DNA from: an uncultured Candidatus Saccharibacteria bacterium
GTDB taxonomy: Bacteria > Patescibacteriota > Minisyncoccia > Phycocordibacterales > Phycocordibacteraceae
Length of the DNA stretch: 64,000 bases
NCBI GenBank assembly: GCA_964398815.1
Contig: CAYNNZ010000001.1
Span: forward strand, 53,071 to 117,070
Direction of reading: 5' to 3'
The notes under the pieces were generated by a model. The model searched no databases and was not told the origin of the DNA. It saw only the letters and a program-made list of their open reading frames with translations. The translations under genes were made by a program, and so were the position numbers. This document shows, one piece after another, positions 1 through 64,000 of this stretch. Position 1 is the first letter of the stretch. Each line of letters starts with the position of its first letter.

Positions 1-2
1 AA

Positions 3-374
3 GCATATGCGGGTAAGCGAAAGATATGCGTGCTTGGTAATACGGGAGGCGGACGTGATACCTGGAAGCGTCCAGAGATGGGACGTATCGCAGATGAGTA
101 TTGCGATGAAGTCATCCTCACCGATGAGGACCCATACGATGAGAACCCGCAGGAAATCGTGGACGCAATGGCGGAGGGTATGAAGCGTGCGCCGAAAATC
201 ATTATGGATAGACGCGAGGCTATCCGAGAAGCGCTTTCGTCGGCAAAGACGGGCGACGCAGTGCTTATCACCGGGAAAGGCACGGACCCCTACATCATGC
301 GGGCGAGAGGAGCACGCGAGGAGTGGAGTGATGCGCGTGTCGTGCGAGAAGAACTCGGAAAACTCGCTTCGTAA
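3..374 (+). CDS. Mur ligase family protein, C-terminal domain (MurE/MurF-like), 5' partial at window edge
   Basis: Frame open from position 3. Translation KRKICVLGNTGGGRDTWKRPEMG...ILTDEDPYDE...ITGKGTDPY matches the Mur ligase C-terminal domain pattern. The gene is truncated by the window start. Confidence 0.6.
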   Translation, partial: AYAGKRKICVLGNTGGGRDTWKRPEMGRIADEYCDEVILTDEDPYDENPQEIVDAMAEGMKRAPKIIMDRREAIREALSSAKTGDAVLITGKGTDPYIMRARGAREEWSDARVVREELGKLAS

Positions 375-390
375 TTGCTACTATATAGAC

Positions 391-1005
391 ATGAAAGTTG
401 ATGGTCTCTTCCTGCTGGTCTGTCTCATCTTCCTCTTCGTGGCGTGGTTCGCTACCGGTGGCCCATCACGTCCTATTGCATCAGCGGGTCCATGGATAAC
501 TCCACTCACGAGAAGTGGCGAGGAATCGCAGGGCTATCGCACTGTCGCTCCCGCCAACCCAGTCAATCGCGACGCCTACCCACGTGTCCCCTCTGGAAGT
601 CCGAGCACTATATCAAGCGGAGAAACCAATACGCGCAGCGGTTCTGGCAGCGTGTACATCGACCGCTCGATGTATGGCCCCGCATCGGGAAACCCTAATA
701 GCGAGTACGTCGCACTCGTGAACGCGAGCTCATCCGCGGTATCAGTAAGCGGGTGGCGCCTTTCGAGCAAGGCGACCGGCGCCTCCATTACTATCCCTGC
801 CACCAGTCCGATTGTCTCGAATGGCCGCACCGCCATCGTAAGCGGACGTAAATCAGCGAATGACGCATATAAGGATGGTTCCTGCGCACAGTCCGCAAGC
901 GCCTGCGTATATCTCGACCGCAATCTTGAAATGTATGCCGCGAGCAAGGAAACCATCACGCTCACCAACGCGAGCGGGAAAGTAGTCGATTCATTCAGCT
1001 ACTAG
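391..1005 (+). CDS. membrane-anchored lamin-tail-domain (LTD) protein
   Basis: ATG at 391 (MKVDGLFLLVCLIFLFVAWF), an N-terminal TM helix. The C-terminus reads EYVALVNASSSAVSVSGWRL...ETITLTNASGKVVDSFSY, typical of LTD domains. Confidence 0.5.
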   Translation: MKVDGLFLLVCLIFLFVAWFATGGPSRPIASAGPWITPLTRSGEESQGYRTVAPANPVNRDAYPRVPSGSPSTISSGETNTRSGSGSVYIDRSMYGPASGNPNSEYVALVNASSSAVSVSGWRLSSKATGASITIPATSPIVSNGRTAIVSGRKSANDAYKDGSCAQSASACVYLDRNLEMYAASKETITLTNASGKVVDSFSY

Positions 1006-1052
1006 AAAAGCCTGAAGGTAAGTGCTAGTTTGAGGAAGTTCGCCCTTCGTGC

Positions 1053-1125
1053 GCGCCCGTAGCTCAGTCGGTAGAGCAGCTCCCTTTTAAGGAGACGGTC
1101 GATGGTTCGAGCCCATCCGGGCGCA
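1053..1125 (+). tRNA. tRNA-Lys (anticodon UUU)
   Basis: Cloverleaf read by eye. Acceptor GCGCCCG/CGGGCGC, D-arm GCTCAGTCGGTAGAGC, anticodon loop CTTTTAA, T-arm GATGGTTCGAGCCCATC, discriminator A. No encoded CCA (followed by CTC). Confidence 0.8.
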
Positions 1126-1136
1126 CTCAAGACAGA

Positions 1137-1165
1137 AACACCTGCCCTGCGGCAGGTTTTCTGCT
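1137..1165 (+). terminator. rho-independent terminator after tRNA-Lys
   Basis: Hairpin ACCTGCC-CTGC-GGCAGGT followed by TTTTCT. Confidence 0.5.
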
Positions 1166-1265
1166 TGAGTGCGAGCCGGAGTGATGTTTTGTCAGCAGGC
1201 AAAACCACGAGGCGAGGTCGCGGCCGGAGGCAAGTGACGACGAACCTCCGAGCGGTGACCACAAA

Positions 1266-1919
1266 TTACTTTAGTGAGAGAGCAAATCGCTCGAGCGCCG
1301 GCGAAAGCGCTAAATCTCCACTTCGTGCACTTGAGAGAAGTTCAATCAATTGAACCGATAGCTCGCGAGATTCCTTCTCGCTCCACGCGCGACTACCCTT
1401 CTGCATCATGTCGCGAGCTTTCCAGTGAAGCAGCCCATGCAGCATTTCAGGAACATCTCCTTGCCGCTCCGCCTTCTGAAGTTCCTTCCAGAGCGCCGGT
1501 CCGTCTTTAGCAGCAAGCGCGTTTACGAGCGCACTATTGAACCCTCGAGCCGGTTTCTTTTCAGCTGCATCGAACGTAAATATTTTTTCCGCCTGTGCTT
1601 CAAGTTTTTTCAAACGAGCCGCGAGCAGTTTCGGCGCGACGATTGCGATAGGGTTATGCGATTCTTTAATTTGTGGAAGTGCAGCGAGCACCGCATCAGC
1701 CGCTCCTGCTAGTGCAAATGGGTCGTCGAGTAGGACGAGCATCTTGTTGAAAAAGAGTCCCTGCGACTGCACGACCTCCTCAAGTGCTGACTCGCTCACC
1801 TCATCTGCCCCGAGGCGAATGTAGGGAGCGTTCGGTTCCTTTTTACGGGCTGCTGCTGCCCACGCGAACGCCTTCGCGCGCACGGTCTTGGTGTCACTGC
1901 CGGTGAATAGGTACAGCAT
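1266..1919 (-). CDS. DNA polymerase III delta subunit-like (HolA-like), short
   Basis: 217-aa ORF starting 1 nt downstream of polA on the same strand. The N-terminus MLYLFTGSDT... resembles HolA N-termini. This is a weak, by-eye assignment. Confidence 0.4.
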   Translation of the reverse strand: MLYLFTGSDTKTVRAKAFAWAAAARKKEPNAPYIRLGADEVSESALEEVVQSQGLFFNKMLVLLDDPFALAGAADAVLAALPQIKESHNPIAIVAPKLLAARLKKLEAQAEKIFTFDAAEKKPARGFNSALVNALAAKDGPALWKELQKAERQGDVPEMLHGLLHWKARDMMQKGSRAWSEKESRELSVQLIELLSSARSGDLALSPALERFALSLK

Positions 1920-1920
1920 A

Positions 1921-4311
1921 TTAGGTGAGCATGAATGGTACCGCGTCTCCCCACGAGGCTCCGGATTTCATCTCAGCCAAGATGGGAACACCCTTCGTTT
2001 CGGAAGCAGGCATTACCGATTCCATGATGCCCTTTATTTCTTTCGCGAGTTCCGACAGTTTAGCTTCGGCTATTTCAAAGACGAGTTCATCGTGCACCTG
2101 AAGGAGGAGGTGCGCGTCGTCCTGCCAACCATTCTTCGCGAGCAGCTCGTCGATGCGTACCATCGCGAGCTTGATGATGTCTGCCTGTGTACCCTGAATC
2201 GGCGCGTTAATAGCCATACGTTCCGCCTGTGCGCGCACATACGGCAGCGGAGATTTCATTTCTGGGAATTGGCGACGCCTGCCGAAGAGCGTTTCGGTGA
2301 ATCCGTTTTTTCGCGCGAAGCCCTTCGTGGATTCAAGGTACTTTGCGAGCGTATCGAAGGTCGCAAAGTAGTCATCATAGAACTGATGCGCCTCTGCCTG
2401 AGAAGTTCCGAGCTGAGTCTTAAGCGCATTAACGCCCATGCCGTAGAGGATGCCGAAGTTAATTATTTTCGCACGACGGCGCATTTCAGCATCCACCTCC
2501 CCCGGTGCGACACCAAAGACTGCGGCAGCAACTTCTCGATGCACGTCACGTCCGCTCTTGAAGATATCTATGAGTTTCTCGTCACCCGAGAGTATCGCCG
2601 CGATGCGCAGCTCGACCTGCGAGTAGTCGAGCGCAAGAATCACACTTCCTTTGGGAGCAATGAAAGCGTGTCTGATGGCGCGACCGCGCTCGGTCCGTAT
2701 TGGAATATTCTGAAGCCCGGGCTTCTCACTTGCCATACGGCCGGTGACCGCCCCGTACTGCAGAAACTGTGCGTGCAGGCGATCCGCATCATCGAGAAGT
2801 GTAGGAATAGTATCGATATACGTACCGAGCAGTTTCGCGAGTCCGCGATATTCGAGTATGTCCTCAATTATCGGGTGTACGTCCTTCAGTTTTTCGAGTT
2901 CCGACTCCTTCGTCGAGCGCTGACCCGTAGCGGTCTTCTTGGTCTTCATCCCCTCTCCGAGACCCATCTCGTCATAGAGAACATCCCCCAGCTGTTTGGG
3001 TGAGGCGATATTAAATTCGTGCCCCGCGGCTTTATATATGCGCTTCTCGATTGTCTCGAGGTCACCGCGATACTCTTTCGCAAGTTTCTGTAGCGCCTTG
3101 CGGTCAATGAGCACGCCATACTCTTTCATGCGCGCAATTATCGGAATGAGTGGTTGCTCAATTTCCTGATATACCTCCGCAAGCCTTCCGGTCTCCTGTA
3201 TCGTTTTCTCGAGGTCTCCATATGCTTCCTCGAACGTCTGTTTGCCGGTATAGCCGAGTACGTCTTCAAGCGTTGGGTTGGTGAAGTCCGAGCAGACGAG
3301 CCAGAGCATGACTTTTGCCTCCTCGATTCGTTCGGGTGCAATCTCTTCCTCGGTCCTTCCTCCCTCCTCTTCTTCATCATCCAGCTCGCCGCCAATGAGC
3401 GACTGTGCTCGTCCACGTAGCGACCGAAAACCAAGCTCGTCGAACAGCTTCGCAACGTTCGCAAGCTGCACCTCTTCGAGCCATCCAGTCTTCGGAAGCT
3501 GGTACGCAATAGGTGCATCCTGACGGATTACCGCGATATGTTTCGAGAACATCGCATCCTCTTCGTGCTCCTTGAGAAGAGTCACGATGCGGGGCTTGAT
3601 GCCCGCATCAAGCAGGGGTTGCTCGCTTTTCTTGAGCGTCTTATAGAGATTCTCTACGGAACCAAACTTCGTAATGAGGTCAGTCGCCGTCTTTTCCCCG
3701 ATTCCCGGAACACCCTTAATGTTGTCGGAAGGGTCACCGCGCAGCCCTTTGTAATCCGGGATGAGTTCCGGTGCGAATCCATATCGTTCGATGACCGCCT
3801 GCTCGTCGTAGAGAATGGTGTCGTTCAAACCCTTTTTGAGCGTATAGACCTGCACTTTCTTCCCATCAATGAGCTGCATTGTGTCCATGTCGCCTGACGC
3901 AATCACGATTTCCAGTTCCTTATTTTTCTCGAACATCTTCACGAGCGTGCCGATAATATCGTCGGCCTCGAATCCTTTGCGTTCGAGAATAGGTACGGAG
4001 AACGCGGCAAACACGTCGCGGCTGGTGGTGAGCTGCGCAATGAGCGCATCATCGGTCTTGCTGCGGGTGCCTTTGTATTCCGCATACGCCTCGTGACGAA
4101 CAGTGGGACCGGCAAGGTCGTATGCGGCCGCTATGTAATCGGGTTTTAGGTCACCGAATATACGCAGCAGCATTGAGGCAAGTCCATAGAGTGCACCGGT
4201 CGGGGCACCGTCAGGCCCGGTGAATTCTGGCAGCGCATGATACGCGCGGTGAATGATGGCGTGCGAGTCAAGAATAACGAGCCGTTTTTTGTCCGTAGTC
4301 TTTTTAGGCAT
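1921..4311 (-). CDS. polA: DNA polymerase I (5'-3' exonuclease plus polymerase domains)
   Basis: 796 aa. N-terminal 5'-nuclease signature RLVILDSHAIIHRAYHA. Polymerase motifs RRRAKIINFGILYGMG and QVHDELVFE. Confidence 0.9.
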   Translation of the reverse strand: MPKKTTDKKRLVILDSHAIIHRAYHALPEFTGPDGAPTGALYGLASMLLRIFGDLKPDYIAAAYDLAGPTVRHEAYAEYKGTRSKTDDALIAQLTTSRDVFAAFSVPILERKGFEADDIIGTLVKMFEKNKELEIVIASGDMDTMQLIDGKKVQVYTLKKGLNDTILYDEQAVIERYGFAPELIPDYKGLRGDPSDNIKGVPGIGEKTATDLITKFGSVENLYKTLKKSEQPLLDAGIKPRIVTLLKEHEEDAMFSKHIAVIRQDAPIAYQLPKTGWLEEVQLANVAKLFDELGFRSLRGRAQSLIGGELDDEEEEGGRTEEEIAPERIEEAKVMLWLVCSDFTNPTLEDVLGYTGKQTFEEAYGDLEKTIQETGRLAEVYQEIEQPLIPIIARMKEYGVLIDRKALQKLAKEYRGDLETIEKRIYKAAGHEFNIASPKQLGDVLYDEMGLGEGMKTKKTATGQRSTKESELEKLKDVHPIIEDILEYRGLAKLLGTYIDTIPTLLDDADRLHAQFLQYGAVTGRMASEKPGLQNIPIRTERGRAIRHAFIAPKGSVILALDYSQVELRIAAILSGDEKLIDIFKSGRDVHREVAAAVFGVAPGEVDAEMRRRAKIINFGILYGMGVNALKTQLGTSQAEAHQFYDDYFATFDTLAKYLESTKGFARKNGFTETLFGRRRQFPEMKSPLPYVRAQAERMAINAPIQGTQADIIKLAMVRIDELLAKNGWQDDAHLLLQVHDELVFEIAEAKLSELAKEIKGIMESVMPASETKGVPILAEMKSGASWGDAVPFMLT

Positions 4312-4783
4312 AGGTCATGGTGCGTGAGCCATTGGGTTCAGGAACAAGCGTTATGGAAATGTCTGGAACAGGAAGTGCGTCAGCGATGCGCTCCGGCCAC
4401 TCAATGATGATGAGATTCTTCGCATCGGCCGCAAGTGAATCGAACCCGAGCGCGGCGAGCTCAGCACCTCCATTCAAGCGATATGCGTCGATGTGCACGA
4501 GTTTTGAAAAAGAATCTTGGGACGGAAGTTCGTATATTTTCTCGAGTACAAATGTCGGGCTCGTTACCTGCTCGGTAACACCAAGCGCTCGCGCCACCTC
4601 CTGCGTAAACGTCGTCTTCCCTGCCCCGAGTTCGCCGGTAAGCGTAATGAGAGTCGCGCCCGCAGACTTCGGAGCAAGCCGCGCAACAAGCGACTGTGCC
4701 TCTTCTCGTACTGCTTCTATGTCGGCTATGCGCTTTTCCACTCCCCGATTGTACCTCCCAAAAGAAAAAGCGCCTGCAGCCAC
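4304..4783 (-). CDS. tsaE: tRNA threonylcarbamoyladenosine biosynthesis protein TsaE (YjeE P-loop ATPase)
   Basis: P-loop LTGELGAGKTTFTQ and a length of about 150 aa. The stop lies 2 nt upstream of the polA start. Confidence 0.7.
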   Translation of the reverse strand: MAAGAFSFGRYNRGVEKRIADIEAVREEAQSLVARLAPKSAGATLITLTGELGAGKTTFTQEVARALGVTEQVTSPTFVLEKIYELPSQDSFSKLVHIDAYRLNGGAELAALGFDSLAADAKNLIIIEWPERIADALPVPDISITLVPEPNGSRTMTYA

Positions 4784-4828
4784 ACGGGGTGACTACAGGC
4801 ACTTCTTGAGTTGAGCATGGCCCTCCAG

Positions 4829-5629
4829 CTAGCAGCGGCCGCAGCGATTGCCTCGGCCGAAGTAGAGAATCGTGCCGAGGATGGCCGCGACCCCGAAGCC
4901 AGTGGCGATACGCTCGCCATTGCTCGGGATTCGCTCCTCGTTGGTGCACTGGTAGCCTTCCCGGCCCTGGGTGCGTTCGCACCCGACCCGCCGAGTCATC
5001 GTGAGGCCGCTGTCGCGGCCGCGCTGCTGCTCGGGGGTGTTCGGACTTGCCTGCCACTGCGCCAGCTGCATTTGCTGGTCGAACGTCGGCCCTTGCGGGG
5101 CCGGCGGTTGCGGGGGCGGAGCCGGTTGCACGTAGGCAGCCGGCTGCACCTCGGGAGCGTAGACGGTTTGCTGAATCCCCACTTGCGCGGGGTTGCTGCC
5201 GACATACGCGCCGTCATAGGTGTACCAGTAGAACGGGACGTCCGACCGCCAGCGCGTGTTGTTCTGCGTCATGACGCCACAGCGGATTTGCTGCGAGCGG
5301 CCTTGGCAGGCCCAGTGGTCGCCGCGTGCGAGGACGAGTCCTCGCGGAAGCGGCGGATTCACCCATGCCTGAGCCGGCGGTGCCGGGGGCGGCGGAGGCG
5401 CCGAGGCAACAGCCACACGAGCCGGGGTCGGGGTGACCACGGGAGCGGGAGGCGACGGAGTCGTCGGAGCAGGGGTGGAGGCGACCGGGGTGGGCGCGAC
5501 CGTGTCCTGGTTGCCGGCGATGCGTTCGCTGAGCGACATGATGCCGTTCGTTTCGGCGAAGGCCGGCGCGGACGGGAGGAGGATGCTCAGAATGGAAAGA
5601 GCAACCAATCCTTTACGAAATTTAGACAT
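4829..5629 (-). CDS. secreted Pro/Ala-rich protein with C-terminal TM helix and Arg/Cys tail, in a GC-rich islet
   Basis: Signal peptide MSKFRKGLVALSILSILLPSAPAFA and proline-rich repeats. The C-terminus is GFGVAAILGTILYFGRGNRCGRC. Third codon positions are almost all G/C, unlike neighbouring genes. The opposite-strand ORF 4811..5632 is judged an artefact of high GC. Confidence 0.5.
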   Translation of the reverse strand: MSKFRKGLVALSILSILLPSAPAFAETNGIMSLSERIAGNQDTVAPTPVASTPAPTTPSPPAPVVTPTPARVAVASAPPPPPAPPAQAWVNPPLPRGLVLARGDHWACQGRSQQIRCGVMTQNNTRWRSDVPFYWYTYDGAYVGSNPAQVGIQQTVYAPEVQPAAYVQPAPPPQPPAPQGPTFDQQMQLAQWQASPNTPEQQRGRDSGLTMTRRVGCERTQGREGYQCTNEERIPSNGERIATGFGVAAILGTILYFGRGNRCGRC

Positions 5630-5737
5630 TGAGTGTCCTTTCGAGACAGAGTGATTGGATGTGCGTTAAATATCGCATATTTACACGTTTTGTCAAGTAC
5701 CCCAAAGCGAGGCTTTATGCGGTGGTATCATGCCTCC

Positions 5738-7414
5738 ATGCCCCTCCCATTCGATACAGACGCTGAAGACCAGAAACTCGCATCCCTCCGGGAGCGCGAG
5801 GAGGAAGACCTGGCGCATCTCCTCGCTGAGAAATACGACCTCTCCTACACCGACCTCACGATGGTCGCGATAAACATGGACGCGCTTCGACTTCTACCCG
5901 AAGCAAAAGCACGCGAGGCTGAGGCCGTGCTGTTTGATAAGAATGGAAAGCACCTCTCCATTGCGATGAAGAGTCCGCAGAACCCTGCTACTCCCCTTCT
6001 TCTTTCAGAACTCGAGAATGAGGGCTACCTATTGAATAAGTTCATGATTTCGCAGAAGAGCCTCGATCGTGCACTTGAGCGCTATGCGGATCTGTCTATG
6101 GCGTCTGAAAGCGAGGCGGGTGTGTTCTCGGTCGGAAAGGCTGAACTCGAGACGCTCGAAGAGAAACTCACAACCGTCCCAGCCTTCTCTGCACATCTCG
6201 CAGAACTTATGAGTGACCCGGCACACTCCCAAACCTCACGTCTCTTCGAGGAAATACTTGCCGCAGCATTTGCCATGCGCGCTTCGGACATACACATCGA
6301 ACCAGAGGAAGCGACTGTCCGCCTGCGCCTGCGTCTCGATGGCATCCTTACGGACGCGTACACCTTCGAGCCTGCTACCTATAAAGGTCTGTCGTCACGT
6401 ATCAAGCTGCTTTCGGGACTCAAGCTGAACGTGAACGACCGCGCACAGGATGGACGCTTCTCGGTTTCAGTTGGCGGCGCCGAAGTAGAGGTGCGTACCT
6501 CGGTCATTCCTGGTGGGTATGGGGAATCCATTGTGCTGCGCATCTTGGACCCACAAGCGATACAAGTGACCTTCGACTCCCTTGGTATTCATCCGAAGCT
6601 GCTCGCACGCCTCGAGGAAGAAATAAAGCGCCCGAATGGCATGTTGCTGACGACTGGCCCAACCGGCTCCGGCAAAACAACCACGCTCTATACGTTCCTG
6701 CGCCATATCCATACGCCGGACATAAAGATAATTACGATTGAAGACCCGATTGAGTACCACCTCCCTGGCATTGTGCAGACGCAGACCGATGGTAAAGAGT
6801 ACACATTCGCCTCTGGACTCCGTTCCATTCTGCGCCAGGACCCAGACGTAATCATGGTCGGAGAAATCCGTGATATGGAAGTTGCGGAGACTGCGATTCA
6901 GGCGGCACTCACCGGCCACTTCGTGTTTTCAACGCTGCACACTAATAACGCTGCCGGCACGTTCCCACGACTTTCAGACCTCGGTGCCGACCCGAAAGCA
7001 TTTGCTTCCGCAGTTACGGTCGCCATGGCTCAGCGACTCGTACGCAAACTCGACCCGGAGAAGCGCAAGCAGGTTCCGCTCGTAGGCGAACAGCGCGCGC
7101 TGGTGGAAAAAATAGTCGCAAGCATTGCAGACCCGGCGCTTGTCCCTGCTTCGCTCGACATGACGTGGGTGCCTGACACACAGGAGGGCGACGACATCAC
7201 GGTCGGCTACTCAGGACGTGTTGGCCTGTATGAGGCAATATTCATGGATGAACAGCTTGGCGAATTTCTGCGCAGTAATCCGAGCGAGGGCGAGATAGCA
7301 AAAGAAGTAGCACGCCAAGGCTTCCTCACCATGGCGCAGGACGGGGTGATTAAGGCATTGAACGGCATTACGTCGCTTGATGAGGTTTTCCGAGTCGTCG
7401 ACCTCCCCCACTAA
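5738..7414 (+). CDS. GspE/PilB-family secretion ATPase (type IV pilus / T2SS assembly ATPase paralogue)
   Basis: Walker A GPTGSGKTTTLY, a conserved Asp/His box region and an N-terminal GSPII_E_N-like domain. The probable start is the ATG at 5738 (MPLPFDTDAEDQ...). Confidence 0.85.
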   Translation: MPLPFDTDAEDQKLASLREREEEDLAHLLAEKYDLSYTDLTMVAINMDALRLLPEAKAREAEAVLFDKNGKHLSIAMKSPQNPATPLLLSELENEGYLLNKFMISQKSLDRALERYADLSMASESEAGVFSVGKAELETLEEKLTTVPAFSAHLAELMSDPAHSQTSRLFEEILAAAFAMRASDIHIEPEEATVRLRLRLDGILTDAYTFEPATYKGLSSRIKLLSGLKLNVNDRAQDGRFSVSVGGAEVEVRTSVIPGGYGESIVLRILDPQAIQVTFDSLGIHPKLLARLEEEIKRPNGMLLTTGPTGSGKTTTLYTFLRHIHTPDIKIITIEDPIEYHLPGIVQTQTDGKEYTFASGLRSILRQDPDVIMVGEIRDMEVAETAIQAALTGHFVFSTLHTNNAAGTFPRLSDLGADPKAFASAVTVAMAQRLVRKLDPEKRKQVPLVGEQRALVEKIVASIADPALVPASLDMTWVPDTQEGDDITVGYSGRVGLYEAIFMDEQLGEFLRSNPSEGEIAKEVARQGFLTMAQDGVIKALNGITSLDEVFRVVDLPH

Positions 7415-7435
7415 CACTACCTGTCGAAAATAAAC

Positions 7436-7462
7436 AAAAAACTCCCTTTCGGGAGTTTTTTG
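7436..7462 (+). terminator. rho-independent terminator after the PilB-like gene
   Basis: AAAAAACTCCC-TTTC-GGGAGTTTTTT hairpin with a U-tract. Confidence 0.6.
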
Positions 7463-7728
7463 TTTAGGAGATCACGCGTTTGTATCGCGCGCACTACCCT
7501 CCAGGCACTCCTTCTGCAAGCAGAAGGTGAACGAAATGCCTGAGGTGCCGATCAGCGAGCCACGTACAAGCGTGGTACCAATCGGTCCTTGGGAAGACGC
7601 CCGAAGCCGTCAAGCTTTGCCTAGAGGGTATTGCGAACGATGGGGGCTCTAAAAAGAAAAAAGCCCTGCGAGAAAGGTCCTCACAAGGCCAACCCTCGTG
7701 TGCTAGAATGGTAGCACAGTAAGATTCT

Positions 7729-8724
7729 ATGTCAAGTACCCCCCACGAGGAGCCGCTTTCAATAAAAGGTCGCGACCAGGTGCTTGATTCGGCACTGCGT
7801 CCGACTCTCTGGGACGAATACATGGGACAGGGGCATGTAAAAGCCAATATTCAGATACTTATTCAGGCAGCTCGTAAGCGTGGGGACATGCCGGAGCACG
7901 TACTTTTCTATGGTCCACCTGGTGTCGGCAAGACCACGCTTGCCCATCTGGTCGCTATTACGCTTGATGCCCCACTCAAGACCACGTCGGGAGTTGCTAT
8001 TGAACGCGCAGGTGATCTTGCGGCTATTCTCACCAACCTCGAGCCGGGCACCGTGCTTTTCATCGACGAGATACACCAGCTCTCCACCAAGATTGAAGAG
8101 TTACTTTACCCCGCCCTTGAATCAGGCTCGCTCGATATCATTCTCGGCAAGGGTCCGTCTGCTCGTACGGTCGAGCTTGCCCTTCCCGCTTTCACCCTTG
8201 TGGGTGCAACGACACGCATGGCACAACTTTCGAGCCCACTTCGCTCGCGCTTCGGAGGTGGCGTCTACCAGCTCGATTTCTATAGCGAGGATGATCTGCG
8301 CGCGATTATTTCGCGTTCAGCAGAAAAACTCGGAATGCAGCTCACTCCTGATGTGGTGGAACGAATTGCGAGCCGCAGTCGTGCCACACCACGCGTTGCA
8401 AACGCACTTCTAAAACGCATCCGTGACTTCGCGCAGGTGCACGAGAAAGAGCTTACGGTTGAAGTGTGCGACGAAGCCTGTCGACTCTTCGGCATTGACC
8501 CACTTGGTCTCACGAAAGATGACCGCCGGTATCTTGAGACATTGCAGGACGGATTCAAGGGGGGTCCAGCCGGTGTTCGCGCGCTCGCAAGTGCCATGCA
8601 TGAGGACCCGGATACGCTTGAGAATGTATATGAGCCGTATCTGTTGCGCCTCGGGTTCATTGAACGTTCCTCGCGCGGACGACTCCTTACTGACAAGGGG
8701 AAGCGATATTTGCTACAGTCCTAA
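7729..8724 (+). CDS. ruvB: Holliday junction branch migration helicase RuvB
   Basis: AAA+ Walker A GPPGVGKTTLAH, Walker B LFIDEIH, a sensor region and winged-helix C-terminus typical of RuvB. Confidence 0.9.
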   Translation: MSSTPHEEPLSIKGRDQVLDSALRPTLWDEYMGQGHVKANIQILIQAARKRGDMPEHVLFYGPPGVGKTTLAHLVAITLDAPLKTTSGVAIERAGDLAAILTNLEPGTVLFIDEIHQLSTKIEELLYPALESGSLDIILGKGPSARTVELALPAFTLVGATTRMAQLSSPLRSRFGGGVYQLDFYSEDDLRAIISRSAEKLGMQLTPDVVERIASRSRATPRVANALLKRIRDFAQVHEKELTVEVCDEACRLFGIDPLGLTKDDRRYLETLQDGFKGGPAGVRALASAMHEDPDTLENVYEPYLLRLGFIERSSRGRLLTDKGKRYLLQS

Positions 8725-8727
8725 CGT

Positions 8728-9288
8728 ATGGCAGGACACAGTAAATGGGCACAGATAAAGCGAGGCAAGGCGATTACAGACGCTGCAAAAGGACGCGCCT
8801 TTTCAAAATTCGCTCGTGAAATAACGTTGGAATCGAAGAAGGTGGGCGGGAATGTCTCCTCCCCCACCCTTGCCGCAGTCATCACGCGCGCAAAGGCAGT
8901 GAACATGCCTAAGGACAACATCGAGCGCGCGGTAGCCAAAGGCATCAGCAAGGATGCGAGCGATGTTGAACAGGTAGTTTATGAATTTTACGGTCCGGGA
9001 GGAATCGCCATCGTTGTCACCGCACTCACCGACAGCCGCAACCGCACTACTCAGGAGGTGAAGCTGATTCTCACGAAGAATGGGTATGAACTGGGAACTC
9101 CGGGAAGCTCTGCATGGGCATTCACGAAATCTCCGGACGGAAGATACCGAGCCAACGAGCCACTTATGGATATTTCTGGTGACGATGAAGAAAAACTTTC
9201 GCTCCTTCTCACTCTGCTCGACGAACAAGACGATACTCAAGAAGTAACTACTAATGCGCGCGGATATGAGTCCACGAGCGATGAATAG
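8728..9288 (+). CDS. yebC: YebC/PmpR-family DNA-binding regulator (shortened)
   Basis: The N-terminus MAGHSKWAQIKRGKAITDAAKGRAFSKFAREI is the YebC family signature. The acidic C-terminus is shorter than the canonical protein. Confidence 0.8.
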   Translation: MAGHSKWAQIKRGKAITDAAKGRAFSKFAREITLESKKVGGNVSSPTLAAVITRAKAVNMPKDNIERAVAKGISKDASDVEQVVYEFYGPGGIAIVVTALTDSRNRTTQEVKLILTKNGYELGTPGSSAWAFTKSPDGRYRANEPLMDISGDDEEKLSLLLTLLDEQDDTQEVTTNARGYESTSDE

Positions 9289-9757
9289 AATCCTGGGCGT
9301 CGATCCAGGATTCGATCGTCTTGGACTTGCGGTGCTTGAAGGAGATGCCAGCCGTCCCACTCATATATGGAGCGAGTGCATTAAGCCGAAGAAAGGGCTT
9401 CCGGAGGTGCGTTTAGCGGCGGTGTACGAGGCCGTAGATAGCGCGATACGCGAGCACCACCCACATGCACTATCTCTAGAAACACTCTATTTCAGTACTA
9501 ATAAGAAAACGGCGATTGCGGTCGCGGAGGCACGAGGTGTAGTACTCGCAGCTGCGGGCGCGCACCATCTTCCGGTCTACGAATACTCTCCCGGACAGGT
9601 GAAGCTTGCGGTGACTGGCTATGGCGCAGCGGACAAGAAAAGCATTGCACTCATGGTCCCCAAACTGCTTTCGCTGCCACCTAAAAAACGCCTCGATGAC
9701 GAGCTCGACGCCATTGCCATCGCTATCGCTGGGTTGTCCACACGGCGCGGGGCGTGA
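9281..9757 (+). CDS. ruvC: Holliday junction resolvase RuvC
   Basis: MNRILGVDPGFDRLGLAVLE matches the RuvC catalytic N-terminus, and the acidic residues are conserved. The ORF-track start at 9254 overlaps yebC, so the ATG at 9281 is preferred. Confidence 0.85.
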   Translation: MNRILGVDPGFDRLGLAVLEGDASRPTHIWSECIKPKKGLPEVRLAAVYEAVDSAIREHHPHALSLETLYFSTNKKTAIAVAEARGVVLAAAGAHHLPVYEYSPGQVKLAVTGYGAADKKSIALMVPKLLSLPPKKRLDDELDAIAIAIAGLSTRRGA

Positions 9758-9814
9758 ACTTGCAAACAAAATACGTTTTGCTCAAATAGAAGGGCATCAA
9801 CATAATTAATTTCT

Positions 9815-9946
9815 ATGTACGACGATTTGGATAACGACACCAAAGAGGTCGAGGACGATTTCGAGGAAGAGGATGATCTCGACGATGACCTAGAAGACGA
9901 AGACCTCGCTGAGGGAGAAACTCCGGAAGAGGACGGTCTTCTTTAG
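9815..9946 (+). CDS. hypothetical small highly acidic protein (43 aa)
   Basis: ATG at 9815, TAG at 9944. Translation MYDDLDNDTKEVEDDFEEEDDLDDDLEDEDLAEGETPEEDGLL. A GC hairpin follows. Coding status is uncertain. Confidence 0.25.
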   Translation: MYDDLDNDTKEVEDDFEEEDDLDDDLEDEDLAEGETPEEDGLL

Positions 9947-9951
9947 AAAAC

Positions 9952-9975
9952 GAGCGGCCCCGGAAGGGGCCGCTC
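9952..9975 (+). terminator. GC-rich hairpin (possible terminator) upstream of the PBP gene
   Basis: GAGCGGCCCC-GGAA-GGGGCCGCTC. No clear U-tract. Confidence 0.35.
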
Positions 9976-9985
9976 TCGTGATAGG

Positions 9986-12193
9986 ATGGTCCACATGCGC
10001 CGCGCTTCCCATACAGGCGACCTCATCTCAGTCATACGCAAGCATTTGCGGGACCCCCACCCCACCCTGCGTCTCGCATACCTCGCGGTAGGCGTCGTGC
10101 TTTTTTCTGCGAGCGTCACCATCCTTTGGATTGCGCTCACCCCTACCCCAGGTCTCGACTCGTTCGACACGCGTAAGGTCACCCAGTCCACGAAGATTTA
10201 CGACCGTACCGGTAAAACCGTTCTCTACGACCTTAACCGCGACATTCGTCGCAACCAGGTTCCGCTTGAGGATATTTCTCCGTACATAAAACAAGCCACA
10301 CTCGCTATTGAGGACTCAAATTTCTACCAGCATGGAGGTATTAGCATTACCGGTATTCTCCGTTCAGTGTGGGTCGATATCACGAGCGCATCTTTCAATC
10401 AGGGTGGCTCGACTATTACGCAGCAGGTGGTGAAAAATAGTCTCCTTACCGGCCAAAAGAGCATTTCACGCAAAGTGCATGAGTGGATTCTCGCCATCAA
10501 GCTCGAGCAGCGATACACCAAGGACCAAATTCTCGGATTTTATCTGAACGACACCCCCTACGGCGGAACACTCTATGGGGTCGAGGCTGCTAGCCGCGCC
10601 TTCTTCGGTAAGTCCGCTCGTGATGTCGACCTTGCCGAGGCCGCATACATTGCTGCACTCCCGCAGGCACCATCGCGTTACTCGCCGTATGGACAGAATC
10701 GCCAATTGCTCGACTCCCGTAAGAATCTCGTTCTCTCCCGCATGAAGGAGCTTGGCTACATCACCAAGGAACAATACGACCAGGCCAAGGCAGAACCAGT
10801 CGCGTTCAATCCGCAACAAAATGGCTCAATTATTGCGCCGCATTTCGTCTTCTATATCGAGCAGTATCTCGAGGATAAATATGGTCCCGATTCAGTGAAT
10901 CAGGGTTTGAATGTAATTACGACGCTTGATACCGACCTCCAACACACTGCAGAAACCATCGTGAATCAATATTCCATAGTGAACCAGCAGAAATTCAATG
11001 CGAGCAACGCGGCCCTGGTAGCAATCGATCCGAAGACGGGGCAGATTCTCTCCATGGTCGGCTCCCGCGATTATTTCGATGATGCAGTCCAAGGTAGCTA
11101 CAACGCATCGCTTGCGTTACGTCAGCCAGGCTCCTCATTCAAACCGTTCGTGTACGCCACTGCGCTGACAAAGGGCTACACGCCGGACACCATTGTGTTT
11201 GATCTTCCAACACAATTTTCGACTGCCTGCAGTGCAAGTGACAACTACAATGACGCGCCCCCTTGTTATGCGCCGTCGAACTATGACGATAAGTTCCGTG
11301 GTCCCATGACGTTCACCACCGCACTTGCACAATCTATTAACGTGCCGGCAGTGAAAGCGATGTATCTCTCAGGAATCCAGAACGTCATTAATCTCGCGAC
11401 TAGCCTTGGTATTACGACGCTCGGCGAAGCGAAACAATATGGTCTTTCGCTCGCACTCGGCGCTGCGGAAGTCCGTCTCCTCGACCTCACGAGCGCCTAC
11501 GGAGTATTCGCAAATGGAGGTATCAGGAACCCGCCCACAGGCATCCTTTCGGTGACCGATAATACCGGCAAACTTCTCGAAGAGTACAAGGAGCAGCCAC
11601 AGCAGGTACTTTCTCCGGATGTGGCCGCCCAGATGGCTTCAATGCTTTCTAATAATGAGGCGCGCTTCCCCGAATACTCGGCAGACAACCCACTGCACTT
11701 CAATGAGTATGATGTGGCAGCAAAAACTGGTACGACCAACGACTACCGCGACGTGTGGACGGTCGGATTCTCACCTGACATTGTCGTAGGTACGTGGGCT
11801 GGAAATAACGACAATAAACCGATGGTAAAGGAAATCGCCGGCTACGTGGTTGCTCCTATGTGGCATGCATTTATGGCTGAGGCTCTCAAAAAATATCCCG
11901 TTTCTTATTTCCCTGCACCGCCAGGCATTCCAGAATCAGCCCCACCAGCGCTCCGCGGCTCTTACGTAGGTGCAGCAGGAGTGCACGACATCCTCTATTG
12001 GGTGGATAAAGATAATCCGCAGGGCCCACCACCGGCCAATCCATGGGCTGATTCTCAATTCTCTCGCTGGGAATACGCGGTTCAATACTGGAACGGAGGA
12101 GGAGCTGCTACACCCGTACCTCCTTCTAGTATTCAAATGCCTGACGGTACGGTTATTATTCCGGAAACACCTCCGAGTACACCGACACTATAA
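9986..12193 (+). CDS. class A penicillin-binding protein (PBP1A-type transglycosylase/transpeptidase)
   Basis: Glycosyltransferase motifs (EDSNFYQHGGIS, GGSTITQQ) and transpeptidase motifs (SSFKPF, SxN, KTGT). N-terminal TM anchor. Confidence 0.9.
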   Translation: MVHMRRASHTGDLISVIRKHLRDPHPTLRLAYLAVGVVLFSASVTILWIALTPTPGLDSFDTRKVTQSTKIYDRTGKTVLYDLNRDIRRNQVPLEDISPYIKQATLAIEDSNFYQHGGISITGILRSVWVDITSASFNQGGSTITQQVVKNSLLTGQKSISRKVHEWILAIKLEQRYTKDQILGFYLNDTPYGGTLYGVEAASRAFFGKSARDVDLAEAAYIAALPQAPSRYSPYGQNRQLLDSRKNLVLSRMKELGYITKEQYDQAKAEPVAFNPQQNGSIIAPHFVFYIEQYLEDKYGPDSVNQGLNVITTLDTDLQHTAETIVNQYSIVNQQKFNASNAALVAIDPKTGQILSMVGSRDYFDDAVQGSYNASLALRQPGSSFKPFVYATALTKGYTPDTIVFDLPTQFSTACSASDNYNDAPPCYAPSNYDDKFRGPMTFTTALAQSINVPAVKAMYLSGIQNVINLATSLGITTLGEAKQYGLSLALGAAEVRLLDLTSAYGVFANGGIRNPPTGILSVTDNTGKLLEEYKEQPQQVLSPDVAAQMASMLSNNEARFPEYSADNPLHFNEYDVAAKTGTTNDYRDVWTVGFSPDIVVGTWAGNNDNKPMVKEIAGYVVAPMWHAFMAEALKKYPVSYFPAPPGIPESAPPALRGSYVGAAGVHDILYWVDKDNPQGPPPANPWADSQFSRWEYAVQYWNGGGAATPVPPSSIQMPDGTVIIPETPPSTPTL

Positions 12194-12210
12194 TTGCGTG
12201 CGGACGTGCG

Positions 12211-12245
12211 AATCAATAAAACCTCCAGTGGAGGTTTTATTGATT
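12211..12245. terminator. bidirectional terminator between the PBP gene and dnaN
   Basis: Inverted repeat AATCAATAAAACCTCCA-GTG-GAGGTTTTATTGATT. It overlaps the dnaN stop codon. Confidence 0.6.
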
Positions 12246-13337
12246 CATTGGCATCACGAGATAGAGAAACGAAGACTCACCCGCACCCTTAATGACCGCT
12301 GCGCGGCCGATACCGCTCGCTGACACCGTAATACTATCCGTATCGATGAGCGACAGAGGAGACGACAGGTAGCGGTGGTTGAATGAGAGTTCGATTTCCT
12401 CACCTGAAATAGCAGAGGCGATCTGTTCACTTGATTCCCCAATATCAGAGTTACGCGCGGAGAGCGTAAGCTGCTTTTGTTTTACTGAAAACCCGAGCCT
12501 GACTTTCTGGAAGGCATCGGAAAACACGGCGACGCGACGCAATGCGGATTCGAAATCCTTTCGCAGGACGGTCGCTTCCGATACGAACGTCTTCGGAATG
12601 ATTTGGGTGTAGTCAGGGTAGGTACTTGCAACGAGACGAGTGACCAAGACTCCCTCCTTCCAAGAAAACGCGCACTGGTGGTCATCAAGGGTAATCTCAA
12701 TGTCTCCTGCCGGGAGCGCTTGAAGTACATCCACTGCATTTTTTGCTGGAATCAGCATCGAAAACGGCGGCACCTTCCCGCTCTGACTCGTACGCTTCTC
12801 GGCTAAACGGAATGAATCCGTTGCGACTGCCTTAATAACACCGCCTTCGGCAGACACGAGCACACTCGCCAACTCCGGACGAACCGTAGAGGTAGACGCG
12901 CAGGTGACCACAGCACCTATCAAATCACGCAGAGCATCCCCTGTAAGCGAAAATTTGGCCTTTGGTGACTCGGGAAGAGGTAGGATTGGGAAATCCTCGT
13001 ACGGAAGAGTCTTAAGGGTGCTCTTGCCTCCATCTGAGGTAATAACAACCGTCTCGCCTGCGTGCTCGAGCGTCATCGTACCCGCTCCACCAAAGGAAGA
13101 AGTGATTTCCCGTAGGACGGTCGCGGGTAATGCAATGACTCCTGGATCCTTTATGGTTCCTTCTACTTTAAGATCTATCCCCGTCTCGAGATTCGTTGCA
13201 CGTAACTTTATACCTGCATCACCAGCGATGATTGCTATTCCTGAAAGGACGGGTAGCGTTGCGCTCTTACGTTCCGCAAATCTTGAAACGATATTCACAG
13301 CCTCGGCGAAGTCTTTCTTTCCTAAAGTGATAATCAT
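12237..13337 (-). CDS. dnaN: DNA polymerase III beta sliding clamp
   Basis: MIITLGKKDFAEAVNIVSRF...TLPVLSGIAII...ATDSFRLAEK is the canonical clamp pattern. The internal ATG at 13337 is preferred over the 14-aa N-terminal extension in the ORF track. Confidence 0.85.
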   Translation of the reverse strand: MIITLGKKDFAEAVNIVSRFAERKSATLPVLSGIAIIAGDAGIKLRATNLETGIDLKVEGTIKDPGVIALPATVLREITSSFGGAGTMTLEHAGETVVITSDGGKSTLKTLPYEDFPILPLPESPKAKFSLTGDALRDLIGAVVTCASTSTVRPELASVLVSAEGGVIKAVATDSFRLAEKRTSQSGKVPPFSMLIPAKNAVDVLQALPAGDIEITLDDHQCAFSWKEGVLVTRLVASTYPDYTQIIPKTFVSEATVLRKDFESALRRVAVFSDAFQKVRLGFSVKQKQLTLSARNSDIGESSEQIASAISGEEIELSFNHRYLSSPLSLIDTDSITVSASGIGRAAVIKGAGESSFLYLVMPMNQ

Positions 13338-13563
13338 ACTTTTATTACTATTAGGGCTGTTGATAGCGGGATAACCCAATTGTACGGCCTAGATGAAGAG
13401 TGTCTGAAGAAGGTGCAATCTCGTAACCTGTTGAAAATGCGCACGAGCTCGTGGGGATAGAGCGTGTGGAAAAAGCGAGGGAGGGGATAACCTCTGAAAT
13501 TTTGCGAGTATTCCCCAGGTTTTCCACGAGCTTCATCATAGGTTGTTCACGGTTTGTCCCCAC
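13338..13563. promoter_or_regulatory. candidate oriC region between dnaA and dnaN with DnaA-box-like motifs
   Basis: GGGATAACC (reverse GGTTATCCC) twice, at about 13367 and 13484. TGTGGAAAA (reverse TTTTCCACA) at about 13465. TTTTCCACG at about 13520. All are TTATCCACA-like, read by eye. Confidence 0.4.
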
Positions 13564-14919
13564 TTATACCAACAAACTGCGGATATCTGATATTTCTTTT
13601 GCGAGTTCGGTATCGCTCACCACCTCTCGCTTCACCTTCTCGCAGGAATGAATAACGGTCGTGTGGTCGCGACCACCCAACTTGCTACCGATAGTTGGGT
13701 ACGAAACACTGAAGTCTTCGCGGAGGATATACATAATGACCTGTCGCGGACGAACCACTTCCCTTCTGCGGGTCTTCTCATAGATACTTTCCTCATCGAT
13801 GCCGTAAAACTCAGCGACTTTAGACACTACGTGCTTCACGGATACTGATTTTGCGGGACGCGAGAAAGAGCGAAGCGACTGGCGCACCTCTGCGAGGTCT
13901 GGTGGAACACCCTTCACCTGGGTGTGGCACACGATGGAATTGATAACGCCTTCAAGTTCACGAATGGAGCCTGATATAGAGGTGGCAACGTGCTCAATAA
14001 CCTCATCAGAAAGCATCACTCCATGCATGGCGGCCTTTTTACGGACAATCTGCATGCGACTTTCCGTATCAGGTTCACCAATATCGACCGTCATACCGCT
14101 CTGGAAGCGCCCACGGAGGCGGTCTGCGATATCCGCAATAGCTGCAGGCGACCGGTCAGAGGAGAAAATAATCTGCTTGTTGTTATCGTAGAGAGAATTA
14201 AACAGATGGAACAACTCCTCCTGCATCTTTTCCTTCTTAGAGAGAAACTGCACATCATCCATGATAAGTAGGTCGTACTGACGATACTTTTCCTTGAAGC
14301 GATTGGCGGTGCCAGCCTGGAGCGAGTCAGTATAATCCGTGCCGAATTTTTCGCTCGTAAGATAAAAAACTTTTCTTGTCGGATACAGTTTCTTGAAATT
14401 GTTTCCAATAGCCTGAATCAAGTGTGTTTTTCCACGCCCTGTATCTCCATAGATAAAGAACGGATTGTAGGTAATGCCTGGGCGCTGAATAGCCGCCTGC
14501 GCAGCGGTGTAGGCAAGCTCATTAAAAGAGCCCACGACGAATGTTTCGAAGGTGTAGCGCGGGTTCAAGTTATCGCTTTTGTTGATATAGAACTCATCGA
14601 GTGGAAGCTCTGCGACCTGCTGTTGCACGGGTGTACGGCGTACTTCCTTGGGTTTACGCCTGTCATCCTTCACGATTACGTATTCAATGTTGCGATATTC
14701 GTAGGAAACCGAGCGCACAATCTTAAGAAGGAGTGTATGGAACTTCTTTATGTACCAATCGCGGAAGAATTGGCTTGGTACTCCTACATAGACAATGCCA
14801 TCTTCAATCTTTGCAATCGAACTATCACGGAACCAGGTGTTGAAGTTGGCTGGAGATATCGACAACTCGACTTGGGTCAGGACATATTCCCAGAGTTCGC
14901 GCGGTTCGAGTCTCTGCAT
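13564..14919 (-). CDS. dnaA: chromosomal replication initiator DnaA
   Basis: AAA+ Walker [11 protein letters not shown], a sensor region and the C-terminal DNA-binding helix-turn-helix ([15 protein letters not shown]...). The start is uncertain: ATG at 14919 ([14 protein letters not shown]), or an upstream TTG at 14958 as in the ORF track. Confidence 0.88.
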
Positions 14920-15095
14920 GTGTGAAGAGTATACCCAGATTTGAGGGAAAGCACACAAGTAAGCGTTTTCTTGCTCGCCAGGTGTCTACCTGTTATTATC
15001 CTGTGGACAACGTTGGTCCGAAGCGGTGTCTGCTTCCTGCCCCCAGGAGCTCCCTAGGGAGGGTGAATTACCCAACCGGACAACTATTACACCAT

Positions 15096-15245
15096 ATGCC
15101 TAAGCGAACCTATCAACCGAAGAAGCGGAAGCGCGCGACCACCCATGGTTTTCGCGCTCGTTCCGCTACCCCAGCGGGAAAAAAGGTCCTCACGCGCCGT
15201 CGCCGCAAGGGTCGTGCCACCCTCTCCGTTTCCTCGGAGAAATAA
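15096..15245 (+). CDS. rpmH: 50S ribosomal protein L34
   Basis: [46 protein letters not shown] is the L34 signature. Confidence 0.85.
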
Positions 15246-15249
15246 CGTC

Positions 15250-15567
15250 ATGTTACCCCGCGGCTTGCGTCTCACTCGGGACCAGTTTCCGCGCGTAGCA
15301 CAAGGAAAACGCGCCATCTCGGCGCATTTTTCCGTTTCATTCGCTGCCTCTGAGACTGGGCGCGCGGCCGCCGTAGTGTCAAAAAAGGTAGCAAAACGCT
15401 CAGTAGATCGGCATACTTTGAAGCGCCGCATGCTTGCCGCCAGCCTCCCCTTCCTTGCGGACGGCAGGGCATTTGTCGTGTATGCGCGTGCCGGCAGTCT
15501 CAGCCTGTCCTCTTCCGCGCTTCGCACGGAGCTTAGTTCGCTTCTCAAGCAACTGCCGAAGGTATAA
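15250..15567 (+). CDS. rnpA: ribonuclease P protein component
   Basis: It follows rpmH in the canonical arrangement. The ATG at 15250 (MLPRGLRLTRDQFPRV...) gives a 105-aa basic protein. The longer ORF-track start at 15145 overlaps rpmH out of frame. Confidence 0.7.
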   Translation: MLPRGLRLTRDQFPRVAQGKRAISAHFSVSFAASETGRAAAVVSKKVAKRSVDRHTLKRRMLAASLPFLADGRAFVVYARAGSLSLSSSALRTELSSLLKQLPKV

Positions 15568-15578
15568 GCTACACCGAT

Positions 15579-16313
15579 ATGGGAGATTTTTTCCACACCA
15601 TCCTCTACGTTCCGCTCTATAACCTTCTGGTGTTTCTCGTGGGAGTCATCCCGGGTGGAGACATCGGGGTTGCGGTTATCCTCGCAACCATAATCGTTCG
15701 CCTCCTTTTGTGGCCGCTTTCCATGAGCGCCGCGAAGACGCAGAAGGCAATGAAAACCATGCAGCCCGAAATGAAGGAGGTGCGCGAGAAGTACAAGAAC
15801 AATCAAGAGCTCCAGATGAAGGAAATGATGGCGCTCTACAAAAAATACGATGTCCATCCGTTCGCGAGCCTGTTGCCAGTATTCATACAACTCCCAATAG
15901 TCATCGGTCTCTACTGGGTGTTTCGTACCGAATCGCTCCCTGGTATCGATCAGGCCGTGCTCTATCCGTTTGTCCATTCACCGCTTGCCGCTTCGGCACT
16001 GTTCCTAGGCCTTATTTCGGTGACCAGCCATAGTATTCCGCTCGCCGCAGTCGCCGCGCTCTCCCAGCTGGCGCAGGCGTGGTACGCCATTCCGGTCCCC
16101 CCTGCTTCAACTGAGGCGACGTCTGCGGGAGATGATTTCGCACGGGCTATGGCACTTCAGATGCGTTTCGTACTCCCGGTAGTCATTGCATTCGTCGCAT
16201 ACGCTTCTGGCGCTATCGCGCTCTATTTCATAACGACCAACCTCGTCTCTCTCCTTCAGGAGTTCATTGTTCGCAGAACGGGAAACCCCACCCCTACCCC
16301 GGCCGCTGCTTAG
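15579..16313 (+). CDS. yidC: membrane protein insertase YidC (short form)
   Basis: Conserved YidC core (PLSMSAAKTQKAMKTMQPEMKEV...YKKYDVHPFASLLPVFIQLPIVIGLYWVF). The rpmH-rnpA-yidC arrangement supports the call. Confidence 0.85.
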   Translation: MGDFFHTILYVPLYNLLVFLVGVIPGGDIGVAVILATIIVRLLLWPLSMSAAKTQKAMKTMQPEMKEVREKYKNNQELQMKEMMALYKKYDVHPFASLLPVFIQLPIVIGLYWVFRTESLPGIDQAVLYPFVHSPLAASALFLGLISVTSHSIPLAAVAALSQLAQAWYAIPVPPASTEATSAGDDFARAMALQMRFVLPVVIAFVAYASGAIALYFITTNLVSLLQEFIVRRTGNPTPTPAAA

Positions 16314-17551
16314 AGATCGTACGCATAAAGCGCACCCGTATTCTTGTCTCTAAAGATAAGAACATCAGCAGTTCGATCGAGAGACAGTGCGGTCATATCG
16401 AGATCAGTGTTCGCTGCCTGCTTTGGGTCAATCACGAGCGACGCCACACGATCAGCGAGACCGATGCGCCACAAACGGTCTGAGAAATGAGTGACACCCT
16501 GATACCAATCATCAGGCTGGCTTCCGGTAAGAGTCGTGGGGACGCCGCAGTAAATGGACTGACTGTCGGGAGTCCACGCGCACTTATCAGGGAACGTAGC
16601 AAGCGGCAGGCGCGTTGCTACATGCGTCGTAAGGTCGAGGACTGCCAACGCCACCTTTCCTTGGTCAAGATAACTATAGAGAAGTGAATTCCCTGAGGGG
16701 CTTGGGAGCGTTGTCAGCGATTGGAGTGGTCCGAGCAAGCGAGTAAAGGAGCCAGATTTCGAGTCGACCAGGAAGGCGTATCCATCGCCATGCGCCGAGG
16801 CTTTTGTGGTTGCCACGAAATCAGCTCCAGCAAATGCGAGACGAATGGAAGAAAGCGGAGAGGTGAACAGTGTTCGTACACCGTTACCTGAAGGTGTTGA
16901 AATGGTCGCGGAGGAGCCGTCTCTCGTTGAGAGAAGGGTAACGAGAGTGCTGGTGCCGCGCACGAGCACTTGCTCGAGCCCACTCTCAAGGAAATAGCCA
17001 CCCTCCCCTACTGCTGGGAGCGCGTAGGTGCTTACGCGCTCTCCACCAGTCGTGCGCTCGAGGAAGCGCACAAACGCTTCCGAACCATCAGACAGCCACA
17101 CTGCTTCCTGAATACCCGGCAGTGTTTTATTCGAGAGACGCGTCAGGGTTCGTCCGTGCGCTTGGTATCCGTAGATATTTCCACTCTCGCGTTCGACATA
17201 CTCGATGCGCACATCTGGTTCGTATGCGGCGATAGGAGTGCCAGAAGCGGTCGAGGTGGCTGGGGTGAGGCCGGGCACATAGGTCGCCACACTCCCTACC
17301 GCTACAGGTCGGTCGCTAATGCGCACGAGTCTTGGCGCAATTTCAGTACCCGCTCCCGGAAGCGGTACACCCAATTCCTGAGTACTAATGTTCGTCGGAG
17401 TCTCGGTTACACCGGCAGTGTTCGAGTCAGGGAATGTGGCACCATTTCCCCCAGAAAGTGCGGGCCCCTTATTGAAGAACAGGAAATACGCACCCACTCC
17501 TATCAGAATGAGGAGGACGACTGCAGCGATGATAAGGAGTGTTCGTTTCAT
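16310..17551 (-). CDS. membrane-anchored hypothetical protein, predicted beta-propeller-like (last gene of the T4SS-like operon)
   Basis: N-terminal TM helix (MKRTLLIIAAVVLLILIGVGAYFLFF) and a repetitive beta-rich sequence. No recognisable catalytic motif. Its stop overlaps the yidC stop convergently. Confidence 0.5.
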   Translation of the reverse strand: MKRTLLIIAAVVLLILIGVGAYFLFFNKGPALSGGNGATFPDSNTAGVTETPTNISTQELGVPLPGAGTEIAPRLVRISDRPVAVGSVATYVPGLTPATSTASGTPIAAYEPDVRIEYVERESGNIYGYQAHGRTLTRLSNKTLPGIQEAVWLSDGSEAFVRFLERTTGGERVSTYALPAVGEGGYFLESGLEQVLVRGTSTLVTLLSTRDGSSATISTPSGNGVRTLFTSPLSSIRLAFAGADFVATTKASAHGDGYAFLVDSKSGSFTRLLGPLQSLTTLPSPSGNSLLYSYLDQGKVALAVLDLTTHVATRLPLATFPDKCAWTPDSQSIYCGVPTTLTGSQPDDWYQGVTHFSDRLWRIGLADRVASLVIDPKQAANTDLDMTALSLDRTADVLIFRDKNTGALYAYDL

Positions 17552-17553
17552 AG

Positions 17554-18522
17554 CTAATTACACATTGGCAAGTCTTTCACTGCATTCCATGCGGCTGCCG
17601 GGGTATGAGGATATGAACTATCGCAGGCTCGATTGAGTGCATACCCAGCTCGACTCGAGTTTACATTCATGTCAGCGGTACACGCAGCAAGGGTGGGAAA
17701 GTTGCGAGAAGTACTGTCCAGCCTGCAGTCGGCGCCAGTATCGTAGTTTATGTCCCGAGTACTTACGGTGTAATTGAATGTGCCAGTCCCTGCGTTCTGT
17801 GCAGCGACAGCTTGCTGTGCTGCGTTTGCGGCATTCACCGAATCGACTGCGCAACACGTTGCTCCGGCCGCCATTCCGCTGCAGCATTGAGCAGGAATTT
17901 CAGCATAGGTAGGTCCAAGTCGCTGCGCGCACGTCTGGTTCGTAGCGAGTGTCACCGCTTGTTTCTGTGGGCTTGTTTGGCAGATGCGCGCCGCTGCCGC
18001 TTCCGGTGTGTTGCCGGTGTACGCATCACTCGTGTTTTGTGAGTTCTGAATGACCTGTATTTCCGTCTGTAAATCCCTTGCGTTTATATCGATACGAAGG
18101 ATTGCCGGATTAATGATGCTAAACACGATGTACGGTGCGAGGACCAATATAAGTCCGACGATAGAGAGTGTTATGAGATTTCTCGCATCTTTCTTTTCAG
18201 TGACACTGTCGCCGCCCATGTACATGACACCGGCACGCATAAGCTGAAGCACGGCAAGCACCGCTGCCGCACCGATGCAGAGTTTGTAGAGTGTGGATAG
18301 GAATGTGGCGAGCGACGCCTGCGTCTGCACGTCTTGGAGCCCTGGCAAGGATGGGAGAAGAGGAACAAAATTCTGGGGTGTTTGGGACTGTGCGCTTGCA
18401 GGTGCTGCTCCTGCGGCTGTTGTAGGGGCGGCCGCTGGAGTTGCGGCAGGTTCAGCAAATACAAGCATGGGAGAAAGAGCGAGTACCGCAGTCAGCGCGA
18501 ACATAGCAAGGAAGCGTTTCAT
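17554..18522 (-). CDS. secreted hypothetical protein with two hydrophobic helices and a Cys-rich C-terminal domain (possible pilin/adhesin of the T4SS-like system)
   Basis: Signal peptide MKRFLAMFALTAVLALSPMLVFA. Hydrophobic hairpin (LATFLSTLYKLCIGAAAVLAVLQL...LITLSIVGLILVLAPYIVFSIINPAILRI) reminiscent of VirB2/TrbC topology. About 10 Cys in the last 130 aa. Confidence 0.45.
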   Translation of the reverse strand: MKRFLAMFALTAVLALSPMLVFAEPAATPAAAPTTAAGAAPASAQSQTPQNFVPLLPSLPGLQDVQTQASLATFLSTLYKLCIGAAAVLAVLQLMRAGVMYMGGDSVTEKKDARNLITLSIVGLILVLAPYIVFSIINPAILRIDINARDLQTEIQVIQNSQNTSDAYTGNTPEAAAARICQTSPQKQAVTLATNQTCAQRLGPTYAEIPAQCCSGMAAGATCCAVDSVNAANAAQQAVAAQNAGTGTFNYTVSTRDINYDTGADCRLDSTSRNFPTLAACTADMNVNSSRAGYALNRACDSSYPHTPAAAWNAVKDLPMCN

Positions 18523-18523
18523 A

Positions 18524-19498
18524 CTAGAAGCCGAATATATTAAAGGTCTTATTCGCACCGAACGCGATAGGTATCTGCATCGAAATATTCTGGTGCGTAT
18601 CACTTTGGCTGGCGGTGAGTGCGAGAATCGCATTCCCCTTCCCGGTGCCGGTCGTGCGTACGGTCACATCCTGATCGTTACTTGCCGACTGACCGCTCAC
18701 CGTCCAGGCAAGCGAAGGATTCTTTCCGAAGAAGTACCCGACAGCCCGGAACGCATCCTCCTGCGCGGTCATTGCGTATGTTCCCGATATGGCGTGGTCG
18801 AAATCAGGGCCCATGAGCGCGTCATTGTGGTAGATGCGCGCAACGGGATCGACTGGCGATACAGTCGTCGCAGACTGCGCAATAATGGTGGAGTCGGCGT
18901 TCGAGACGGTCACGGAAATCTGAGCATCGCGATACCGCATTGGGGCTGTGGCTATAAGTACGGAACGGCCTATCCCAGACTCAGCAGTAAGTATTCGGTC
19001 ACCCACCTTCCACGTATACACGAGCGCGCTCGCTGGAATACGAGCCGTTGGAGCGCTACGTAAGTCGGGTATAGCGATTATGCGCACCCTGCCCGTAACC
19101 GCAGTGAGCGAAGCGCCAGGATAGAGCGGATGGGTTGTAGATACGGGTTCTGAAATGAGCGCCACGTCAGCTGGGCGAAGAATGAGTTGCTTGGTGTACG
19201 TTTTTCCGTCCACCACCGCGGAAACGGAGATGGTCGTCCTTCCGCCCGGCCCCGCGACTGTTACCGGGATGCTCTGTGCGCCACTCCCCTTCACCACCAC
19301 CTTACCGTCGACCGAAACCGTCACGACGCTTCTGATAAGGTCGATACTCGAACTATCGGGCGTGACTGTAATGGTCTGATAGGGGCGCGGGTCCGTCGGA
19401 GAGATGACGATATTTACGTCTCCGTTCGAGAACTGGGCATGCACAGGCAAAGCAGTGAGGAGAAAAAGGACCGGTAAGAGAAATACGTACCGCTTCAT
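18524..19498 (-). CDS. secreted hypothetical protein (T4SS-like operon)
   Basis: Signal peptide MKRYVFLLPVLFLLTALPVHA. Repetitive Thr/Val-rich sequence, likely Ig-like beta domains. Tightly packed in the operon. Confidence 0.5.
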   Translation of the reverse strand: MKRYVFLLPVLFLLTALPVHAQFSNGDVNIVISPTDPRPYQTITVTPDSSSIDLIRSVVTVSVDGKVVVKGSGAQSIPVTVAGPGGRTTISVSAVVDGKTYTKQLILRPADVALISEPVSTTHPLYPGASLTAVTGRVRIIAIPDLRSAPTARIPASALVYTWKVGDRILTAESGIGRSVLIATAPMRYRDAQISVTVSNADSTIIAQSATTVSPVDPVARIYHNDALMGPDFDHAISGTYAMTAQEDAFRAVGYFFGKNPSLAWTVSGQSASNDQDVTVRTTGTGKGNAILALTASQSDTHQNISMQIPIAFGANKTFNIFGF

Positions 19499-19546
19499 TA
19501 CTGTGTAGTATACCGCCTCGAACTCTCCGAAAAACCACCCCTGGGG

Positions 19547-20500
19547 CTATTTCGCGATGTATTTCATGATGCCCGCCTCGTTCATCTGATCGAATGCGTA
19601 ATTAATGAGCTTCACCACCTTCGTCTCGCGGTAATGGGTCATAAGCACGAGGATGGTGGTCGCGGGTATTATTTTCCCGAATGGAATAATTTCGACAATC
19701 ACCTCGAAGAGGAAGCGCTTCCAGAACCACGTAATGATGAACTTCTTCCACCACCAACCCCCCATTTTATTGAATGACCAGACCGTAATAACGAGGTTTA
19801 TGAATACCGCGAGTATCGAAGTGATAATTACCCCAACGAGAGTGAAGTCAGCGAAGTCGATAGCATCCTTCAAAACCGCGAAGGAGACCATAATTATCGG
19901 AAAGTGTGGGAGCGGAGGGTTTTCCTCAACGGCTTTTTTTAATGTCTCCTCGTCAAATGACTCGCCCTGCTTATGAAACTCTTCGTCGATGGTGTCGAAT
20001 GTCTTGCGAACTGCTCCTCCAATGATATGTAGTGCCTGTTCATTTGAAGTAATGGTGTGACCTGCGAGTGGGTCAGTTCCTAAATTCCGCGACTCCGGGT
20101 CCTGTTGCGTTTTCTTCTGGCTCTGGGTTGGTGCACTACGCAGACGTTCGCGAGAAGCGCGCAAATCAACCACATTGTCCGCCTGTCTCGACGCTGACCG
20201 TGAGCCTACAGTCGCGGCGCGCTCAGCTGCCTGTTTTTCCTCCATGCGCCCAGCCACTTTGCCGGCGGCAAGTCCGGCTTTTTCAACTTCACCCACTCCA
20301 GACAGGTCGAGTGCGAGATTTCCTGCACCGAGCGCTGCTCTGCCGAGGCGTTCCCTGCCCGTAAGTGCGCGGCCGTCTAGGGTCCTGCCGCGAATGCCCT
20401 CAGCGATTTGTTTGCCACCTCCGACGAACGGCACAAGGTCAGCGCCCTCGCTCACCGCTTTTGGAACTTCTCCTTGCGGCTGTCGTGCGGGCTCAGCCAT
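19547..20500 (-). CDS. hypothetical membrane protein (T4SS-like operon)
   Basis: Ala/Gly/Arg-rich N-terminal region. The C-terminal third has TM helices and a Trp-rich segment (FNKMGGWWWKKFIITWFWKRF). The true start is uncertain. Confidence 0.45.
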   Translation of the reverse strand: MAEPARQPQGEVPKAVSEGADLVPFVGGGKQIAEGIRGRTLDGRALTGRERLGRAALGAGNLALDLSGVGEVEKAGLAAGKVAGRMEEKQAAERAATVGSRSASRQADNVVDLRASRERLRSAPTQSQKKTQQDPESRNLGTDPLAGHTITSNEQALHIIGGAVRKTFDTIDEEFHKQGESFDEETLKKAVEENPPLPHFPIIMVSFAVLKDAIDFADFTLVGVIITSILAVFINLVITVWSFNKMGGWWWKKFIITWFWKRFLFEVIVEIIPFGKIIPATTILVLMTHYRETKVVKLINYAFDQMNEAGIMKYIAK

Positions 20501-20503
20501 AGG

Positions 20504-22330
20504 CTAGGAGGCACCCGCAGTGTCACTCAATCGGTCCTTCTCGCGCTTTATCGCGAGAAGTTGAGATGGGTCGGAGGTAATAATCTGGTCCTCGGTGTAG
20601 GACGCAACGATTTTAATAGCGACATGCTTGAGACCAGCAAAGAAGAGTCCCTCACCTACTCCCGACTCGAGCAACAAGTATTTCTCCTGCTCAGTGAGAT
20701 TAAACGTGTCTTTAAGTACGTCGATGGTAGTTGGTGATTGCTTCAAGAGAAGCTGAATAGAAGAGTTCGTAAGAATAGGACGGCCATAAGGTGACTTCAA
20801 GAAGTCTTCAACGTCCTGTGTGATGGTGGCAAGCCCGAGGAAGTATTTGCGTCCGCGTTTTGCAAGCGAATAGAGGAAGGATGCGGTGTCTTCGCTCTTC
20901 ATCATCCACCATGCCTCGTCGATGACGAGCAAGCGTTTTTTGAGCTCGTGTCGCACCGCATTCCATATGTAATGCGTGATGATATACATCGCCACCGGCT
21001 TGAGTTCGTCCTCCATGTCGCGTACGGAAAAGACAATGAATTGCTTATCTATATCAATGTTCGTGGGTCGATTGATGAATCCGGCCCACGTGCCGTGGGT
21101 GTATTTAGAAAGACGCTGCAGGAGCGATTCGCTTCCCTCCATGCCACCGAGCACCTGTTCGAAGTCCGAGAGGAGCGGTGGTTCCATGCCGGTGAAATCA
21201 CGATCACCCGTAATGTCTTTGAGCGCATAGGTTTCGGTGACGGCGCGGTCGATGATTGCGTCCTCTTCCGGCGATAGGCCGCCAAGCATAATACGGAAGA
21301 GCCCGACGAGATTAATGATGTTACTGCGCAGAATATCGCCCGGCTCCTCGTCCTCCTTCACTGGCGGCAAATCGAATGGATTGATGTGGTGCTCGCTCGA
21401 AAGTGAGATGTTGAAGGTACGTCCCCCAGTCGCGTTCGCGAGATATTCGTACTCCTGCTCTGGATCGATGACGATGACGTCCGTGTCGAACATCAATGAA
21501 CGCAGAATTTCCAACTTAACCGCATAGGATTTACCGGAACCTGACTTTGCGAAGACGACCGAGTTGTAGTTCTCGAGCGAGAAACGGTCGAAAAGAATGA
21601 GTGAGGCGTTGTGGCGGTTTATGCCGAATAGAATGCCGCGGTCGCTCGTAAGGTCGAACGATACGAACGGAAAAAGCGAAGAAAGTGGCCCAGAATTAAG
21701 CTTGCTATTAACCGACAGTTCGTCGATAGCGAGCGGAAGTGTTGAGCGGAAGCCCTGTTCCTGCTGGAAGAGTGCCGGCTTGGTGTATACCAACTTTGCA
21801 TCGAGCAGTCCGCGCACTTCCCCTTCCGCCTTATCGAGCTCTTCTTTGGAGTTTGCGTAGAGCGTCAGGTAGAGCCCCACATCAAAGAGTTTTTCTTCTG
21901 CCTGCTGGAGCCGGTCACGCAGGTTTTCGAGGTCCTGATATGCGGTATCGAGAAGTGGGTCACGCACGAGGCCCTTGGTTTCCCTATCGGATATCTGACT
22001 CTGTACCTCAGCGACTTTGCGCTGGAAGTTGCGGAGTGCCTGCCCCGTCTCGATGGGGTGGATGAAAATAGCGATATCGAGTTGGCGCGCGAGGTTTACT
22101 ACCTGCATGAACCACCCATCCGTGAGGAAGCGCGGATAGGAAATGGTATAGAACGAGCGAGAGAATTTTTCCCCGAGCTCAATCTCCTTCGCGCTCACTT
22201 TGAGCGCTGCGGGCGCGATAGCATCCGCAAGGTCGAGCGCACCCTGCTTATAGATGTCGCTTGGAAGCACCGGAGTAATCTCCGGTAGTTCGTTTTTCTT
22301 CTTTCGTGCAAGGAAATCGAGTAATGCCAT
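20504..22330 (-). CDS. virB4: VirB4/TrbE/CagE-family type IV secretion ATPase (C-terminal 608 aa, including the ATPase domain)
   Basis: Walker A FAKSGSGKSY and Walker B LLVIDEAWWM. Overall VirB4 architecture. It lacks the N-terminal domain, which is encoded by the ORF immediately upstream. Confidence 0.85.
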   Translation of the reverse strand: MALLDFLARKKKNELPEITPVLPSDIYKQGALDLADAIAPAALKVSAKEIELGEKFSRSFYTISYPRFLTDGWFMQVVNLARQLDIAIFIHPIETGQALRNFQRKVAEVQSQISDRETKGLVRDPLLDTAYQDLENLRDRLQQAEEKLFDVGLYLTLYANSKEELDKAEGEVRGLLDAKLVYTKPALFQQEQGFRSTLPLAIDELSVNSKLNSGPLSSLFPFVSFDLTSDRGILFGINRHNASLILFDRFSLENYNSVVFAKSGSGKSYAVKLEILRSLMFDTDVIVIDPEQEYEYLANATGGRTFNISLSSEHHINPFDLPPVKEDEEPGDILRSNIINLVGLFRIMLGGLSPEEDAIIDRAVTETYALKDITGDRDFTGMEPPLLSDFEQVLGGMEGSESLLQRLSKYTHGTWAGFINRPTNIDIDKQFIVFSVRDMEDELKPVAMYIITHYIWNAVRHELKKRLLVIDEAWWMMKSEDTASFLYSLAKRGRKYFLGLATITQDVEDFLKSPYGRPILTNSSIQLLLKQSPTTIDVLKDTFNLTEQEKYLLLESGVGEGLFFAGLKHVAIKIVASYTEDQIITSDPSQLLAIKREKDRLSDTAGAS

Positions 22331-22335
22331 AGGTG

Positions 22336-22995
22336 TTATGCGGTTGGCTGTCCTACCCCTCCCCCGTCGAGACGGATGGGGCTTTCCATTTCGCCCACAT
22401 TAAAGGAGCGATACAGAAGTTCGATGAGTTCTTCTGTCGAAAGTGGCACAGCGCGAATGCCGGCAGCATTCAATCCCGCCGCAACAAGCGACATGCGCTG
22501 CTCCAACTGCACACGGTCCTCTTCGAATGTGTCCGCGCCGCCCTCTGGTCGCTGCGCAGGTCGTTTCCTTCCTGGAATTGGAAGGGAATCTGCAACCTTA
22601 AGGCCAAGCGCCGGAGTGTACGGAACCACGACGTAGAACAATTTCGACATGATTTCCGTGGTGTCCATGAATCCGCGGATGAACTGTATGTACTCGCGTA
22701 ACTGAATGCGCATCAATTCTGACTGCTGCGCGTCCAGTCGCTGTTCGAGAAGCGCGAGATAGGGACGAATGTCCATTTTGCGAGAGTGCACCACGATTTC
22801 AACAGAGAAATCGAGCGTATTGAGGAAGGACTGGAAGCCGCCAATGATTGCTGCCTGCTCATCTTCGGACTTGAGGGCGAAGTTCATGGAAGAGCACATC
22901 ATGATGCCGCGATACCCATCATCCTTGAGGATAACTACGCCGTTTCGTACCTCCTTTACCGGAACAAAGGCCTGGGTTGCTTTAGTGTCAGCCAT
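22336..22995 (-). CDS. virB4: VirB4 N-terminal domain encoded as a separate ORF (split gene or frameshift)
   Basis: VPVKEVRNGVVILKDDGYRGIMMCSSMNFALKSEDEQAAIIGGFQSFLNTLDFSVEIVVHSRKMD matches the conserved N-terminal region of Gram-positive-type VirB4 proteins. Only 5 nt separate it from the ATPase ORF. A C4TC5 run at 22357-22366 lies where both frames are open. Confidence 0.6.
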   Translation of the reverse strand: MADTKATQAFVPVKEVRNGVVILKDDGYRGIMMCSSMNFALKSEDEQAAIIGGFQSFLNTLDFSVEIVVHSRKMDIRPYLALLEQRLDAQQSELMRIQLREYIQFIRGFMDTTEIMSKLFYVVVPYTPALGLKVADSLPIPGRKRPAQRPEGGADTFEEDRVQLEQRMSLVAAGLNAAGIRAVPLSTEELIELLYRSFNVGEMESPIRLDGGGVGQPTA

Positions 22996-22996
22996 A

Positions 22997-23416
22997 TTAT
23001 GGGGCCGCTGGCGGCTGATTCTGGTCTTTTATATCGAGCGAAAGTGCCAAATCATGGAGCTTTCCCTGATTCATCGTAAGTTTCTGACGCACTTCTACGG
23101 CCTCTGGCGCTGGGGCGGCTGCCTCAGCCTTAGGCTGCTCTTTTTTCCAGAGATAGAGGCGGCCTTTCGTGTAGTAGTTAAATCCTGCTTCGAGCACTTC
23201 GATGAATGGCTTACTGTTTATTTTAAGAAACGCGAGAGAGCCCGCGAGCGCGGCGACGGGGGCAATGAGAATGAGCGCCAGAAACAGCGGCTTCACATAG
23301 AGAAAGAGAACAACGGACAATCCAACACCGCCACCAATATAGATGAATTGCTTCAGGGTAAACGGACCGAATATCCTATCTTCAACTTCGATGAATTGCG
23401 GTACCTGGTATTCCAT
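22997..23416 (-). CDS. PrgI/VirB3-like small membrane protein
   Basis: MEYQVPQFIEVEDRIFGPFTLKQFIYIGGGVGLSVVLFLYV plus a second TM helix. This matches the PrgI-family pattern usually encoded just upstream of virB4. Recalled family signature, not searched. Confidence 0.5.
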   Translation of the reverse strand: MEYQVPQFIEVEDRIFGPFTLKQFIYIGGGVGLSVVLFLYVKPLFLALILIAPVAALAGSLAFLKINSKPFIEVLEAGFNYYTKGRLYLWKKEQPKAEAAAPAPEAVEVRQKLTMNQGKLHDLALSLDIKDQNQPPAAP

Positions 23417-23446
23417 CACTACCAGTATACCCGACGTGCACACGCG

Positions 23447-24241
23447 CTATTCAACAGGTTCGCGATACGGGTCGACGCTATATGACTTCACTACGGGTGC
23501 ACCAGGAAGATTAGCTGGAGGTGGCGGCATAGGACGCACGGGAGCAATCTGCGGGGGTGGTGCAGGCGGCATAGGTGGAGGAGTAACCACCTGTGGAGGT
23601 GCAGCCGGCACTATCGGAGGGGTGGTGTGCGCGACTGAGATTGGCTCGGGCATGCGATGTTCCCGCACCGCCTCAATGTCGGTGGCCATGGTGCGCATCT
23701 GAGGGTGGTACTCCCCTGCTGGTATTGCTGGCGCCGGTGTAGGTGGAGGTGTTGGAACGACCGGTGCGGGCGGCGGTACAACGGAAACTGGTGCGGGTGC
23801 GGGAACTGCCGTAGGTGTAGGAGGAGTCAGTGGCTCTTCGGTGGCTACTGAGCTAATGGTAGTGGGCTGATAGGTTTCAACTAAATCACGTCGAGCCTCA
23901 ACTATTTCCTCTGCCGAATCTTCATCTTCCTCCTTAAAATTTCGCACCCGTTCACGAACAGGGATAAATATCTCCTCATTCAGGCTCGCCAAAATCTTCT
24001 TGGCAGTTTCGGAATCTATACCCGCCATTACTAGCTCGCCGAGCGTTTCAGCAGGGCTTTGTAAACCCATAAGCATGTAGGTTGCGGACTTCGAAAGCGT
24101 CCCACTTACATCGACATGAAGATTGTTGCGTGCAGCGATGCCGCCAAGCGTACGAGCCAAGTCATCCTCAAGAAGATACGCTCGAATCGGCTTCGGAAGC
24201 CCATTAAACGCGGCAGTATATTGCTGATTGGAGATTTCCAT
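23447..24241 (-). CDS. proline-rich hypothetical protein (T4SS-like operon)
   Basis: Structured N-terminal approximately 110 aa, followed by long PxP repeats (PPTPTAVPAPAPVSVVPPPAPVVPTPPPTPAP...). Native-like codon usage. Confidence 0.45.
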   Translation of the reverse strand: MEISNQQYTAAFNGLPKPIRAYLLEDDLARTLGGIAARNNLHVDVSGTLSKSATYMLMGLQSPAETLGELVMAGIDSETAKKILASLNEEIFIPVRERVRNFKEEDEDSAEEIVEARRDLVETYQPTTISSVATEEPLTPPTPTAVPAPAPVSVVPPPAPVVPTPPPTPAPAIPAGEYHPQMRTMATDIEAVREHRMPEPISVAHTTPPIVPAAPPQVVTPPPMPPAPPPQIAPVRPMPPPPANLPGAPVVKSYSVDPYREPVE

Positions 24242-24244
24242 ACT

Positions 24245-26959
24245 CTATTTATGCCAGTAGGTGTCGGCAACTCCGCTCTTTGCAAACCACGCATTGATGC
24301 TTGCGCTATTCGGATGTTTTGCGTCGCGGACTGCCGCTGCCACCTTACGGATATCTTCGTCATCGAATTTAGATTCACGCTGGAGTTCCGTCAGGTCAGC
24401 AACGGTAAATGAGGCAATAACGGTCGGGTGTAGGAGCGCGGTCGACGAGAGCTTAGCCTTATTTTTAGAATTGAGGGTGGTTGCGAAGCGCTTAATTTTT
24501 TCGTCCTCTTCAATAGCGGCTGCCATGTCTCCTGCAGCCAAGAGACGGTTATAGTCGCCAACTGCAGCCTCAACCTGACCCTTACGGCTGTGGGTGTAGA
24601 CCAGGTCTCGCTGATTTTTCGTAAGTGAACTATTTTTCCCAAGGAATTCATTTTGATCGCTAGAAATAATGCTTTCGCCATTCTTTGGATCTGTTTTCTT
24701 AAGCAGCTGCTCGAAGGTAACGGCGTCGTACTTAGCAAGCATCTCCAGTTCTTTGTTGTTGAGGCCACGAACTGTATCCTTACCAGCGCTGTACTCGCCA
24801 GCAACCGCCGCCTTAATACCGTCAAACCGCGCCCCCGAAATGTCCTTTTTCTGGACCGCGTTCAACTTGTCGCTCTCCATAAGCTTCTGGAACTGATCAG
24901 GCGATAGGTTGTTTATAAGAGCGCCAACTCCGTGCTGGATATCGTGCATTGCCGCAAGTTCGTCAGTGGAAAGACCTGCCAAGAATCGCTGGTTTTCAGG
25001 AGAAAGCTCAATAACTTTTCCTGTCTTCGGGTCGATCTTCCCTGCTTCGATGTCCTTAACCTGTTTCTTAAGGTCGATAAGTGCAACTTCCTTATTATAT
25101 TGAGCATCGTTCTTCTGCATCTTGTCGTGAACATCATGTATCTGGTGCTGCATATCGCCCAGCGTTGCGTGTTCAGCAGGACCACCCGCGACCTTACTGA
25201 TGGCGCCCATACCAGGTACGGCCCAGTTACGGATATCCGTATTCGCGTTCTCAATTGGCCGTAACATATTGTTCGTGACAAAACGTGTGATGCCTAAGTT
25301 CCCTACCGGAGACCTCTGAAGTGAGGTGCGAGCCACGCGTGCCGCACCATTCGTTACGGTATTCGATACGCGCGCCATGCCGCCGAAGACAACAGCACCC
25401 GCCATCTTTGTCGCCGCGGAAGAGCCGATTGCACTCATGTCCTTTGCGGTCTGGGTAGCTGCAAGCAAGAAGCCGACCATGAGGATGAACATTACAACAA
25501 TGCTGACATTACTAATGCCACCACTTGAAATTGCGCTTGCGAGCGTTGTGGTTTCCGAACCGAGCGACACGCGCATCCCGTCAACGAATTTCACTGCGAC
25601 GAGCACCATCAATATGTAGACCGGAGCGTAGAATGCCTGCTTCAAAAGCTGGTCCCACCACATCTTTGCGAACTTATGTAGTATCGGCACTGCCATTCCA
25701 GCGAACCCAATCGGAGACACTGCCATGAGGAAAGCGAGTGTGACTGCGCGAATTGAAAGCATGATGGTCGCAGCAAGCAGAACCATCGCGAGGGTTGCTA
25801 CGAATATGGTCAGCCCAATCATAATGAGCGCATTCTGAACATTTGAATCAGTAAAAACAGTTATGCCATCCGCAGGATTGAAGATGGTAGTGATGCCCGT
25901 AATCTGCATGATGGCCCCCGCGATGCCACTTTCTGTCGCGCACCTATATAGGTCTGAGGCGTCCGTACAGAGTCCGTTCCCAGCCTGGCGGTAGAGCGTG
26001 CTTCCGAGGGCGTTACTAGTATCTATGATTGCCTCCGCAGCGAAGAGGCTGAAGTTCATTAAAATCGCGAAGATAATGAGCGTCGGCAGTGCACGTTTGG
26101 CAGTAAATTCATTGCCGGGCAGGTTCAGGATGGTGCTGATACCCATGAAAATAAATCCGAAGAGAAGGAGGATGTTCCCTATGTCGCGAAGAATGCCCCA
26201 TGCGGCAAGCATGCCGGGGTTATTTCCGATGAGGTTTCCGAACTGAAAGACTGTGATGTAGATGGTCCAGTTGAAAATGATGCCCACGAGGCCGAGGAAG
26301 AACGCAGCAAGCCAGAGGAAGAAGAGCGCCACTCGCTTAACGACTTCGTAGACCAGGTCCCCGACACAGGGCCAGATGTTGCCCGGAATATTACATTGCG
26401 AGTGCGCCTCAGCGACCGCTGCGGCAGCGGTTTGAGTTTCACTAACTTGTGCTTGGGCCGCGGCCGCATTATTTACATCAGCCGAGCCTGAGGCGACAGG
26501 TGCGTTTGCGTTAGTAGTTACATTATTACCGGTCGTCGCTTGGCTCGTAGCGGCCGTTTGAGGCACGGTGCGTGGGTAGCCTGTAGTGGTGACGTTCGCT
26601 CGCGTACTGGTATTGAGAATTCTCTCGGTCTGTGTTGGCGGATTGGCATCAGAGTCGAAATTAACGTAAAGACTTGTTCCGTCAGTGTACTGAATTTCGC
26701 ACGTACCATTCTCTTCTCTTGCATTAGCCTCGGTTGATGACATCTGCACCGCTGTTCCCTCAGTTATGACGGTGTACCAGCAATGAATGCCATTACTTTT
26801 AGGAGTTTTCCCCGCAGGCGTTTGGAATGCTGCGAGCGCTGTGTGTGGTGTGAAGAATGAAACAACAAGAACGAGAGCCCCAAGAAGGAGTGTCTTCTTC
26901 ACCGGGTCTTTCCAGACAAACGTCATGGCCTTAGGTGCCGCACTGAGCTTGAGCAGCAA
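24245..26959 (-). CDS. VirB6/TrbL-like polytopic membrane protein with an approximately 480-aa C-terminal hydrophilic extension
   Basis: 904 aa. N-terminal secreted region, then a central block of at least 6 TM helices (FFLWLAAFFLGLVGIIF..., LLLFGFIFMGISTIL..., IMIGLTIFVATLAMVLLAATIML..., YAPVYILMVLVAVKF...). The C-terminal charged domain is long. The VirB6 assignment is by topology and context only. Confidence 0.55.
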   Translation of the reverse strand: MLLKLSAAPKAMTFVWKDPVKKTLLLGALVLVVSFFTPHTALAAFQTPAGKTPKSNGIHCWYTVITEGTAVQMSSTEANAREENGTCEIQYTDGTSLYVNFDSDANPPTQTERILNTSTRANVTTTGYPRTVPQTAATSQATTGNNVTTNANAPVASGSADVNNAAAAQAQVSETQTAAAAVAEAHSQCNIPGNIWPCVGDLVYEVVKRVALFFLWLAAFFLGLVGIIFNWTIYITVFQFGNLIGNNPGMLAAWGILRDIGNILLLFGFIFMGISTILNLPGNEFTAKRALPTLIIFAILMNFSLFAAEAIIDTSNALGSTLYRQAGNGLCTDASDLYRCATESGIAGAIMQITGITTIFNPADGITVFTDSNVQNALIMIGLTIFVATLAMVLLAATIMLSIRAVTLAFLMAVSPIGFAGMAVPILHKFAKMWWDQLLKQAFYAPVYILMVLVAVKFVDGMRVSLGSETTTLASAISSGGISNVSIVVMFILMVGFLLAATQTAKDMSAIGSSAATKMAGAVVFGGMARVSNTVTNGAARVARTSLQRSPVGNLGITRFVTNNMLRPIENANTDIRNWAVPGMGAISKVAGGPAEHATLGDMQHQIHDVHDKMQKNDAQYNKEVALIDLKKQVKDIEAGKIDPKTGKVIELSPENQRFLAGLSTDELAAMHDIQHGVGALINNLSPDQFQKLMESDKLNAVQKKDISGARFDGIKAAVAGEYSAGKDTVRGLNNKELEMLAKYDAVTFEQLLKKTDPKNGESIISSDQNEFLGKNSSLTKNQRDLVYTHSRKGQVEAAVGDYNRLLAAGDMAAAIEEDEKIKRFATTLNSKNKAKLSSTALLHPTVIASFTVADLTELQRESKFDDEDIRKVAAAVRDAKHPNSASINAWFAKSGVADTYWHK

Positions 26960-28442
26960 GCTGATTCATTTGCATGACGATGGTCGTGCCGTTTGTGGAC
27001 GTCGGTTGCGCTTGGGCTTCTGCGTAGAGCAAATCGCTTGGCGTTGGCCTCGTGTTTGCCCTGAGGAACGCGTCGTAACTAGTATTCGCCTGCCCTATTG
27101 CAGCTGCCTGAGCGCTCGCTGAAAGTGTGGCCGAATTGATTATTGTTGTTCGAATCGTATCGAGGGCTGCAATTTGTTGAGGTGTTGAACCAATCACCTG
27201 CGCTGCCTGAGCAAGTATTGGGTTGATTTGCGTGGAGATAATCGTGGCCGAATTCGGCGTGCAGGTAGAGTTCTGCAGCGCACCCTTTGCAGCCTGCGCC
27301 GCTGCGTTTATAGCCTGCCAGTTCGCGTAGTATGACTGAAGCGCGTTCAGTTTTTCACTAATAACTCCTGCGGACGTGCCGGCGAGTGCGATGCCGGAAG
27401 AGGCCTGTGTAGTGCTCTGAGTGTCCGGCTGGGTGAAATAATCTCGTCCGCCGGTCGCAGTGGAGCCGCGCGAAAGCCCGGCAAGCCCGGTTGCTCCGAC
27501 CACCTGCTGCATAAGCTGGCCCATGAGTGCGTTCACGAGTTCGTTGATTTCATCGGCTTGCACGAGTTCATCAGTCCCAAGCCCGAGCGAGTGGTTTATC
27601 TGCCCGGCAAGCACCGACCCCGGAGTTTCGATGTGGCTTGCGAGACAGGTCTGATGCGGTGTGAGATCAATGTTAACGGTGCCGTCAGACCCCGTCGTAG
27701 TATTACCGCTTCCTTCGAATGTGGTAGAAGTGAGGTCACATCTGCGCCACGAGAAGAACCCGCCACCATTCGCAACCTCCTCATGAAGTTGTGCGCCTAC
27801 CGCAGCGACGCGTCTATCTAATTCCGATTGGAGCAACTGCCGTGCGCCCAAATAATTATTCTGCGGATTAAGAACGGCTTCGGTCCATGCTCGAAGACCT
27901 CCCTGCCTAATGTCTCCTCGTGAAAATGCTGCTGGATCGTCGCTCACCCGATTCAAGGTGTACGGATTACGGATGAAGAAACTATCTGCGTTAGTTCCGA
28001 TGTAGTAAGCGCGGAGTACCGACTGAGCGATTTCATTTTGGAATGGGGACTCGATTTCAAGATTATTTTCCAGTTGATTAAAGAAGTCATTCGTCGCTTG
28101 ATCCGCTGCGTCTTGAATAGTGGCCCGTAGGTCAGTTGCGAAGGCAGGTGAGCCCTGGAAGCCAGTGTTTATCCAATTCACGGTGCTTCGGACAATGGAC
28201 TGTATGGCAATCCGGCCGATAGCCACCGCTGCACCGTCCAGCGTGAACTCCTTTATGTTGAGGGCGTTGCTGAGCGACTGAATCGCTGCGGTCGACACGG
28301 AAGTGATAATCGCTCGTGCGACTTGGATAGGACTATCGTAGTCAGCGGCCTGTACCGGTCTCGGGGCAATTGAGAAAACGATGGCAAAAGCCACCACCAG
28401 CGCAGCGATCTTCTTTACAAATGCGGGGCGGGAGGAGTTCAT
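26931..28442 (-). CDS. secreted hypothetical protein (T4SS-like operon)
   Basis: Signal peptide MNSSRPAFVKKIAALVVAFAIVFSIAPRPVQA. 503 aa, Ala/Gln/Thr-rich. No recognisable domain. Confidence 0.5.
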   Translation of the reverse strand: MNSSRPAFVKKIAALVVAFAIVFSIAPRPVQAADYDSPIQVARAIITSVSTAAIQSLSNALNIKEFTLDGAAVAIGRIAIQSIVRSTVNWINTGFQGSPAFATDLRATIQDAADQATNDFFNQLENNLEIESPFQNEIAQSVLRAYYIGTNADSFFIRNPYTLNRVSDDPAAFSRGDIRQGGLRAWTEAVLNPQNNYLGARQLLQSELDRRVAAVGAQLHEEVANGGGFFSWRRCDLTSTTFEGSGNTTTGSDGTVNIDLTPHQTCLASHIETPGSVLAGQINHSLGLGTDELVQADEINELVNALMGQLMQQVVGATGLAGLSRGSTATGGRDYFTQPDTQSTTQASSGIALAGTSAGVISEKLNALQSYYANWQAINAAAQAAKGALQNSTCTPNSATIISTQINPILAQAAQVIGSTPQQIAALDTIRTTIINSATLSASAQAAAIGQANTSYDAFLRANTRPTPSDLLYAEAQAQPTSTNGTTIVMQMNQLAAQAQCGT

Positions 28443-29449
28443 GGTGATTTAGAAGCGGCGGTCGAATCGCGCGCGTATATAAGGGTGCCGAAGAAGTGCG
28501 ACCCAGGTTCCCCTTTGAATATTTCTACCTGTTCAGCTGCGTATACGCCGTAAAGTGTGACGAGTGATTGGGTGAATGCGTCCGCCTGATCGCCGTAATT
28601 TTCGATACCTATCATGCTGCGCACCGGGTCACTCTCAAGCACTGAAAGATCCGTGAGTGTTCCGGAAAGCAGCATGAGAGAGTTTGCAAGCGCGAGGTGC
28701 GCGGTTGCTGCTTCTTTCGGTACAGAAATCTTCATCAGGTCACGCGCAATGGCTGCGTACGCAACACCGTCCTGCCCAAGGCGCTTGAGAGCAGCGGCGT
28801 CTGAGTGTTGGGTACCTGCAACGAGGTCATCGAGCATGTCGCTTCCTGCCGGAGCAGGGTGCGCGAGGAATGCTGTTTGTGCATCCACGGCATACGTGCG
28901 AAGCGCGTCAGGACCTGTACCCTCAACATGTACTTGACCCTGATTGAATGCGTTCGCAACCTGATGTGCTGCACGCAGCTGCCCCACTGCCGCGACCACG
29001 AACTGCTCTATTTCTGCCGGAGTAGGAGGCTTGGCGCCGCGCTTTGAGATGTAGTCTGCAAAAAGCGTGCGCGAGAATTCTTCAGTTATCGTCTGCGGCT
29101 TTGCGTCAACGCCTGGGACGTCCTTTGCGGATACGGTCGTGGTCGTGGCGTTCGCGAACTTCGGCGCAACGAGACCCTGCGCTACCGCTTCCCCATCGGT
29201 CGCGGTCTGATTCACAGAGTGCGGGTTGTTCGGGTCCGTGCCGTAGAGCGCCTCTTCCCAATCAGGAAGGCCATCATTATCGGAATCCTTTGCGGCGTAT
29301 GAAACCAGCAAGTCATGAGTGGATTCTGCGCCTGCAGTATTGAAGAATCGGAATGGAAGCGGACCTGAAATCATCACGGCGACTACAATCAAGCCGAGTG
29401 CCAGTACTCCTGATGCTGCTATAGCGATTGTGCGACGAGAATAAGCCAC
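28439..29449 (-). CDS. membrane-anchored hypothetical protein with a thrombospondin-type-3-like Ca-binding motif (first gene of the T4SS-like operon)
   Basis: N-terminal TM helix. Motif DSDNDGLPDWEEALYGTDPNNP. Its start overlaps the previous gene by 4 nt (ATGA). Confidence 0.5.
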   Translation of the reverse strand: MAYSRRTIAIAASGVLALGLIVVAVMISGPLPFRFFNTAGAESTHDLLVSYAAKDSDNDGLPDWEEALYGTDPNNPHSVNQTATDGEAVAQGLVAPKFANATTTTVSAKDVPGVDAKPQTITEEFSRTLFADYISKRGAKPPTPAEIEQFVVAAVGQLRAAHQVANAFNQGQVHVEGTGPDALRTYAVDAQTAFLAHPAPAGSDMLDDLVAGTQHSDAAALKRLGQDGVAYAAIARDLMKISVPKEAATAHLALANSLMLLSGTLTDLSVLESDPVRSMIGIENYGDQADAFTQSLVTLYGVYAAEQVEIFKGEPGSHFFGTLIYARDSTAASKSP

Positions 29450-29547
29450 GGTATGTAAAAAAATAGTAGCACGCAGGCGGTATTTTCACGGTCGCGATGC
29501 GCGAGAGGTGTGCATTGTGCACAGCTTCTTCACGCGTTATCCCAAGC

Positions 29548-30327
29548 TTATCCCCCGATTTGTCCCGAAAGCAAAATCCAATCGGTGAGCGCTACGTCCT
29601 CCGCACGCTCGTTTACATCGAGACCCACGACTTCCATGGCGTCTTTGATTATTTCTGGCTCTGCTACTGCTTCTAGGTTTTTTGCGAGCCGTTTCCTTTT
29701 ATGAGCGAATCCGGCATGAAGAATTTCAAAAAACCTTGATTCTGCAGCCTCGTTCGCGAACGGCGTATGGACGTCGCGTATAGAAAGCACCGCCGAATCT
29801 ACATTTGGAGCAGGCCGGAATGCGCCACGCGGCACGGTAAACATGTATTTAGGCGCCCCGTACGCCTTCACTGAAAGCGAAAGCAGGCTTTCTTTCTCGC
29901 TTCGTGCCACTCGCTCCGCCACCTCTTTCTGCACAAGGAGCGTTACTGAAGCAGGCTTGTTGCGGGCTGTCAGGAGCGTCCTAATTATCTCTCCAGTGAT
30001 GTAATACGGGATATTTGCTACCACGTGGTACCCGTTAGGCAGTGAAGAGAGGCTGAATGTTCGGAAGTCGCCATGCACAATACGAAGCCTTTTGGCCCCT
30101 ATTTCCTTTACGAACGCTCGTTCGAGGATCGGTATCAGCTCTGCGTCCGTTTCAATCGCTACCACCGTGCCTGCTCGGGCAAGTAGCGCCCGGGTAAGCA
30201 TGCCGGTCCCGGGACCTATCTCAAGAACCACTGATTTTTTGTCGAGGTGGGCCGAATCAGCGATGCGTTCGGCTGTCGCCTGATGCATGAGGAAGTTCTG
30301 GCCGAGCGCTTTTTTCGGTGCAGGCAT
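29548..30327 (-). CDS. rsmA: 16S rRNA (adenine1518/1519-N6)-dimethyltransferase
   Basis: KKALGQNFLMHQATAERIADSA...VLEIGPGTGMLTRALL is the SAM-binding motif of KsgA/RsmA. Confidence 0.9.
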   Translation of the reverse strand: MPAPKKALGQNFLMHQATAERIADSAHLDKKSVVLEIGPGTGMLTRALLARAGTVVAIETDAELIPILERAFVKEIGAKRLRIVHGDFRTFSLSSLPNGYHVVANIPYYITGEIIRTLLTARNKPASVTLLVQKEVAERVARSEKESLLSLSVKAYGAPKYMFTVPRGAFRPAPNVDSAVLSIRDVHTPFANEAAESRFFEILHAGFAHKRKRLAKNLEAVAEPEIIKDAMEVVGLDVNERAEDVALTDWILLSGQIGG

Positions 30328-30356
30328 TATCTACCTAATATAAGGTATAGATTTTC

Positions 30357-32279
30357 TCAGATATGTATCACTCGTTCGTGGTCTTCCTCCCCGTAGTGCA
30401 CCTCTATAAGTCCGGCATCGATATCATGCAGAAAAGTCGAAGGCTCGTTTAAGTAGTCAGTACCATATATGCGTCTCACTCGAGCCATCGTGAAAATAAG
30501 ATGCTCGCGCGCCCGGGTCATGGCGACATAGAACAAGCGACGCTCCTCTTCCTCGTCTCGCTCCTCTTCCTGATTCATGCCTTCGTGCGGGAAGAGTCCT
30601 TCTTCCATTCCTGAAACAAATACCGCATCGAACTCAAGCCCTTTCGCTGCATGTACGGTCATGAGTGTCACGCCCTTCTTATTTTTCTCATTTGTCTGAG
30701 GACGGTCGAGTTCGTCCTGGTCGCCCGCAAGTGCGGTGTCGGCGAGGAATGCGTCGAGCCCTTCGGTGCCTGGGGTGTGGTCGTAGCGACTTGCAAGCGT
30801 TGCGAGCTCGCGTGCGTTCTCCAGTCGCTCCTGATCGTCCTCTCCTCCCTTCTCGAGCACAGCACCGAGTCCTGAAAGTTCGATAACACGACGCACGAAT
30901 GCAGACGGCGGCGCACTCTTACTTTCTTCGTGTAGTGTTGCGACAACGCTTTCAAATGCATCAATCTTCGAACGCGTTGCTGCCGGTATCCCCTCCAGTT
31001 TTCCGGACGCCATTTTCGCGAGTGTTACTTTTCCGATGCCGCGGGACGGCGCCTGCACTGCACGCACTCGGTCGCTTGCGCGTGCTGGGTCAAGTGCAAG
31101 CCTCACCCAAGCAATCACATCCTTCACTTCCTTACGGTCAAGAAACCGCGTACCTAAGAGCCGATACGGGATGTTATGGGCGAGGAATGCTTCCTCGAGC
31201 ACGCGCGACTGGAAGTTCGTGCGATAGAGCACGGCGATGGATTCTGGAGCCATGCCACCACGGATGAATTGCATCGATTCTCTTGCAATGAATCGCGCCT
31301 CCTGCTCGGCAGTATCAGAAACATGCAGACGTATTGGTGGCCCGTCAGGGTTATCAGTCACTGCGCGCTTCTCTTTGCGGTTTCGATTCTTCTCAATAAC
31401 TCCATTAGCTGCCGCAACAATGTTTCCGGTCGAACGATAATTGTGTTCGAGCACGATGGTCTTCGCTTCAGGATATGTTTCATCGAACGCGAGGAGATTA
31501 TCGATGGTTGCGCCACGCCACGTGTAGATAGTCTGGTCGATGTCACCCACCACAAACAAGTTGCGATGCTTCGCTGCGAGCAGATTCGCGAGTCTGCCTT
31601 GCAGTTCGTTCGTGTCTTGATACTCATCCACGTGGATGTAGTCGAATCGATTCTGCGCGAGTTCGCGCGCTTCAGCGTTTCCTTCCAGAAGCGCAACCGG
31701 CTTTGCGATGAGGTCATCGAAATCAAGTCCCTTTTCTCGCTCGAGCGCCGCATCGTATTTGAGCCACACCTCTCCGGTAATGCGTGAGCGGAATCCTTCT
31801 CCGCCATGCTTTGCACGGAACTCGTTCGCGGTCATTCCCTCCCCTTTTGCTTTGCTGATGCGGGACAGTATCGCCCGCGAAGGAACCTCCTTCGGGTCGA
31901 TATCCATTTCTTTGAGTGCTTCTTTGATGGCACGTTCCGAGTCATCCCTATCCCACACGCTGAAGTAGCGCGGGACACCTATGGCGCGGCCGTAGGATTG
32001 CAGAAGTTCGCGCCCAAGACCATGGAATGTAGCGACGAACGGCAGAGTCCCGCCGTGAATGATGTCGGCAAGACGCTCACGCATCTCGCGGGCTGCCTTG
32101 TTGGTGAAAGTGACTGCCAGGATGCGCTCCGGAGGCGTCCCCTCCTTTATTAGGTGGTAGATGCGGGTGGTCAGGACCCTCGTTTTCCCCGAACCGGCGC
32201 CTGCGAGGACTGAAATCGGACCCAATGTCGCGAGGACTGCCTCCTCTTGTTTGGTGTTCAGGCCGGCAAGGTGCTGCAT
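30357..32279 (-). CDS. uvrD: UvrD/PcrA/Rep-family superfamily 1 DNA helicase
   Basis: Motif I AGAGSGKTRVLT, motif II DEYQDTN, and the C-terminal motifs VTLMTVHAAKGLEFD and RRLFYVAMTRA. Confidence 0.9.
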   Translation of the reverse strand: MQHLAGLNTKQEEAVLATLGPISVLAGAGSGKTRVLTTRIYHLIKEGTPPERILAVTFTNKAAREMRERLADIIHGGTLPFVATFHGLGRELLQSYGRAIGVPRYFSVWDRDDSERAIKEALKEMDIDPKEVPSRAILSRISKAKGEGMTANEFRAKHGGEGFRSRITGEVWLKYDAALEREKGLDFDDLIAKPVALLEGNAEARELAQNRFDYIHVDEYQDTNELQGRLANLLAAKHRNLFVVGDIDQTIYTWRGATIDNLLAFDETYPEAKTIVLEHNYRSTGNIVAAANGVIEKNRNRKEKRAVTDNPDGPPIRLHVSDTAEQEARFIARESMQFIRGGMAPESIAVLYRTNFQSRVLEEAFLAHNIPYRLLGTRFLDRKEVKDVIAWVRLALDPARASDRVRAVQAPSRGIGKVTLAKMASGKLEGIPAATRSKIDAFESVVATLHEESKSAPPSAFVRRVIELSGLGAVLEKGGEDDQERLENARELATLASRYDHTPGTEGLDAFLADTALAGDQDELDRPQTNEKNKKGVTLMTVHAAKGLEFDAVFVSGMEEGLFPHEGMNQEEERDEEEERRLFYVAMTRAREHLIFTMARVRRIYGTDYLNEPSTFLHDIDAGLIEVHYGEEDHERVIHI

Positions 32280-32395
32280 CAGAAGACTATACCGCGAGGC
32301 GTTTGTTCCCCCTACAAATAAAGCAATAATTACGCCACGAAATTGACGTATTCACCTAATTTTCAGTTATCTACATTCATGAATTTTTCGTGTTG

Positions 32396-32423
32396 ACCCC
32401 CCTTCCGGAGAGGGTATACTGGC
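32396..32423 (+). promoter_or_regulatory. sigma70-type promoter for the M23 peptidase gene
   Basis: TTGACC, a 16-nt spacer, then TATACT (GTGTTGACCCCCCTTCCGGAGAGGGTATACTGGCC). Confidence 0.5.
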
Positions 32424-32487
32424 CGAGTACTGGATACGCCGATACCCAAGGATGGCTTTGTTTTAAGCCATTTTGTATTTATGAAGA

Positions 32488-33594
32488 TTGACTGAACTTC
32501 CTTCCTTTTCCATTTCGTCATTCAATAAACCTTCCGATTCCTCCACTCGCTCGCAGAATCGGAATGCATACTGGGCCTCAGGCGTAAGCGCTCTCGCAGC
32601 ACTCGCCGCAGGTGCCTCCCTGCTCGCTCTTCCCATCGCCACCAGCGCGTTCTGGCCTTTTTCAACACCTGCCCTCGCGGCAAATCCTGGCGGTGAACCG
32701 CCTCTTATACATGACAGCAGTCTCGCGCTTCTCGAGGCAGCAGTGAACTCCGACCCGAATCCCCAAAAGGGCGATGCGGGTCTTGTGCTTACTGAGGATT
32801 CAGCCCTCATGGCTAACTCCGGACCTGATGGCACCGTAGTGGATATCGAGCACGGCACCGTGGGTGGAGAAATCAGCACCTATACGGTCGTGGCGGGCGA
32901 TACCTTCTCCGAAATCGCTTCGAAGAACGGCATTTCTGTTAATACAGTCCTCTGGGCAAACAACCTGACCAGCAAATCTACCCTGAAGCCAGGTCAGACC
33001 CTCGTTATCCTTCCGGTGACTGGTATCGAGCACACGGTGCAGAAGGGCGAGACCATCGCCTCGGTCGCGAAGAAGTACGGCGGCAGTGTGGAAGACATCA
33101 TCGCGTACAACGCGCTCGAGTCAGACACGCTTACGGTCGGCGACAAGATAATCATCCCTGACGGCGAGCCAGCAGCAGCTCCGGTAAAGACAGCCGTTAA
33201 GATTTCGACTACAGCAAAGAAGAGCGTCAGTCTCCCTTCTGTGTCTGGATTCTCGAATCCTGTCCCATCAGGCATCTGCACCCAGGGTCCGCACGGCAAC
33301 AATGGTGTCGATATCGGTGCACATGCGGGCGCTCCTATCTATGCAGCAGCGGCAGGTACGGTCATCATTGCGGCTGACAATGGCGGATGGAACGGCGGCT
33401 TCGGAAACTACGTCGTAATCAACCACGCAAACGGAACGCAGACGCTCTACGCACATATGACAAGCACCGCGACCTCGGTCGGCGCATCCGTCGGTAAGGG
33501 CGACCTCATCGGCTACGTGGGCATGACCGGTAAGGCGACGGGCAATCATCTCCATTTTGAAGTGCATAAAGCCGCGAATCCGTTCTGCCGCTAG
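32488..33594 (+). CDS. LysM-domain M23 family metallopeptidase (peptidoglycan endopeptidase)
   Basis: Two LysM repeats (YTVVAGDTFSEIASKNGISVNTVLWANNL; HTVQKGETIASVAKKYGGSVEDIIAYNAL). M23 motifs HGNNGVDIGA ... HLHFEV. Confidence 0.85.
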   Translation: MTELPSFSISSFNKPSDSSTRSQNRNAYWASGVSALAALAAGASLLALPIATSAFWPFSTPALAANPGGEPPLIHDSSLALLEAAVNSDPNPQKGDAGLVLTEDSALMANSGPDGTVVDIEHGTVGGEISTYTVVAGDTFSEIASKNGISVNTVLWANNLTSKSTLKPGQTLVILPVTGIEHTVQKGETIASVAKKYGGSVEDIIAYNALESDTLTVGDKIIIPDGEPAAAPVKTAVKISTTAKKSVSLPSVSGFSNPVPSGICTQGPHGNNGVDIGAHAGAPIYAAAAGTVIIAADNGGWNGGFGNYVVINHANGTQTLYAHMTSTATSVGASVGKGDLIGYVGMTGKATGNHLHFEVHKAANPFCR

Positions 33595-33617
33595 GCTTGG
33601 CACTAGCACGCGGAAAT

Positions 33618-33648
33618 TCAAAAGGGTCCCCAACGGGACCCTTTTGAA
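33618..33648. terminator. bidirectional terminator inside a longer imperfect palindrome
   Basis: GGGTCCC-CAAC-GGGACCC flanked by A/T runs. Arms extend imperfectly over about 33597-33664. Confidence 0.5.
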
Positions 33649-33655
33649 TTTCACG

Positions 33656-33901
33656 CTAGTTGCTTGCACCTGCCCCACCTGATGCACTGCCGCCAGAAGG
33701 TGCACCTCCGCCCGTGCCGCCTCCCACGTTTACTGGGATGGTAACGGACGGACCCGTGCTTCCGGAGGGGCGGCCGAATGCGCCCTGTCCGAAGACGAAG
33801 AACGCGAGTATGCCGAGCACGATTATGGCAAGGACGATGATGGCCACCGACCATCCGCCTCCTCCGTTTGCGTCGCTCGGGTTGTTGATGACTGTTGCCA
33901 T
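33656..33901 (-). CDS. hypothetical small membrane protein with a Gly-rich tail
   Basis: 81 aa. One TM helix (WSVAIIVLAIIVLGILAFFVF) followed by a G/S/A-rich tail. Terminator immediately downstream. Confidence 0.35.
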   Translation of the reverse strand: MATVINNPSDANGGGGWSVAIIVLAIIVLGILAFFVFGQGAFGRPSGSTGPSVTIPVNVGGGTGGGAPSGGSASGGAGASN

Positions 33902-33989
33902 AGGGTTCGATAGTTACTTAGAGATGCTGATAAGCCTACGTATATAACGCGACCGATACTGAAAATCGCATGAATGGTAGAATCGCCCC

Positions 33990-34865
33990 ATGTCCCGCCC
34001 CTCTCCTCTTATACTCGCGCTCGGTGTTGGGGCTGCGGCCCTCGTGCTTGCCGGGCTCGGGTACGGAGGGTACGTAACGCGCAATGCGTTTACGAATCTT
34101 TCGAATGAGTTGGCGACGACCACAGCAGCGAGGAATACGCTTGCAGATGAGCTTGCTCAAGCGCGCGAGGAGAATATGGAATTGTCGCAACGACTTGCGG
34201 ACGAGCTCGCAAAGAACACGACCTTTGAAAATCAAATCAGCGATATTGCGAGCACGGTCGGGACGCTCACCAAACTTTCGCAGACGGATAAGGAACTGCT
34301 ACAGAAGTATTCACGCGTTTACTTCCTGAATGAGAATTATGTGCCGTCGGATTTGACCGTGATTGATTCGAGCCGCCTCCTGCAGCCCGAGCGCAGCATC
34401 ACCTTCCACGCAAAGGCACTCCCCTACTTGCTTCGCATGCTCGACGACGCGAACGATGCAGGCGCTCCCATTCTCGTCATTTCTGCATACCGTTCGTTCG
34501 CAGAACAAAAAGCACTCAAGGGAAATTACGTACTCACCTATGGAACGGGTGCGAACAAATTCTCTGCCGATCAAGGGTACTCGGAGCATCAGCTCGGCAC
34601 GACTGCTGACCTGACCACAAAGGCTATCGCCGGAACATCCATCGCCTTCGCGTCCTCGACGGCAGGAGAGTGGCTCGCGGAGCATGCGTGGGAGTACGGC
34701 TTCATACTTTCCTACCCCAAAGGAAACACATACTATCAATACGAGCCGTGGCACTGGCGGTTCGTGGGCACCGCACTTGCGCGCCAGTTGCACGAGACTG
34801 GGAAACGCTTCTATGACCTGCCGCAGCGCGAAATCGACACCTATCTCGCGGCGATATTCGACTAA
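33990..34865 (+). CDS. peptidase M15 family D-alanyl-D-alanine carboxypeptidase (VanY-like), membrane-anchored
   Basis: N-terminal TM helix. Motifs SAYRSFAEQ, SEHQLGTTADL and EPWHW, typical of VanY/M15B. Confidence 0.75.
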   Translation: MSRPSPLILALGVGAAALVLAGLGYGGYVTRNAFTNLSNELATTTAARNTLADELAQAREENMELSQRLADELAKNTTFENQISDIASTVGTLTKLSQTDKELLQKYSRVYFLNENYVPSDLTVIDSSRLLQPERSITFHAKALPYLLRMLDDANDAGAPILVISAYRSFAEQKALKGNYVLTYGTGANKFSADQGYSEHQLGTTADLTTKAIAGTSIAFASSTAGEWLAEHAWEYGFILSYPKGNTYYQYEPWHWRFVGTALARQLHETGKRFYDLPQREIDTYLAAIFD

Positions 34866-34927
34866 CCGGAACCGAGCGAATCAGGGGATATGGTGGGCGT
34901 ATACTACAGGCACTAATCAATTTACGT

Positions 34928-35521
34928 ATGCAGTATCAAGCACGCACGTTCGCACTCCCTGAACTCAAGGGACTATCCAAGAAACAAATTGACGTTCACC
35001 TCGCCCTCTACGAGGGCTACGTGAAAAACATAAACCTGCTCATGGCGACCATTGCCGCGTACCAGAAAACGGAGGACGAGGGTGGTAAGTATGCAATTGC
35101 CGAAATGCGACGCCGTCTCGGGTTCGAGTTCGACGGCATGCGCATGCATGAATATTATTTCGAACAGTTCGAAGGTGAACGCGGAGGTGACCCTGAATCA
35201 GCACTGGCTAAGTGCGCCGCAGAGCGCTACGGAAGCGGCGATGAATTCATTGCGCACATTAAACAGGTTGCCGGCACGCGTGGCATCGGCTGGACGGTCG
35301 TGTACTACGACCCTGCTGTGAAATCCATTCATACCGCGTGGGTCGATGACCATCAGGTGGGACAGCTCGCTGGTCTTCCGATTATTCTCGCGCTCGACAT
35401 GTGGGAGCACGCCTACATGGTGGACTACGTTCCAGCCGATAAGAAGAATTACGTGGACGCGTTTCTTGATAACGTGAACTGGACCGTTATCGAGGAGCGG
35501 TTCGAGCGCGCAGCAGCCTAA
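34928..35521 (+). CDS. Fe/Mn-family superoxide dismutase (divergent)
   Basis: C-terminal signature DMWEHAYMVDY. An N-terminal His-containing helix (DVHLALYEGYV) and MHEYYFEQ are present. Confidence 0.8.
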   Translation: MQYQARTFALPELKGLSKKQIDVHLALYEGYVKNINLLMATIAAYQKTEDEGGKYAIAEMRRRLGFEFDGMRMHEYYFEQFEGERGGDPESALAKCAAERYGSGDEFIAHIKQVAGTRGIGWTVVYYDPAVKSIHTAWVDDHQVGQLAGLPIILALDMWEHAYMVDYVPADKKNYVDAFLDNVNWTVIEERFERAAA

Positions 35522-35522
35522 C

Positions 35523-36392
35523 TCATTTCACGACGAGTGTCTGCCCGTCGCTTACGAATCGAATGGTGCCTGCATCCATGGTTGAAAGGATGCGGGCACC
35601 TTCTTTATGTACCCGCTCAAGCGTCTCCTGATTCGGATGGCCGTAGGAATTTCCCTTGCCTGCTGAGATGACGACATAGGAGGGGTGCACTGCCGAAAGC
35701 CACAGACTGTCGGTCGAGTACTTCGAGCCGTGGTGACCGGCTTTGAGTACGTCGCTTGCGAGTTCCCCGTCAGTCCCATCGAGCGCAACCAGATAATCCT
35801 CGAAGGTGCTCGGCAGGTCGCCCGTAAGCATGAATGACGTGGAACCATACACGACGTGCAACACGACTGACCCGTCGTTCGTCACGGTCTGTGCCGACTC
35901 ATCGCGGTCGGGAAACAGGACGTCTGCATACGCACCACCACCCAAATGGATGCGCATGCCACGACGGAGCGTCACCTGTGTGGCACCCGGCTCGTTCGCT
36001 GCAAGTTCCATCACGTGAGCGGACACATCGGTTTTGTCCGGGATGCCCGGCGACGCGAATTTGCGCACCCGGTATCGCTCGAACACGTCCGCGAGCCCTG
36101 CGATATGGTCCTTGTCGGGGTGCGTCTCGACCACCACATCGATGGAGCGATCGAACGGAAGCATGACGGACGAGAGGCGACGCAACACTGACCGGTCCGG
36201 CCCTCCGTCGATGAGCATCTGGATTCCAGTCGGGCCTGTTATGAAAATCGAATCACCCTGACCCACATCGAGGAATGAAACAGTCAGATGCGGCTGTCGC
36301 GGTATGAATATGAAACCGAATACGGCGACATTAGCCGCAACCAATACGATAACAGTGAGCGCGTAGAGAAGCCGTCGCCCCGAATCATTCAT
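35523..36392 (-). CDS. ComEC/Rec2-related metallo-beta-lactamase domain protein (standalone MBL domain with N-terminal TM anchor)
   Basis: LDVGQGDSIFITGPTGIQMLIDGGPD and HPDKDHIAGL motifs match the ComEC C-terminal MBL domain. At 289 aa it lacks the channel domain. Confidence 0.65.
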   Translation of the reverse strand: MNDSGRRLLYALTVIVLVAANVAVFGFIFIPRQPHLTVSFLDVGQGDSIFITGPTGIQMLIDGGPDRSVLRRLSSVMLPFDRSIDVVVETHPDKDHIAGLADVFERYRVRKFASPGIPDKTDVSAHVMELAANEPGATQVTLRRGMRIHLGGGAYADVLFPDRDESAQTVTNDGSVVLHVVYGSTSFMLTGDLPSTFEDYLVALDGTDGELASDVLKAGHHGSKYSTDSLWLSAVHPSYVVISAGKGNSYGHPNQETLERVHKEGARILSTMDAGTIRFVSDGQTLVVK

Positions 36393-36409
36393 ATCGCGAG
36401 CGTATCACG

Positions 36410-38005
36410 CTACTGCCATCCGAATGCGCCGCGCGGTCGGTAGTGAAGTGCCTCAAGTACATGAGCGCTCGTAACTGGTGTGGAACCGGAAAGGTCAGCG
36501 ATAGTCCGGGCGACGCGCATGACACGATGGTAGGCGCGCGGAGAAAGATCGAGACGTGAGGCGGCAGAGAGCAGAGTGTCCTTTGCCGTCTGTTCGAAGA
36601 GACTCTCGTCTTCGAGCTGTTTTCCATTCAGTCGTGCGTTTGCCGCGTTAGCATCCCCGGTTCGTTCGCGTGCTTTCGCGCGCGCCGCATGGACTCGAGC
36701 GCGGACGTCGTCTGATGACTCTCCCTCGCCAAGACCGGCAAGCGTCTCGTGGGGCACGTGCGGGACTTCCACCCATAAATCGAGGCGGTCAGCGATAGGG
36801 CGTGAAATCTTTCGGGCCTGCTTCGCGGCTTGGCGCACCGCCACGTCACGATCAACTGAAAGTGTGTCCGCCGGATTCATAGCGGCCACCACCATACAGT
36901 CTGCGGGAAACGTTATCGTCGCGCGAGCGCGTGACACCGTTACTTCCCTATCCTCAAGCGGCTGACGAAGTGCCTCCAGAGTCCGAACATCAAATTCAGG
37001 AAACTCATCCAGGAACAGGACTCCTTTATGTGCGAGCGTCACCTCTCCTGCTTTGGGATATGCGCCGCCACCGACCATCGCGGTATGAGAGATGGTGTGA
37101 TGTGGTGCGCGGAACGGCGGATGATACAGTGCCTCGCCTTTTAGAGTTCCGGCAGTTGAGTGAATGGCGGTAACTTCAAGCACCTCGTCCTCCGTGAGTT
37201 CCGGTAGTATCCCGGTAAGCGCTCGCGCAAGCATGGTCTTTCCGGTTCCGGGTGGCCCGTAGAGCACTAGGTTATGTCTTCCTGCTGCTGCGATTTCAAG
37301 TGCGCGCTTTGCGCTCTCCTGTCCTTTCACGTGCGCGAGGTCAATCGACGGCGCAAGTGTAGGACGAGTTTCGTCTCGTACGCTCGGTGTAATGAATGTT
37401 TCGCCACGCAGATGCGCGACGAGTTCTGCAAGTGTGGTCGGCGCATACACGATGACGTCGCCTGCAAGCAGTGCCTCGGTCGCGTTACCGGGTGGCACGA
37501 AGACGTGGCGAATGCCGGCGCTTTTGGCGCGCGCCACCTGTGGCAAGATTCCACGAACCGTGCGAAGCGTACCATCGAGCGCGAGCTCTCCGGCAAATAG
37601 CGCCGGTTCTTTAGGCATCGGCAGTTCGCCGCTTGCAGCGAGATAGCAGAGTGCGAGTGGCACGTCATAGTGCGAGCCTTCCTTCTTCAAATCTGCGGGC
37701 GCGAGCGAAAGGATGACTCTCTTGTTTTCTGCCTTTGGAGATTTAAATCCGCTGTGCCTGATTGCGGCCGAGATGCGGTCGCGCGCTTCTTCGACTGCCT
37801 TATCGGGAAGGCCGACGATGGAAAAGGAATGCAGTCCGCGAGTCAGGTCGGCTTCGATGGTCACGAGTTCAGCAACGGCACCAAGCGGCTGTGCCGCCGT
37901 GAGCGTGCCGTATCCATGGGTCTCTATTTTTTGATGTGGAGCGGAGCGAGCGGCCACCGCTGCATTGTAGCCCATAAGAAATGGCGGACCACGAGGGTCC
38001 GCCAT
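36410..38005 (-). CDS. comM: YifB/ComM-family Mg-chelatase-like AAA+ ATPase
   Basis: N-terminal Lon-like domain. Walker [16 protein letters not shown], Walker [11 protein letters not shown]-terminal Mg-chelatase ChlI-like region. Confidence 0.85.
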
Positions 38006-38029
38006 TTCTCTTTACCCAGACGCTAATTT

Positions 38030-38695
38030 CTAGATAGCCGGAACTGAGTCCGCGACTACTGCAGCCGGGGTGGCTACCGGTGCCGAAAGCGTGCGGTACG
38101 CGTGCACGAGTGCAATAAGCGAGACCGGGACCGTCACGAGCAGTCCGACCGCCAGCAGGAGGAACCCAAGAATGTTCAGGAGTCCCAACACGATAAGGAG
38201 GCCAGCGATACTAAGGCGACGTCCCTTCGTAATGCGCATGCTTTCCTTGAGCGCCTCAATAGGACTCATGTTCTTGTCGAGGACTAGGAACGTCGCGAAT
38301 ACGAGCGCGACCGCAGCGATGACTCCTGGTATGACGAGGAGGATCAGGCCGACGATCACAATGATACCGACGAGAATGGATGCTCCGATGAACGGAAGAA
38401 CTCGGTCCCCTCTCCAGAGAGATGCAAGGCGGGCGGAGCCGACATTGTCATGTGCAGTGAGCGCGAGGGACTTGAACGCGAAGTCCACGAGAATGGAAAC
38501 CGCCATTGAGAGAAGTCCGTACGCGAATGCGAGGAAGGACAGCTTCTGATCGTCCGGAAGCGAGGACTCAGGAATCTTCAAAATGATGCTAATGACAGAA
38601 ACGAGAGCGACTGCGCCGATGAAGAACCATGGGCGAGCCTTGAAGGTCCTCCAGCCGAATTTGATGCACTCCTGTATATCGATGCGAGTATCCAT
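38030..38695 (-). CDS. hypothetical polytopic membrane protein
   Basis: 221 aa with 5-6 predicted TM helices. No recognisable motif. Confidence 0.45.
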   Translation of the reverse strand: MDTRIDIQECIKFGWRTFKARPWFFIGAVALVSVISIILKIPESSLPDDQKLSFLAFAYGLLSMAVSILVDFAFKSLALTAHDNVGSARLASLWRGDRVLPFIGASILVGIIVIVGLILLVIPGVIAAVALVFATFLVLDKNMSPIEALKESMRITKGRRLSIAGLLIVLGLLNILGFLLLAVGLLVTVPVSLIALVHAYRTLSAPVATPAAVVADSVPAI

Positions 38696-38714
38696 AGGTA
38701 AGTAGATTAGGTAA

Positions 38715-39068
38715 TTAGGAAAGATGCGCTTTGCAGGTGGTCGCTGCCGGGTCTGCGGCCAAGCGATCCTCCTCTATTTCTTCACCGCCCGTACTGCACA
38801 CACCGTACGTCCCGTCCTCTATGCGCGCAAGCGCACCCAGCACCTCGTTATAGCGGATTTCGAGATCCTTCAGGATGGCGGTGTTCTCTTCGTAATTCTC
38901 TATAAGGTCTGCTTGGTCGTTCGGGTCCGACTCTTGGCCAGTCTCAGAGGGGATGGGTTCCCAATCGGCCGGGTTCGAAGGGTTCCTTCGACCTACGGTC
39001 GAGAGTTGGGTCTCCAGGTTCTGTTTCTCTGCGGTAAGTGCTTCCTTAAACTGTGCGGTATCTTTCAT
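38715..39068 (-). CDS. DksA/TraR-family C4-type zinc finger protein
   Basis: C-terminal CSTGGEEIEEDRLAADPAATTC with paired Cys spacing, and an N-terminal coiled-coil, as in DksA/TraR. Confidence 0.55.
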   Translation of the reverse strand: MKDTAQFKEALTAEKQNLETQLSTVGRRNPSNPADWEPIPSETGQESDPNDQADLIENYEENTAILKDLEIRYNEVLGALARIEDGTYGVCSTGGEEIEEDRLAADPAATTCKAHLS

Positions 39069-39088
39069 GCCGCTACTCTAGCACAGGC

Positions 39089-40465
39089 TTATTGCTGCTT
39101 TGTGGCAGCAAGGCGGCGAAGCAGTTCTCCAAATGCAGCCTCGTCTCGGGCGATGATGAGGGTTTCTTTGTCCTTATAGCCATACAGCAGGATGGTTCTG
39201 CCTTGCCCGTCCTTGAGCGCGCGCACATCATGATTGCTCGTGACCTCATCAATGAACCGCGGGGCGATTACCACCACCGGCGCGGCCGGGATAGTCGTGG
39301 TTGCCGTCACTTTTTTGCCATTCACGATACGGGTAGTCGTGGCGATGGTCGGAAGTCCTGGCTCTGGAAGCGGGTACTGCGGATAGAGCATCTCGAGCGC
39401 GCGCTCGAGTGTCCCCTCCCAAGACAGCATGCCTGCGAAGGTGCGCTCATAGGACATTACTTTCATGATGAAGAATGCGCGCGTTTCCGCACCCGCATGC
39501 ACGACGCCCACCGTACTCTCCGGAGCGATGTTGCGTAGAAGCAAATCAGGAGCAGAGAGCTGAAGCGAGCCGATGAGGCGTCCTCCTGCGAGCGGTATGG
39601 TGATGGGTTTGCCATCTGGCGTAGTAGACGCTTCAGTGAGATAGACGACGCGCACCTGTCCATCGGCAAGCGGACTGTCAGCAGAAGCGGCGAGTGCCTG
39701 AAGCAGCTGCGGCCCCTCTCCGGTAAGCGCTTGGCGATCATCTGCGAATACCAAGGAAGGGACGGAAGGAGCGAGGACGACCGTGTTGTGTCCTGCTACA
39801 TACCGATATGCGGCGTACCCGGCTCCTGCACCTCCGACTATGAGTACAAGCCCGAGGACGGTAATAAGCGCAGTGCGCAGACGAGAGGCAGAAAGCGGTG
39901 ACGACTTCACACGCAGCTTTCCTGTATCCGCTTCGGCAGCGAGCACCGAGAATGTGGATGCGCCCTTGGTGTCGATGTGGTCAGCAAAGTCGCTCTTATA
40001 GGTATGAAGCGGACTCTCTGATGCGACAGGAGCCACCGGGGCAGGCGGAGGTACGGGTGATGGCGGAGGAGGTACTGGAACAGGTGGTGGAGGCGGAAGT
40101 GGGCTCGGTGGTGGCGGCATCGGAGGAGGCGCTGGGGGCGGGACCACCACTGCTGGTGCTGCAGGTGGTGGCGGAGGCGCTGCTGGGATTGCCTCGTCAG
40201 TTGAGCCTGCGATAGGAAGCGGCGTAGGGAGAGAGTTAGGAAGCAGGTCCGCTTCCTGCACTGGGTCCTTTGCTGCACGCTCACGCAATCGGGCAAGAAC
40301 TGCTTCGCGTTCGGGGTCTGCGGGAGCTGTTGCCGTTGCAGCAGGTGCTGGCGTCGGTGCCGCTTGCGCTACCGGTTTGCCGACAGGAACCCCGGGTGTC
40401 TTCCCGAGTGCCGCAACGTCTTTTGCGTAGGTGCGAATGTACGGATTATCCGAGCCGTCGGCCAT
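39089..40465 (-). CDS. proline-rich membrane-anchored hypothetical protein
   Basis: PPPP/PxP repeats, a central TM helix (LITVLGLVLIVGGAGAGYAAY) and a C-terminal folded region. Codon usage is native (CCA/CCT for Pro). Confidence 0.45.
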   Translation of the reverse strand: MADGSDNPYIRTYAKDVAALGKTPGVPVGKPVAQAAPTPAPAATATAPADPEREAVLARLRERAAKDPVQEADLLPNSLPTPLPIAGSTDEAIPAAPPPPPAAPAVVVPPPAPPPMPPPPSPLPPPPPVPVPPPPSPVPPPAPVAPVASESPLHTYKSDFADHIDTKGASTFSVLAAEADTGKLRVKSSPLSASRLRTALITVLGLVLIVGGAGAGYAAYRYVAGHNTVVLAPSVPSLVFADDRQALTGEGPQLLQALAASADSPLADGQVRVVYLTEASTTPDGKPITIPLAGGRLIGSLQLSAPDLLLRNIAPESTVGVVHAGAETRAFFIMKVMSYERTFAGMLSWEGTLERALEMLYPQYPLPEPGLPTIATTTRIVNGKKVTATTTIPAAPVVVIAPRFIDEVTSNHDVRALKDGQGRTILLYGYKDKETLIIARDEAAFGELLRRLAATKQQ

Positions 40466-40531
40466 AGATATGAAAAGTATAACGCGCGACGCACCGCATG
40501 CATGAGCATGCGGTGCGTCGAAGTCACTTCC

Positions 40532-41047
40532 CTATCCGCGATAGCCGATGAGGAATTTTTTCGGGTCCTCGCACATGTCAGTGAATGCATGCGCAGCCTC
40601 TTTCAGCTTGGCTGAGGAAGACTTTCCGAATGAAATCACTTCCACCTGACAGCCTTCGTTCATATCGAGGTATTCGATGAGTGGGACGAAGTCGCCATCG
40701 CCAGTTGCAAGGATAACGGTATCGAGTTTCGGAGCGAGTTTCACCGCGTCGATTGCGATTCCAACGTCCCAGTCGGCCTTCTTGGCTCCGTCAGAGAATA
40801 TCTGCAGGCCTTTTACCTTGGTTTCGATGCCGATTTTAGTGAGCGCTTCGAAGAAGGCACTCTCTTCCCCGCTCTCCGTCGAGATGACGTAGGCGATGGC
40901 ACGAATGAGAATGCGGTCTCCTATGGCCTCCTCGAGGACCTTTTGGAAATTAACGCGGCTCTTATAAAGATGTTTTGCGCTGTGGTAGAGATTTTGCGTA
41001 TCTATGAAAACCCCCACGCGTTGCGCTTGATGCTTGATTACAGGCAT
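40532..41047 (-). CDS. NYN-domain (LabA-like) protein
   Basis: VGVFIDTQNLYHSAK...VILATGDGDFVPLIEYL is the NYN/LabA signature. Confidence 0.7.
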   Translation of the reverse strand: MPVIKHQAQRVGVFIDTQNLYHSAKHLYKSRVNFQKVLEEAIGDRILIRAIAYVISTESGEESAFFEALTKIGIETKVKGLQIFSDGAKKADWDVGIAIDAVKLAPKLDTVILATGDGDFVPLIEYLDMNEGCQVEVISFGKSSSAKLKEAAHAFTDMCEDPKKFLIGYRG

Positions 41048-41131
41048 AAAAATTGGACTAACGTTTATTAAATCGAGTTAGAAAGAACTCTAACTAGAAT
41101 GGTAGCACCTGCTTACTGACGAAAAAGCGAA

Positions 41132-41148
41132 AGGTCCCAGAGGGACCT
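41132..41148 (-). terminator. hairpin downstream of rpsO
   Basis: AGGTCCC-AGAG-GGACCT. On the minus strand it is followed by a T-rich run. Confidence 0.4.
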
Positions 41149-41156
41149 ACGCGAGA

Positions 41157-41423
41157 TTACTTCTTCAAACCGAGCTTCTTGATAAGTGCCGAATAGCGAC
41201 GCTTGTCATTCTTCTCAAGGTAGCGCAGGTGCGCGCGACGGTCGGCGACCATCTGCAAGAGGCCGCGGCGGCTGTGGAAGTCCTTCTGATTCTTCTTCAG
41301 GTGCTTCGTCAGCTCGTCGATTTGGCGCGACAAAACCGCCACCTGGACCTCGGGAGAACCCGTATCCTTCTCGTGACGTGCGGAATCCTTGATTACTCCG
41401 GTCTTTACCTTCTTCGTAAGCAT
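41157..41423 (-). CDS. rpsO: 30S ribosomal protein S15
   Basis: MLTKKVKTGVIKDSARHEKDTGSPEVQVAVLSRQIDELTKHLKKNQKDFHSRRGLLQMVADRRAHLRYL is the S15 signature. The ATG at 41423 is preferred over the upstream extension. Confidence 0.9.
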   Translation of the reverse strand: MLTKKVKTGVIKDSARHEKDTGSPEVQVAVLSRQIDELTKHLKKNQKDFHSRRGLLQMVADRRAHLRYLEKNDKRRYSALIKKLGLKK

Positions 41424-41525
41424 TGGCAGTACCTTACCACACCTTGCGGATTTACGCAAGTGTTGCCTGGTCTACCTAGGCTGTCCCCTGAATAATGTGC
41501 GCAGATCGTACGGTATACTTTTTCT

Positions 41526-42443
41526 ATGAATGCCCAGGAATTAAAGCGTCAATTCCTCGAATATACCGAAATTGAGAAGGGTCGGGCCGTGAAAACAGTC
41601 GAAAACTACGAGCATTACTTGGAGGTCTTCTTCTCCCAGATGAAGATAGAGGCCGTTGGCGACATAACTGAGGACAAAATCCGTGAATTCAGGCTCTGGC
41701 TGAACCGTCAGCCAGGTACCGGAACGGCGACCATGAAGCGCAGGACCCAGAATTACTACCTTATTGCCCTCCGTGCCTTCCTTAAGTACCTACGCAAACG
41801 TGGTATTGAGGGGTTGAACCCTGAGCGTATCGAGCTCGCGAAGCTGCCGGAACGCCAGATAGATATCATGACGAATCAGGAACTTGAGCGCCTACTCGCA
41901 GCACCTACCGAGGCACTTAAAACCGAAGAAGACCCGGATAAACGCAGGAAATACCTACGCGATAAGGCAATTCTAGAGCTGCTTTTCTCGACTGGTCTTC
42001 GTGTCGCCGAACTGTGCGCGCTAAATTCCGATATCGACCTATCACGTGATGATTTATCGGTGCGCGGCAAGGGTGAGAAGGTACGCGTCGTGTTCCTCTC
42101 CCCTACTGCTAAGGCTTCGGTCACTGAATATATAAAGTCGCGCAAGGATATGGAGGAAGCGCTCTTCGTCGACGGCCGTCCGACTCGTCCGCATCGCATT
42201 ACTCCACGCGATATCCAGCGACACATCAAGACCTATGCAGCGAAAGCTGGCATAACCAGCAAGGTCACTCCCCACACAATGCGCCATGCGTTTGCGACTG
42301 ACCTTCTCTCGAACGGAGCTGATTTGCGCAGCGTTCAGGCCCTTTTAGGACATGCCTCTATAAATACGACGCAAATTTACACGCACATCACGGACTCCCA
42401 CCTGCGCGAAGTGCATAAGCGTTTTCATTCACGGAAAGGATAG
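41526..42443 (+). CDS. tyrosine site-specific recombinase, XerC/XerD-like
   Basis: N-terminal SAM-like core-binding domain. Catalytic region with R...HxxR...Y (LLGHASINTTQIYTHI). No adjacent phage genes, so chromosome dimer resolution is favoured. Confidence 0.8.
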   Translation: MNAQELKRQFLEYTEIEKGRAVKTVENYEHYLEVFFSQMKIEAVGDITEDKIREFRLWLNRQPGTGTATMKRRTQNYYLIALRAFLKYLRKRGIEGLNPERIELAKLPERQIDIMTNQELERLLAAPTEALKTEEDPDKRRKYLRDKAILELLFSTGLRVAELCALNSDIDLSRDDLSVRGKGEKVRVVFLSPTAKASVTEYIKSRKDMEEALFVDGRPTRPHRITPRDIQRHIKTYAAKAGITSKVTPHTMRHAFATDLLSNGADLRSVQALLGHASINTTQIYTHITDSHLREVHKRFHSRKG

Positions 42444-42461
42444 CGAGTGTAGAATGGGCGA

Positions 42462-43256
42462 ATGCGCATCATTTCTTGGAACGTGAATGGCATCCGGGCG
42501 GTCCACAAGAAGGACCTCTTCATGCCTTTTATAAAGAAGTACAAGCCGGACATTCTCCTCTTGCAGGAAACAAAGGCTGAGCAGCATCAATCCCCGCTCG
42601 ACCTGCCTGACTACGAGGAGTTTTGGAGTTCTTCCAAGGCTCGCAAGGGATACAGCGGTACAGCCATTTTTACGAAGATGACGCCGAATGACGTGCTCTT
42701 CGGTATGCCCGAAGACATCGTAAAAAAGCACGGACTTGGAGACGATAGCTACGGCGACCCAAATGAGGAAGGCCGGATTATCGCGGCCGATATGCACGAC
42801 TTCTACGTGGTGTCGGTATATACCCCAAACGCTAAGGATGACCTATCTCGCCTCGCGCTGCGCCACAAGCACTGGGACCCCGCATTCCTTGAGTACATGA
42901 AGCGGCTACAAGAAGAAAAGCCAGTCATTTTTGGCGGCGATTTGAATGTTGCCCATAGGCCAGAGGACTTGGCGCGACCGAAGGAAAACGAAGGCATGAA
43001 GGGCTTCACGAATGAGGAGCGCGAGGGCATCGACAATATTATTTCAGCCGGCTTCGTCGATACGCTTCGCGAGTTTAAAAAGGAAGGAGGACTGTATACC
43101 TGGTGGAGTCCATGGGGCGATGCACGCGCACGCAACGTGGGGTGGCGCATTGACTACGTATTTGCATCGAAATCATTTGCCAAGCATGTGAAGACCGCAG
43201 AAATACTCCCTGAAGTAATGGGCTCAGACCACTGCCCTGTCTCCATTACGCTCTAA
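42462..43256 (+). CDS. xth: exodeoxyribonuclease III (AP endonuclease, Xth family)
   Basis: MRIISWNVNGIRA..LLQETK...GGDLNVAH...SDHCPVSI conserved EEP/AP-endonuclease motifs. Confidence 0.9.
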   Translation: MRIISWNVNGIRAVHKKDLFMPFIKKYKPDILLLQETKAEQHQSPLDLPDYEEFWSSSKARKGYSGTAIFTKMTPNDVLFGMPEDIVKKHGLGDDSYGDPNEEGRIIAADMHDFYVVSVYTPNAKDDLSRLALRHKHWDPAFLEYMKRLQEEKPVIFGGDLNVAHRPEDLARPKENEGMKGFTNEEREGIDNIISAGFVDTLREFKKEGGLYTWWSPWGDARARNVGWRIDYVFASKSFAKHVKTAEILPEVMGSDHCPVSITL

Positions 43257-43284
43257 AGGACAATGTGTGCATAACATGTCCTTG

Positions 43285-43312
43285 ACTCTGTCCTATAGAA
43301 AACTATAATGAA
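43285..43312 (+). promoter_or_regulatory. perfect sigma70 consensus promoter with no downstream ORF
   Basis: TTGACT at 43285-43290, 16-nt spacer, TATAAT at 43307-43312. The predicted start is near 43320, at the head of a roughly 350-nt non-coding stretch. Confidence 0.5.
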
Positions 43313-43319
43313 TTCTAGC

Positions 43320-43667
43320 GGGTAAGCTTCCTCGTCGAGAGACTTGAGAGAGCGCCCCGACCAGGCTGTTCTTTGAGAGTTCTTTCGATCAGGCGTGTAG
43401 TGTAGAAAGCCGGTGACTAACGTAACCGGAGCGTATCTCCCGAAAATTAAGCGAGTCCATCCGGAGGTTTCCACACGAGCGCAGTGCGAATACATAGTGC
43501 AAGAAGTGTTGATGTCGTTCCCATTCTCCCGGGGGTCACCCAAACAAAGCCCCAGCTCCTTTTTCAGACCCCCAACCGGAACGACTATCAAGTCAGAGGC
43601 CCTAGGCCAATGCATGTATCAAAAGATATATCCATTGTCCTGGGGCCTCTTTGTTTCCCGTGGAAGC
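43320..43667 (+). ncRNA. candidate structured non-coding RNA, family unknown
   Basis: 410-bp gap between convergent xth and cca with no credible ORF. Strong promoter. Long-range complementarity: GCUUCC near 43330 pairs with GGAAGC near 43660; GGGGGUC pairs with GACCCCC; AAACAAAGCCCCAG pairs with CUGGGGCCUCUUUGUUU. Strand inferred from the promoter only. Confidence 0.3.
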
Positions 43668-45137
43668 CTAGCAAACGTGATGTTTCCTCATTATTTCGTT
43701 GATTTCTCTTTCCTCTTCAACTTCCCTCTTTTTCTTGCCTGAATCCCCCAGTTTCTTCAGTTCAAGCTCGTCAAGCTTCAGTAGCTCAGCGGTGCGTTCA
43801 TCAAGATAGTTAACCGTATTCTTCTTCGGGTCCTCCAGTACTTCCTCTAGGAGCGCGTTCAACACGTGACCGATTTTAGGTCCTGGTTGCACATGAAACT
43901 CGTTCATTATGCGGGTACCGTCTGTTGCCAGCATGCCTACGGAAATAGGGTCACGCAGCGCCTCCTCCACCATCGCCTTGTATTTCCGGAATCGGAACGG
44001 CTGTTCCTTCGGCCTTCCTGTTCCGATACGGTCGCAGATACGTAGATTCAGTAAGTCCCATATGTTCTCCTCCCCCACGTTCCGAATCATGCGCCTGACA
44101 GCAGAAAGAGTTATCTGGTCAGGGTCAGAGAAAAACATGTGCCATCGGACCAATTTTGATACCTTATCGATTGTTTCACGTGAAAAACGTAAATTCTCAA
44201 GAGCCTTCCGGGTTACACGTGAACCAACCACCTCATGGCCATGGAAGGTCCAATCCTTCTTTTCGTCTGACCATCTGCGTGTTTCAGGCTTAGAAACATC
44301 GTGGAAGAGGGCAGCCAGTCGAATATCAAAATCCCAGTCCTTGTCGGCGGCATGCTGCAGTGCCCGCATAAGGTGACCAAATACGTCGTAGCTATGGGCC
44401 TGATTTTGGTCTATCCCAACGCCTCGGGTCAGGTCAGGTGCTATATATTCAAGGATTCCCAGCTGCTGTGCCAATACTAGGGCCAACATAGGCTCTTTGG
44501 ACTGCAATATGCGCACCAACTCGTCCCGAACCCTTTCACGCGAAACATGTCCCAAATTAGGCCCTTTTTCCTTAATCGCTGCAGCGGTATCAGTGTCGAG
44601 GGCGAATCCCAGCTCGGCAACTAGGCGTATGGCGCGCATAAGGCGGAGCGCATCCTCTTCAAACCGGTCCGTCGCCACACCCACTGTTTTCAACACTTTC
44701 GCCTCAATGTCCTTTTGTCCTTTATAGGGGTCTACTATATGTCCTTTAGACTCATCGAGGGCAATAGCGTTAATGGTGAAGTCTCTACGTGCAAGGTCAT
44801 CCTCGAGACTCTCGCCGAACGTGACCTCATCAGGGCGGCGTTTGTCGGTATAGCCCGACTCGGTGCGATACGGGGTCACTTCAATTATTGAAAGGGTAGG
44901 GTCCTCGCTCCCGGTTTTTACGCCTACGGTGCCGAAGTCATTCTCATAGAATGATTCTGGGAAGATTCGCTGGATGTCTTCGGGCTTGGCGTTCGTGGTC
45001 ACATCCCAATCCTTTGGGGTGCGTCCTATGAACAGATCTCGTACGCAGCCGCCCACCAAGTAGGCCTCGAATCCATTCTTCCGAAGCTCCTCCGCGACTG
45101 TCCGTACTTCAAGCGGAATAGGGAAGTGCATTGTCAA
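43668..45137 (-). CDS. cca: CCA tRNA nucleotidyltransferase with C-terminal HD domain
   Basis: Pol-beta nucleotidyltransferase motif GGCVRDLFIGRTPKDWDVTT and HD motif FHDVSKP. 489 aa. Confidence 0.85.
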   Translation of the reverse strand: MTMHFPIPLEVRTVAEELRKNGFEAYLVGGCVRDLFIGRTPKDWDVTTNAKPEDIQRIFPESFYENDFGTVGVKTGSEDPTLSIIEVTPYRTESGYTDKRRPDEVTFGESLEDDLARRDFTINAIALDESKGHIVDPYKGQKDIEAKVLKTVGVATDRFEEDALRLMRAIRLVAELGFALDTDTAAAIKEKGPNLGHVSRERVRDELVRILQSKEPMLALVLAQQLGILEYIAPDLTRGVGIDQNQAHSYDVFGHLMRALQHAADKDWDFDIRLAALFHDVSKPETRRWSDEKKDWTFHGHEVVGSRVTRKALENLRFSRETIDKVSKLVRWHMFFSDPDQITLSAVRRMIRNVGEENIWDLLNLRICDRIGTGRPKEQPFRFRKYKAMVEEALRDPISVGMLATDGTRIMNEFHVQPGPKIGHVLNALLEEVLEDPKKNTVNYLDERTAELLKLDELELKKLGDSGKKKREVEEEREINEIMRKHHVC

Positions 45138-45190
45138 AATACTAGTACGGGCCTGTATATTCTCCTAGGTCTCGCGTAGTATGGGGTAGC

Positions 45191-45262
45191 GCTCCTGTGG
45201 TGAAATGGATATCACAACTGTCTTCGGAACAGTCGTTCCAGGTTCGAGTCCTGGCGGGAGCA
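45191..45262 (+). tRNA. tRNA-Arg (anticodon UCG)
   Basis: Acceptor GCTCCTG/CGGGAGC with one U-G wobble. D-arm GTGA-AATGGATA-TCAC. Anticodon stem ACTGT/ACAGT with loop CTTCGGA. T-arm CCAGG-TTCGAGT-CCTGG. Discriminator A, no encoded CCA. It ends 1 nt before the lysA ATG. Confidence 0.75.
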
Positions 45263-45263
45263 C

Positions 45264-46433
45264 ATGACGAAGAAAGAATTATTGGGTCTTGCTTCAAAAT
45301 ATGGGACACCGCTCTACGTCTATGACGAGGCAGTAATACGGCGCCAGTGCCAGAAGTTGCGTATAGCGTTTCCAAACGCGGCCATTCATTACGCGGTCAA
45401 AGCTAACTCGAACCCCGCGCTGTTGCGCATCATCGAAAGTGAGAAGTTTCATGTGGAATGCGTCAGTCTCGGTGAGTTAGCGCTCGTTCAATCAGTCGGC
45501 TTCCCGAAAGAACGAATCTCGTTCACATGCTCTAACCTCACAGAAGGGGAGTTACTGGCAGCAAGCAAGACTGGCGCACGTATTCATTTGGATTCACTTG
45601 AGCAGGTGCGTATATGGGGCGAACGCCGACTCGGGAAAGAAATTTCCGTGCGTTTGAACCAGGGTATAGGCGCTGGGCATCATAGCCACGTCATTACGGG
45701 CGGACCCGATAGTAAATTCGGTATTAGTCTCGCGGATGTTCCGATGCTTCTGAAACTGACAAAGAAGTATGGACTCACGGTCACCGGACTCCAGCAGCAC
45801 ATAGGTTCTAACGTGCTCACCCCTGCGATGTTTCTTAAGGCTATGAAAACGCTCTTCGCGACTGCTCTCGCGTTTCCAGAACTATCCCACCTCGACTTTG
45901 GCGGTGGATTCGGCATCGCGTATAGGCCGGAGCAGTCAGCACTCGATCTACCAGCGGTGAGCAAAGGTTTTTCGAAACTGTGCGCTGATTTCGAGAAGAA
46001 GCGTGGAAAACAATTTGTGTATTCATTCGAACCTGGCCGTTACCTCGTTGCAGAGGCGGGTACGCTCCTCGTTACCGTTGTCGATAGGAAGGCTACGAGC
46101 AAGCATGCCTTTGTAGGCGTGAATTCGGGCTTTAATCAGCTGATACGGCCTGCTATGTACGGTTCATACCATCCGATACAAAACGTCAGTCGTAGCGGCA
46201 AAACAGAGCTGGTGACTGTCGCCGGTAATGTCTGCGAGTCAGGAGATGTGTTCGCTACGCATCGCGCGATAGCGACCCCTAAAATCGGCGATGTGTTGGC
46301 TATCGAGTGCGCGGGTGCGTACGGGTTCTCTATGGCCTCCTATTACAACCTTCATGCCCCTCCACGGGAGGTGCTGGTATCAGGCGGGAAGGCCCGCGAT
46401 ATCTCGTTTGACCCCAAGGAGTACGCCCGCTAG
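45264..46433 (+). CDS. lysA: diaminopimelate decarboxylase
   Basis: PLP-binding YAVKANSNPALL, GGGFGIAY and CESGD motifs of the LysA / Orn-DAP-Arg decarboxylase fold. Confidence 0.9.
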   Translation: MTKKELLGLASKYGTPLYVYDEAVIRRQCQKLRIAFPNAAIHYAVKANSNPALLRIIESEKFHVECVSLGELALVQSVGFPKERISFTCSNLTEGELLAASKTGARIHLDSLEQVRIWGERRLGKEISVRLNQGIGAGHHSHVITGGPDSKFGISLADVPMLLKLTKKYGLTVTGLQQHIGSNVLTPAMFLKAMKTLFATALAFPELSHLDFGGGFGIAYRPEQSALDLPAVSKGFSKLCADFEKKRGKQFVYSFEPGRYLVAEAGTLLVTVVDRKATSKHAFVGVNSGFNQLIRPAMYGSYHPIQNVSRSGKTELVTVAGNVCESGDVFATHRAIATPKIGDVLAIECAGAYGFSMASYYNLHAPPREVLVSGGKARDISFDPKEYAR

Positions 46434-46471
46434 CGAACCGCGCGGGCTTCATGATATGATGCCTGCCACAT

Positions 46472-46545
46472 GCGGCCATGGTTTAGTGGTAGAACGCGTC
46501 CTTGCCAAGGACGAGACAGGAGTCCGATTCTCCTTGGCCGCACCA
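46472..46545 (+). tRNA. tRNA-Gly (anticodon GCC) with encoded CCA
   Basis: Acceptor GCGGCCA/TGGCCGC. Anticodon stem CGTCC/GGACG with loop TTGCCAA. T-arm AGGAG-TCCGATT-CTCCT. 3' end ACCA. Confidence 0.85.
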
Positions 46546-46583
46546 GCGAGTCAAAAGCCCCCGAAAGGGGGCTTTTGACGTTA
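46528..46583 (+). repeat. 56-nt direct repeat, copy A (tRNA-Gly 3' 18 nt plus downstream 13-bp-stem hairpin)
   Basis: TTCTCCTTGGCCGCACCAGCGAGTCAAAAGCCCCCGAAAGGGGGCTTTTGACGTTA. Identical to copy B at 46729..46784. Contains the perfect hairpin GTCAAAAGCCCCC-GAAA-GGGGGCTTTTGAC. Confidence 0.85.
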
Positions 46584-46695
46584 CCGCTGAGTGCGGCCAA
46601 AACAGGACGCGGGACGTCCTGTGTGGAGAATCGGAGGCCGGAAGCGCGACGGCGCTGAGGCGGGGTCGACCAAAATTCCAGCAGGAATTTATGGG

Positions 46696-46735
46696 TGACC
46701 GATGCGTGCCTGCGTCTTCGCAGGACACTTCTCCT
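46696..46735 (+). repeat. 40-nt dispersed element, copy 1 (downstream of tRNA-Gly)
   Basis: TGACCGATGCGTGCCTGCGTCTTCGCAGGACACTTCTCCT. Identical to 49647..49686. Contains the hairpin CCTGCG-TCTTC-GCAGG. Confidence 0.85.
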
Positions 46736-46784
46736 TGGCCGCACCAGCGAGTCAAAAGCCCCCGAAAGGGGGCTTTTGACGTTA
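46729..46784 (+). repeat. 56-nt direct repeat, copy B (partial tRNA-Gly 3' end plus hairpin)
   Basis: Exact copy of 46528..46583, 201 bp downstream. Its left end fuses to the 40-nt element. Confidence 0.85.
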
Positions 46785-46897
46785 AGACAAACAGGGGATA
46801 AACCTGTGCATACAGGGGATAAAGGACAAAAGACAGAAGTGAAAAGTCCTTCATAATTCTTTCAATCGTAAGCAAACAGGCCGTATAGTTAAAAGGC

Positions 46898-47293
46898 GTG
46901 AATATTTCCACCTATACCCGCAAGGACATCGGGGCCCTCGGTGAAAAGGTCGCTGCCGAATATCTACGCCGGCAGGGAATGCGTCTTATCGACCGAAACG
47001 TCGCGCGTAAGACGGGGGAAATCGATATCATCGCTCGCAAAGGAGAGACGCTCCATTTCGTGGAGGTGAAGACAATCCTGTGCGTTCAGTTCCCTGATAA
47101 TGACAGTCGTGAGGACAGATATGACCCAACAGCCAACCTGCACGAGGCTAAAATCCGTCGCGTCGCTCGAACGAGCGAATGGTATGTGGCAAATATCGAC
47201 TGGGAAGGGGAGTGGCAGATAGATGCTGTCCTCGTATGGCTACGGGGGCGCGATGGGCAGGCAAAAGTGAGGTACCTGCCACAAATCGTCTAA
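46898..47293 (+). CDS. yraN: YraN-family (UPF0102) endonuclease-like protein
   Basis: ALGEKVAAEYLRRQGMRLIDRNVARKTGEIDIIARKGETLHFVEVKT matches the YraN/UPF0102 pattern. Confidence 0.6.
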   Translation: MNISTYTRKDIGALGEKVAAEYLRRQGMRLIDRNVARKTGEIDIIARKGETLHFVEVKTILCVQFPDNDSREDRYDPTANLHEAKIRRVARTSEWYVANIDWEGEWQIDAVLVWLRGRDGQAKVRYLPQIV

Positions 47294-47318
47294 AGCTGGT
47301 AGGATGCCAAAACAACCG

Positions 47319-47389
47319 CGGGCTGTCGTATACCGGTAGTACGCTACTTTTGGGAAGTAGATGACGGAGTTCGATTCTCCGCAGCCCGA
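47319..47389 (+). tRNA. putative tRNA-Pro (anticodon UGG), 71 nt, slightly atypical
   Basis: Perfect 7-bp acceptor CGGGCTG/CAGCCCG. Anticodon stem CTACT/AGTAG with loop TTTGGGA. T-arm CGGAG-TTCGATT-CTCCG. Discriminator A, no CCA. The D-arm and variable region are a little short. Confidence 0.5.
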
Positions 47390-47392
47390 CAC

Positions 47393-48181
47393 GTGAATTC
47401 CATGAAAATTTATTCCTGGAACGTATATTGCTACAACCGCGAAGTGCCGAGGGTGGCTGACTACATACGCCACCTCGATTTCGACGTCCTGTGCCTCCAG
47501 GAAGTCACTCCTGAGCTGCTCGAGAAATTGCGAGCGATGCCGTTCCATCTTTCCTATCACATTGATGTCATCCGCCTCTTCTGGCGAGGTCGCACTGAAC
47601 ACAACTACGTGGCGATTCTTTCCAAGGAGGCGCCAGTGAATACGGGCAACCTCCAATTTTTCAACTTTCCGTTTCCGCTTCACACACGCGCATTCATCGC
47701 GTTCATGTCGCTCTTCCGTTGGTCCTTCGTTACCGAACGCGGCGCGCTCTATATCGATGTGCCGTTCAAAGGCGAAACGTTGCGAGTATTCTCTGTGCAC
47801 CTCACGCTTTGGGGTGCGACGAACCGCGCGAAAGAGTTCGAAGCGGTGACTGGACACATAGAGCCGGGGAAGCCGACCGCGGTATGTGGAGATTTCAATG
47901 TCATCGAATACGGACCGATGAAAGTTTTGAATTGGCTCCTCGGTGCACCGCTACGCGAAGGAATGCCCTGGTATCCGGAACGCGATTTATTCGAAGAACG
48001 TTTCTCCAAAGCAGGTCTCGCTAATCCACTCCGCGGTAAAGTGACACATGCGTTCTCACGTTCGCAGCTTGATCACATTCTTCTTTCAAAAGACTTAGTC
48101 GCAACAACTGCGGTGGTGCATAAGGAAACGCACGGTTCAGATCACCAGCCTGTGTCAGTGGAAATCGCTAGAGTCCAATAG
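47393..48181 (+). CDS. endonuclease/exonuclease/phosphatase (EEP) family protein
   Basis: YSWNV...LCLQEV...GDFN...GSDHQPVSVEI are the conserved EEP catalytic motifs. It starts 3 nt after the tRNA-Pro 3' end. Confidence 0.7.
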   Translation: MNSMKIYSWNVYCYNREVPRVADYIRHLDFDVLCLQEVTPELLEKLRAMPFHLSYHIDVIRLFWRGRTEHNYVAILSKEAPVNTGNLQFFNFPFPLHTRAFIAFMSLFRWSFVTERGALYIDVPFKGETLRVFSVHLTLWGATNRAKEFEAVTGHIEPGKPTAVCGDFNVIEYGPMKVLNWLLGAPLREGMPWYPERDLFEERFSKAGLANPLRGKVTHAFSRSQLDHILLSKDLVATTAVVHKETHGSDHQPVSVEIARVQ

Positions 48182-49391
48182 CGTCTGCGATAAATTGCCC
48201 AAGTCGCTCGGCAGTTGCGGAGTAGCTCTCCGCGAGGGCTACAGGCGAAGAATTCCCGAGGTAGCTTCCGAGCGATTCGCCTGTCGCGCTTGTGAACATT
48301 GAGCGGATATATGCGGGGGTGATGCCAAGCACTGAGCGCACGGTGTTCTCACTTGAGGCGTAGCTGCCGACTATTACGCCGACTACTTCGCCATCCATAT
48401 TCGCAATAGCTCCGCCGGACGCACCCGACTGGCCGACGCTTGTCCCGCTTATAGAAATGGTGCTGCCGGACGTGCCATTCAATGAACCAATTTTGGTAAT
48501 GGTGCCAGTCACGACCGTCTGCGGGAGCGCGGTGCGTACCTGCGTCTGCGATAGGGACTCGGCCGGGTAACCACCGAGCGCAACATCCTCTTGCGTGCTA
48601 GGAGAGTCGACCGTGAGCGGCATAGAAGAGAAGGAGGACGGGAGACCGCTTCCGGATACCGTTCCGGTAATCGCTAGAAGTGCGAACTCATTCTTGCCGG
48701 TGCCGGTCGGGTGCGAACTAATAAGTGTCGTTGAATTATCTTTTACCCACTGTTCTGGAATGTAGACCACTTTGAATTTGTATTTCGTCTGCGCCGGGTT
48801 TCCGGTGCGTATGACACAGGACATGACGTCAGAACCGAGGGTCTGTTCGAGCAGCTCGCCCTGAGCGACATGGGCGACGGTAAGTATGATGCCGCGCGAA
48901 TCAATGACCACGCCAGAACCCGAGAGACCTGTTACCTGCGAAGTGTGCGGCGTGCAGAGAATGTTGACGACGGAGCCCTTAAGGCGCGAAAGCACTCCAG
49001 AACTTGCAGGAGCGGCAGGCTCTTCCGGAGTAGTCGTGGTTGTAGCTGCTGGCTGCGGAAGCGGAGTGGGCGCGGGAACGACCGGTTTTGGAAGAACCGG
49101 CACTGGTTTCGTAGGCGTTGTCGGACTCGTCTTAGGTGTTGGCTTCTTTACGGGAGTCGCCTTCGTTGTTGTGGTCGGTTTGTCGAGCAGTTTATTAATA
49201 GTCGAAGTCGAGAACTCAATCGGCTCAGGAGAGAACGCAAATGCAGCGTCTGGTGCTACGGGGGTCAGCTGCGGGCGAATGGGCTCTATGGGCGAAATAT
49301 GGACGACTGCGCCCGTGTTGAAGTAGGAGACGAAGAGTGCAAAGGCGAGCGCGCCGAGAGCGGCGAGAAGATGCTCGATATGCTGTCGCAT
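48168..49391 (-). CDS. membrane-anchored trypsin-like serine protease (S1 family) with a Pro/Thr-rich linker
   Basis: N-terminal TM helix and a PT-rich linker. Catalytic triad context TVAHVA (His), D, and GASGGAI (Ser). Confidence 0.7.
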   Translation of the reverse strand: MRQHIEHLLAALGALAFALFVSYFNTGAVVHISPIEPIRPQLTPVAPDAAFAFSPEPIEFSTSTINKLLDKPTTTTKATPVKKPTPKTSPTTPTKPVPVLPKPVVPAPTPLPQPAATTTTTPEEPAAPASSGVLSRLKGSVVNILCTPHTSQVTGLSGSGVVIDSRGIILTVAHVAQGELLEQTLGSDVMSCVIRTGNPAQTKYKFKVVYIPEQWVKDNSTTLISSHPTGTGKNEFALLAITGTVSGSGLPSSFSSMPLTVDSPSTQEDVALGGYPAESLSQTQVRTALPQTVVTGTITKIGSLNGTSGSTISISGTSVGQSGASGGAIANMDGEVVGVIVGSYASSENTVRSVLGITPAYIRSMFTSATGESLGSYLGNSSPVALAESYSATAERLGQFIADAIGL

Positions 49392-49443
49392 GGCCCTTAT
49401 GCTACTGCACAGGCTGGTCTTATGCTATCCTCGTCAGGTTAAG

Positions 49444-49514
49444 GCGGGATTAGTTTAATGGTAGAACATCAGTTTTCCAAACTGAGAGCAGGAGTCCGAT
49501 TCTCCTATCCCGCA
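49444..49514 (+). tRNA. tRNA-Trp (anticodon CCA)
   Basis: Acceptor GCGGGAT/ATCCCGC, U8 A9. D-arm GTTTAATGGTAGAAC. Anticodon loop TTTCCAA. T-arm AGGAG-TCCGATT-CTCCT. Discriminator A, no encoded CCA. Confidence 0.8.
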
Positions 49515-49646
49515 CATGTAACACGCGAAGCGTGTGTAATGGCTGGGATAGGAGAATCGGAGCTGAGCGCGGGCACCTGCCGAGCACGGCAGGTCGCGCG
49601 AAGGGTGGTCAGGCGGAAGGAGGAGCGACGGCGACGAGTGAGCGCT

Positions 49647-49686
49647 TGACCGATGCGTGCCTGCGTCTTCGCAGGACACTTCTCCT
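49647..49686 (+). repeat. 40-nt dispersed element, copy 2 (downstream of tRNA-Trp)
   Basis: Exact copy of 46696..46735. It lies in the 5' leader of rarA. Confidence 0.85.
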
Positions 49687-49727
49687 CCCTCAATTGCTTT
49701 TCATCTTTCCGGGCGTACCCTTTCCCT

Positions 49728-50894
49728 ATGGAACCCCTTGCTAATCGTATACGCCCGACCTCGCTCGACGATGTCGTGGGGCAGGAGCATCTCGTGGGGA
49801 AGGGGAAACCACTTCGTGTGGCGATAGAGAAGAAGCATCTCTTCTCGTTCATTTTATGGGGGCCACCCGGAACCGGAAAAACGACCATCGCACGCATCTA
49901 TGCCCGTGCGCTCGATGCTGAACTGTTTGAACTTTCGGCAGTTTCAGCCGGCAAAGAAGACATCCGGAGAATAATCGGCGAAGGGAAGAATCAGGTACTC
50001 GAATTCAAGCCGAAGGTGCTCTTCCTCGACGAGATACATCGTTTTAATAAAGCCCAGCAGGATTTCCTCCTGCCGTACGTCGAGAGTGGTCAGCTCACGC
50101 TCATCGGTGCGACTACCGAGAACCCTTCGTTCGAAGTCATTCCCGCTCTTCTATCGCGCTCACGCGTATTCGTGCTCGAGTCGCTCTCGGAAGAAGCATT
50201 AGGTACTATTATCGAGCGTGCGGGCGCGAAACTCAGCGAAGATGCCTTTGAGTGGCTCATGGGCTATGCCAATGGAGACGCGCGTAAGGCGCTCGGGATG
50301 CTCGAAGGCGCCATCGCGCTCTATGGAAAGAAGATTACGGTCGCGAATCTGAATAAAGCGCTTGAGAGCCCGCATCTGCGCTACGACAAGAAGGGTGACG
50401 AGCACTACGACACCATTAGCGCGTTCATAAAGAGCATGCGCGCGAGCCAGCCAGACGCCGCCATGTATTATCTCGCTCGCATGATTGAAGCGGGGGAGGA
50501 CCCACTCTTTATCGCGCGCCGTATGGTTATTTTCGCCTCAGAGGACATAGGACTCGCCCAGCCGACCGCGCTCGTGGTTGCAAACGCCGTATTTCGCGCA
50601 TGCGAGACGATTGGATACCCTGAGTGTTCGCTCAATCTCGCACATGGGGTCGCCTATCTCGCGAATGCTGCGAAGGATAGAAGCGCTAATGATGCACTCG
50701 CTGCTGCACAGGCAGACGTTAAGGCATTTGGGAACCTGAAAGTCCCTATGAATATACGAAATGCGCCAACCAAGCTCATGAAAAACCTCGGCTACGGTAA
50801 GGGATACAAAAAATACGACGACGAAAGCTATCTTCCGGAGAAAATACAGAAGCACTCCTATTTCCCTAAGCGCAAAGGGAAGGCGAAAGAATAA
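49728..50894 (+). CDS. rarA: replication-associated recombination protein RarA/MgsA (AAA+ ATPase)
   Basis: Walker [12 protein letters not shown], Walker [10 protein letters not shown], conserved RarA C-terminal region. The ATG at 49728 ([22 protein letters not shown]) is preferred. The upstream part of the ORF-track frame is the 40-nt repeat. Confidence 0.85.
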
Positions 50895-50896
50895 AC

Positions 50897-50925
50897 GAAA
50901 AACCCCGCCTTATGGCGGGGTTTTT
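50897..50925. terminator. bidirectional rho-independent terminator between rarA and hup
   Basis: AAAAACCCCGCC-TTAT-GGCGGGGTTTTT. Confidence 0.6.
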
Positions 50926-50939
50926 CGTAGGAGAGTCGC

Positions 50940-51212
50940 TTACTTAACTGCGTCCTTGAGCGCCTTAGCAGCGCGGAACTTAGGAGTGCGAGTTGCAGCG
51001 ATCTTGATGGTCTCGCCGGTGCGCGGATTGCGGCCGGTGCGAGCCGGGCGAGCCTTCGCCTGGAAGATGCCGAGACCTGCGATGGAGACCTCGTCTCCAC
51101 CCTTGAGGCCAGAAGTGATGCAATCAATGACACACTCAACTGCGCGATCTGCGTCAGCCTTCGTGCCACCGAGCACATCCTGCACCTTCGTTACGATATC
51201 TGCTTTGTTCAT
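50940..51212 (-). CDS. hup: HU family DNA-binding protein
   Basis: [15 protein letters not shown]...[26 protein letters not shown] is the HU/IHF fold signature including the arm. Confidence 0.9.
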   Translation of the reverse strand: [90 protein letters not shown]

Positions 51213-51367
51213 AGTACGTAATTAGGGTTAATCCCCTTCGGGGCTTACTTACAGCCCCGATAGAGGGCTACGGAAAAAGTATAGGAAATGAGCCATATTG
51301 TGCAATAGGCACGAAAATACCTGGGGATAGCGTATTTTCAGGGTTTTTTGGGGACGATACTGAAGAT

Positions 51368-51655
51368 ATGACTGAAGATGTACGCGAGGAACGGCACAAA
51401 AAAGCACTCACCCCCGAAGAGCATAGGGAAATAGAGGTTGCACGAGCCAATGACGAGCTCGATGCAGGTCTTCTGGAGGTGCGGAAGTGGCTCGACCAAG
51501 GGAAAATAGGACTCGCAGAACTCCAGCACTCCATGGTATTCCAAACATTCGAGCGATTCGACGACGAGAAACTGTTTGATGATGTTCTACGCGATGAATA
51601 CCACGCAAAATTACAGGCGTTGTTCGACGAAATAGAGAAAGCGGACGCTGCCTAG
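51368..51655 (+). CDS. hypothetical acidic protein (95 aa)
   Basis: ORF with native codon usage in an otherwise empty gap. No recognisable motif. Confidence 0.35.
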   Translation: MTEDVREERHKKALTPEEHREIEVARANDELDAGLLEVRKWLDQGKIGLAELQHSMVFQTFERFDDEKLFDDVLRDEYHAKLQALFDEIEKADAA

Positions 51656-51806
51656 GCATATACTTACCAGAGCGTAGGAGGTGCGCCATGAACGGAAGGC
51701 TCTTCTGGTGGCTGCCCCAGGTCCTCGACGAGGCTCTGCAGCAGATGTATGCAGCTCAGGTCGAGACGTATGTACGTCTCTTCATAGGCTTTCGCTTTTA
51801 AAGCAA

Positions 51807-51829
51807 ACGCGCCCCGAATGGGGCGCGCC
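51807..51829 (-). terminator. GC hairpin downstream of rny
   Basis: GCGCGCCCC-GAAT-GGGGCGCGC. Confidence 0.45.
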
Positions 51830-51850
51830 AGCTTTCTCTCTATTCTGCTT

Positions 51851-53380
51851 TTATCGCGCGAACTCGACGACACGGTTCTCCCGGATGACATTTACTTTGA
51901 TTTCTCCCGGGTACTTCAGCTCCTGTTGGACTCGTTCAGCGATATCACGCGCGAGTTTATGCATCGCGAGGTCGGAAACCTTGCCTGGATTCACGAAGAT
52001 GCGAATTTCACGGCCTGCCTGTATCGCATAGGTCTTCTCAACGCCTGGGAATGCGCTTGCGAGCCGCTCAAGGTCGCCGAGGCGCTCAAGATAGCGCTCA
52101 ACAGTATCGCGACGCGCTCCCGGGCGGCCTGCGGAGATGGCGTCAGCGACCTGCACGATGATTGATTCCGCTGTTTCATACGGATACTCCTCGTGATGCG
52201 ACTGCATCGCCTGTATGACTGCCTTGCTCACGCCGAATTTTTCAAGGATGCGACGGCCGATTTCTACATGCGTGCCCTGCACCTCATGGTCAACGGCCTT
52301 TCCGATGTCATGGAGAAGCGCTCCTGCGCGCGCAGTGTCGGCGTCTGCACCAAGCTGCTCGGCAAGAATGCCTGCAAGGTGCGCCATTTCAACGGAATGC
52401 TGTAACACGTTCTGCCCGTAACTCGTACGGAAGTAGAGGCGGCCTAAGAGGGTCACCAGGCGCGGGTCGAGTCCGACGACGCCTACTTCATATGCCGCTT
52501 CCTCGCCGCGCTGCTTCACCATTTCGGCGAGGTCCGCACGTGCTTTCTCCACAACCTCTTCAATTTTGGCGGGCTGTATGCGTCCGTCCTCGATAAGACG
52601 CTCGAGCGCCATTTTTGCGACGTGGCGGCGAAGCGGGTCGAATGAAGAGAGCGTAATTTTGTCAGGTGCGTCGTCGATGATGACGTCGACACCCGTTGCG
52701 CGCTCAAATGCCTTGATGTTGCGTCCTTCCTTACCGATTACCTTGCCCTTAATTTCTTCCGAGGGAATGGTTACGGAGAGCGTCATGACTTCAGCATTCA
52801 CTGATGCAGCCATGCGATGAATGGAAGAGAGCAATATGGAACGCGCCTTCTCATCAAGTGCCTCACGGCCGCGCGTCTCCAGCTTCTGGAGGCGAGCAAG
52901 AAGGGCTTCCGACTGACTCTCCTCCAAATCCTTCATGAGTGCGTCGCGTGCTTCTTGTTCGGAAAGTCGTCCGAGACGCACAAGCTCGAGCCTGCGCTCT
53001 TCGCGTAGCTTCTCCGCTTCACGTTTTACGTTCGCTGCTTCGTTCTCTCGATTGCGCACGTCTTCTGCTTCGTCCGAAAGGCTGCGCTCGCGTTCATCGA
53101 GGAATTCCTCGCGCTTGCCGAGACGTTCCACAGCTTTTGCGAGCACTTCTTCGCGTTCGCGGAGTGGTTTTTCGTGTTCTTCCACAACTTTCTCTGCTCG
53201 CGCTTCTGCTTCAGCGATAATCTTGCCTGCGCGCTCCTTTGCCTCAAGCATTTGCTGCTTGATTTCGAGCTCCAAAGAGCCACGCTGGCCGAGCGCGATG
53301 AGAAGACGAAGCACATAGCCGAGCGCGATTCCGGCGAGTCCGGAGAGCGCAAGAAGACTCAGTATTAGTTTTATAGACAT
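51851..53380 (-). CDS. rny: ribonuclease Y
   Basis: N-terminal TM helix, coiled-coil, KH domain (VIGKEGRNIKAFE) and HD domain (HSVEMAHLAGILAEQLG...LLHDIGKA). Confidence 0.9.
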   Translation of the reverse strand: MSIKLILSLLALSGLAGIALGYVLRLLIALGQRGSLELEIKQQMLEAKERAGKIIAEAEARAEKVVEEHEKPLREREEVLAKAVERLGKREEFLDERERSLSDEAEDVRNRENEAANVKREAEKLREERRLELVRLGRLSEQEARDALMKDLEESQSEALLARLQKLETRGREALDEKARSILLSSIHRMAASVNAEVMTLSVTIPSEEIKGKVIGKEGRNIKAFERATGVDVIIDDAPDKITLSSFDPLRRHVAKMALERLIEDGRIQPAKIEEVVEKARADLAEMVKQRGEEAAYEVGVVGLDPRLVTLLGRLYFRTSYGQNVLQHSVEMAHLAGILAEQLGADADTARAGALLHDIGKAVDHEVQGTHVEIGRRILEKFGVSKAVIQAMQSHHEEYPYETAESIIVQVADAISAGRPGARRDTVERYLERLGDLERLASAFPGVEKTYAIQAGREIRIFVNPGKVSDLAMHKLARDIAERVQQELKYPGEIKVNVIRENRVVEFAR

Positions 53381-53498
53381 AAGTTCACATCGCGTATTTC
53401 TCTGTAGAAATACGGGTTAAGTTCGATTTCAAAAGGGGTCCTGAATTCCGAGTGTCGGTCGTCCTGTCGTTGCGGCATGGGCAGGGTATCACGAAACG

Positions 53499-53526
53499 AA
53501 AAAGGCCGCTTTCGCGGCCTTTTTCG
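53499..53526 (-). terminator. rho-independent terminator downstream of clpP
   Basis: AAAAAGGCCGC-TTTC-GCGGCCTTTTTC. Confidence 0.6.
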
Positions 53527-53540
53527 AGAGCAGAGCTGCG

Positions 53541-54152
53541 TTATTTCGTCTTGTAGACCGTGTCCACGACGCCGTATTTCTTGGCTTCGTCCGCAGTCAT
53601 GAAGTAGTCGCGTTCGACATCCTTCTCGATTTTCTCAACGGTCTGTCCCGTCGCCTTTGCAAGAAGCTTGTTGAGGCGCTCGCGCGTCGCGATGATGTGC
53701 TTCGCAGTGATTTCGATGTCAGTTGCCTGACCCTGCGCGCCTCCCCAGGGCTGGTGAATCATCACCTCCGCGTTCGGGAGTGCGAATCGCTTGCCCTTCT
53801 CGCCCCCGGCGAGGATGACTGCTGCAGCGGATGCGGCCATGCCGACGCAGACGGTCGCGACTGCCGGCTTCACATGATTCATGGTGTCGAGGATGGCGAG
53901 GCCTGCAGTGACCGAGCCGCCTGGTGAATTCACATAGAGGTAGATGTCCTTCTTCGGGTCCTCTGCTTCAAGGAAGAGGAGCTGGGCGATGATGAGATTA
54001 GCGGTGTCGTCATCAATGCCGCCTCCGAGGAAGATGATGCGCTCACGCAGCAGGCGCGAGTAGATGTCATAGGCACGCTCGCCGAACTGCGATTTCTCGA
54101 TGACCATCGGGACGAGCATGGATGCGCGGGGAGAAGGGTTGTTCATTTGCAT
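53541..54152 (-). CDS. clpP: ATP-dependent Clp protease proteolytic subunit
   Basis: Catalytic Ser context [11 protein letters not shown], His context MIHQPWGG, and overall ClpP conservation. Confidence 0.9.
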
Positions 54153-54210
54153 AGTAAAAAGTCGTTAGGTGTGGGCATGGTAACAAAACTAACTGGCGGG
54201 TGCACCTCTG

Positions 54211-54453
54211 CTATTGGCCTGACGGAAGTACCTGCTGCTGGCGCCCTTCAGACAGACGCTGGCCCCATACGTAGAAGGCGCCGATGACGAGCAGCAGTAC
54301 GATGAGAAGAATTGCGAGCACACTTCCCATGGAACCCATCTTCGGACCCTCATCGTGCGGGGTGGGGTCGATGACGGGAACGGGCGCGTCGACACTAGGC
54401 GCGTCTACGGTCACGGGAGGAGTAGAAGAGGGAGTAGTTGATGCAGTTTCCAT
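54211..54453 (-). CDS. hypothetical small protein with a C-terminal TM helix
   Basis: 80 aa. Pro/Thr-rich N-terminus, then TM helix VLAILLIVLLLVIGAFYVW. Coding status uncertain. Confidence 0.3.
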   Translation of the reverse strand: METASTTPSSTPPVTVDAPSVDAPVPVIDPTPHDEGPKMGSMGSVLAILLIVLLLVIGAFYVWGQRLSEGRQQQVLPSGQ

Positions 54454-54500
54454 ACAAGTAGTATAGGTCCGCTTCCGATAGGTGCGAAATGTGGGGAAAA

Positions 54501-54535
54501 GAAAACCGCCCGGAGCAGTTGCTCCGGGCGGTTTT
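54501..54535 (-). terminator. rho-independent terminator downstream of ppa
   Basis: AAAACCGCCCGGAGC-AGTT-GCTCCGGGCGGTTTT. Confidence 0.6.
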
Positions 54536-54543
54536 CAATCTGA

Positions 54544-55062
54544 CTACTTCTTTTCTTTATACAGTGCTACTGCGCGGTCGAATGCTGCTTCGGCTGCTTC
54601 CTTACCCTGCCACTCTTCAACACTTACTTCCTTCTTCTGGATCTGCTTGTAGGTGAGGAAAAAATGCGAGATCTCCTTAAGCGTATGTTTGTTTACATCC
54701 GCGAGGTCTTTAATCTCTGCGAAGCGCGGGTCGTCAGACGGAACCGCAAGCACCTTCTCATCCTTCTCTCCTGAGTCAGTCATTGGAAGGATTGCCACGG
54801 GTCGTACTCGGACCAAGATACCTGGCATGAGCGGCGCAGTAGTGAGCACGACCACATCAAGTGCATCGCCATCGTCCCACAAGGTCTGCGGCACGAAGCC
54901 GTAATCGAACGGATACGCTTGTGCCGTGTGCAAGACTCGGTCGAGCGCAATGAGGCCAGTCTCCTTATCTATCTCGTACTTATTCTGTGAGCCGCGGGGG
55001 ATCTCAATGATGACATTCATTTCATCCTTGCTTCCCGGTGCGATGTCGTGAAGAAGATTCAT
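54544..55062 (-). CDS. ppa: inorganic pyrophosphatase (family I)
   Basis: EIPRGSQNKYEID...DGDALDVVVL conserved PPase active-site residues. Confidence 0.9.
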   Translation of the reverse strand: MNLLHDIAPGSKDEMNVIIEIPRGSQNKYEIDKETGLIALDRVLHTAQAYPFDYGFVPQTLWDDGDALDVVVLTTAPLMPGILVRVRPVAILPMTDSGEKDEKVLAVPSDDPRFAEIKDLADVNKHTLKEISHFFLTYKQIQKKEVSVEEWQGKEAAEAAFDRAVALYKEKK

Positions 55063-55070
55063 ACGAGTGA

Positions 55071-56471
55071 TTATGCGTTATCGGCGACCGTCTCGGAAGT
55101 TTCGTCGCGAGACTCCTGTGCATCAGCGATAGAGGCATTCTCGGAAAGCGTTCTCTCCTGCTCCGCCGAGAGGGTGTTGTCCTGTGCGTCGTCCTCGGTG
55201 ATGACTGACTCGCTTTCAGTCGGGTCAATGCCGATGGCGACTGCCGGGTCCTGATCCTCAGCATCCTCAGCAGCTGCGACGGTTGCGTCGGTGACGCCCT
55301 CAGGCTCGACCTCTGCGGTTGCAGAAGCCTCCGTTCCGCCAGTCGAGTTGATGTCGATGTTCCAGCCAGTGAGTTTCGCTGCGAGGCGAACATTCTGTCC
55401 GCCGCGGCCGATAGCAAGCGACTGCTGATCCTCTGACACGGTGACCGTTGCGCGATGGTCGTCCTCCTTGAGCACGACTTCAAGCACGGTGGCAGGGGAG
55501 AGCGACTCCTTGATGTAGGCAGTCTGGTCCTCGCTCCACTCGATGATGTCGATGCGCTCGCCGCCGAGCTCGCTCATGACGGTGGAGACGCGAACGCCAC
55601 GCTGACCGACGAGCGAACCAACTGGGTCGACATGCGAATCGACAGACGAGATTGCAATCTTCGTGCGGGAGCCAGGCTCGCGCGCAATACCCTTTACCTC
55701 GATGGCACCGGATGCGAGTTCCGGAGCCTCGAGCTCAAAGAGTTTGATGAGGAAGCGCGGATGGCTGCGCGAGAGGCGCAGGTAGACGCCGCGGAATCCC
55801 TCATCTACTGCGTAGAGGTACGCGCGGATGCGCTCGCCTGGGCGATAGCGTTCGCCAGGAATCTGCTCCTCATACGGAATGATGCCGGTTGCACGGCCGA
55901 GGTCTATGAAGATAGCACCGCGCTCCACGCGCTGAACAACGCCGGATACGATTTCGCCCTTCTTGTGGCCGAACTCATCGAGGATGGAGAGCTTCTCTGC
56001 CTCGCGAATCTTCTGGATGACCACCTGCTTTGCAGTCTGTGCTGCGATGCGGCCGAAATCATCCTGTGACTCGAGCGGGAAAATGATTTCGTCGCCGAGC
56101 GCCGCGCCGCGCTTGATGCGCTGAGCATCCTCGAGAAGCATGTGCTTTTCAGCGTCGTAGCGGGGGAGTTCGCCTTCAGCGACTTCCTCCTCACGATCAT
56201 GGTGCGGATGGTGCGCCGGGAGTTCTTCTACTTCCTCGCCTTCCTCGGGGAAACGGACCATCGTGTCGTCCACGACGGTCTTCACCTGCTCAAAGGTAAC
56301 GGTGCCCGTATTCATATCGAGCTTTCCGCGGATTACCTGTCCGCGCTTTCCGTATTCCTTCTTATAAGCGGTAGCCATCGCGCTTTCGATGGCGTCAATC
56401 ATCACTTCCTTGGTGATGCCGCGTTCCTCGAACTCTCCCAGCACCAGATGTATCGTTTTTAGGTCCAACAT
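55071..56471 (-). CDS. nusA: transcription termination/antitermination factor NusA with an acidic C-terminal extension
   Basis: N-terminal NusA domain, S1 and two KH domains (GQNVRLAAKLTGWNIDI). Long acidic tail. Confidence 0.9.
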   Translation of the reverse strand: MLDLKTIHLVLGEFEERGITKEVMIDAIESAMATAYKKEYGKRGQVIRGKLDMNTGTVTFEQVKTVVDDTMVRFPEEGEEVEELPAHHPHHDREEEVAEGELPRYDAEKHMLLEDAQRIKRGAALGDEIIFPLESQDDFGRIAAQTAKQVVIQKIREAEKLSILDEFGHKKGEIVSGVVQRVERGAIFIDLGRATGIIPYEEQIPGERYRPGERIRAYLYAVDEGFRGVYLRLSRSHPRFLIKLFELEAPELASGAIEVKGIAREPGSRTKIAISSVDSHVDPVGSLVGQRGVRVSTVMSELGGERIDIIEWSEDQTAYIKESLSPATVLEVVLKEDDHRATVTVSEDQQSLAIGRGGQNVRLAAKLTGWNIDINSTGGTEASATAEVEPEGVTDATVAAAEDAEDQDPAVAIGIDPTESESVITEDDAQDNTLSAEQERTLSENASIADAQESRDETSETVADNA

Positions 56472-56596
56472 AAGCCCTTTCGTTATTCAGTTGTGCGCCC
56501 TTTTTAAAAAGAAAGGTCCGCGGGTGCGGACATTTCAGATAGGAGAAACATACCATATATAGGTACGTTTGGTCAATGACCGGCAGGGGAGCGTAC

Positions 56597-56624
56597 TTGA
56601 CTATAGTACATAAATATGTATAGT
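56597..56624 (+). promoter_or_regulatory. sigma70-type promoter for the GC-rich islet gene
   Basis: TTGACT, 16-nt spacer, TATAGT, inside an AT-rich stretch. A GGAGG Shine-Dalgarno lies 8 nt before the ATG at 56701. Confidence 0.45.
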
Positions 56625-56700
56625 AATAGGGTCCTGTACTCAACCCGAGGCGAACAGGACTACGGTCCTTTTCTCGTCTCATATTCCTGGAGGATTTTCG

Positions 56701-57186
56701 ATGTCCAGTCTCCCCGTCCGGCGTCCCGATACGCCCATGGTGAACTACCGTCCCCGCAGTCCCGGCAGCTTCCGCATCCCGCAGAAGACCCAGGGCGACT
56801 TCATCGCTTCGTTCGGCGGCAATCGCCTGGTGCTGGTCGGCCTGGGGGTCCTCATCGTCCTCTTCGCCATCGTGCTGGCCTTCACCACGCCGGCGCCCCG
56901 CTCCGTCACCGTCGAACGCGGCCGCTCGCTCATCGAGTACGCCCCGCCCGGCACCGACAGCCAGAAGGCTCTCTGGGCCATCAACGTGGCCGACCAGTCC
57001 GGCCGGCCCATCTTCGCGGGCCGCGGCGCCGATCGGCACCGCGTCAACGCCGAAGAGGCGCGGGTCATCGCCCGTCGCCCGCACGGCACCGACGTGACCC
57101 TTATCGACGTGCCGGTGCAACCTGGCGCGCAGTTCGAGAAGGGCGCCGGCATCTTCAGCCGCTGGCGCTTCATCACGCCGCACTGA
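56701..57186 (+). CDS. hypothetical membrane-anchored protein with extreme GC3 codon bias (candidate horizontally acquired gene)
   Basis: 161 aa with one TM helix (LVLVGLGVLIVLFAIVLAF). Almost every codon ends in G/C, unlike flanking nusA and pilB. It has its own promoter, SD and terminator. Overlapping ORFs in other frames are rejected as high-GC artefacts. Confidence 0.5.
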   Translation: MSSLPVRRPDTPMVNYRPRSPGSFRIPQKTQGDFIASFGGNRLVLVGLGVLIVLFAIVLAFTTPAPRSVTVERGRSLIEYAPPGTDSQKALWAINVADQSGRPIFAGRGADRHRVNAEEARVIARRPHGTDVTLIDVPVQPGAQFEKGAGIFSRWRFITPH

Positions 57187-57219
57187 GTCTACACTCAGCA
57201 GGAAATAAAAAGACGAGCT

Positions 57220-57257
57220 CGCCCGCCCAACGGAAGTTGTGGCGGGCGTTCTCTTTT
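57220..57257 (+). terminator. rho-independent terminator after the GC-rich gene
   Basis: CGCCCGCC-CAACGGAAGTTGT-GGCGGGCG followed by TTCTCTTTT. Confidence 0.55.
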
Positions 57258-57317
57258 CCCCTCGCAGCATAAATAGAGAACGCTCACTCACATTCGCGCG
57301 CTATACTTTGAATACGT

Positions 57318-59078
57318 TTGGCTATGCAGGTCTCAGAAAGCGAACTGAAGACGTTTATTCTCGATTCCGGTCTTGTACCCCGGAAGGATGTTGAGGCTGC
57401 AGATGTGGAAGCAAAAGAGCGTCAGCAATCCATCGGCGACATTCTCGTTTCATCCGGCGCACTTACGCCGGATGCACTCCGTCGTATCAAAGCCTATGTG
57501 CTCGGCATTCCGTTTGTGAATTTGAAGGACAAGAAGATTGCGCTCGATGTCCTCTCGCTCATTCCGGAACCAATTGCGCGTACGCACAGTATCGTTGCCT
57601 TCCGCAAGACGGAAAACGAACTCGAGGTTGCCATGCTCGACACCCAGGACCTGCCCGCAATCGATTCGGTGCGTAAGAAGACGGGTCTTAAAATCTCGCC
57701 ACGCCTTACGGATGACGAATCTCTCAAGCACGTGCTTTTGCAGTACCAGAAGTCGCTTAAGGAAGAGTTCGGCGACCTTATTGCAACCGAGGCAGGGAAG
57801 ATAAACCTCGTGAAGGAGGCCCTTGGCGACGACGCGTCCGAGGGTGACCTCAAGAAAATGGCAGAAGACCTGCCTATTGTGCGCATTGTCGACACACTTC
57901 TGCGTCACGCCATCATTCAGGACGCGTCCGATATTCATATTGAGGAGCTGGAGGATGCAACGCTCGTGCGCTATCGCATCGACGGCATCCTGCATGACGC
58001 GATGACGCTTCCGAAGAACGCAGGTCCCGGAATTACGGCGCGCATCAAGGTGCTCGCAAACCTAAAACTTGATGAGAAGCGCCTGCCACAGGACGGGCGA
58101 TTCAAGATGGAAACTGATAGCGATAAGGTGTCGTTCCGTGTCTCGCTTCTACCGACCTACTACGGAGAAAAAATCGTCATGCGCCTTCTACGCGAGACAG
58201 GGGAGGGCTTCACGCTCGAAGGGCTTGGGTTCCATGGTGAAAGCCTCGAGCGCATTCATCAGGCAACGAAGCAGACGACAGGCATCATCCTCATCTCAGG
58301 ACCTACCGGTTCCGGTAAAACGACAACGCTCTATACGGTGCTCGATATTTTGAATAAGCCGGACGTGAACATCTCGACGATTGAGGACCCAATCGAGTAT
58401 CAGATGAAGCGCGTGAATCAGACGCAGGTGAACCCGCAAATCGGCATGACGTTTGCGGCAGGGCTGCGTGCACTCCTGCGCCAAGACCCGAATGTCATCA
58501 TGGTGGGAGAAATCCGCGATAGCGAGACGGCGTCACTCGCAATCAACGCGGCACTTACCGGCCACATCGTGCTCTCTACCATTCACACCAACTCAGCAGT
58601 TGGTGCCATCCCGCGTCTCATGGACATGGGTGTCGAACCGTTCCTCCTCATCTCAACCCTTCGGCTCGTGGTGGGTCAGCGCCTCACGCGCCGACTCTGC
58701 GACGACAAAGAGGAGTACACACTCGATGCGAAGGAGCGCGAGAAAATCGCATCTCCGGACCACTTCGATGCAATGTTCAAAGCACTTGCCGACGAGAAAT
58801 TGGTCAAAGAAAGCGCAAAATTGGATACGTTGCCGTTCTATCACCCGAAGCCAGGTGGTGACTGCGAAGACGGGTACAAGAGCCGTATGGGTATCCACGA
58901 GATTCTCACGGTCTCTCCTGCAATACGCGAACTTATTCTCCATAGCGCGTCGCCCGATGAGCTCGAAGCACAGGCACGCAAGGAGGGAATGCTCACCATG
59001 CTCGAAGACGGCCTTTATAAGGCAGCTCGTGGGATAACCTCGATAGAGGAAGTGCTCCGCGCAGTAAACGACGGCTGA
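57318..59078 (+). CDS. pilB: type IV pilus assembly ATPase PilB
   Basis: N-terminal GSPII_E_N domain. Walker A GPTGSGKTTTLY, Asp box, Walker B, His box. Immediately upstream of pilC. Confidence 0.9.
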   Translation: MAMQVSESELKTFILDSGLVPRKDVEAADVEAKERQQSIGDILVSSGALTPDALRRIKAYVLGIPFVNLKDKKIALDVLSLIPEPIARTHSIVAFRKTENELEVAMLDTQDLPAIDSVRKKTGLKISPRLTDDESLKHVLLQYQKSLKEEFGDLIATEAGKINLVKEALGDDASEGDLKKMAEDLPIVRIVDTLLRHAIIQDASDIHIEELEDATLVRYRIDGILHDAMTLPKNAGPGITARIKVLANLKLDEKRLPQDGRFKMETDSDKVSFRVSLLPTYYGEKIVMRLLRETGEGFTLEGLGFHGESLERIHQATKQTTGIILISGPTGSGKTTTLYTVLDILNKPDVNISTIEDPIEYQMKRVNQTQVNPQIGMTFAAGLRALLRQDPNVIMVGEIRDSETASLAINAALTGHIVLSTIHTNSAVGAIPRLMDMGVEPFLLISTLRLVVGQRLTRRLCDDKEEYTLDAKEREKIASPDHFDAMFKALADEKLVKESAKLDTLPFYHPKPGGDCEDGYKSRMGIHEILTVSPAIRELILHSASPDELEAQARKEGMLTMLEDGLYKAARGITSIEEVLRAVNDG

Positions 59079-59079
59079 T

Positions 59080-60297
59080 ATGAAATTCAAAGTAAAGCTT
59101 AAGAAGGAAGATGGAAGCGAAGAAGTTCGCATTATGGAGGCAGCATCCCGCTTCGCCGTATATGGCGACGCAGAGAAAGAAGGAGCGGTGGTGCTTTCCA
59201 TCGAGAATGGGGGAGGTAAGGGGTTTGGCATTGGAAAACTCGCGAACCTCACCATCGGTTCTGGGGTAAAAACCGAAGAGCGCATCACGCTCACGAAGAA
59301 TCTCGCCGCCATGCTTTCTGCCGGCCTTACGCTTTCACGCGCGCTATCGGTGATTGAACGACAGACGCGCAACAAGGTACTCAAAGGAATCATCACGGAC
59401 CTCGAAACAAAGGTGAAAGAAGGACTTTCATTCCACGAAGCGCTTGAGCTCCACAACAAAATCTTCTCGCGCTTGTTCATCTCTATGACGAAGGCTGGTG
59501 AAGAGTCCGGCAAACTCGCAGAAGCGCTTGGCATCGTCGCGCGCCAGATGGACCGCTCCTTTACGCTCGAGAAGAAAATCAAAGGCGCGATGATTTACCC
59601 AGGCATCATCCTTTCTGCCATCATCGTCATCGGCGTGCTCATGCTCATTTATGTCGTGCCGACGCTCTCGAACACGTTCAAGGAGCTTAATGTCGCGCTA
59701 CCGACTGCCACCCGAGTCATCGTCGGCGCGTCGGACTTCATGGCGAATAACGTAATCATGGTGTTCGTCATCCTTGCGGTTTTTTTCGGCCTCGTATTCG
59801 CATTCATCCGCTCAAAGATAGGTGCGCGCATCATCCTTGCGGTCGCGCTTCGTGTGCCGGTCATCGGCGAACTGGTACGAGAGACCTTCGCTGCCCGCGC
59901 GGCACGCTCTCTTTCCTCACTTCTTTCCTCCGGAGTCGAAATGCTTTCGGCTATTGAAATCGCCGCGGAGGTGGTGGGCGATAACGTGTTCGGAAAAGTG
60001 GTGACCGAAGCGGGAACGCGCGTTAAGAAGGGCGAAACCCTTTCCGTAACATTCAGCGAATACACCAAGCTGTATCCATTTTTCTTTGCAGATATGATTG
60101 CGGTGGGTGAGGAGACGGGAAAAGTCTCAGACATGCTCTCTCAGGTCGCGGAATACTACGAAATCGACGTCGAAGATCGTACCAAGGACCTCTCCACTAT
60201 CATCGAGCCAATTCTCATGCTCATCATCGGCGTCGCAGTGGGTATTTTTGCACTCGCAATGATTTCGCCGATTTACTCCCTCTCGTCCAAAATTTAG
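59080..60297 (+). CDS. pilC: type IV pilus platform protein PilC (GspF family)
   Basis: Two GspF repeats and three TM segments. Follows pilB by 1 nt. Confidence 0.85.
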   Translation: MKFKVKLKKEDGSEEVRIMEAASRFAVYGDAEKEGAVVLSIENGGGKGFGIGKLANLTIGSGVKTEERITLTKNLAAMLSAGLTLSRALSVIERQTRNKVLKGIITDLETKVKEGLSFHEALELHNKIFSRLFISMTKAGEESGKLAEALGIVARQMDRSFTLEKKIKGAMIYPGIILSAIIVIGVLMLIYVVPTLSNTFKELNVALPTATRVIVGASDFMANNVIMVFVILAVFFGLVFAFIRSKIGARIILAVALRVPVIGELVRETFAARAARSLSSLLSSGVEMLSAIEIAAEVVGDNVFGKVVTEAGTRVKKGETLSVTFSEYTKLYPFFFADMIAVGEETGKVSDMLSQVAEYYEIDVEDRTKDLSTIIEPILMLIIGVAVGIFALAMISPIYSLSSKI

Positions 60298-60342
60298 AGA
60301 ACGGTGTTTATTCGCCAGTCTACGCCGTAAGAGAAGATACGC

Positions 60343-62079
60343 GTGAGTTATCATAGGGGCATGTTCTCTACGCGCGCGATTCGCGGCATTTCCATGATTG
60401 ATGTGGTGGTCGGGTCTGCGCTCGTACTCATCATCTTCCTGTCGCTCATTGGTCTCTTGCGTGCGTCCCTCCTTGTGTCTTCGCTCGCAAAAGCGAAAGC
60501 AGGCGCGACCGCAGTCGCAAACGAGCAGATGGAATACATCCGCTCTCTTCCGTATGAATCCGTCGGTACCGTGGGCGGTATTCCGGCCGGCCTTATTCCG
60601 CAGTACTCGACCACTACAGAGAACGCAATTCCGTATGGGGTGCGCACGTTCGTCGAATACGTGGACGATGCGGCCGATGGTACGGGAGGAAGTGACAGTA
60701 ATGCCATCACTACTGACTACAAGCGCGTTAAGGTGGCGGTCAGCTACACCATTCGCGGTCTTATTCGGAAGGTTGAGCTGGTCTCTAACTACTCGCCACA
60801 GTCGGTCGAGACGACCACCAACGGCGGAACGCTCCGCATTCAGGTGGTGGGCGCTACGGGAAGTGCGGTCGCAGGAGCCACTGTACGCGTAGTAAACGCG
60901 AGCACATCGCCAACAGTCGATGTCACTACATTCAGCGACGCAAGCGGCATCGTGCTCTTAGGCGGTGCGGCTACCTCGAGCGAATACCAGATCTTCGTTT
61001 CGAAGAATGGATATTCGAGCGCGCAAACGTATGCGCGAGACACCACCAACCAGAACCCGACACCGGGCTATCTTACAGTGGTGAAGAACACGACCACGAC
61101 GAGCACCTTTGCGATAGACCAGTTGGCTACGCTCGCGTTGCGCACGTATACCCCGATTAGCGCTACAAGCACGACGGACAATTTCGCTGACTCGTCGAAG
61201 CTTGCTACGCAGTCGAATACTGCGGTGGCAAGCGGTTCACTCAGACTCTCGACCGGTAGTGATGGATATAATTTGTCCGGTAGCGCGCGTTCGGTAGGGT
61301 ATTCACCCGTCTATCTCGCATCGTGGACTGTCGCTTCGACGACTCTCAGTCAGCCTGCTGGCACGACGCTGAAAGTCCATGTCACCGACGGAACCGGAAC
61401 GCTCATTCCTGACGCCGTCCTTGCGGGGAATGCGGCAGGTTTCTCTGGCACCTCGATAAATCTTTCAGGTATCTCCACCTCTACATACCCGACACTGGCG
61501 TTGTCGGCCGACCTCACCACGAACGCGACCACCACCACACCGACGCTCACCAGCTGGACGATTAACGGCACCGCAGGGCCGGTACCGGTCCCGAATGTGT
61601 CAGTCTCGGTCACAGGTGCAAAGACCATTGGTTCCACAGGAGGCGGCACACCTATATATAAGACGACCGTTGCTACCACTACGGGCGCTACCGGGAGCAA
61701 GAGCCTCCAGCTTGAATGGGACTCCTACGGCTTTTCCCTCACGGGGTATGACGTGGTGGACGCGTGTACACCTCCTCCCTTTGGACTTGCTCCGGGCGCG
61801 ACGATTACTTCGTCGCTCTTCTTAGGAACGAACTCAACGAATGCGTTCCTGGTGACCGTTCGCGATAATGCAGGGAATATTGTTCCAGGCGTCACGGTAA
61901 CGTTGGCGAAGTCCGGGTATACCGGCAACGTGAATACCTCTTCGTGCGGGACCGCATACTTCGGCTCGCTTGCAAGCGGCACCTACAGCGTGACCATTAC
62001 GAAAACAGGCTACACCACCACGACGTACTCGAACGTTTCGGTTTCCGGCCATGGGTTCTATAACGCTTCCTTCCCGTAG
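60343..62079 (+). CDS. large (578 aa) Thr/Ser-rich pilin-like protein with a prepilin-type N-terminus
   Basis: N-terminus ...RGISMIDVVVGSALVLIIFL resembles a class III signal peptide with Asp in place of Glu at +5. The long T/S-rich extracellular region looks adhesin-like. Confidence 0.5.
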   Translation: MSYHRGMFSTRAIRGISMIDVVVGSALVLIIFLSLIGLLRASLLVSSLAKAKAGATAVANEQMEYIRSLPYESVGTVGGIPAGLIPQYSTTTENAIPYGVRTFVEYVDDAADGTGGSDSNAITTDYKRVKVAVSYTIRGLIRKVELVSNYSPQSVETTTNGGTLRIQVVGATGSAVAGATVRVVNASTSPTVDVTTFSDASGIVLLGGAATSSEYQIFVSKNGYSSAQTYARDTTNQNPTPGYLTVVKNTTTTSTFAIDQLATLALRTYTPISATSTTDNFADSSKLATQSNTAVASGSLRLSTGSDGYNLSGSARSVGYSPVYLASWTVASTTLSQPAGTTLKVHVTDGTGTLIPDAVLAGNAAGFSGTSINLSGISTSTYPTLALSADLTTNATTTTPTLTSWTINGTAGPVPVPNVSVSVTGAKTIGSTGGGTPIYKTTVATTTGATGSKSLQLEWDSYGFSLTGYDVVDACTPPPFGLAPGATITSSLFLGTNSTNAFLVTVRDNAGNIVPGVTVTLAKSGYTGNVNTSSCGTAYFGSLASGTYSVTITKTGYTTTTYSNVSVSGHGFYNASFP

Positions 62080-62080
62080 T

Positions 62081-62662
62081 ATGCGCGGCTTCACTTTCGT
62101 AGAGGTTATTGTCGTCATCTCAGTCACGGTACTGATGGGTATTACGATGAACTCACTCATCGTGAATTTTTATCGCGATAACGCCTATCTTCTGCAACAG
62201 ACCTCCGCAATCGATAACGCGCACCGCGGTCTACGCATTTCCTTTGAAGATTTGCGCGAGGCATCGTATGGAGACGATGGTTCCTATCCTATCCAGAGCG
62301 CAGGTACGTCGAGCATTACGTTCTATAGCGACATCGACGGCGACGGGTCTGTTGAAAAAATACGACTCTATCTTTCTGGGACGACGTTCTATCGCGGTGT
62401 GACCGACTCCACCTCGAGCCCGCCTACATACGTCGGTCAGAAGGAAGCGACCACTACCATTGCGCAGTACGTGCGCAATAGCTCCTCCACGCCACTTTTC
62501 AAGTACTACAACCAAGACGGCAACCTCATCTCCTCCTCAACCATCGATGTGTCTCAGGTGGCCGCGGTCACGACTTCAGTGCTCGTGGACCTCAACCCGC
62601 TTCGCGCGCCTGATATCCTGACTCTGCAGGAGACCGCGACGCTGCGTAACTTGCGCCAATAA
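62081..62662 (+). CDS. type IV pilin (prepilin-type N-terminal cleavage/methylation domain)
   Basis: MRGFTFVEVIVVISVTVLMGI is the classic G/FTxxE prepilin motif with a hydrophobic helix. ATG at 62081. Confidence 0.7.
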   Translation: MRGFTFVEVIVVISVTVLMGITMNSLIVNFYRDNAYLLQQTSAIDNAHRGLRISFEDLREASYGDDGSYPIQSAGTSSITFYSDIDGDGSVEKIRLYLSGTTFYRGVTDSTSSPPTYVGQKEATTTIAQYVRNSSSTPLFKYYNQDGNLISSSTIDVSQVAAVTTSVLVDLNPLRAPDILTLQETATLRNLRQ

Positions 62663-62663
62663 T

Positions 62664-64000
62664 ATGAACGACCCGCGCGGCTACCTCATGCTCATGGCAA
62701 TCGTGTTCGGCTCCGTATTTCTTACGGTGATTTTCGCGCTTTCAAGCTACGTGCTCACTGAAAATAAACTGCAGACATCGCAGACCGATAAGTCGAAGGG
62801 TCTCGCTATCGCCGAGGCGGGCATTGAATACTACAAATGGCATCTTGCCCATTTCCCGAACGATTTACAGAACGGCACGGGGGCCGCAGGACCGTACTCC
62901 ATTAGCTATAACGACCCGGAAGGCTCTACTGCTGGCACTATTTCGCTCACGATTACGGGGAATAATTCCTGCGGCATCTCAACCTCCATTGATTTGCAGT
63001 CGAAAGGTACGCCGCAGGGGAGTATGAACTCGGCGACCGTATACGCACGCTACGCGCGGCCGACTGTGGCTCAGTATTCATACATTGTGAATGACACGGT
63101 CTGGGCGGGGTCAGACCGTGTCATTAACGGTCCCTACCATAGCAACGGGGGTATTCGTATGGACGGAACGGCGAATGCGCCAGTCACCAGCTCGCTTTCT
63201 TCGTGGAGCTGTACCTCGTCCTATGGTTGCTCGCCGACCGCCACCAAGAACGGGGTGTGGGGAGCGGGGCCCAACCAATCGCTCTGGAGTTACCCGACGC
63301 CACAGGTGGACTTCAGTGCGATTTCCGCTGACTTCACGTCGCTCAAGACCACGGCAACCTCGCTGGGTCTTTATTTCCCGCGCTACAGCTCGGGTAACGG
63401 CGGGGTCTCCTTCTTTAAGGGGTACCATCTCATTTTTAACTCCAACAACACAGTTACGGTGTATCGAGTGACGAGTGAATACAACACTGATATCAACGGT
63501 GCAGTCGATGGTTCATCGGACACCTCTGACTACACACGTATCAAAAACGAAACGCTCTACGGCACCTATGCCATACCAGCAAACTGTCGACTCATTTATG
63601 TAGAAGACCACGTGTGGGTGGAGGGTACGCTCGCAAGTAAGGTGACCGTTGTCGCCGCTGACACCGTGCATTCAGGTGTGGACCCGAATGCAATGCTTCC
63701 GGACAACATTACCTATACGACCAACAACGGAACGGCAGGACTCACGCTCATCGCTGAGAATGACATTCTTATTACCCCTGACTCTCCGAACAACATGACT
63801 CTCAACGGCATATTTATTGCGCAGGGAGGGGCATTCGGGAGAAATCTATACGACTGTCCGAGCTCATTCGAGCCACGCGGAACACTCACCATGTACGGCA
63901 CGACTGTCTCCAATAAGCGTACGGGTACTAAATGGGTAAATGGTTGTGGTTCGGGCAGTGACGGAGGGTATCAGACGCGTACCGACTCGTACGACCGTAA
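62664..64000 (+). CDS. large membrane-anchored pilus-associated protein, 3' partial (runs off window)
   Basis: ATG at 62664. Hand-translated frame stays open to the window end. N-terminal TM helix (YLMLMAIVFGSVFLTVIFALSSYVL) recalls PilX/minor-pilin-like proteins. Thr/Ser/Gly-rich. Confidence 0.4.
   Translation, partial: MNDPRGYLMLMAIVFGSVFLTVIFALSSYVLTENKLQTSQTDKSKGLAIAEAGIEYYKWHLAHFPNDLQNGTGAAGPYSISYNDPEGSTAGTISLTITGNNSCGISTSIDLQSKGTPQGSMNSATVYARYARPTVAQYSYIVNDTVWAGSDRVINGPYHSNGGIRMDGTANAPVTSSLSSWSCTSSYGCSPTATKNGVWGAGPNQSLWSYPTPQVDFSAISADFTSLKTTATSLGLYFPRYSSGNGGVSFFKGYHLIFNSNNTVTVYRVTSEYNTDINGAVDGSSDTSDYTRIKNETLYGTYAIPANCRLIYVEDHVWVEGTLASKVTVVAADTVHSGVDPNAMLPDNITYTTNNGTAGLTLIAENDILITPDSPNNMTLNGIFIAQGGAFGRNLYDCPSSFEPRGTLTMYGTTVSNKRTGTKWVNGCGSGSDGGYQTRTDSYDR

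Follow-up and report, generated by a model that had tools for sequence, protein, structure and literature searches.

A family of tiny, gene-less folded elements at the 3' ends of tRNA genes in Patescibacteria

Tyrosine-integrase islands and prophages that target tRNA genes recombine by a crossover in the T-loop and 3' part of the tRNA. The element described here resembles these integrative elements in its borders, both marked by a directly repeated tRNA 3' end, its intact proximal tRNA, its displaced distal 3' end, its tandem accretion and its patchy presence. However, it is 10-100 times smaller, has neither an integrase nor an ORF, and adds an inverted tRNA 3' segment and a covarying single-strand fold; furthermore, the flanks of this one family match each of the 13 isoacceptors at which it occurs. 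Integron attC sites, the attP of CTX phage (used by host XerCD) and IMEX offer another comparison, as their inverted arms fold, strand-specifically, into a stem like the target duplex. In our case the stem equals host tRNA gene sequence: it is formed by rc(Z) and Z, where Z begins at the T-loop and takes in the T-stem 3' strand, the acceptor 3' strand, the discriminator and a trailer of variable length, and rc(Z) is its inverted copy. These systems, too, lack a recombinase of their own, and an Xer-type enzyme is the only recombinase near our element. Here, however, the target is a tRNA gene and not dif or attI, and the arms reproduce host sequence and are not specific to the element. We regard the likeness to folded single-stranded DNA recombination sites as a resemblance in logic only, drawn here from assemblies.

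MITEs, PATEs and REP/BIME are similar to the present element in size, in being multicopy, hairpin-rich and non-coding, and in lying 3' of genes or terminators. Its inverted arms, however, follow the adjoining tRNA instead of a family signature, the direct repeat varies in length instead of forming a fixed target-site duplication, and we found no cognate transposase in the window (the whole 64-kb stretch of DNA analyzed) or beside any copy. Finally, the tRNA-like domain of tmRNA, viral 3' TLS, mascRNA and the tRNA-miRNA units of gammaherpesviruses share with it a coaxial stem like that of the acceptor and T-stem, sometimes with CCA, and a position that is predicted to permit release by tRNA processing enzymes. 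Unlike these RNAs, our element has a core in place of the T-loop and has no D arm, anticodon arm or tag frame, and its 5' strand is the inverted 3' end, including the trailer, and not a tRNA 5' half.

The locus begins with tRNA-Gly(GCC) at 46472-46545 (ARAGORN; Rfam RF00005, 67.4 bits over the full-length model); all element parts described here for the window lie on the forward strand. This tRNA is intact at the proximal junction, as are the host tRNAs in other element loci, and it alone among the window's five tRNAs has an encoded CCA (46543-46545), in agreement with an earlier sequence-only reading of this DNA. A repeat search recovered the 56-nt direct repeat reported in that reading, exact at 46528-46583 (Z copy 1) and 46729-46784 (Z copy 2), with the two copies starting 201 nt apart and 145 nt in between. 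The repeat starts with TTCTCC in the T-loop/T-stem 3' part of the tRNA, continues through the acceptor 3' strand, the discriminator and the CCA, and includes a 38-nt trailer; both copies contain the perfect hairpin GTCAAAAGCCCCC-GAAA-GGGGGCTTTTGAC, a terminator-like structure with a 13-bp stem (46550-46579 and 46751-46780). Within the window, a 30-mer of the repeat occurred at these two sites alone, and 0 of 100 shuffles reproduced the repeat. It reaches 41 nt beyond the discriminator, through the hairpin, which is the extreme of the family (0-5 nt is usual), and local duplication or conversion could equally be the source of this length. The ORF at 46502-46801, whose translation has SPWPHQRVKSPRKGAFDV twice, overlaps the tRNA and the repeats and is therefore no real gene, as had been proposed; the 145-nt interior also holds no real ORF.

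Between the two Z copies we resolved an ordered series of parts. Linker hairpin 1 (46550-46579; inverted-repeat and long-hairpin alignment) caps a long imperfect palindrome that covers 46535-46600. The descending side of this palindrome includes the outer part of rc(Z), CGCTG-A-GTGCGGCCAA (46585-46600), which consists of the inverted acceptor 3' strand, discriminator and first trailer bases and, in a fold recurring family-wide, pairs as an acceptor-like 5' strand with 46735-46749. It is followed by P2, an optional covarying hairpin ACAGGACG-CGGGA-CGTCCTGT (46602-46622; fold), which is present with other sequences in L007, L009, L016, L090, L110 and further loci. The inner part of rc(Z), GGAGAATCGGA (46625-46635), provides the closing stem with its 5' strand; it is the reverse complement of the host's T-loop/T-stem 3' strand TCCGATTCTCC, including the host-specific TCCGA variant, with an 11/12 match. 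The intrinsic conserved core spans 46636-46700 (covariance-model match 46625-46702, 96.4 bits; covariation) and comprises a P3/P4 arm, GCC-GGA-AGCGC GACG GCGCT-GA-GGC, then GG, then a P5 arm, GGTCGA...GTGACC. A P6 hairpin, the type-ii tail GTGCCTGCG-TCTT-CGCAGG-A-CAC (46706-46728; fold), leads into Z copy 2, and tails of this type are common to L105, L106, L110, L114 and L125. The insert at tRNA-Gly(GCC) is predicted to fold very stably, at -121.4 kcal/mol (z = -10.2). The stability of this fold, the acceptor-like 5' strand that pairs with the second repeat and the two further copies in the window had been overlooked earlier.

These further copies are more divergent. One lies at 49516-49686, directly 3' of tRNA-Gly(TCC) (49444-49515), and was detected by the covariance model at 22.8 bits (E 4e-4); it has a GCGAAGC-tipped linker hairpin, a degenerate rc(Z), GGAGAATCGGA, a variant core, P6 and TTCTCC, and its fold has z = -3.6. 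An exact 40-nt repeat joins the P6 region of the main copy to 49647-49686 of this copy and therefore indicates recent exchange between the two. The other is a short form at 1122-1262, 3' of tRNA-Lys (1053-1126; 23.8 bits, E 2e-4), in which a palindromic hairpin arising from the last tRNA-Lys bases is followed by P3/P4 and P5 (fold z = -8.2), without a closing stem or a repeated tRNA end.

The three copies belong to a previously undescribed family of tiny, gene-less folded elements at tRNA 3' ends. A motif scan requiring GGAGAATCG yielded 41 metagenome loci, and a covariance model built here (R1) yielded 65 core copies in Patescibacteria loci, 57 of which have a tRNA on the same strand no more than 200 nt upstream. 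The hosts span 13 isoacceptors, including Gly-GCC/TCC/CCC, Pro, Glu-TTC/CTC, Arg-GCG/TCG/CCT, Lys, Cys and Ala; this host range and any T-arm preference are biased by ascertainment because the first scan required GGAGAATCG. In particular, tRNAs with T[TC]CGATTC[TC] were enriched (odds ratio 7.7), but this value is confounded by the search pattern, and we do not claim T-arm target specificity because host-matched copies at other T-arms contradict it. Several genomes, those of L016, L123, L126 and the present window, have multiple copies, each behind another tRNA, and tandem second copies occur at L094, L114 and L127. The family also includes degenerate copies, one tRNA-less copy and short forms (tRNA-Lys in the window, Arg-CCT at L094 and Arg-TCG at L110) with neither rc(T-arm) nor a right-hand Z. 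Elements measure ~120-330 nt and have no ORF, and the intrinsic core accounts for ~65-100 nt of this; it is bounded by RRSC-CGGA at the start and GTGACC at the end, and forms a junction with two covarying hairpin arms. Within the core, 94.8% of cells were paired, compared to 31-43% in slid controls, and 21 of 24 pairs showed double-sided changes, with 0 of 500 shuffles reaching the observed values. One core pair retained G-U in 54 of 58 copies, and we therefore assigned the fold to the tRNA-sense strand.

We observed that the flanks of the core are derived from the host. The locus layout is tRNA[..Z], linker hairpin, rc(Z) (often split by P2), core and Z, and on the left of the core, in most copies, 11-12 of 12 nt reverse-complement the T-loop and T-stem 3' strand of the particular host. 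Host variants are mirrored there (TCCGA, TTCAATT, TTCAAAT/CTCGG, TTCGAAT/CCTGG, CCCCC, CTCCG and CTCCT). The asymmetric loop shows that the left flank was copied in inverted orientation and does not stem from the tRNA 5' half; a tandem tRNA-Gly duplicate with a T-loop insertion was rejected, given that the left flank reverse-complements the asymmetric T-loop (AATCGAA/AATCGGA), and U71 in Glu hosts, and does not repeat them directly. In 35 of 55 copies, the host's T-stem/acceptor 3' strand recurs on the right of the core in direct orientation, and the repeat ranges from ~5 to 56 nt across the family. The left junction of long-form copies always falls within the T-loop, and short forms have no such junction. 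CCA is encoded in 8 of 35 downstream copies versus 3 of 55 upstream tRNAs. By a crude 7-mer measure, both outer-stem strands were retained in 21 copies, one only in 14 and 15, and neither in 5, with no positive association. Linker hairpins differ between copies without being related, and their tips are often GCGAAGC-type mini-hairpins. P2 occurs in rc(Z) and is never mirrored in Z, and in the few informative cases the 5'-strand extension paired better with the upstream trailer (4 cases) or with the downstream trailer (1 case).

Comparison with relatives indicated insertion-like behavior. At the same tRNA-Gly, 4 of 17 syntenic species representatives have the insert, and the other 13 show one hairpin and lack the second copy. 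This patchy presence fits the small mobile module that the sequence-only reading had offered as one option, and it departs from the conserved terminator module named there as a counter-case. At L095, the sequence after the element aligns to the native tRNA end and trailer of element-free relatives, with an overlap of 21-23 nt. In the L089/L099 hybrid, a tRNA-Pro 3' fragment encloses a Gly-type Z, rc(Z) and core; the junctions fall in CGATTCTC, and the enclosed part shares ~93% identity with the tRNA-Gly(TCC) copy 1.4 kb away. The L089 hybrid could reflect gene conversion between two resident copies instead of a fresh insertion. No pair of related filled and empty sites exceeded about 90% identity on both flanks, and neither a circular form nor an excision product was seen in the assemblies compared.

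We also searched for linked proteins and for known RNAs. No integrase, transposase, HUH enzyme or RT lies beside any copy, and none in the 64-kb window is dedicated to the element; ORF clustering across all loci revealed housekeeping synteny only and no linked protein family. Among the candidate classes, a Pfam/NCBIfam scan of the window found only ExoIII, a divergent EEP protein and, at 41526-42443, an Xer-type recombinase. Searched with Rfam at its gathering cutoffs and more permissively, the window and 10 further loci returned only tRNAs and chance matches; models of group I/II introns and known self-cleaving ribozymes matched nothing in the window region up to E = 10 or in the 10 further loci up to E = 0.5. 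The best Rfam hint on the window, tmRNA_permuted, scored 13.4 bits against a gathering score of 47, and we take it, like the Phe_leader/mir matches, to reflect the hairpin and nothing more. ARAGORN found no tmRNA or permuted tmRNA, and we dropped the idea that the P5 region encodes a tag peptide, as its 'codons' sit in a covarying stem. A group II intron, suggested by a GUGCG start and insertion 3' of a terminator, was rejected for want of a domain V, for its small size and for the missing Rfam match. Among the publications found, nothing equivalent was described.

We favor, with roughly even credence, the reading in which 46584-46784 represents a full copy of a small ORF-less element that enters Patescibacteria tRNA 3' ends by way of a circle and a crossover in Z. 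The element would exist, or have existed, as a small circle whose rod-like fold consists of one Z/rc(Z) stem with the linker hairpin as a cap at one end and the core at the other. A single crossover within Z, site-specific or homology-driven, would bring it into a tRNA gene, with the host Xer recombinase or general recombination as candidate agents. Such a crossover would rebuild an intact tRNA from the element-borne 3' end, shift the native 3' end beyond the core, and yield a direct repeat of the kind observed. By this model, the empty site would consist of tRNA-Gly and one 56-mer leading into AGACAAACAGGGGATAAACC, and the junction of a one-Z circle would read ...GTGACCGATGCG..CAC-TTCTCC..hairpin..CCGCTGAGTGCGGCC. 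Because the fold is conserved on the tRNA-sense strand, we read the core as acting as a single strand, either RNA made with the tRNA or single-stranded DNA, and it may be the functional part of the element. Crossover in Z does not directly explain the short forms (tRNA-Lys, Arg-CCT and Arg-TCG), and the match of Z and rc(Z) to each new host goes beyond integration alone and needs gene conversion or hairpin-templated correction. We consider unlikely a bolder proposal, in which the element is a viroid-like replicon or episome of DNA or RNA, circular, single-stranded and without ORFs. It would take the shape of a rod whose stem copies a tRNA 3' segment, would use this duplex mimic to recombine into tRNA genes by host enzymes alone, and would have its arms re-templated in each new host.

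The conserved fold could also belong to a tRNA-dependent structured non-coding RNA that is not necessarily mobile, a reading that we regard as possible but not probable. The core would use the tRNA's promoter and processing enzymes: an RNase Z cut behind the upstream tRNA, which is usually CCA-less, would free the RNA, a minihelix mimic formed by rc(Z)/Z, in some copies with CCA, would define or guard its ends, and ordinary recombination in the conserved T-arm would spread it between tRNA loci. tRNA precursors without CCA are RNase Z-type substrates, and 52 of 55 upstream tRNAs have no encoded CCA and would therefore be expected to be such substrates. Selection on the tRNA-sense-strand fold, with its conserved G-U, is consistent with this reading, as is the orientation of the elements, which always follows tRNA transcription, with no promoter-like site of their own. 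In many loci (L095, L105, L111, L123, L125, L096 and L094 among them) a strong terminator lies 3' of the downstream Z and not of the tRNA, which places the element inside the tRNA transcription unit, and the outer stem, closing stem and CCA of the window copy make a rod like a tRNA minihelix. However, presence at the same tRNA is patchy even among close relatives, and degenerate, tandem and tRNA-less copies are unlike a needed host RNA. The acceptor-like outer-stem strands were not co-retained above expectation, ARAGORN and the Rfam tRNA/tmRNA models do not recognize the element, and host T-loop bases are copied into a helix where mimicry has no need of them, which argues for copying over selection.

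Copying without an excision/integration cycle is what replication-driven local rearrangement would supply, by hairpin-templated template switching at the tRNA terminator: a palindrome extended into the tRNA 3' end would give rc(Z), copying back past the core hairpins would give Z, and the core would be old tRNA-trailer sequence that nucleates such events. The short forms consist of a tRNA, a palindromic hairpin and the core alone, rc(Z) runs on from the descending arm of the linker hairpin to make a long palindrome, and the GCGAAGC-type linker tips and the variable repeat extent agree with this mechanism as well. We nevertheless consider it unlikely, as it leaves unexplained one conserved core behind 13 isoacceptors in unrelated gene neighborhoods and a hybrid whose Z and rc(Z) come from a different tRNA than its flanks, and P2 within rc(Z) has no mirror image in Z. 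Very unlikely, in our judgment, is a classical attL/attR scar left by imprecise excision or decay of an island or prophage with an integrase of its own. Two features would suit such a scar, the directly repeated tRNA 3' end, with its start in the T-loop region, and a tyrosine recombinase gene 4 kb upstream, and the sequence-only reading had taken the duplicated tRNA end as an insertion footprint of this type. The duplication does delimit an inserted module, but attL/attR does not predict an inverted copy across the core. Nor is the insert the remnant of an excised or decayed element proposed there: it is a complete family member with a conserved covarying core, and 65 copies with the same small complete architecture, the core abutting Z, make independent decay not credible. 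No relative has a larger insert at tRNA-Gly, and the window's sole recombinase, a housekeeping enzyme of Xer type, lies in conserved synteny and is also found beside element-free loci. Phage and plasmid collections gave no blastn match, and in viral contigs a strict pattern gave 0 matches and a core-only pattern 4, all chance matches in coding DNA at no more than 10.5 bits. An assembly artefact or chance repeat has a negligible probability in our view. Short-read assembly can introduce or merge repeats, and the Logan contigs break off within the 56-mer; such a break is the behavior expected of a real repeat, the identical arrangement was assembled in three independent JGI metagenomes (L001-L003), homologous elements occur in 40+ unrelated assemblies, and the shuffles described above did not reproduce the repeat. 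The source metagenomes are JGI 3300045313, 3300045316 and 3300045318 and SRR28282210.

In practice, the element breaks short-read assemblies at tRNA loci, yields spurious ORFs and mimics the att sites of islands; the covariance model from this analysis offers a route to its annotation. Bacteria of the candidate phyla radiation have tiny genomes in which few mobile elements or non-coding RNAs have been recognized. If the element is an RNA, it would represent a new class of tRNA-coupled RNA in a poorly explored phylum. If it is mobile, as in the insertion model that we favor, it would be among the smallest tRNA-targeting elements known, inserting into essential genes without breaking them and by host enzymes alone. 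The viroid-like reading, if true, would make it a new class of minimal mobile element, with the core as its sole cis-acting machinery.

The tRNA-Gly(GCC) gene (46472-46545; Rfam tRNA, 67.4 bits) is followed by an exact direct repeat of its own 3' end and hairpin, 56 nt in length (46528-46583 and 46729-46784), as the sequence-only reading had described. The repeat starts with TTCTCC, at the T-loop end and T-stem 3' strand, and covers the acceptor 3' strand, the discriminator, the CCA and a 38-nt trailer that holds the 13-bp hairpin GTCAAAAGCCCCC-GAAA-GGGGGCTTTTGAC. Within the window, the hairpin 30-mer was confined to the two repeat copies (0 of 100 shuffles). That reading was also right that tRNA-Gly(GCC) alone encodes its CCA, the other four window tRNAs being without it, and that the ORF at 46502-46801, which translates SPWPHQRVKSPRKGAFDV twice, is spurious. 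We observed an identical locus in three independent JGI assemblies (L001-L003 among the related loci that we fetched and numbered), and an assembly artefact is thereby contradicted. The source organism is a bacterium of Patescibacteria/Paceibacterota type; its closest LysA proteins were 55-62% identical. Three Logan assemblies of the source organism (L004-L006) all end 124 nt past lysA, within the 56-mer; the element makes short-read assemblies break off at tRNA loci.

The 145 nt between the repeats, folded with the second repeat copy, gave -121.4 kcal/mol (z = -10.2); the interval is not random. In the predicted fold, CGCTG-A-GTGCGGCCAA (46585-46600) pairs with TTGGCCGCAC-CAGCG (46735-46749) as an outer stem, the P2 hairpin occupies 46602-46622, and a closing stem of GGAGAA (46625-46630) with TTCTCC (46729-46734) encloses three hairpins.

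The order tRNA-Arg, lysA, tRNA-Gly(GCC), spacer, tRNA-Pro is kept in 17 species representatives, four of which (L007, L009, L016 and L018) carry a homologous insert directly after the tRNA-Gly hairpin. The insert is missing from the other 13, and the arrangement is therefore not a terminator module conserved in all relatives, the case that the sequence-only reading had set against its own. A covariance model of the core, the conserved ORF-less part of the element (model R1), detected 65 copies, 62 of them in the fetched loci and the other three in the window; they are phylogenetically related and are not to be counted as independent events. The main copy at tRNA-Gly(GCC) scored 96.4 bits, and the further window copies lie directly after tRNA-Lys (1175-1260; E 2e-4) and directly after tRNA-Gly(TCC) (49551-49601; E 4e-4). 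A same-strand tRNA was present at most 200 nt upstream in 57 of the 65 copies; among the remainder, three lie at the end of a contig and two follow another copy in tandem. Host tRNAs include Gly-GCC/TCC/CCC, Pro, Glu-TTC/CTC, Arg-GCG/TCG/CCT, Lys, Cys and Ala, with up to three copies per genome, each at a different tRNA (L016, L123, L126 and the window). The conserved-motif pattern matched 41 metagenome loci and no viral contigs. The first metagenome scan demanded GGAGAATCG and was biased toward hosts with a TTCGATTCTCC T-arm, so we do not claim the apparent T-arm preference.

In the 62-copy alignment, standard pairs filled 94.8% of cells, versus 31-43% when partners were slid by 1-3 columns; the alignment was fitted to R1 and favours structure, but the margin is large nonetheless. 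Both sides had changed at 21 of 24 pairs (331 cells), and none of 500 shuffles matched any observed pairing measure. When 41 distinct cores were read unaligned, we found the same hairpins in different sequences. The core fold is under selection. Of 58 distinct copies, 54 had G-U at one pair; a second pair was G-U or G-C. Because G-U pairs become A-C mismatches on the opposite strand, it is the tRNA-sense strand that folds, as RNA or single-stranded DNA.

The intrinsic part of the element is no more than about 65-100 nt long, beginning with RRSC-CGGA and ending with GTGACC. The right flank agreed with its own host's T-stem 3' strand, acceptor 3' strand and discriminator in 35 of 55 distinct copies (at most 1 mismatch in 11 nt), and the left flank was the reverse complement of the same host segment, with T-loop and T-stem agreeing at 11-12 of 12 positions in most copies. 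TCCGA hosts have the left flank AATCGGA (window, L122, L123), the TTCAATT host GGAGAATTGAA (L016), the TTCAAAT/CTCGG host CCGAGATTTGAA (L123), the TTCGAAT/CCTGG host CAGGATTCGAA (L099), the CCCCC host GGGGGAATCGAA (L126) and Glu hosts CGGAGAATCGAA. Since the T-loop is asymmetric, the left flank must be an inverted copy and not a second tRNA 5' half; the A that the outer strand places opposite U71 in Glu hosts agrees with an inverted copy. The outer strand is also complementary to the discriminator and first trailer bases, and it runs on from the descending arm of the linker hairpin to form a long palindrome (window 46535-46600). With the host segment called Z and its reverse complement rc(Z), the architecture is a tRNA that ends in Z, the linker hairpin, an rc(Z) that P2 often interrupts, the core and a further Z. 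No other family member has a repeat as long as that of the window, which stays identical for 41 nt past the discriminator versus the usual 0-5 nt (12-13 nt in two cases). Three short forms consist of tRNA, palindromic hairpin and core. The linker tip is very often GCGAAGC or a close variant (L089, L090, L106, L111, L121; window 49523-49535), a motif that forms unusually stable mini-hairpins in single-stranded DNA.

Patchy presence among relatives is one of several signs of insertion and exchange. Two copies in L089/L099 share ~93% identity over the whole span from T-loop to core (Z, linker, rc(Z) and P2 included); one is at tRNA-Gly(TCC), and the other, with Gly-type Z and rc(Z), lies inside a tRNA-Pro 3' fragment (junctions GAGTTCGA/TTCTCCCATCCCGC and GTGACCGA/TTCTCGGCACCCCG). 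In L089 (1660-1790, minus strand), 80 nt beyond an intact tRNA-Pro, there is a second, partial copy in direct orientation of the last ~33 nt of that tRNA plus trailer, and the Gly-type element in turn splits this copy, a nested history at one locus. The L124 and L096 copies are also mismatched to their hosts, and second cores occur in tandem in L094, L114 and L127. In L095, the post-element sequence aligns with the native tRNA end and trailer of element-free relatives, with a tRNA overlap of 21-23 nt. CCA was encoded after 8 of 35 downstream copies versus 3 of 55 upstream tRNAs, a suggestive but not decisive sign of insertion; CCA is encoded in roughly half of the tRNA-Gly(GCC) genes that lack the element. 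A 40-nt exact repeat, TGACCGATGCGTGCCTGCGTCTTCGCAGGACACTTCTCCT, common to the window's two long copies 3 kb apart (46696-46735 and 49647-49686), indicates recent gene conversion between them.

We infer that the element enters as a circle by crossover. The circle would be a single Z/rc(Z) stem, with the linker hairpin capping one end and the core capping the other. One crossover in the Z of a tRNA gene would give exactly Z - linker - rc(Z) - core - Z, with the element-borne Z completing the tRNA and the native 3' end displaced. A crossover restricted to T-loop/T-stem bases common with a different tRNA would yield an L089-type hybrid, repeated entry would build tandem arrays, and gene conversion or hairpin-templated correction are candidates for re-matching the arms to a new host. 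None of the copies had a linked recombinase, transposase, HUH enzyme, TnpB/IscB-type protein or RT, and apart from one recombinase the window encodes none of these either. That recombinase is Xer-type (41526-42443) and syntenic. Xer acts on a folded strand with CTX phage, and integron attC sites are likewise folded-strand sites. Given that no recombinase is linked to the copies and that the window's only one is Xer-type and syntenic, host Xer acting on the folded element strand is offered as an analogy, not a finding.

A reading of the repeat as the scar of a decayed integrase island is contradicted. The main competing explanation is a non-coding RNA coupled to the tRNA, transcribed along with it and then cut free by the enzymes of tRNA processing; rc(Z)/Z would serve as a minihelix mimic. 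We consider it possible but doubtful: the folded strand, position and terminator location fit, but the distribution is patchy and degenerate, the two outer-stem strands show no tendency to be retained together, host T-loop bases are copied into the helix, and tRNA/tmRNA models do not recognise the element. The mobile-element and RNA readings are compatible, because an element that moves may also exert its effect as RNA. An origin purely by replication-driven palindrome extension seems improbable; it would account for the short forms and palindromes but leaves both the hybrid copy and the occurrence of one core behind 13 isoacceptors unexplained.

Rfam 15, phage and plasmid records, IMG/VR contigs and the full-text literature yielded nothing equivalent. 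Closest in working are tRNA-targeting integrative elements, whose defining element-borne integrase is absent here, whereas MITE/PATE elements differ in that the inverted arms here are host-derived. Folded-strand recombination sites are alike in logic only, and tRNA-like RNAs in the stem only. We rate the family as a miniature, ORF-less, tRNA-resident element, with a real chance that it lies farther from known systems than that.

Past the main copy, 46788-46830 holds two copies of ACAGGGGATAAA, then AGGACA..GACA, and GGGGATAAA is found nowhere else in the window. The same box cluster, TGTGGATAA / GGGGATAA / GGGGACAA, then AGGACA, follows tRNA-Gly(GCC) in all syntenic relatives, element or not. 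The cluster is DnaA-box-like (2 mismatches) and lies away from the replication origin; upstream of YraN/tRNA-Pro, it may serve as a promoter or as the site of a regulator. Because dnaN (12237-13379, minus) and dnaA (13564-14958, minus) fall at the minimum of the cumulative GC skew, oriC probably lies close to 15 kb (about 15-16 kb); tRNA-Gly at 46.5 kb points in the direction of replication. The mechanical start of an MgsA/RarA-type AAA+ ORF, 49653, falls inside the second element copy, and the true start is probably about 75 nt downstream (region 49653-49730). Two EEP-family nucleases, both in conserved synteny, flank the tRNA cluster: a clear exodeoxyribonuclease III (42462-43256) and a divergent member (47393-48181) that starts 3 nt past tRNA-Pro. 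In L010 (4649-4738), ARAGORN called a 90-nt 'tRNA-Trp(CCA)' ~370 nt past tRNA-Gly(GCC), within GC-rich, highly structured sequence; this may be a tRNA that is aberrant or contains an intron, or a structured RNA of another kind.

The window also carries a T4SS-like cluster (17554-22330) with a T4SS-pilin-like ORF and a VirB4/TraG-type ATPase (20504-22330), competence-type genes (35523-38005) for a metallo-beta-lactamase ComEC-like protein (35523-36392) and a ComM-type Mg-chelatase ATPase (36410-38005), and type IV pilus genes within 57318-62079 (PilB-like, 57318-59078; PilC-like, 59080-60297). These genes are DNA-uptake machinery and could matter for the spread of the element.

Follow-up and report, generated by a model that had tools for sequence, protein, structure and literature searches.

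The 40-mer found at 46696-46735 and again at 49647-49686 of the window (the whole 64,000-nucleotide stretch of DNA that was analysed) makes up the 3' part of a structured non-coding module that is present at both places. Such modules constitute a family of structured non-coding units, 130-190 nt in length, that lie directly behind tRNA genes and on the tRNA strand in Paceibacteria-type Patescibacteria. The module is most likely a co-transcribed tRNA-trailer RNA that spreads through recombination. As the earlier note had reported, the two 40-mers were identical. They were the only two occurrences, both on the + strand; no match was obtained in any of the shuffles used to estimate the chance expectation (0 matches in 100/100 dinucleotide shuffles). 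The 40-mer region was also present in two independent assemblies (identity JGI 100%, ENA 99.97%, over 6 kb), and we therefore concluded that it was no assembly artefact. Both sites described earlier were real, but a third module in the window, after tRNA-Lys (1126-1262), had been overlooked.

Module A follows tRNA-Gly(GCC) (46472-46545, + strand as all features described here; ARAGORN; Rfam tRNA model, 67.4 bits), which encodes its CCA and whose last approx. 20 nt (X) are the template of both copies in the module. A repeat search detected a 56-nt perfect direct repeat, 46528-46583 being 100% identical to 46729-46784. Its first copy comprised the T-loop end, the T-stem 3' strand, the acceptor 3' strand, ACCA and a strong terminator hairpin (46550-46579), which is placed between the tRNA and the module. 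The reverse-complement copy of the tRNA end noted earlier (anti-X, 46591-46636) fell into two stretches, GTGCGGCCAA at 46591-46600 as the anti-acceptor and GGAGAATCGGAG at 46625-46636 as the anti-T-stem/T-loop; the palindrome inserted between them was found to be a junction hairpin, ACAGGACG-CGGGA-CGTCCTGT (46602-46622). In the survey described below this anti-X matched 11/12, and in the predicted fold it formed the closing helix P1. The core (46637-46700; covariance model R1, 92 bits, E 3.6e-19; covariation) contained H1, GCC-GGAA-GCGC-GACG-GCGC-UGA-GGC (46637-46661), and H2, GGGGUCG, a stem with an AGCA loop and GUGACC (46662-46700). The first 40-mer then ran from the H2 3' strand TGACC through a linker GATGC and the hairpin H3, GTGCCTGCG-TCTT-CGCAGGACAC (46706-46728), into the copy of the tRNA 3' end, of which it included the first 7 nt, and was also present in the relative L085 with 1 mismatch. 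The merging of the 40-mer into a copy of the tRNA 3' end was borne out, with TTCTCCTTGGCCGCACCA (46729-46746) being a perfect copy. Together with the second copy of the terminator hairpin it constitutes the second direct repeat (X', 46729-46784), and in the folds it provided the 3' strand of P1. The discriminator and C74 were also paired in P1, leaving CA alone unpaired, and T-loop residues were either paired or absent. Judged by this predicted fold, module A is not a faithful tRNA mimic. A promoter/terminator scan of the site gave no convincing promoter for module A.

The second tRNA (49444-49514) had been taken for tRNA-Trp. This identity was rejected: ARAGORN gave the anticodon tcc and the Rfam alignment showed the anticodon loop UU-UCC-AA, so the gene encodes tRNA-Gly(UCC), without an encoded CCA. 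The two tRNAs are glycine isoacceptors with an identical T arm, CAGGAGTCCGATTCTCCT, and because of this GGAGAATCGGAG and TTCTCCT are common to both sites. Module B started with a trailer hairpin (49515-49543) followed by the antisense copy reported earlier, TGGGATAGGAGAATCGGA (49544-49561), which was unbroken. The tRNA 3' end on one side and trailer hairpin plus antisense copy (49515-49561) on the other made up an inverted repeat, the 32-nt arms of which were 81% complementary (repeat search); L085 was identical here at 62/62 positions. The core (49562-49651; covariance model R2, 90.7 bits) contained H1 with an AGCA-loop hairpin (49567-49599) and H2, GGUCAGGCG...CGCUUGACC with the apex GAGCGACGGCGACGAGUGA (49607-49651). 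The second 40-mer continued, again as claimed, into a degenerate copy of the tRNA 3' end, TTCTCCTCCCTCA (TTCTCCT--CCCTCA, 49680-49692), so that this feature spans 49647-49692. The trailer after the degenerate copy, ATTGCTTTTCAT, was the same as that immediately 3' of the tRNA in L086, a relative with an empty site. Module B was located just upstream of rarA. Behind tRNA-Lys(UUU) (1053-1125), the third module (1126-1262) was identified from its sequence and from model R2 (80.6 bits, E 2e-11; R1, E 0.78). Its trailer hairpin (1126-1169) was followed by an anti-acceptor in degenerate form, TGCGAGCCGGAGTGATG (1170-1186), by H1 (1181-1208), which again had an AGCA loop, and by H2, GGUCGCGG...CGGUGACC with the loop GUGACGACGA (1216-1260); no 3' copy of the tRNA end was found.

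In related genomes the modules had a common layout. From 5' to 3' we found a trailer/terminator hairpin, an antisense copy of the last approx. 20 nt of the neighbouring tRNA (T loop, T-stem 3' strand and acceptor 3' strand), in most cases with a hairpin inserted where acceptor and T stem meet, then the core, and finally the tRNA 3' end copied in sense orientation as far as the discriminator base or CCA. The core consisted of 2-3 hairpins with the conserved loops GACG, AGCA and GAGUGRCGACGA and a conserved base GGUC/GACC. We surveyed 109 tRNAs in 165 loci, using upstream flanks and permuted tRNA queries as controls. A copy of the tRNA 3' end (at least 13/16, up to 450 nt downstream) was detected for 12/109 tRNAs, with 0 upstream and 1 for permuted queries; an inverted T-arm copy (at least 11/12) for 13/109, with 0 and 2, respectively. 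The antisense copy followed by the sense copy was present downstream of 13/109 tRNAs and in neither control (0 and 0). The arrangement seen around the 40-mer does recur at other tRNA genes, namely behind tRNAs of at least 10 types. When the two core models were searched, most of the significant matches fell within about 300 nt 3' of a tRNA on the same strand, a zone that makes up about 1.4% of the searched sequence, and a few cores adjoined no called tRNA (L082, L056, L131, L012). Some modules were found in the spacers of tRNA operons (Met-module-Asp and Thr-module-Thr in L047, Arg-cores-Gly in L090). The genes 3' of the modules varied by site, and at some sites the next gene was another tRNA. 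Cores without a 3' copy were those at tRNA-Lys, in L010 and at the tRNA-Arg of L090, and in glycine modules the 3' copy was without the T-loop segment. The antisense T-loop segment followed the T loop of the upstream tRNA (U55C).

When the tRNA-downstream region was folded, both glycine copies in the window formed a P1-closed multibranch structure (z-scores -5.8 and -3.0), and the same architecture was seen in the minimum-energy fold of 9/11 modules from other loci. In the alignment fitted to R1, 97% of the cells were paired and 17/20 pairs were changed on both sides, counts that are taken from alignments fitted to the model; 0/500 shuffles reached that level and slid controls gave 34-50% paired. 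For the B-type core 15/23 pairs were compensatory among 4 sequences, with conserved loops. In the paired columns G-U outnumbered A-C by 15 to 1, and in the predicted folds the tRNA-sense strand was more stable than its complement in 11/11 modules. Covariation and strand asymmetry therefore indicated a folded tRNA-sense RNA and not a protein-recognised att site. Anatomy, tRNA linkage, conservation of structure and strand bias are shown by these data, as are presence or absence, mosaicism and the parallel to RtT RNA by those given below, and the pairing data speak for selection on the structure.

Presence of the modules and their composition varied between relatives. The orthologous tRNA-Gly(UCC)/rarA junction was without a module in L086 and L011. 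L085 was a mosaic in which the left flank of module B and the 40-mer surrounded an A-type core, and in one genome a core with approx. 90% identity occurred behind both tRNA-Ser and tRNA-Arg with termini specific to each tRNA. Such empty sites, core swap and recurrence supported the proposal of a modular, recombinogenic and insertion-polymorphic element tied to tRNA 3' ends. The further suggestion of paired att remnants bracketing a 3-kb island was not supported: each 40-mer belonged to its own self-contained module. The tRNA-3'-end copy was found at the module end only and never past neighbouring genes. Comparison of the block at 46.7-49.7 kb showed that relatives keep the tRNA order Arg, Gly-GCC, Pro, Gly-UCC, rarA whether or not they have modules; some were without yraN and some without the EEP gene, and the GC content of the block (0.53-0.57) was like that of its flanks. 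The 3-kb block is ordinary syntenic chromosome. No integrase was found inside or adjoining any module in the examined loci, the phage, plasmid and viral-contig collections gave no module matches, Rfam gave no match for the module in the window, and ARAGORN and Rfam detected no tmRNA or tRNA-like family.

What follows on transcription, on maturation by the enzymes of tRNA processing and on spreading through recombination is inferred, as would be any cellular role. The module would be transcribed together with the tRNA, as an operon spacer or a read-through trailer. In this tRNA-sense transcript the antisense and sense copies would pair into P1, a helix with the sequence of the tRNA acceptor and T stems, which would hold the core hairpins; the module may then be excised as a small RNA, with its tRNA-like end handled by the enzymes that process tRNA ends. 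As DNA, the locus would be made recombinogenic by having one 20-nt sequence three times (X, anti-X and X'), and unequal recombination and gene conversion via these copies may duplicate, delete and swap modules. Recombination of this kind would account for the tandem unit of 201 nt at tRNA-Gly(GCC), for sites that are empty in relatives, for mosaic cores and for the fact that both tRNA-Gly genes have the identical 40-mer. Several observations speak against this reading: the terminator hairpin between tRNA and module A, the lack of a convincing promoter there, the imperfect tRNA mimicry of P1, the glycine 3' copies without the T-loop segment, the cores that have no 3' copy and the few that adjoin no called tRNA. 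In addition, a helix need not have the sequence of the neighbouring tRNA to be accepted by RNase P or RNase Z. The exact match to the local tRNA argues for DNA-level copying or cis pairing, rather than plain tRNA mimicry. We hold this reading, an RtT-like RNA module behind the tRNA that is co-transcribed as trailer or spacer and spreads by recombination, with somewhat better than even confidence.

An integrative-element scar or miniature (CIME-like) derivative that hits the T-loop region of tRNAs could also leave such copies, if the element gave the tRNA a new 3' end and the displaced original decayed as attR; core and 40-mer would then be the P arm of attP, with an integrase supplied in trans. 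Islands integrated in tRNA genes are defined by direct repeats formed by the regenerated tRNA and the 3' fragment that was displaced (PMC4383910), the copy begins within the T loop in most modules, the trailer of the empty-site relative comes after the degenerate copy in the window, close relatives differ in module presence, and relatives have variable small genes at the tRNA-Gly(UCC)/rarA junction, which is a hot spot. We nevertheless consider this unlikely. The bounded segment is only 130-200 bp without an ORF, and only one gene with a Phage_integrase domain was seen (L001, 1799-2716); it is located about 4 kb upstream of tRNA-Gly(GCC), occurs in L086 as well and adjoins no module in either locus. 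The mobile-element collections gave no matches, as described above, modules occur within tRNA operon spacers, and double-stranded att sites do not need compensatory pairing or a G-U strand bias. Nor do attP sites have an inverted 20-nt copy of their target that is adapted to the tRNA in question. Moreover, a single core family was found at several tRNAs, each time with other termini, and a carrier that brings its own 3' end could not do this without breaking the tRNA. The idea of a repeat arisen by chance, or of an ordinary terminator or leader motif common to both sites, might draw on module B lying close to rarA and on the terminator that follows module A, but the 40-mer has no U-tract, was not called by the terminator scan and is expected 0 times by chance, the same architecture occurs behind many tRNAs in many genomes, and downstream genes differ among sites, some being tRNAs. 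Its probability is negligible; survey and covariation ruled it out.

A cis folding switch would be the only model to require that all three segments match the local tRNA, as was seen. Here anti-X would pair either with X, whereby the cloverleaf is lost, or with the decoy X', and the core would sense a protein or ligand and tune the yield of mature tRNA from read-through or operon transcripts. The conserved core loops and the covariation of the antisense T loop with the U55C variant are consistent with it, and in predicted folds of tRNA plus module transcripts an X:anti-X hairpin replaced the cloverleaf while the tRNA 5' strand paired with X'. We find it rather improbable, because the basis is thermodynamic alone, whereas tRNAs fold and mature co-transcriptionally, before anti-X exists; X' or anti-X has decayed in many modules (module B, L090), some cores have no X' at all, and nearby inverted or direct repeats may stay identical by gene conversion without selection. 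An RNA-mediated, target-templated mobile element, whose RNA, tagged in tRNA-like fashion and with an antisense copy resembling a primer-binding site, would be copied into DNA at a tRNA 3' end, would explain why termini always match the local tRNA while cores are common to different tRNAs. The 3' copy mostly stops where the mature tRNA does, the copies of L085 and L053 have a CCA not encoded by the tRNA gene, and the antisense copy spans the same approx. 18-20 nt as a retroviral primer-binding site. Yet no reverse transcriptase was present in any locus, the CCA was seen in 2 of about 12 modules only and other copies agreed with the trailer of the gene itself (L137), a complement of CCA is generally absent from the antisense copy, and no known bacterial retroelement works in this way; we regard this route as very doubtful.

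The co-transcribed trailer RNA that we favour can be compared with several known systems. In tRNA-integrated islands an intact tRNA is followed by a displaced 3'-end copy as a direct repeat (Islander definition; PMC4383910). The modules resemble islands and CIMEs in that the repeat starts in the T loop and presence varies between relatives; they differ in being bounded at 130-200 bp without gene or integrase, in having a tRNA-specific inverted copy and conserved structure of RNA type, and in occurring also between tRNAs of one operon. Small RNAs from tRNA spacers and trailers, e.g. 3'ETS-leuZ of E. coli, are functional RNAs cut from tRNA precursors by tRNA-processing nucleases. Unlike the modules, these are short, largely unstructured Hfq-binding sponges without sense and antisense copies of tRNA ends. 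With tRNA-like structures (the tRNA-like domain of tmRNA, YrlA/Y RNA, viral TLS) the modules share the acceptor and T-stem helix with a free 3' tail and a hairpin where the D and anticodon arms would be, but they have no T loop (the core is in its place or its residues are paired), and in module A the discriminator is paired. Closest among known RNAs is the E. coli RtT RNA (rttR; Rfam RF00391), whose role is still poorly understood (Bosl and Kersten 1991; Rossi et al. 1981), with 178-bp units in the tyrT/tyrV operon. The parallel is one of design and not of sequence: RF00391 gave no match in the window and 4 module-bearing loci, and the R1/R2 core models scored only 10-16 bits on RtT units. 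RtT RNA is known for one tRNA (Tyr) in enterobacteria, whereas the modules occur at 10 or more tRNA types in another phylum. The modules also add a trailer hairpin with a stem reaching into the tRNA, have an antisense copy that takes in the T loop and all of the acceptor strand, a junction hairpin and conserved core loops, and are without a Tpr-like ORF. Common to both systems is the position of the unit, immediately 3' of a tRNA gene and in its orientation. Each RtT unit likewise ends in a copy of the tRNA 3' end from T loop to CCA (AAUCCUUCCCCCACCACCA), and the units are tandemly repeated and recur behind tyrT and tyrV. Also in the RtT RNA this copy is paired with an antisense copy located upstream (GGGGAAGGAU); according to the Rfam consensus the two close a multi-hairpin RNA by the helix GgGaaGG x CCuuCcC, the 3' strand of which is the tRNA-Tyr 3'-end copy ...AUCCUUCCCCCACCACCA.

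The exact 40-nt repeat TGACCGATGCGTGCCTGCGTCTTCGCAGGACACTTCTCCT (the 40-mer) was present in two copies on the + strand, at 46696 and 49647, as the earlier note had claimed. No further match with up to 3 mismatches was detected in the window, and none occurred in 100 shuffles. Reading the sequence also placed the hairpin insert and the reverse complements of the tRNA 3' ends where that note had put them. The second tRNA (49444-49514), named tRNA-Trp in that note, was identified as tRNA-Gly(UCC) by ARAGORN and Rfam alignment, with the anticodon loop UU-UCC-AA. The two tRNAs are isoacceptors for glycine and have an identical T arm, and for this reason GGAGAATCGGAG and TTCTCCT are common to both sites. 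We concluded that the feature is real and not due to chance and that its anatomy had been described correctly, whereas one tRNA had been misnamed and the 3-kb segment "bracketed" by the 40-mers had been over-read.

The genes of this neighbourhood encode a CCA-adding enzyme (43668-45137), an Orn/DAP decarboxylase, YraN/UPF0102, two EEP-family nucleases, a trypsin-like protease, RarA/MgsA and RNase Y. In a protein search all named RarA homologues (79-84% identity) came from Patescibacteria or Paceibacterota MAGs, and other homologues reached 80-90%. The order tRNA-Arg, tRNA-Gly(GCC), tRNA-Pro, tRNA-Gly(UCC), rarA was constant in relatives with or without the repeat; some relatives lacked yraN and some the second EEP gene. 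GC content was flat at 0.53-0.57. From the kept synteny and flat GC content we concluded that the block between the 40-mers is ordinary chromosome, which contradicts its reading as an island. The two paralogous EEP-family (Exo_endo_phos) genes, at 42462-43256 and 47393-48181, lie less than 5 kb apart and flank the tRNA cluster; the second is missing in the related loci L086 and L091. The interval between tRNA-Gly(UCC) and rarA appeared as a variable hot spot in close relatives, containing 0.5-3.8 kb of differing small genes (L085 2450-6000; L088 2800-4190; L090 5400-6000; L091 4420-6000), among them a TrmB-family regulator, an ABM-domain protein and hypotheticals; neither the window nor L086 has any there. 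In no case did a copy of the tRNA end lie beyond the neighbouring genes, so these variable genes before rarA are not bounded by tRNA-end repeats. For annotation this means that short "att-like" repeats of tRNA 3' ends in Patescibacteria are usually not island boundaries.

The 40-mer is part of a larger non-coding module, consisting of a trailer hairpin, an antisense copy of the last ~20 nt of the tRNA, a hairpin core and a sense copy of the same tRNA end. Modules start 0-45 nt behind tRNA-Gly(GCC) (46472-46545; module A), tRNA-Gly(UCC) (module B) and tRNA-Lys(UUU) (1053-1125), on the same strand as judged from G-U bias and folding asymmetry. This anatomy was directly visible in the folds of modules A and B, which were alike and gave z-scores of -5.8 and -3.0 against shuffles. 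In both, pairing between the antisense and sense copies yields a closing helix, P1, which encloses the core hairpins H1 (GCGC/GCGC stem), H2 (GGUC...GACC base) and H3 (GUGCCUGCG-UCUU-CGCAGGACAC). The 40-mer therefore runs from the 3' strand of H2 through a linker and H3 into the beginning of the tRNA-end copy. P1 was present in the minimum-energy structure of 9 of 11 modules from other loci. A hairpin at the acceptor/T-stem boundary splits the antisense copy in eight modules (window A, L050 Arg and Ser, L012 Tyr and Leu, L137, L071 and L120), and its sequence differs between them.

At site A the sense copy (46729-46746) is perfect and includes CCA. It belongs to a perfect 56-nt direct repeat (46528-46583 = 46729-46784), which also takes in the terminator hairpin, so that site A amounts to 1.28 copies of a 201-nt unit. 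At site B the copy (49680-49692) is degenerate. The sequence was confirmed, being identical in contigs of two independent assemblies. The third module (1126-1262, behind tRNA-Lys) contains the trailer hairpin, a degenerate anti-acceptor segment and two further hairpins, one with an AGCA loop and one, GGUC...GACC, with a GUGACGACGA loop; a 3' copy of the tRNA end was looked for in this module and not found. The T loop is UCCGAUU in both tRNA-Gly genes (46517-46534, 49489-49506), with C at position 55, which in tRNAs is nearly always U (pseudouridine). The C55 variant was also seen in L085, L088, L090, L091 and L011, and UUCGAUU in L009, L008 and L086; the antisense copy of the module tracks the variant.

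The linkage to tRNAs was directly supported by a survey of all 109 tRNAs with enough flank in 165 loci (1.67 Mb), in which 450 nt per flank were searched with the tRNA's own last 16 nt (sense) and with the reverse complement of its T loop and T-stem 3' strand (antisense). Sense copies with at least 13 of 16 matches were found downstream of 12 tRNAs, upstream of none and once with permuted tRNAs; for antisense copies with at least 11 of 12 matches the counts were 13, 0 and 2. Both copies, antisense first, occurred downstream of 13 of the 109 tRNAs and in neither control (0 upstream, 0 permuted), and the layout thus recurs at other tRNAs. It was found behind tRNAs for Gly (two isoacceptors), Arg (two), Tyr, Leu, Thr, Ser, Gln, His and Glu. 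Partial cases were Met (sense copy and core), Lys (core and degenerate antisense copy) and Trp (antisense copy only). The sense copy mostly lies at +124 to +190 and starts within the T loop, and its identity to the tRNA usually stops at the discriminator, or at C or CCA. Most sites hold a single unit; besides the repetition at site A, tandem units were seen in L012 (Tyr), L050 (Arg) and L090 (Arg). Behind tRNA-Gly(GCC) of L011 (2617-2860) we observed two tandem "minihelix" hairpins of acceptor-stem sequence and ACC only, each followed by the same trailer and terminator, which look like core-less versions of the module. In L152 (5598-5980) tRNA-Ile(GAU) is followed ~160 nt later by a second tRNA-Ile-like gene with an apparent ~110-nt insertion in the anticodon loop; the copied 3' part spans 37 nt, from the anticodon stem to the 3' end.

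Loci of relatives were fetched via RarA, and covariance models of the A-type core (R1) and the B-type core (R2) were built from homologues there. Behind tRNA-Gly(UCC), L009 has a B-type core, L010 a core only, L085 an A-type core and L090 one module; L090 has two further tandem cores between tRNA-Arg and tRNA-Gly. R2 matched behind tRNA-Lys in the window (1176-1264, 80.6 bits), and R1/R2 matches were obtained behind tRNA-Met in L047, behind tRNA-Arg, tRNA-Lys and tRNA-Ser in L050 and behind tRNA-Gly in L137. R1 also matched within a coding region, at window 5402-5488; these matches were dismissed as chance. A few copies, in L082, L056, L131 and L012, had no adjoining called tRNA. Core-like hairpins with no called tRNA beside them (GCGC-GACG-GCGC plus AGCA-loop) were seen at L131 2600-2700 and 4150-4280, L056 11860-11960, L082 7400-7620 and L012 9950-10060. 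Long inverted repeats enclose them in L131 and L056, where the repeats are A/T-rich, and in L082, where two copies face each other beside tRNA-like D-arm sequence.

Turnover between relatives was observed directly at the tRNA-Gly(UCC)/rarA junction, where L086 and L011 have no module. The trailer standing directly behind the tRNA in L086, AATTGnTTTTCAT, stands after the degenerate copy in the window. Relative to the L086 state the module is thus an insertion or duplication, and either tRNA-end copy could be the original. At the orthologous site of the closest relative, L085 (RarA identity 90%), the left flank of window module B (62/62 identical) is joined to an A-type core, resembling the one at the window's tRNA-Gly(GCC), and to a 40-mer with one mismatch. 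In L050 a ~90% identical core stands behind tRNA-Ser and behind tRNA-Arg, and the anti-acceptor, junction hairpin, anti-T segment and sense copy of each module are specific to the local tRNA. We concluded from the L085 mosaic and the shared L050 core that cores are exchanged between tRNA loci and that termini stay local. The 40-mer shared exactly by the two glycine-tRNA sites most plausibly marks a tract of recombination or conversion between two modules that have T-arm-derived flanks in common. Directly behind tRNA-Gly(UCC) of L088 (2802-2850), GTGACCGAAGTGCCTG resembles the start of the 40-mer (GTGACCGATGCGTGCCTG) and may be left over from a deleted module.

Conserved structure on the tRNA-sense strand was directly supported by covariation. 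In the R1 alignment of 15 matches, which was itself fitted to the model, 97% of the cells pair and 17 of 20 pairs changed on both sides; this covariation was reached by none of 500 shuffles, and slid partners paired at 34-50%. Among four B-type cores aligned with MAFFT, 15 of 23 pairs were compensatory, and the loops AGCA and GAGUGRCGACGA were conserved. Paired columns contained 15 G-U against 1 A-C. The tRNA-sense strand was more stable than its complement in all 11 modules (sums -575 vs -486 kcal/mol). Several modules lie in tRNA-operon spacers and would there have to be transcribed with the tRNAs.

Searches against known families and mobile elements gave little. Rfam 15 returned tRNAs only, at gathering and permissive thresholds alike; viral contigs, scanned with the H2 pattern and with the H3/40-mer core, had no match, BLAST against phages and plasmids gave none, and the promoter and terminator scan was not informative. 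A metagenome pattern scan also gave 0 matches, in a collection that probably lacks the source samples, as the module-bearing JGI contigs L001 and L090 were not returned. A MITE or small IS derivative, for which constant terminal inverted repeats and numerous near-identical dispersed copies would be expected, was rejected: the termini vary by site and equal the local tRNA, and the 64 kb hold no more than 3 copies, each of them behind a tRNA, with the 40-mer in two places only. Nor is the 40-mer an intrinsic terminator or leader motif, as the terminator scan did not call it and the genes downstream differ (yraN, rarA, other tRNAs). A tmRNA, two-piece tmRNA or tRNA-like domain was dismissed for want of a T loop, for its wrong topology and because ARAGORN found no tmRNA; a tRNA-like domain with a free NCCA tail does not agree with module A, which pairs the discriminator and C74. 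The T-box resemblance of GGGUGACCG is not kept in other copies, and known self-cleaving ribozymes had no Rfam matches. Core sites or genes of integron attC or of IS200/IS605 ends with TnpB-type guide RNA were not present, and we know of no duplication of 20-56 nt of target by such elements. A tandem duplicated tRNA pseudogene with a T-loop insertion was dropped as well: its left arm would be a direct copy, whereas the left arm observed (AAUCGGA, GAUUGAA, AUUUGAA) is the T loop in reverse complement.

We slightly favour a co-transcribed RNA with ends set by the tRNA-processing machinery and recombining via its three 20-nt copies. The module would be transcribed together with the tRNA, as trailer or spacer RNA; the acceptor/T-stem-like closing helix would let the tRNA end-processing machinery define its ends, and the three copies of the same 20 nt would bring about duplication, loss and exchange through recombination. 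The tRNA-mimic part of this model is weakened by the pairing of the discriminator in P1, by the missing T loop and by the fact that processing enzymes do not need the sequence of the local tRNA. A miniature integrative element targeting tRNAs agrees with the direct repeat of a whole tRNA and a displaced 3' fragment, but the segments of 130-200 bp carry no ORF and adjoin no integrase, and we consider it unlikely. Still less probable is a cis switch controlling the adjacent tRNA, for which predicted folds of tRNA-plus-module transcripts would speak: there pairing of the tRNA 3' end with the antisense copy is preferred to the cloverleaf, and the downstream copy pairs with the tRNA 5' strand. The least probable reading is an RNA-mediated or target-templated element; a hint of it is the CCA that the copies of L085 and L053 carry and that the tRNA genes there do not encode.

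The closest known design is that of the RtT RNA (RF00391), which to our knowledge has stood apart for over 30 years as an oddity of the E. coli tyrT operon, without accepted function or origin. In the fetched tyrT/tyrV locus the 178-bp units that follow the tRNA-Tyr genes all end in AAUCCUUCCCCCACCACCA, the tRNA-Tyr 3' end from T loop to CCA. The Rfam consensus closes by GgGaaGG x CCuuCcC, antisense copy against tRNA-end copy, as in the modules. The window modules likewise directly follow a tRNA gene of the same strand, end in a tRNA 3'-end copy (perfect in A, degenerate in B) and, in their folds, are closed by an upstream antisense segment and this copy. RF00391 (gathering score 45 bits) had no match at E<=10 in 46300-49900 or at E<=1 in L090, L050, L047 and L085, and in reverse R1 and R2 scored 10-16 bits only on RtT units; the two are not one family by sequence or covariance model, and the searches yielded no proof of true homology. 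The E. coli unit (L172, NC_000913 1287066-1287236) contains GAAGCGCGCAGCGCUGAG, which closely resembles H1 of module A (GAAGCGCGACGGCGCUGAG, 46642-46660) but occupies another position in the architecture; as the core models score so low there, the likeness is probably chance.

We conclude that the modules are a new, much broader variant of the RtT-type tRNA-trailer element, absent from Rfam; no earlier description in CPR/Patescibacteria was found in the searchable literature. It is a tentative, rather doubtful proposal that modules and RtT form a general unrecognised class with ends templated by the adjoining tRNA gene, either as a cis maturation switch or as a non-coding element homing to 3' ends, whose termini would be re-tailored to each new tRNA target, possibly via an RNA intermediate. 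The family is large, diverse and structurally well supported and is open to comparative and biochemical study, and it poses a sharp, testable puzzle, namely what makes the termini fit the tRNA that they adjoin. The recurrence of the three-part RtT design in a distant, genome-reduced phylum, behind about a dozen tRNAs and with strong structural covariation, suggests a general way to make or regulate RNAs from tRNA transcripts, or a general tRNA-linked selfish element.
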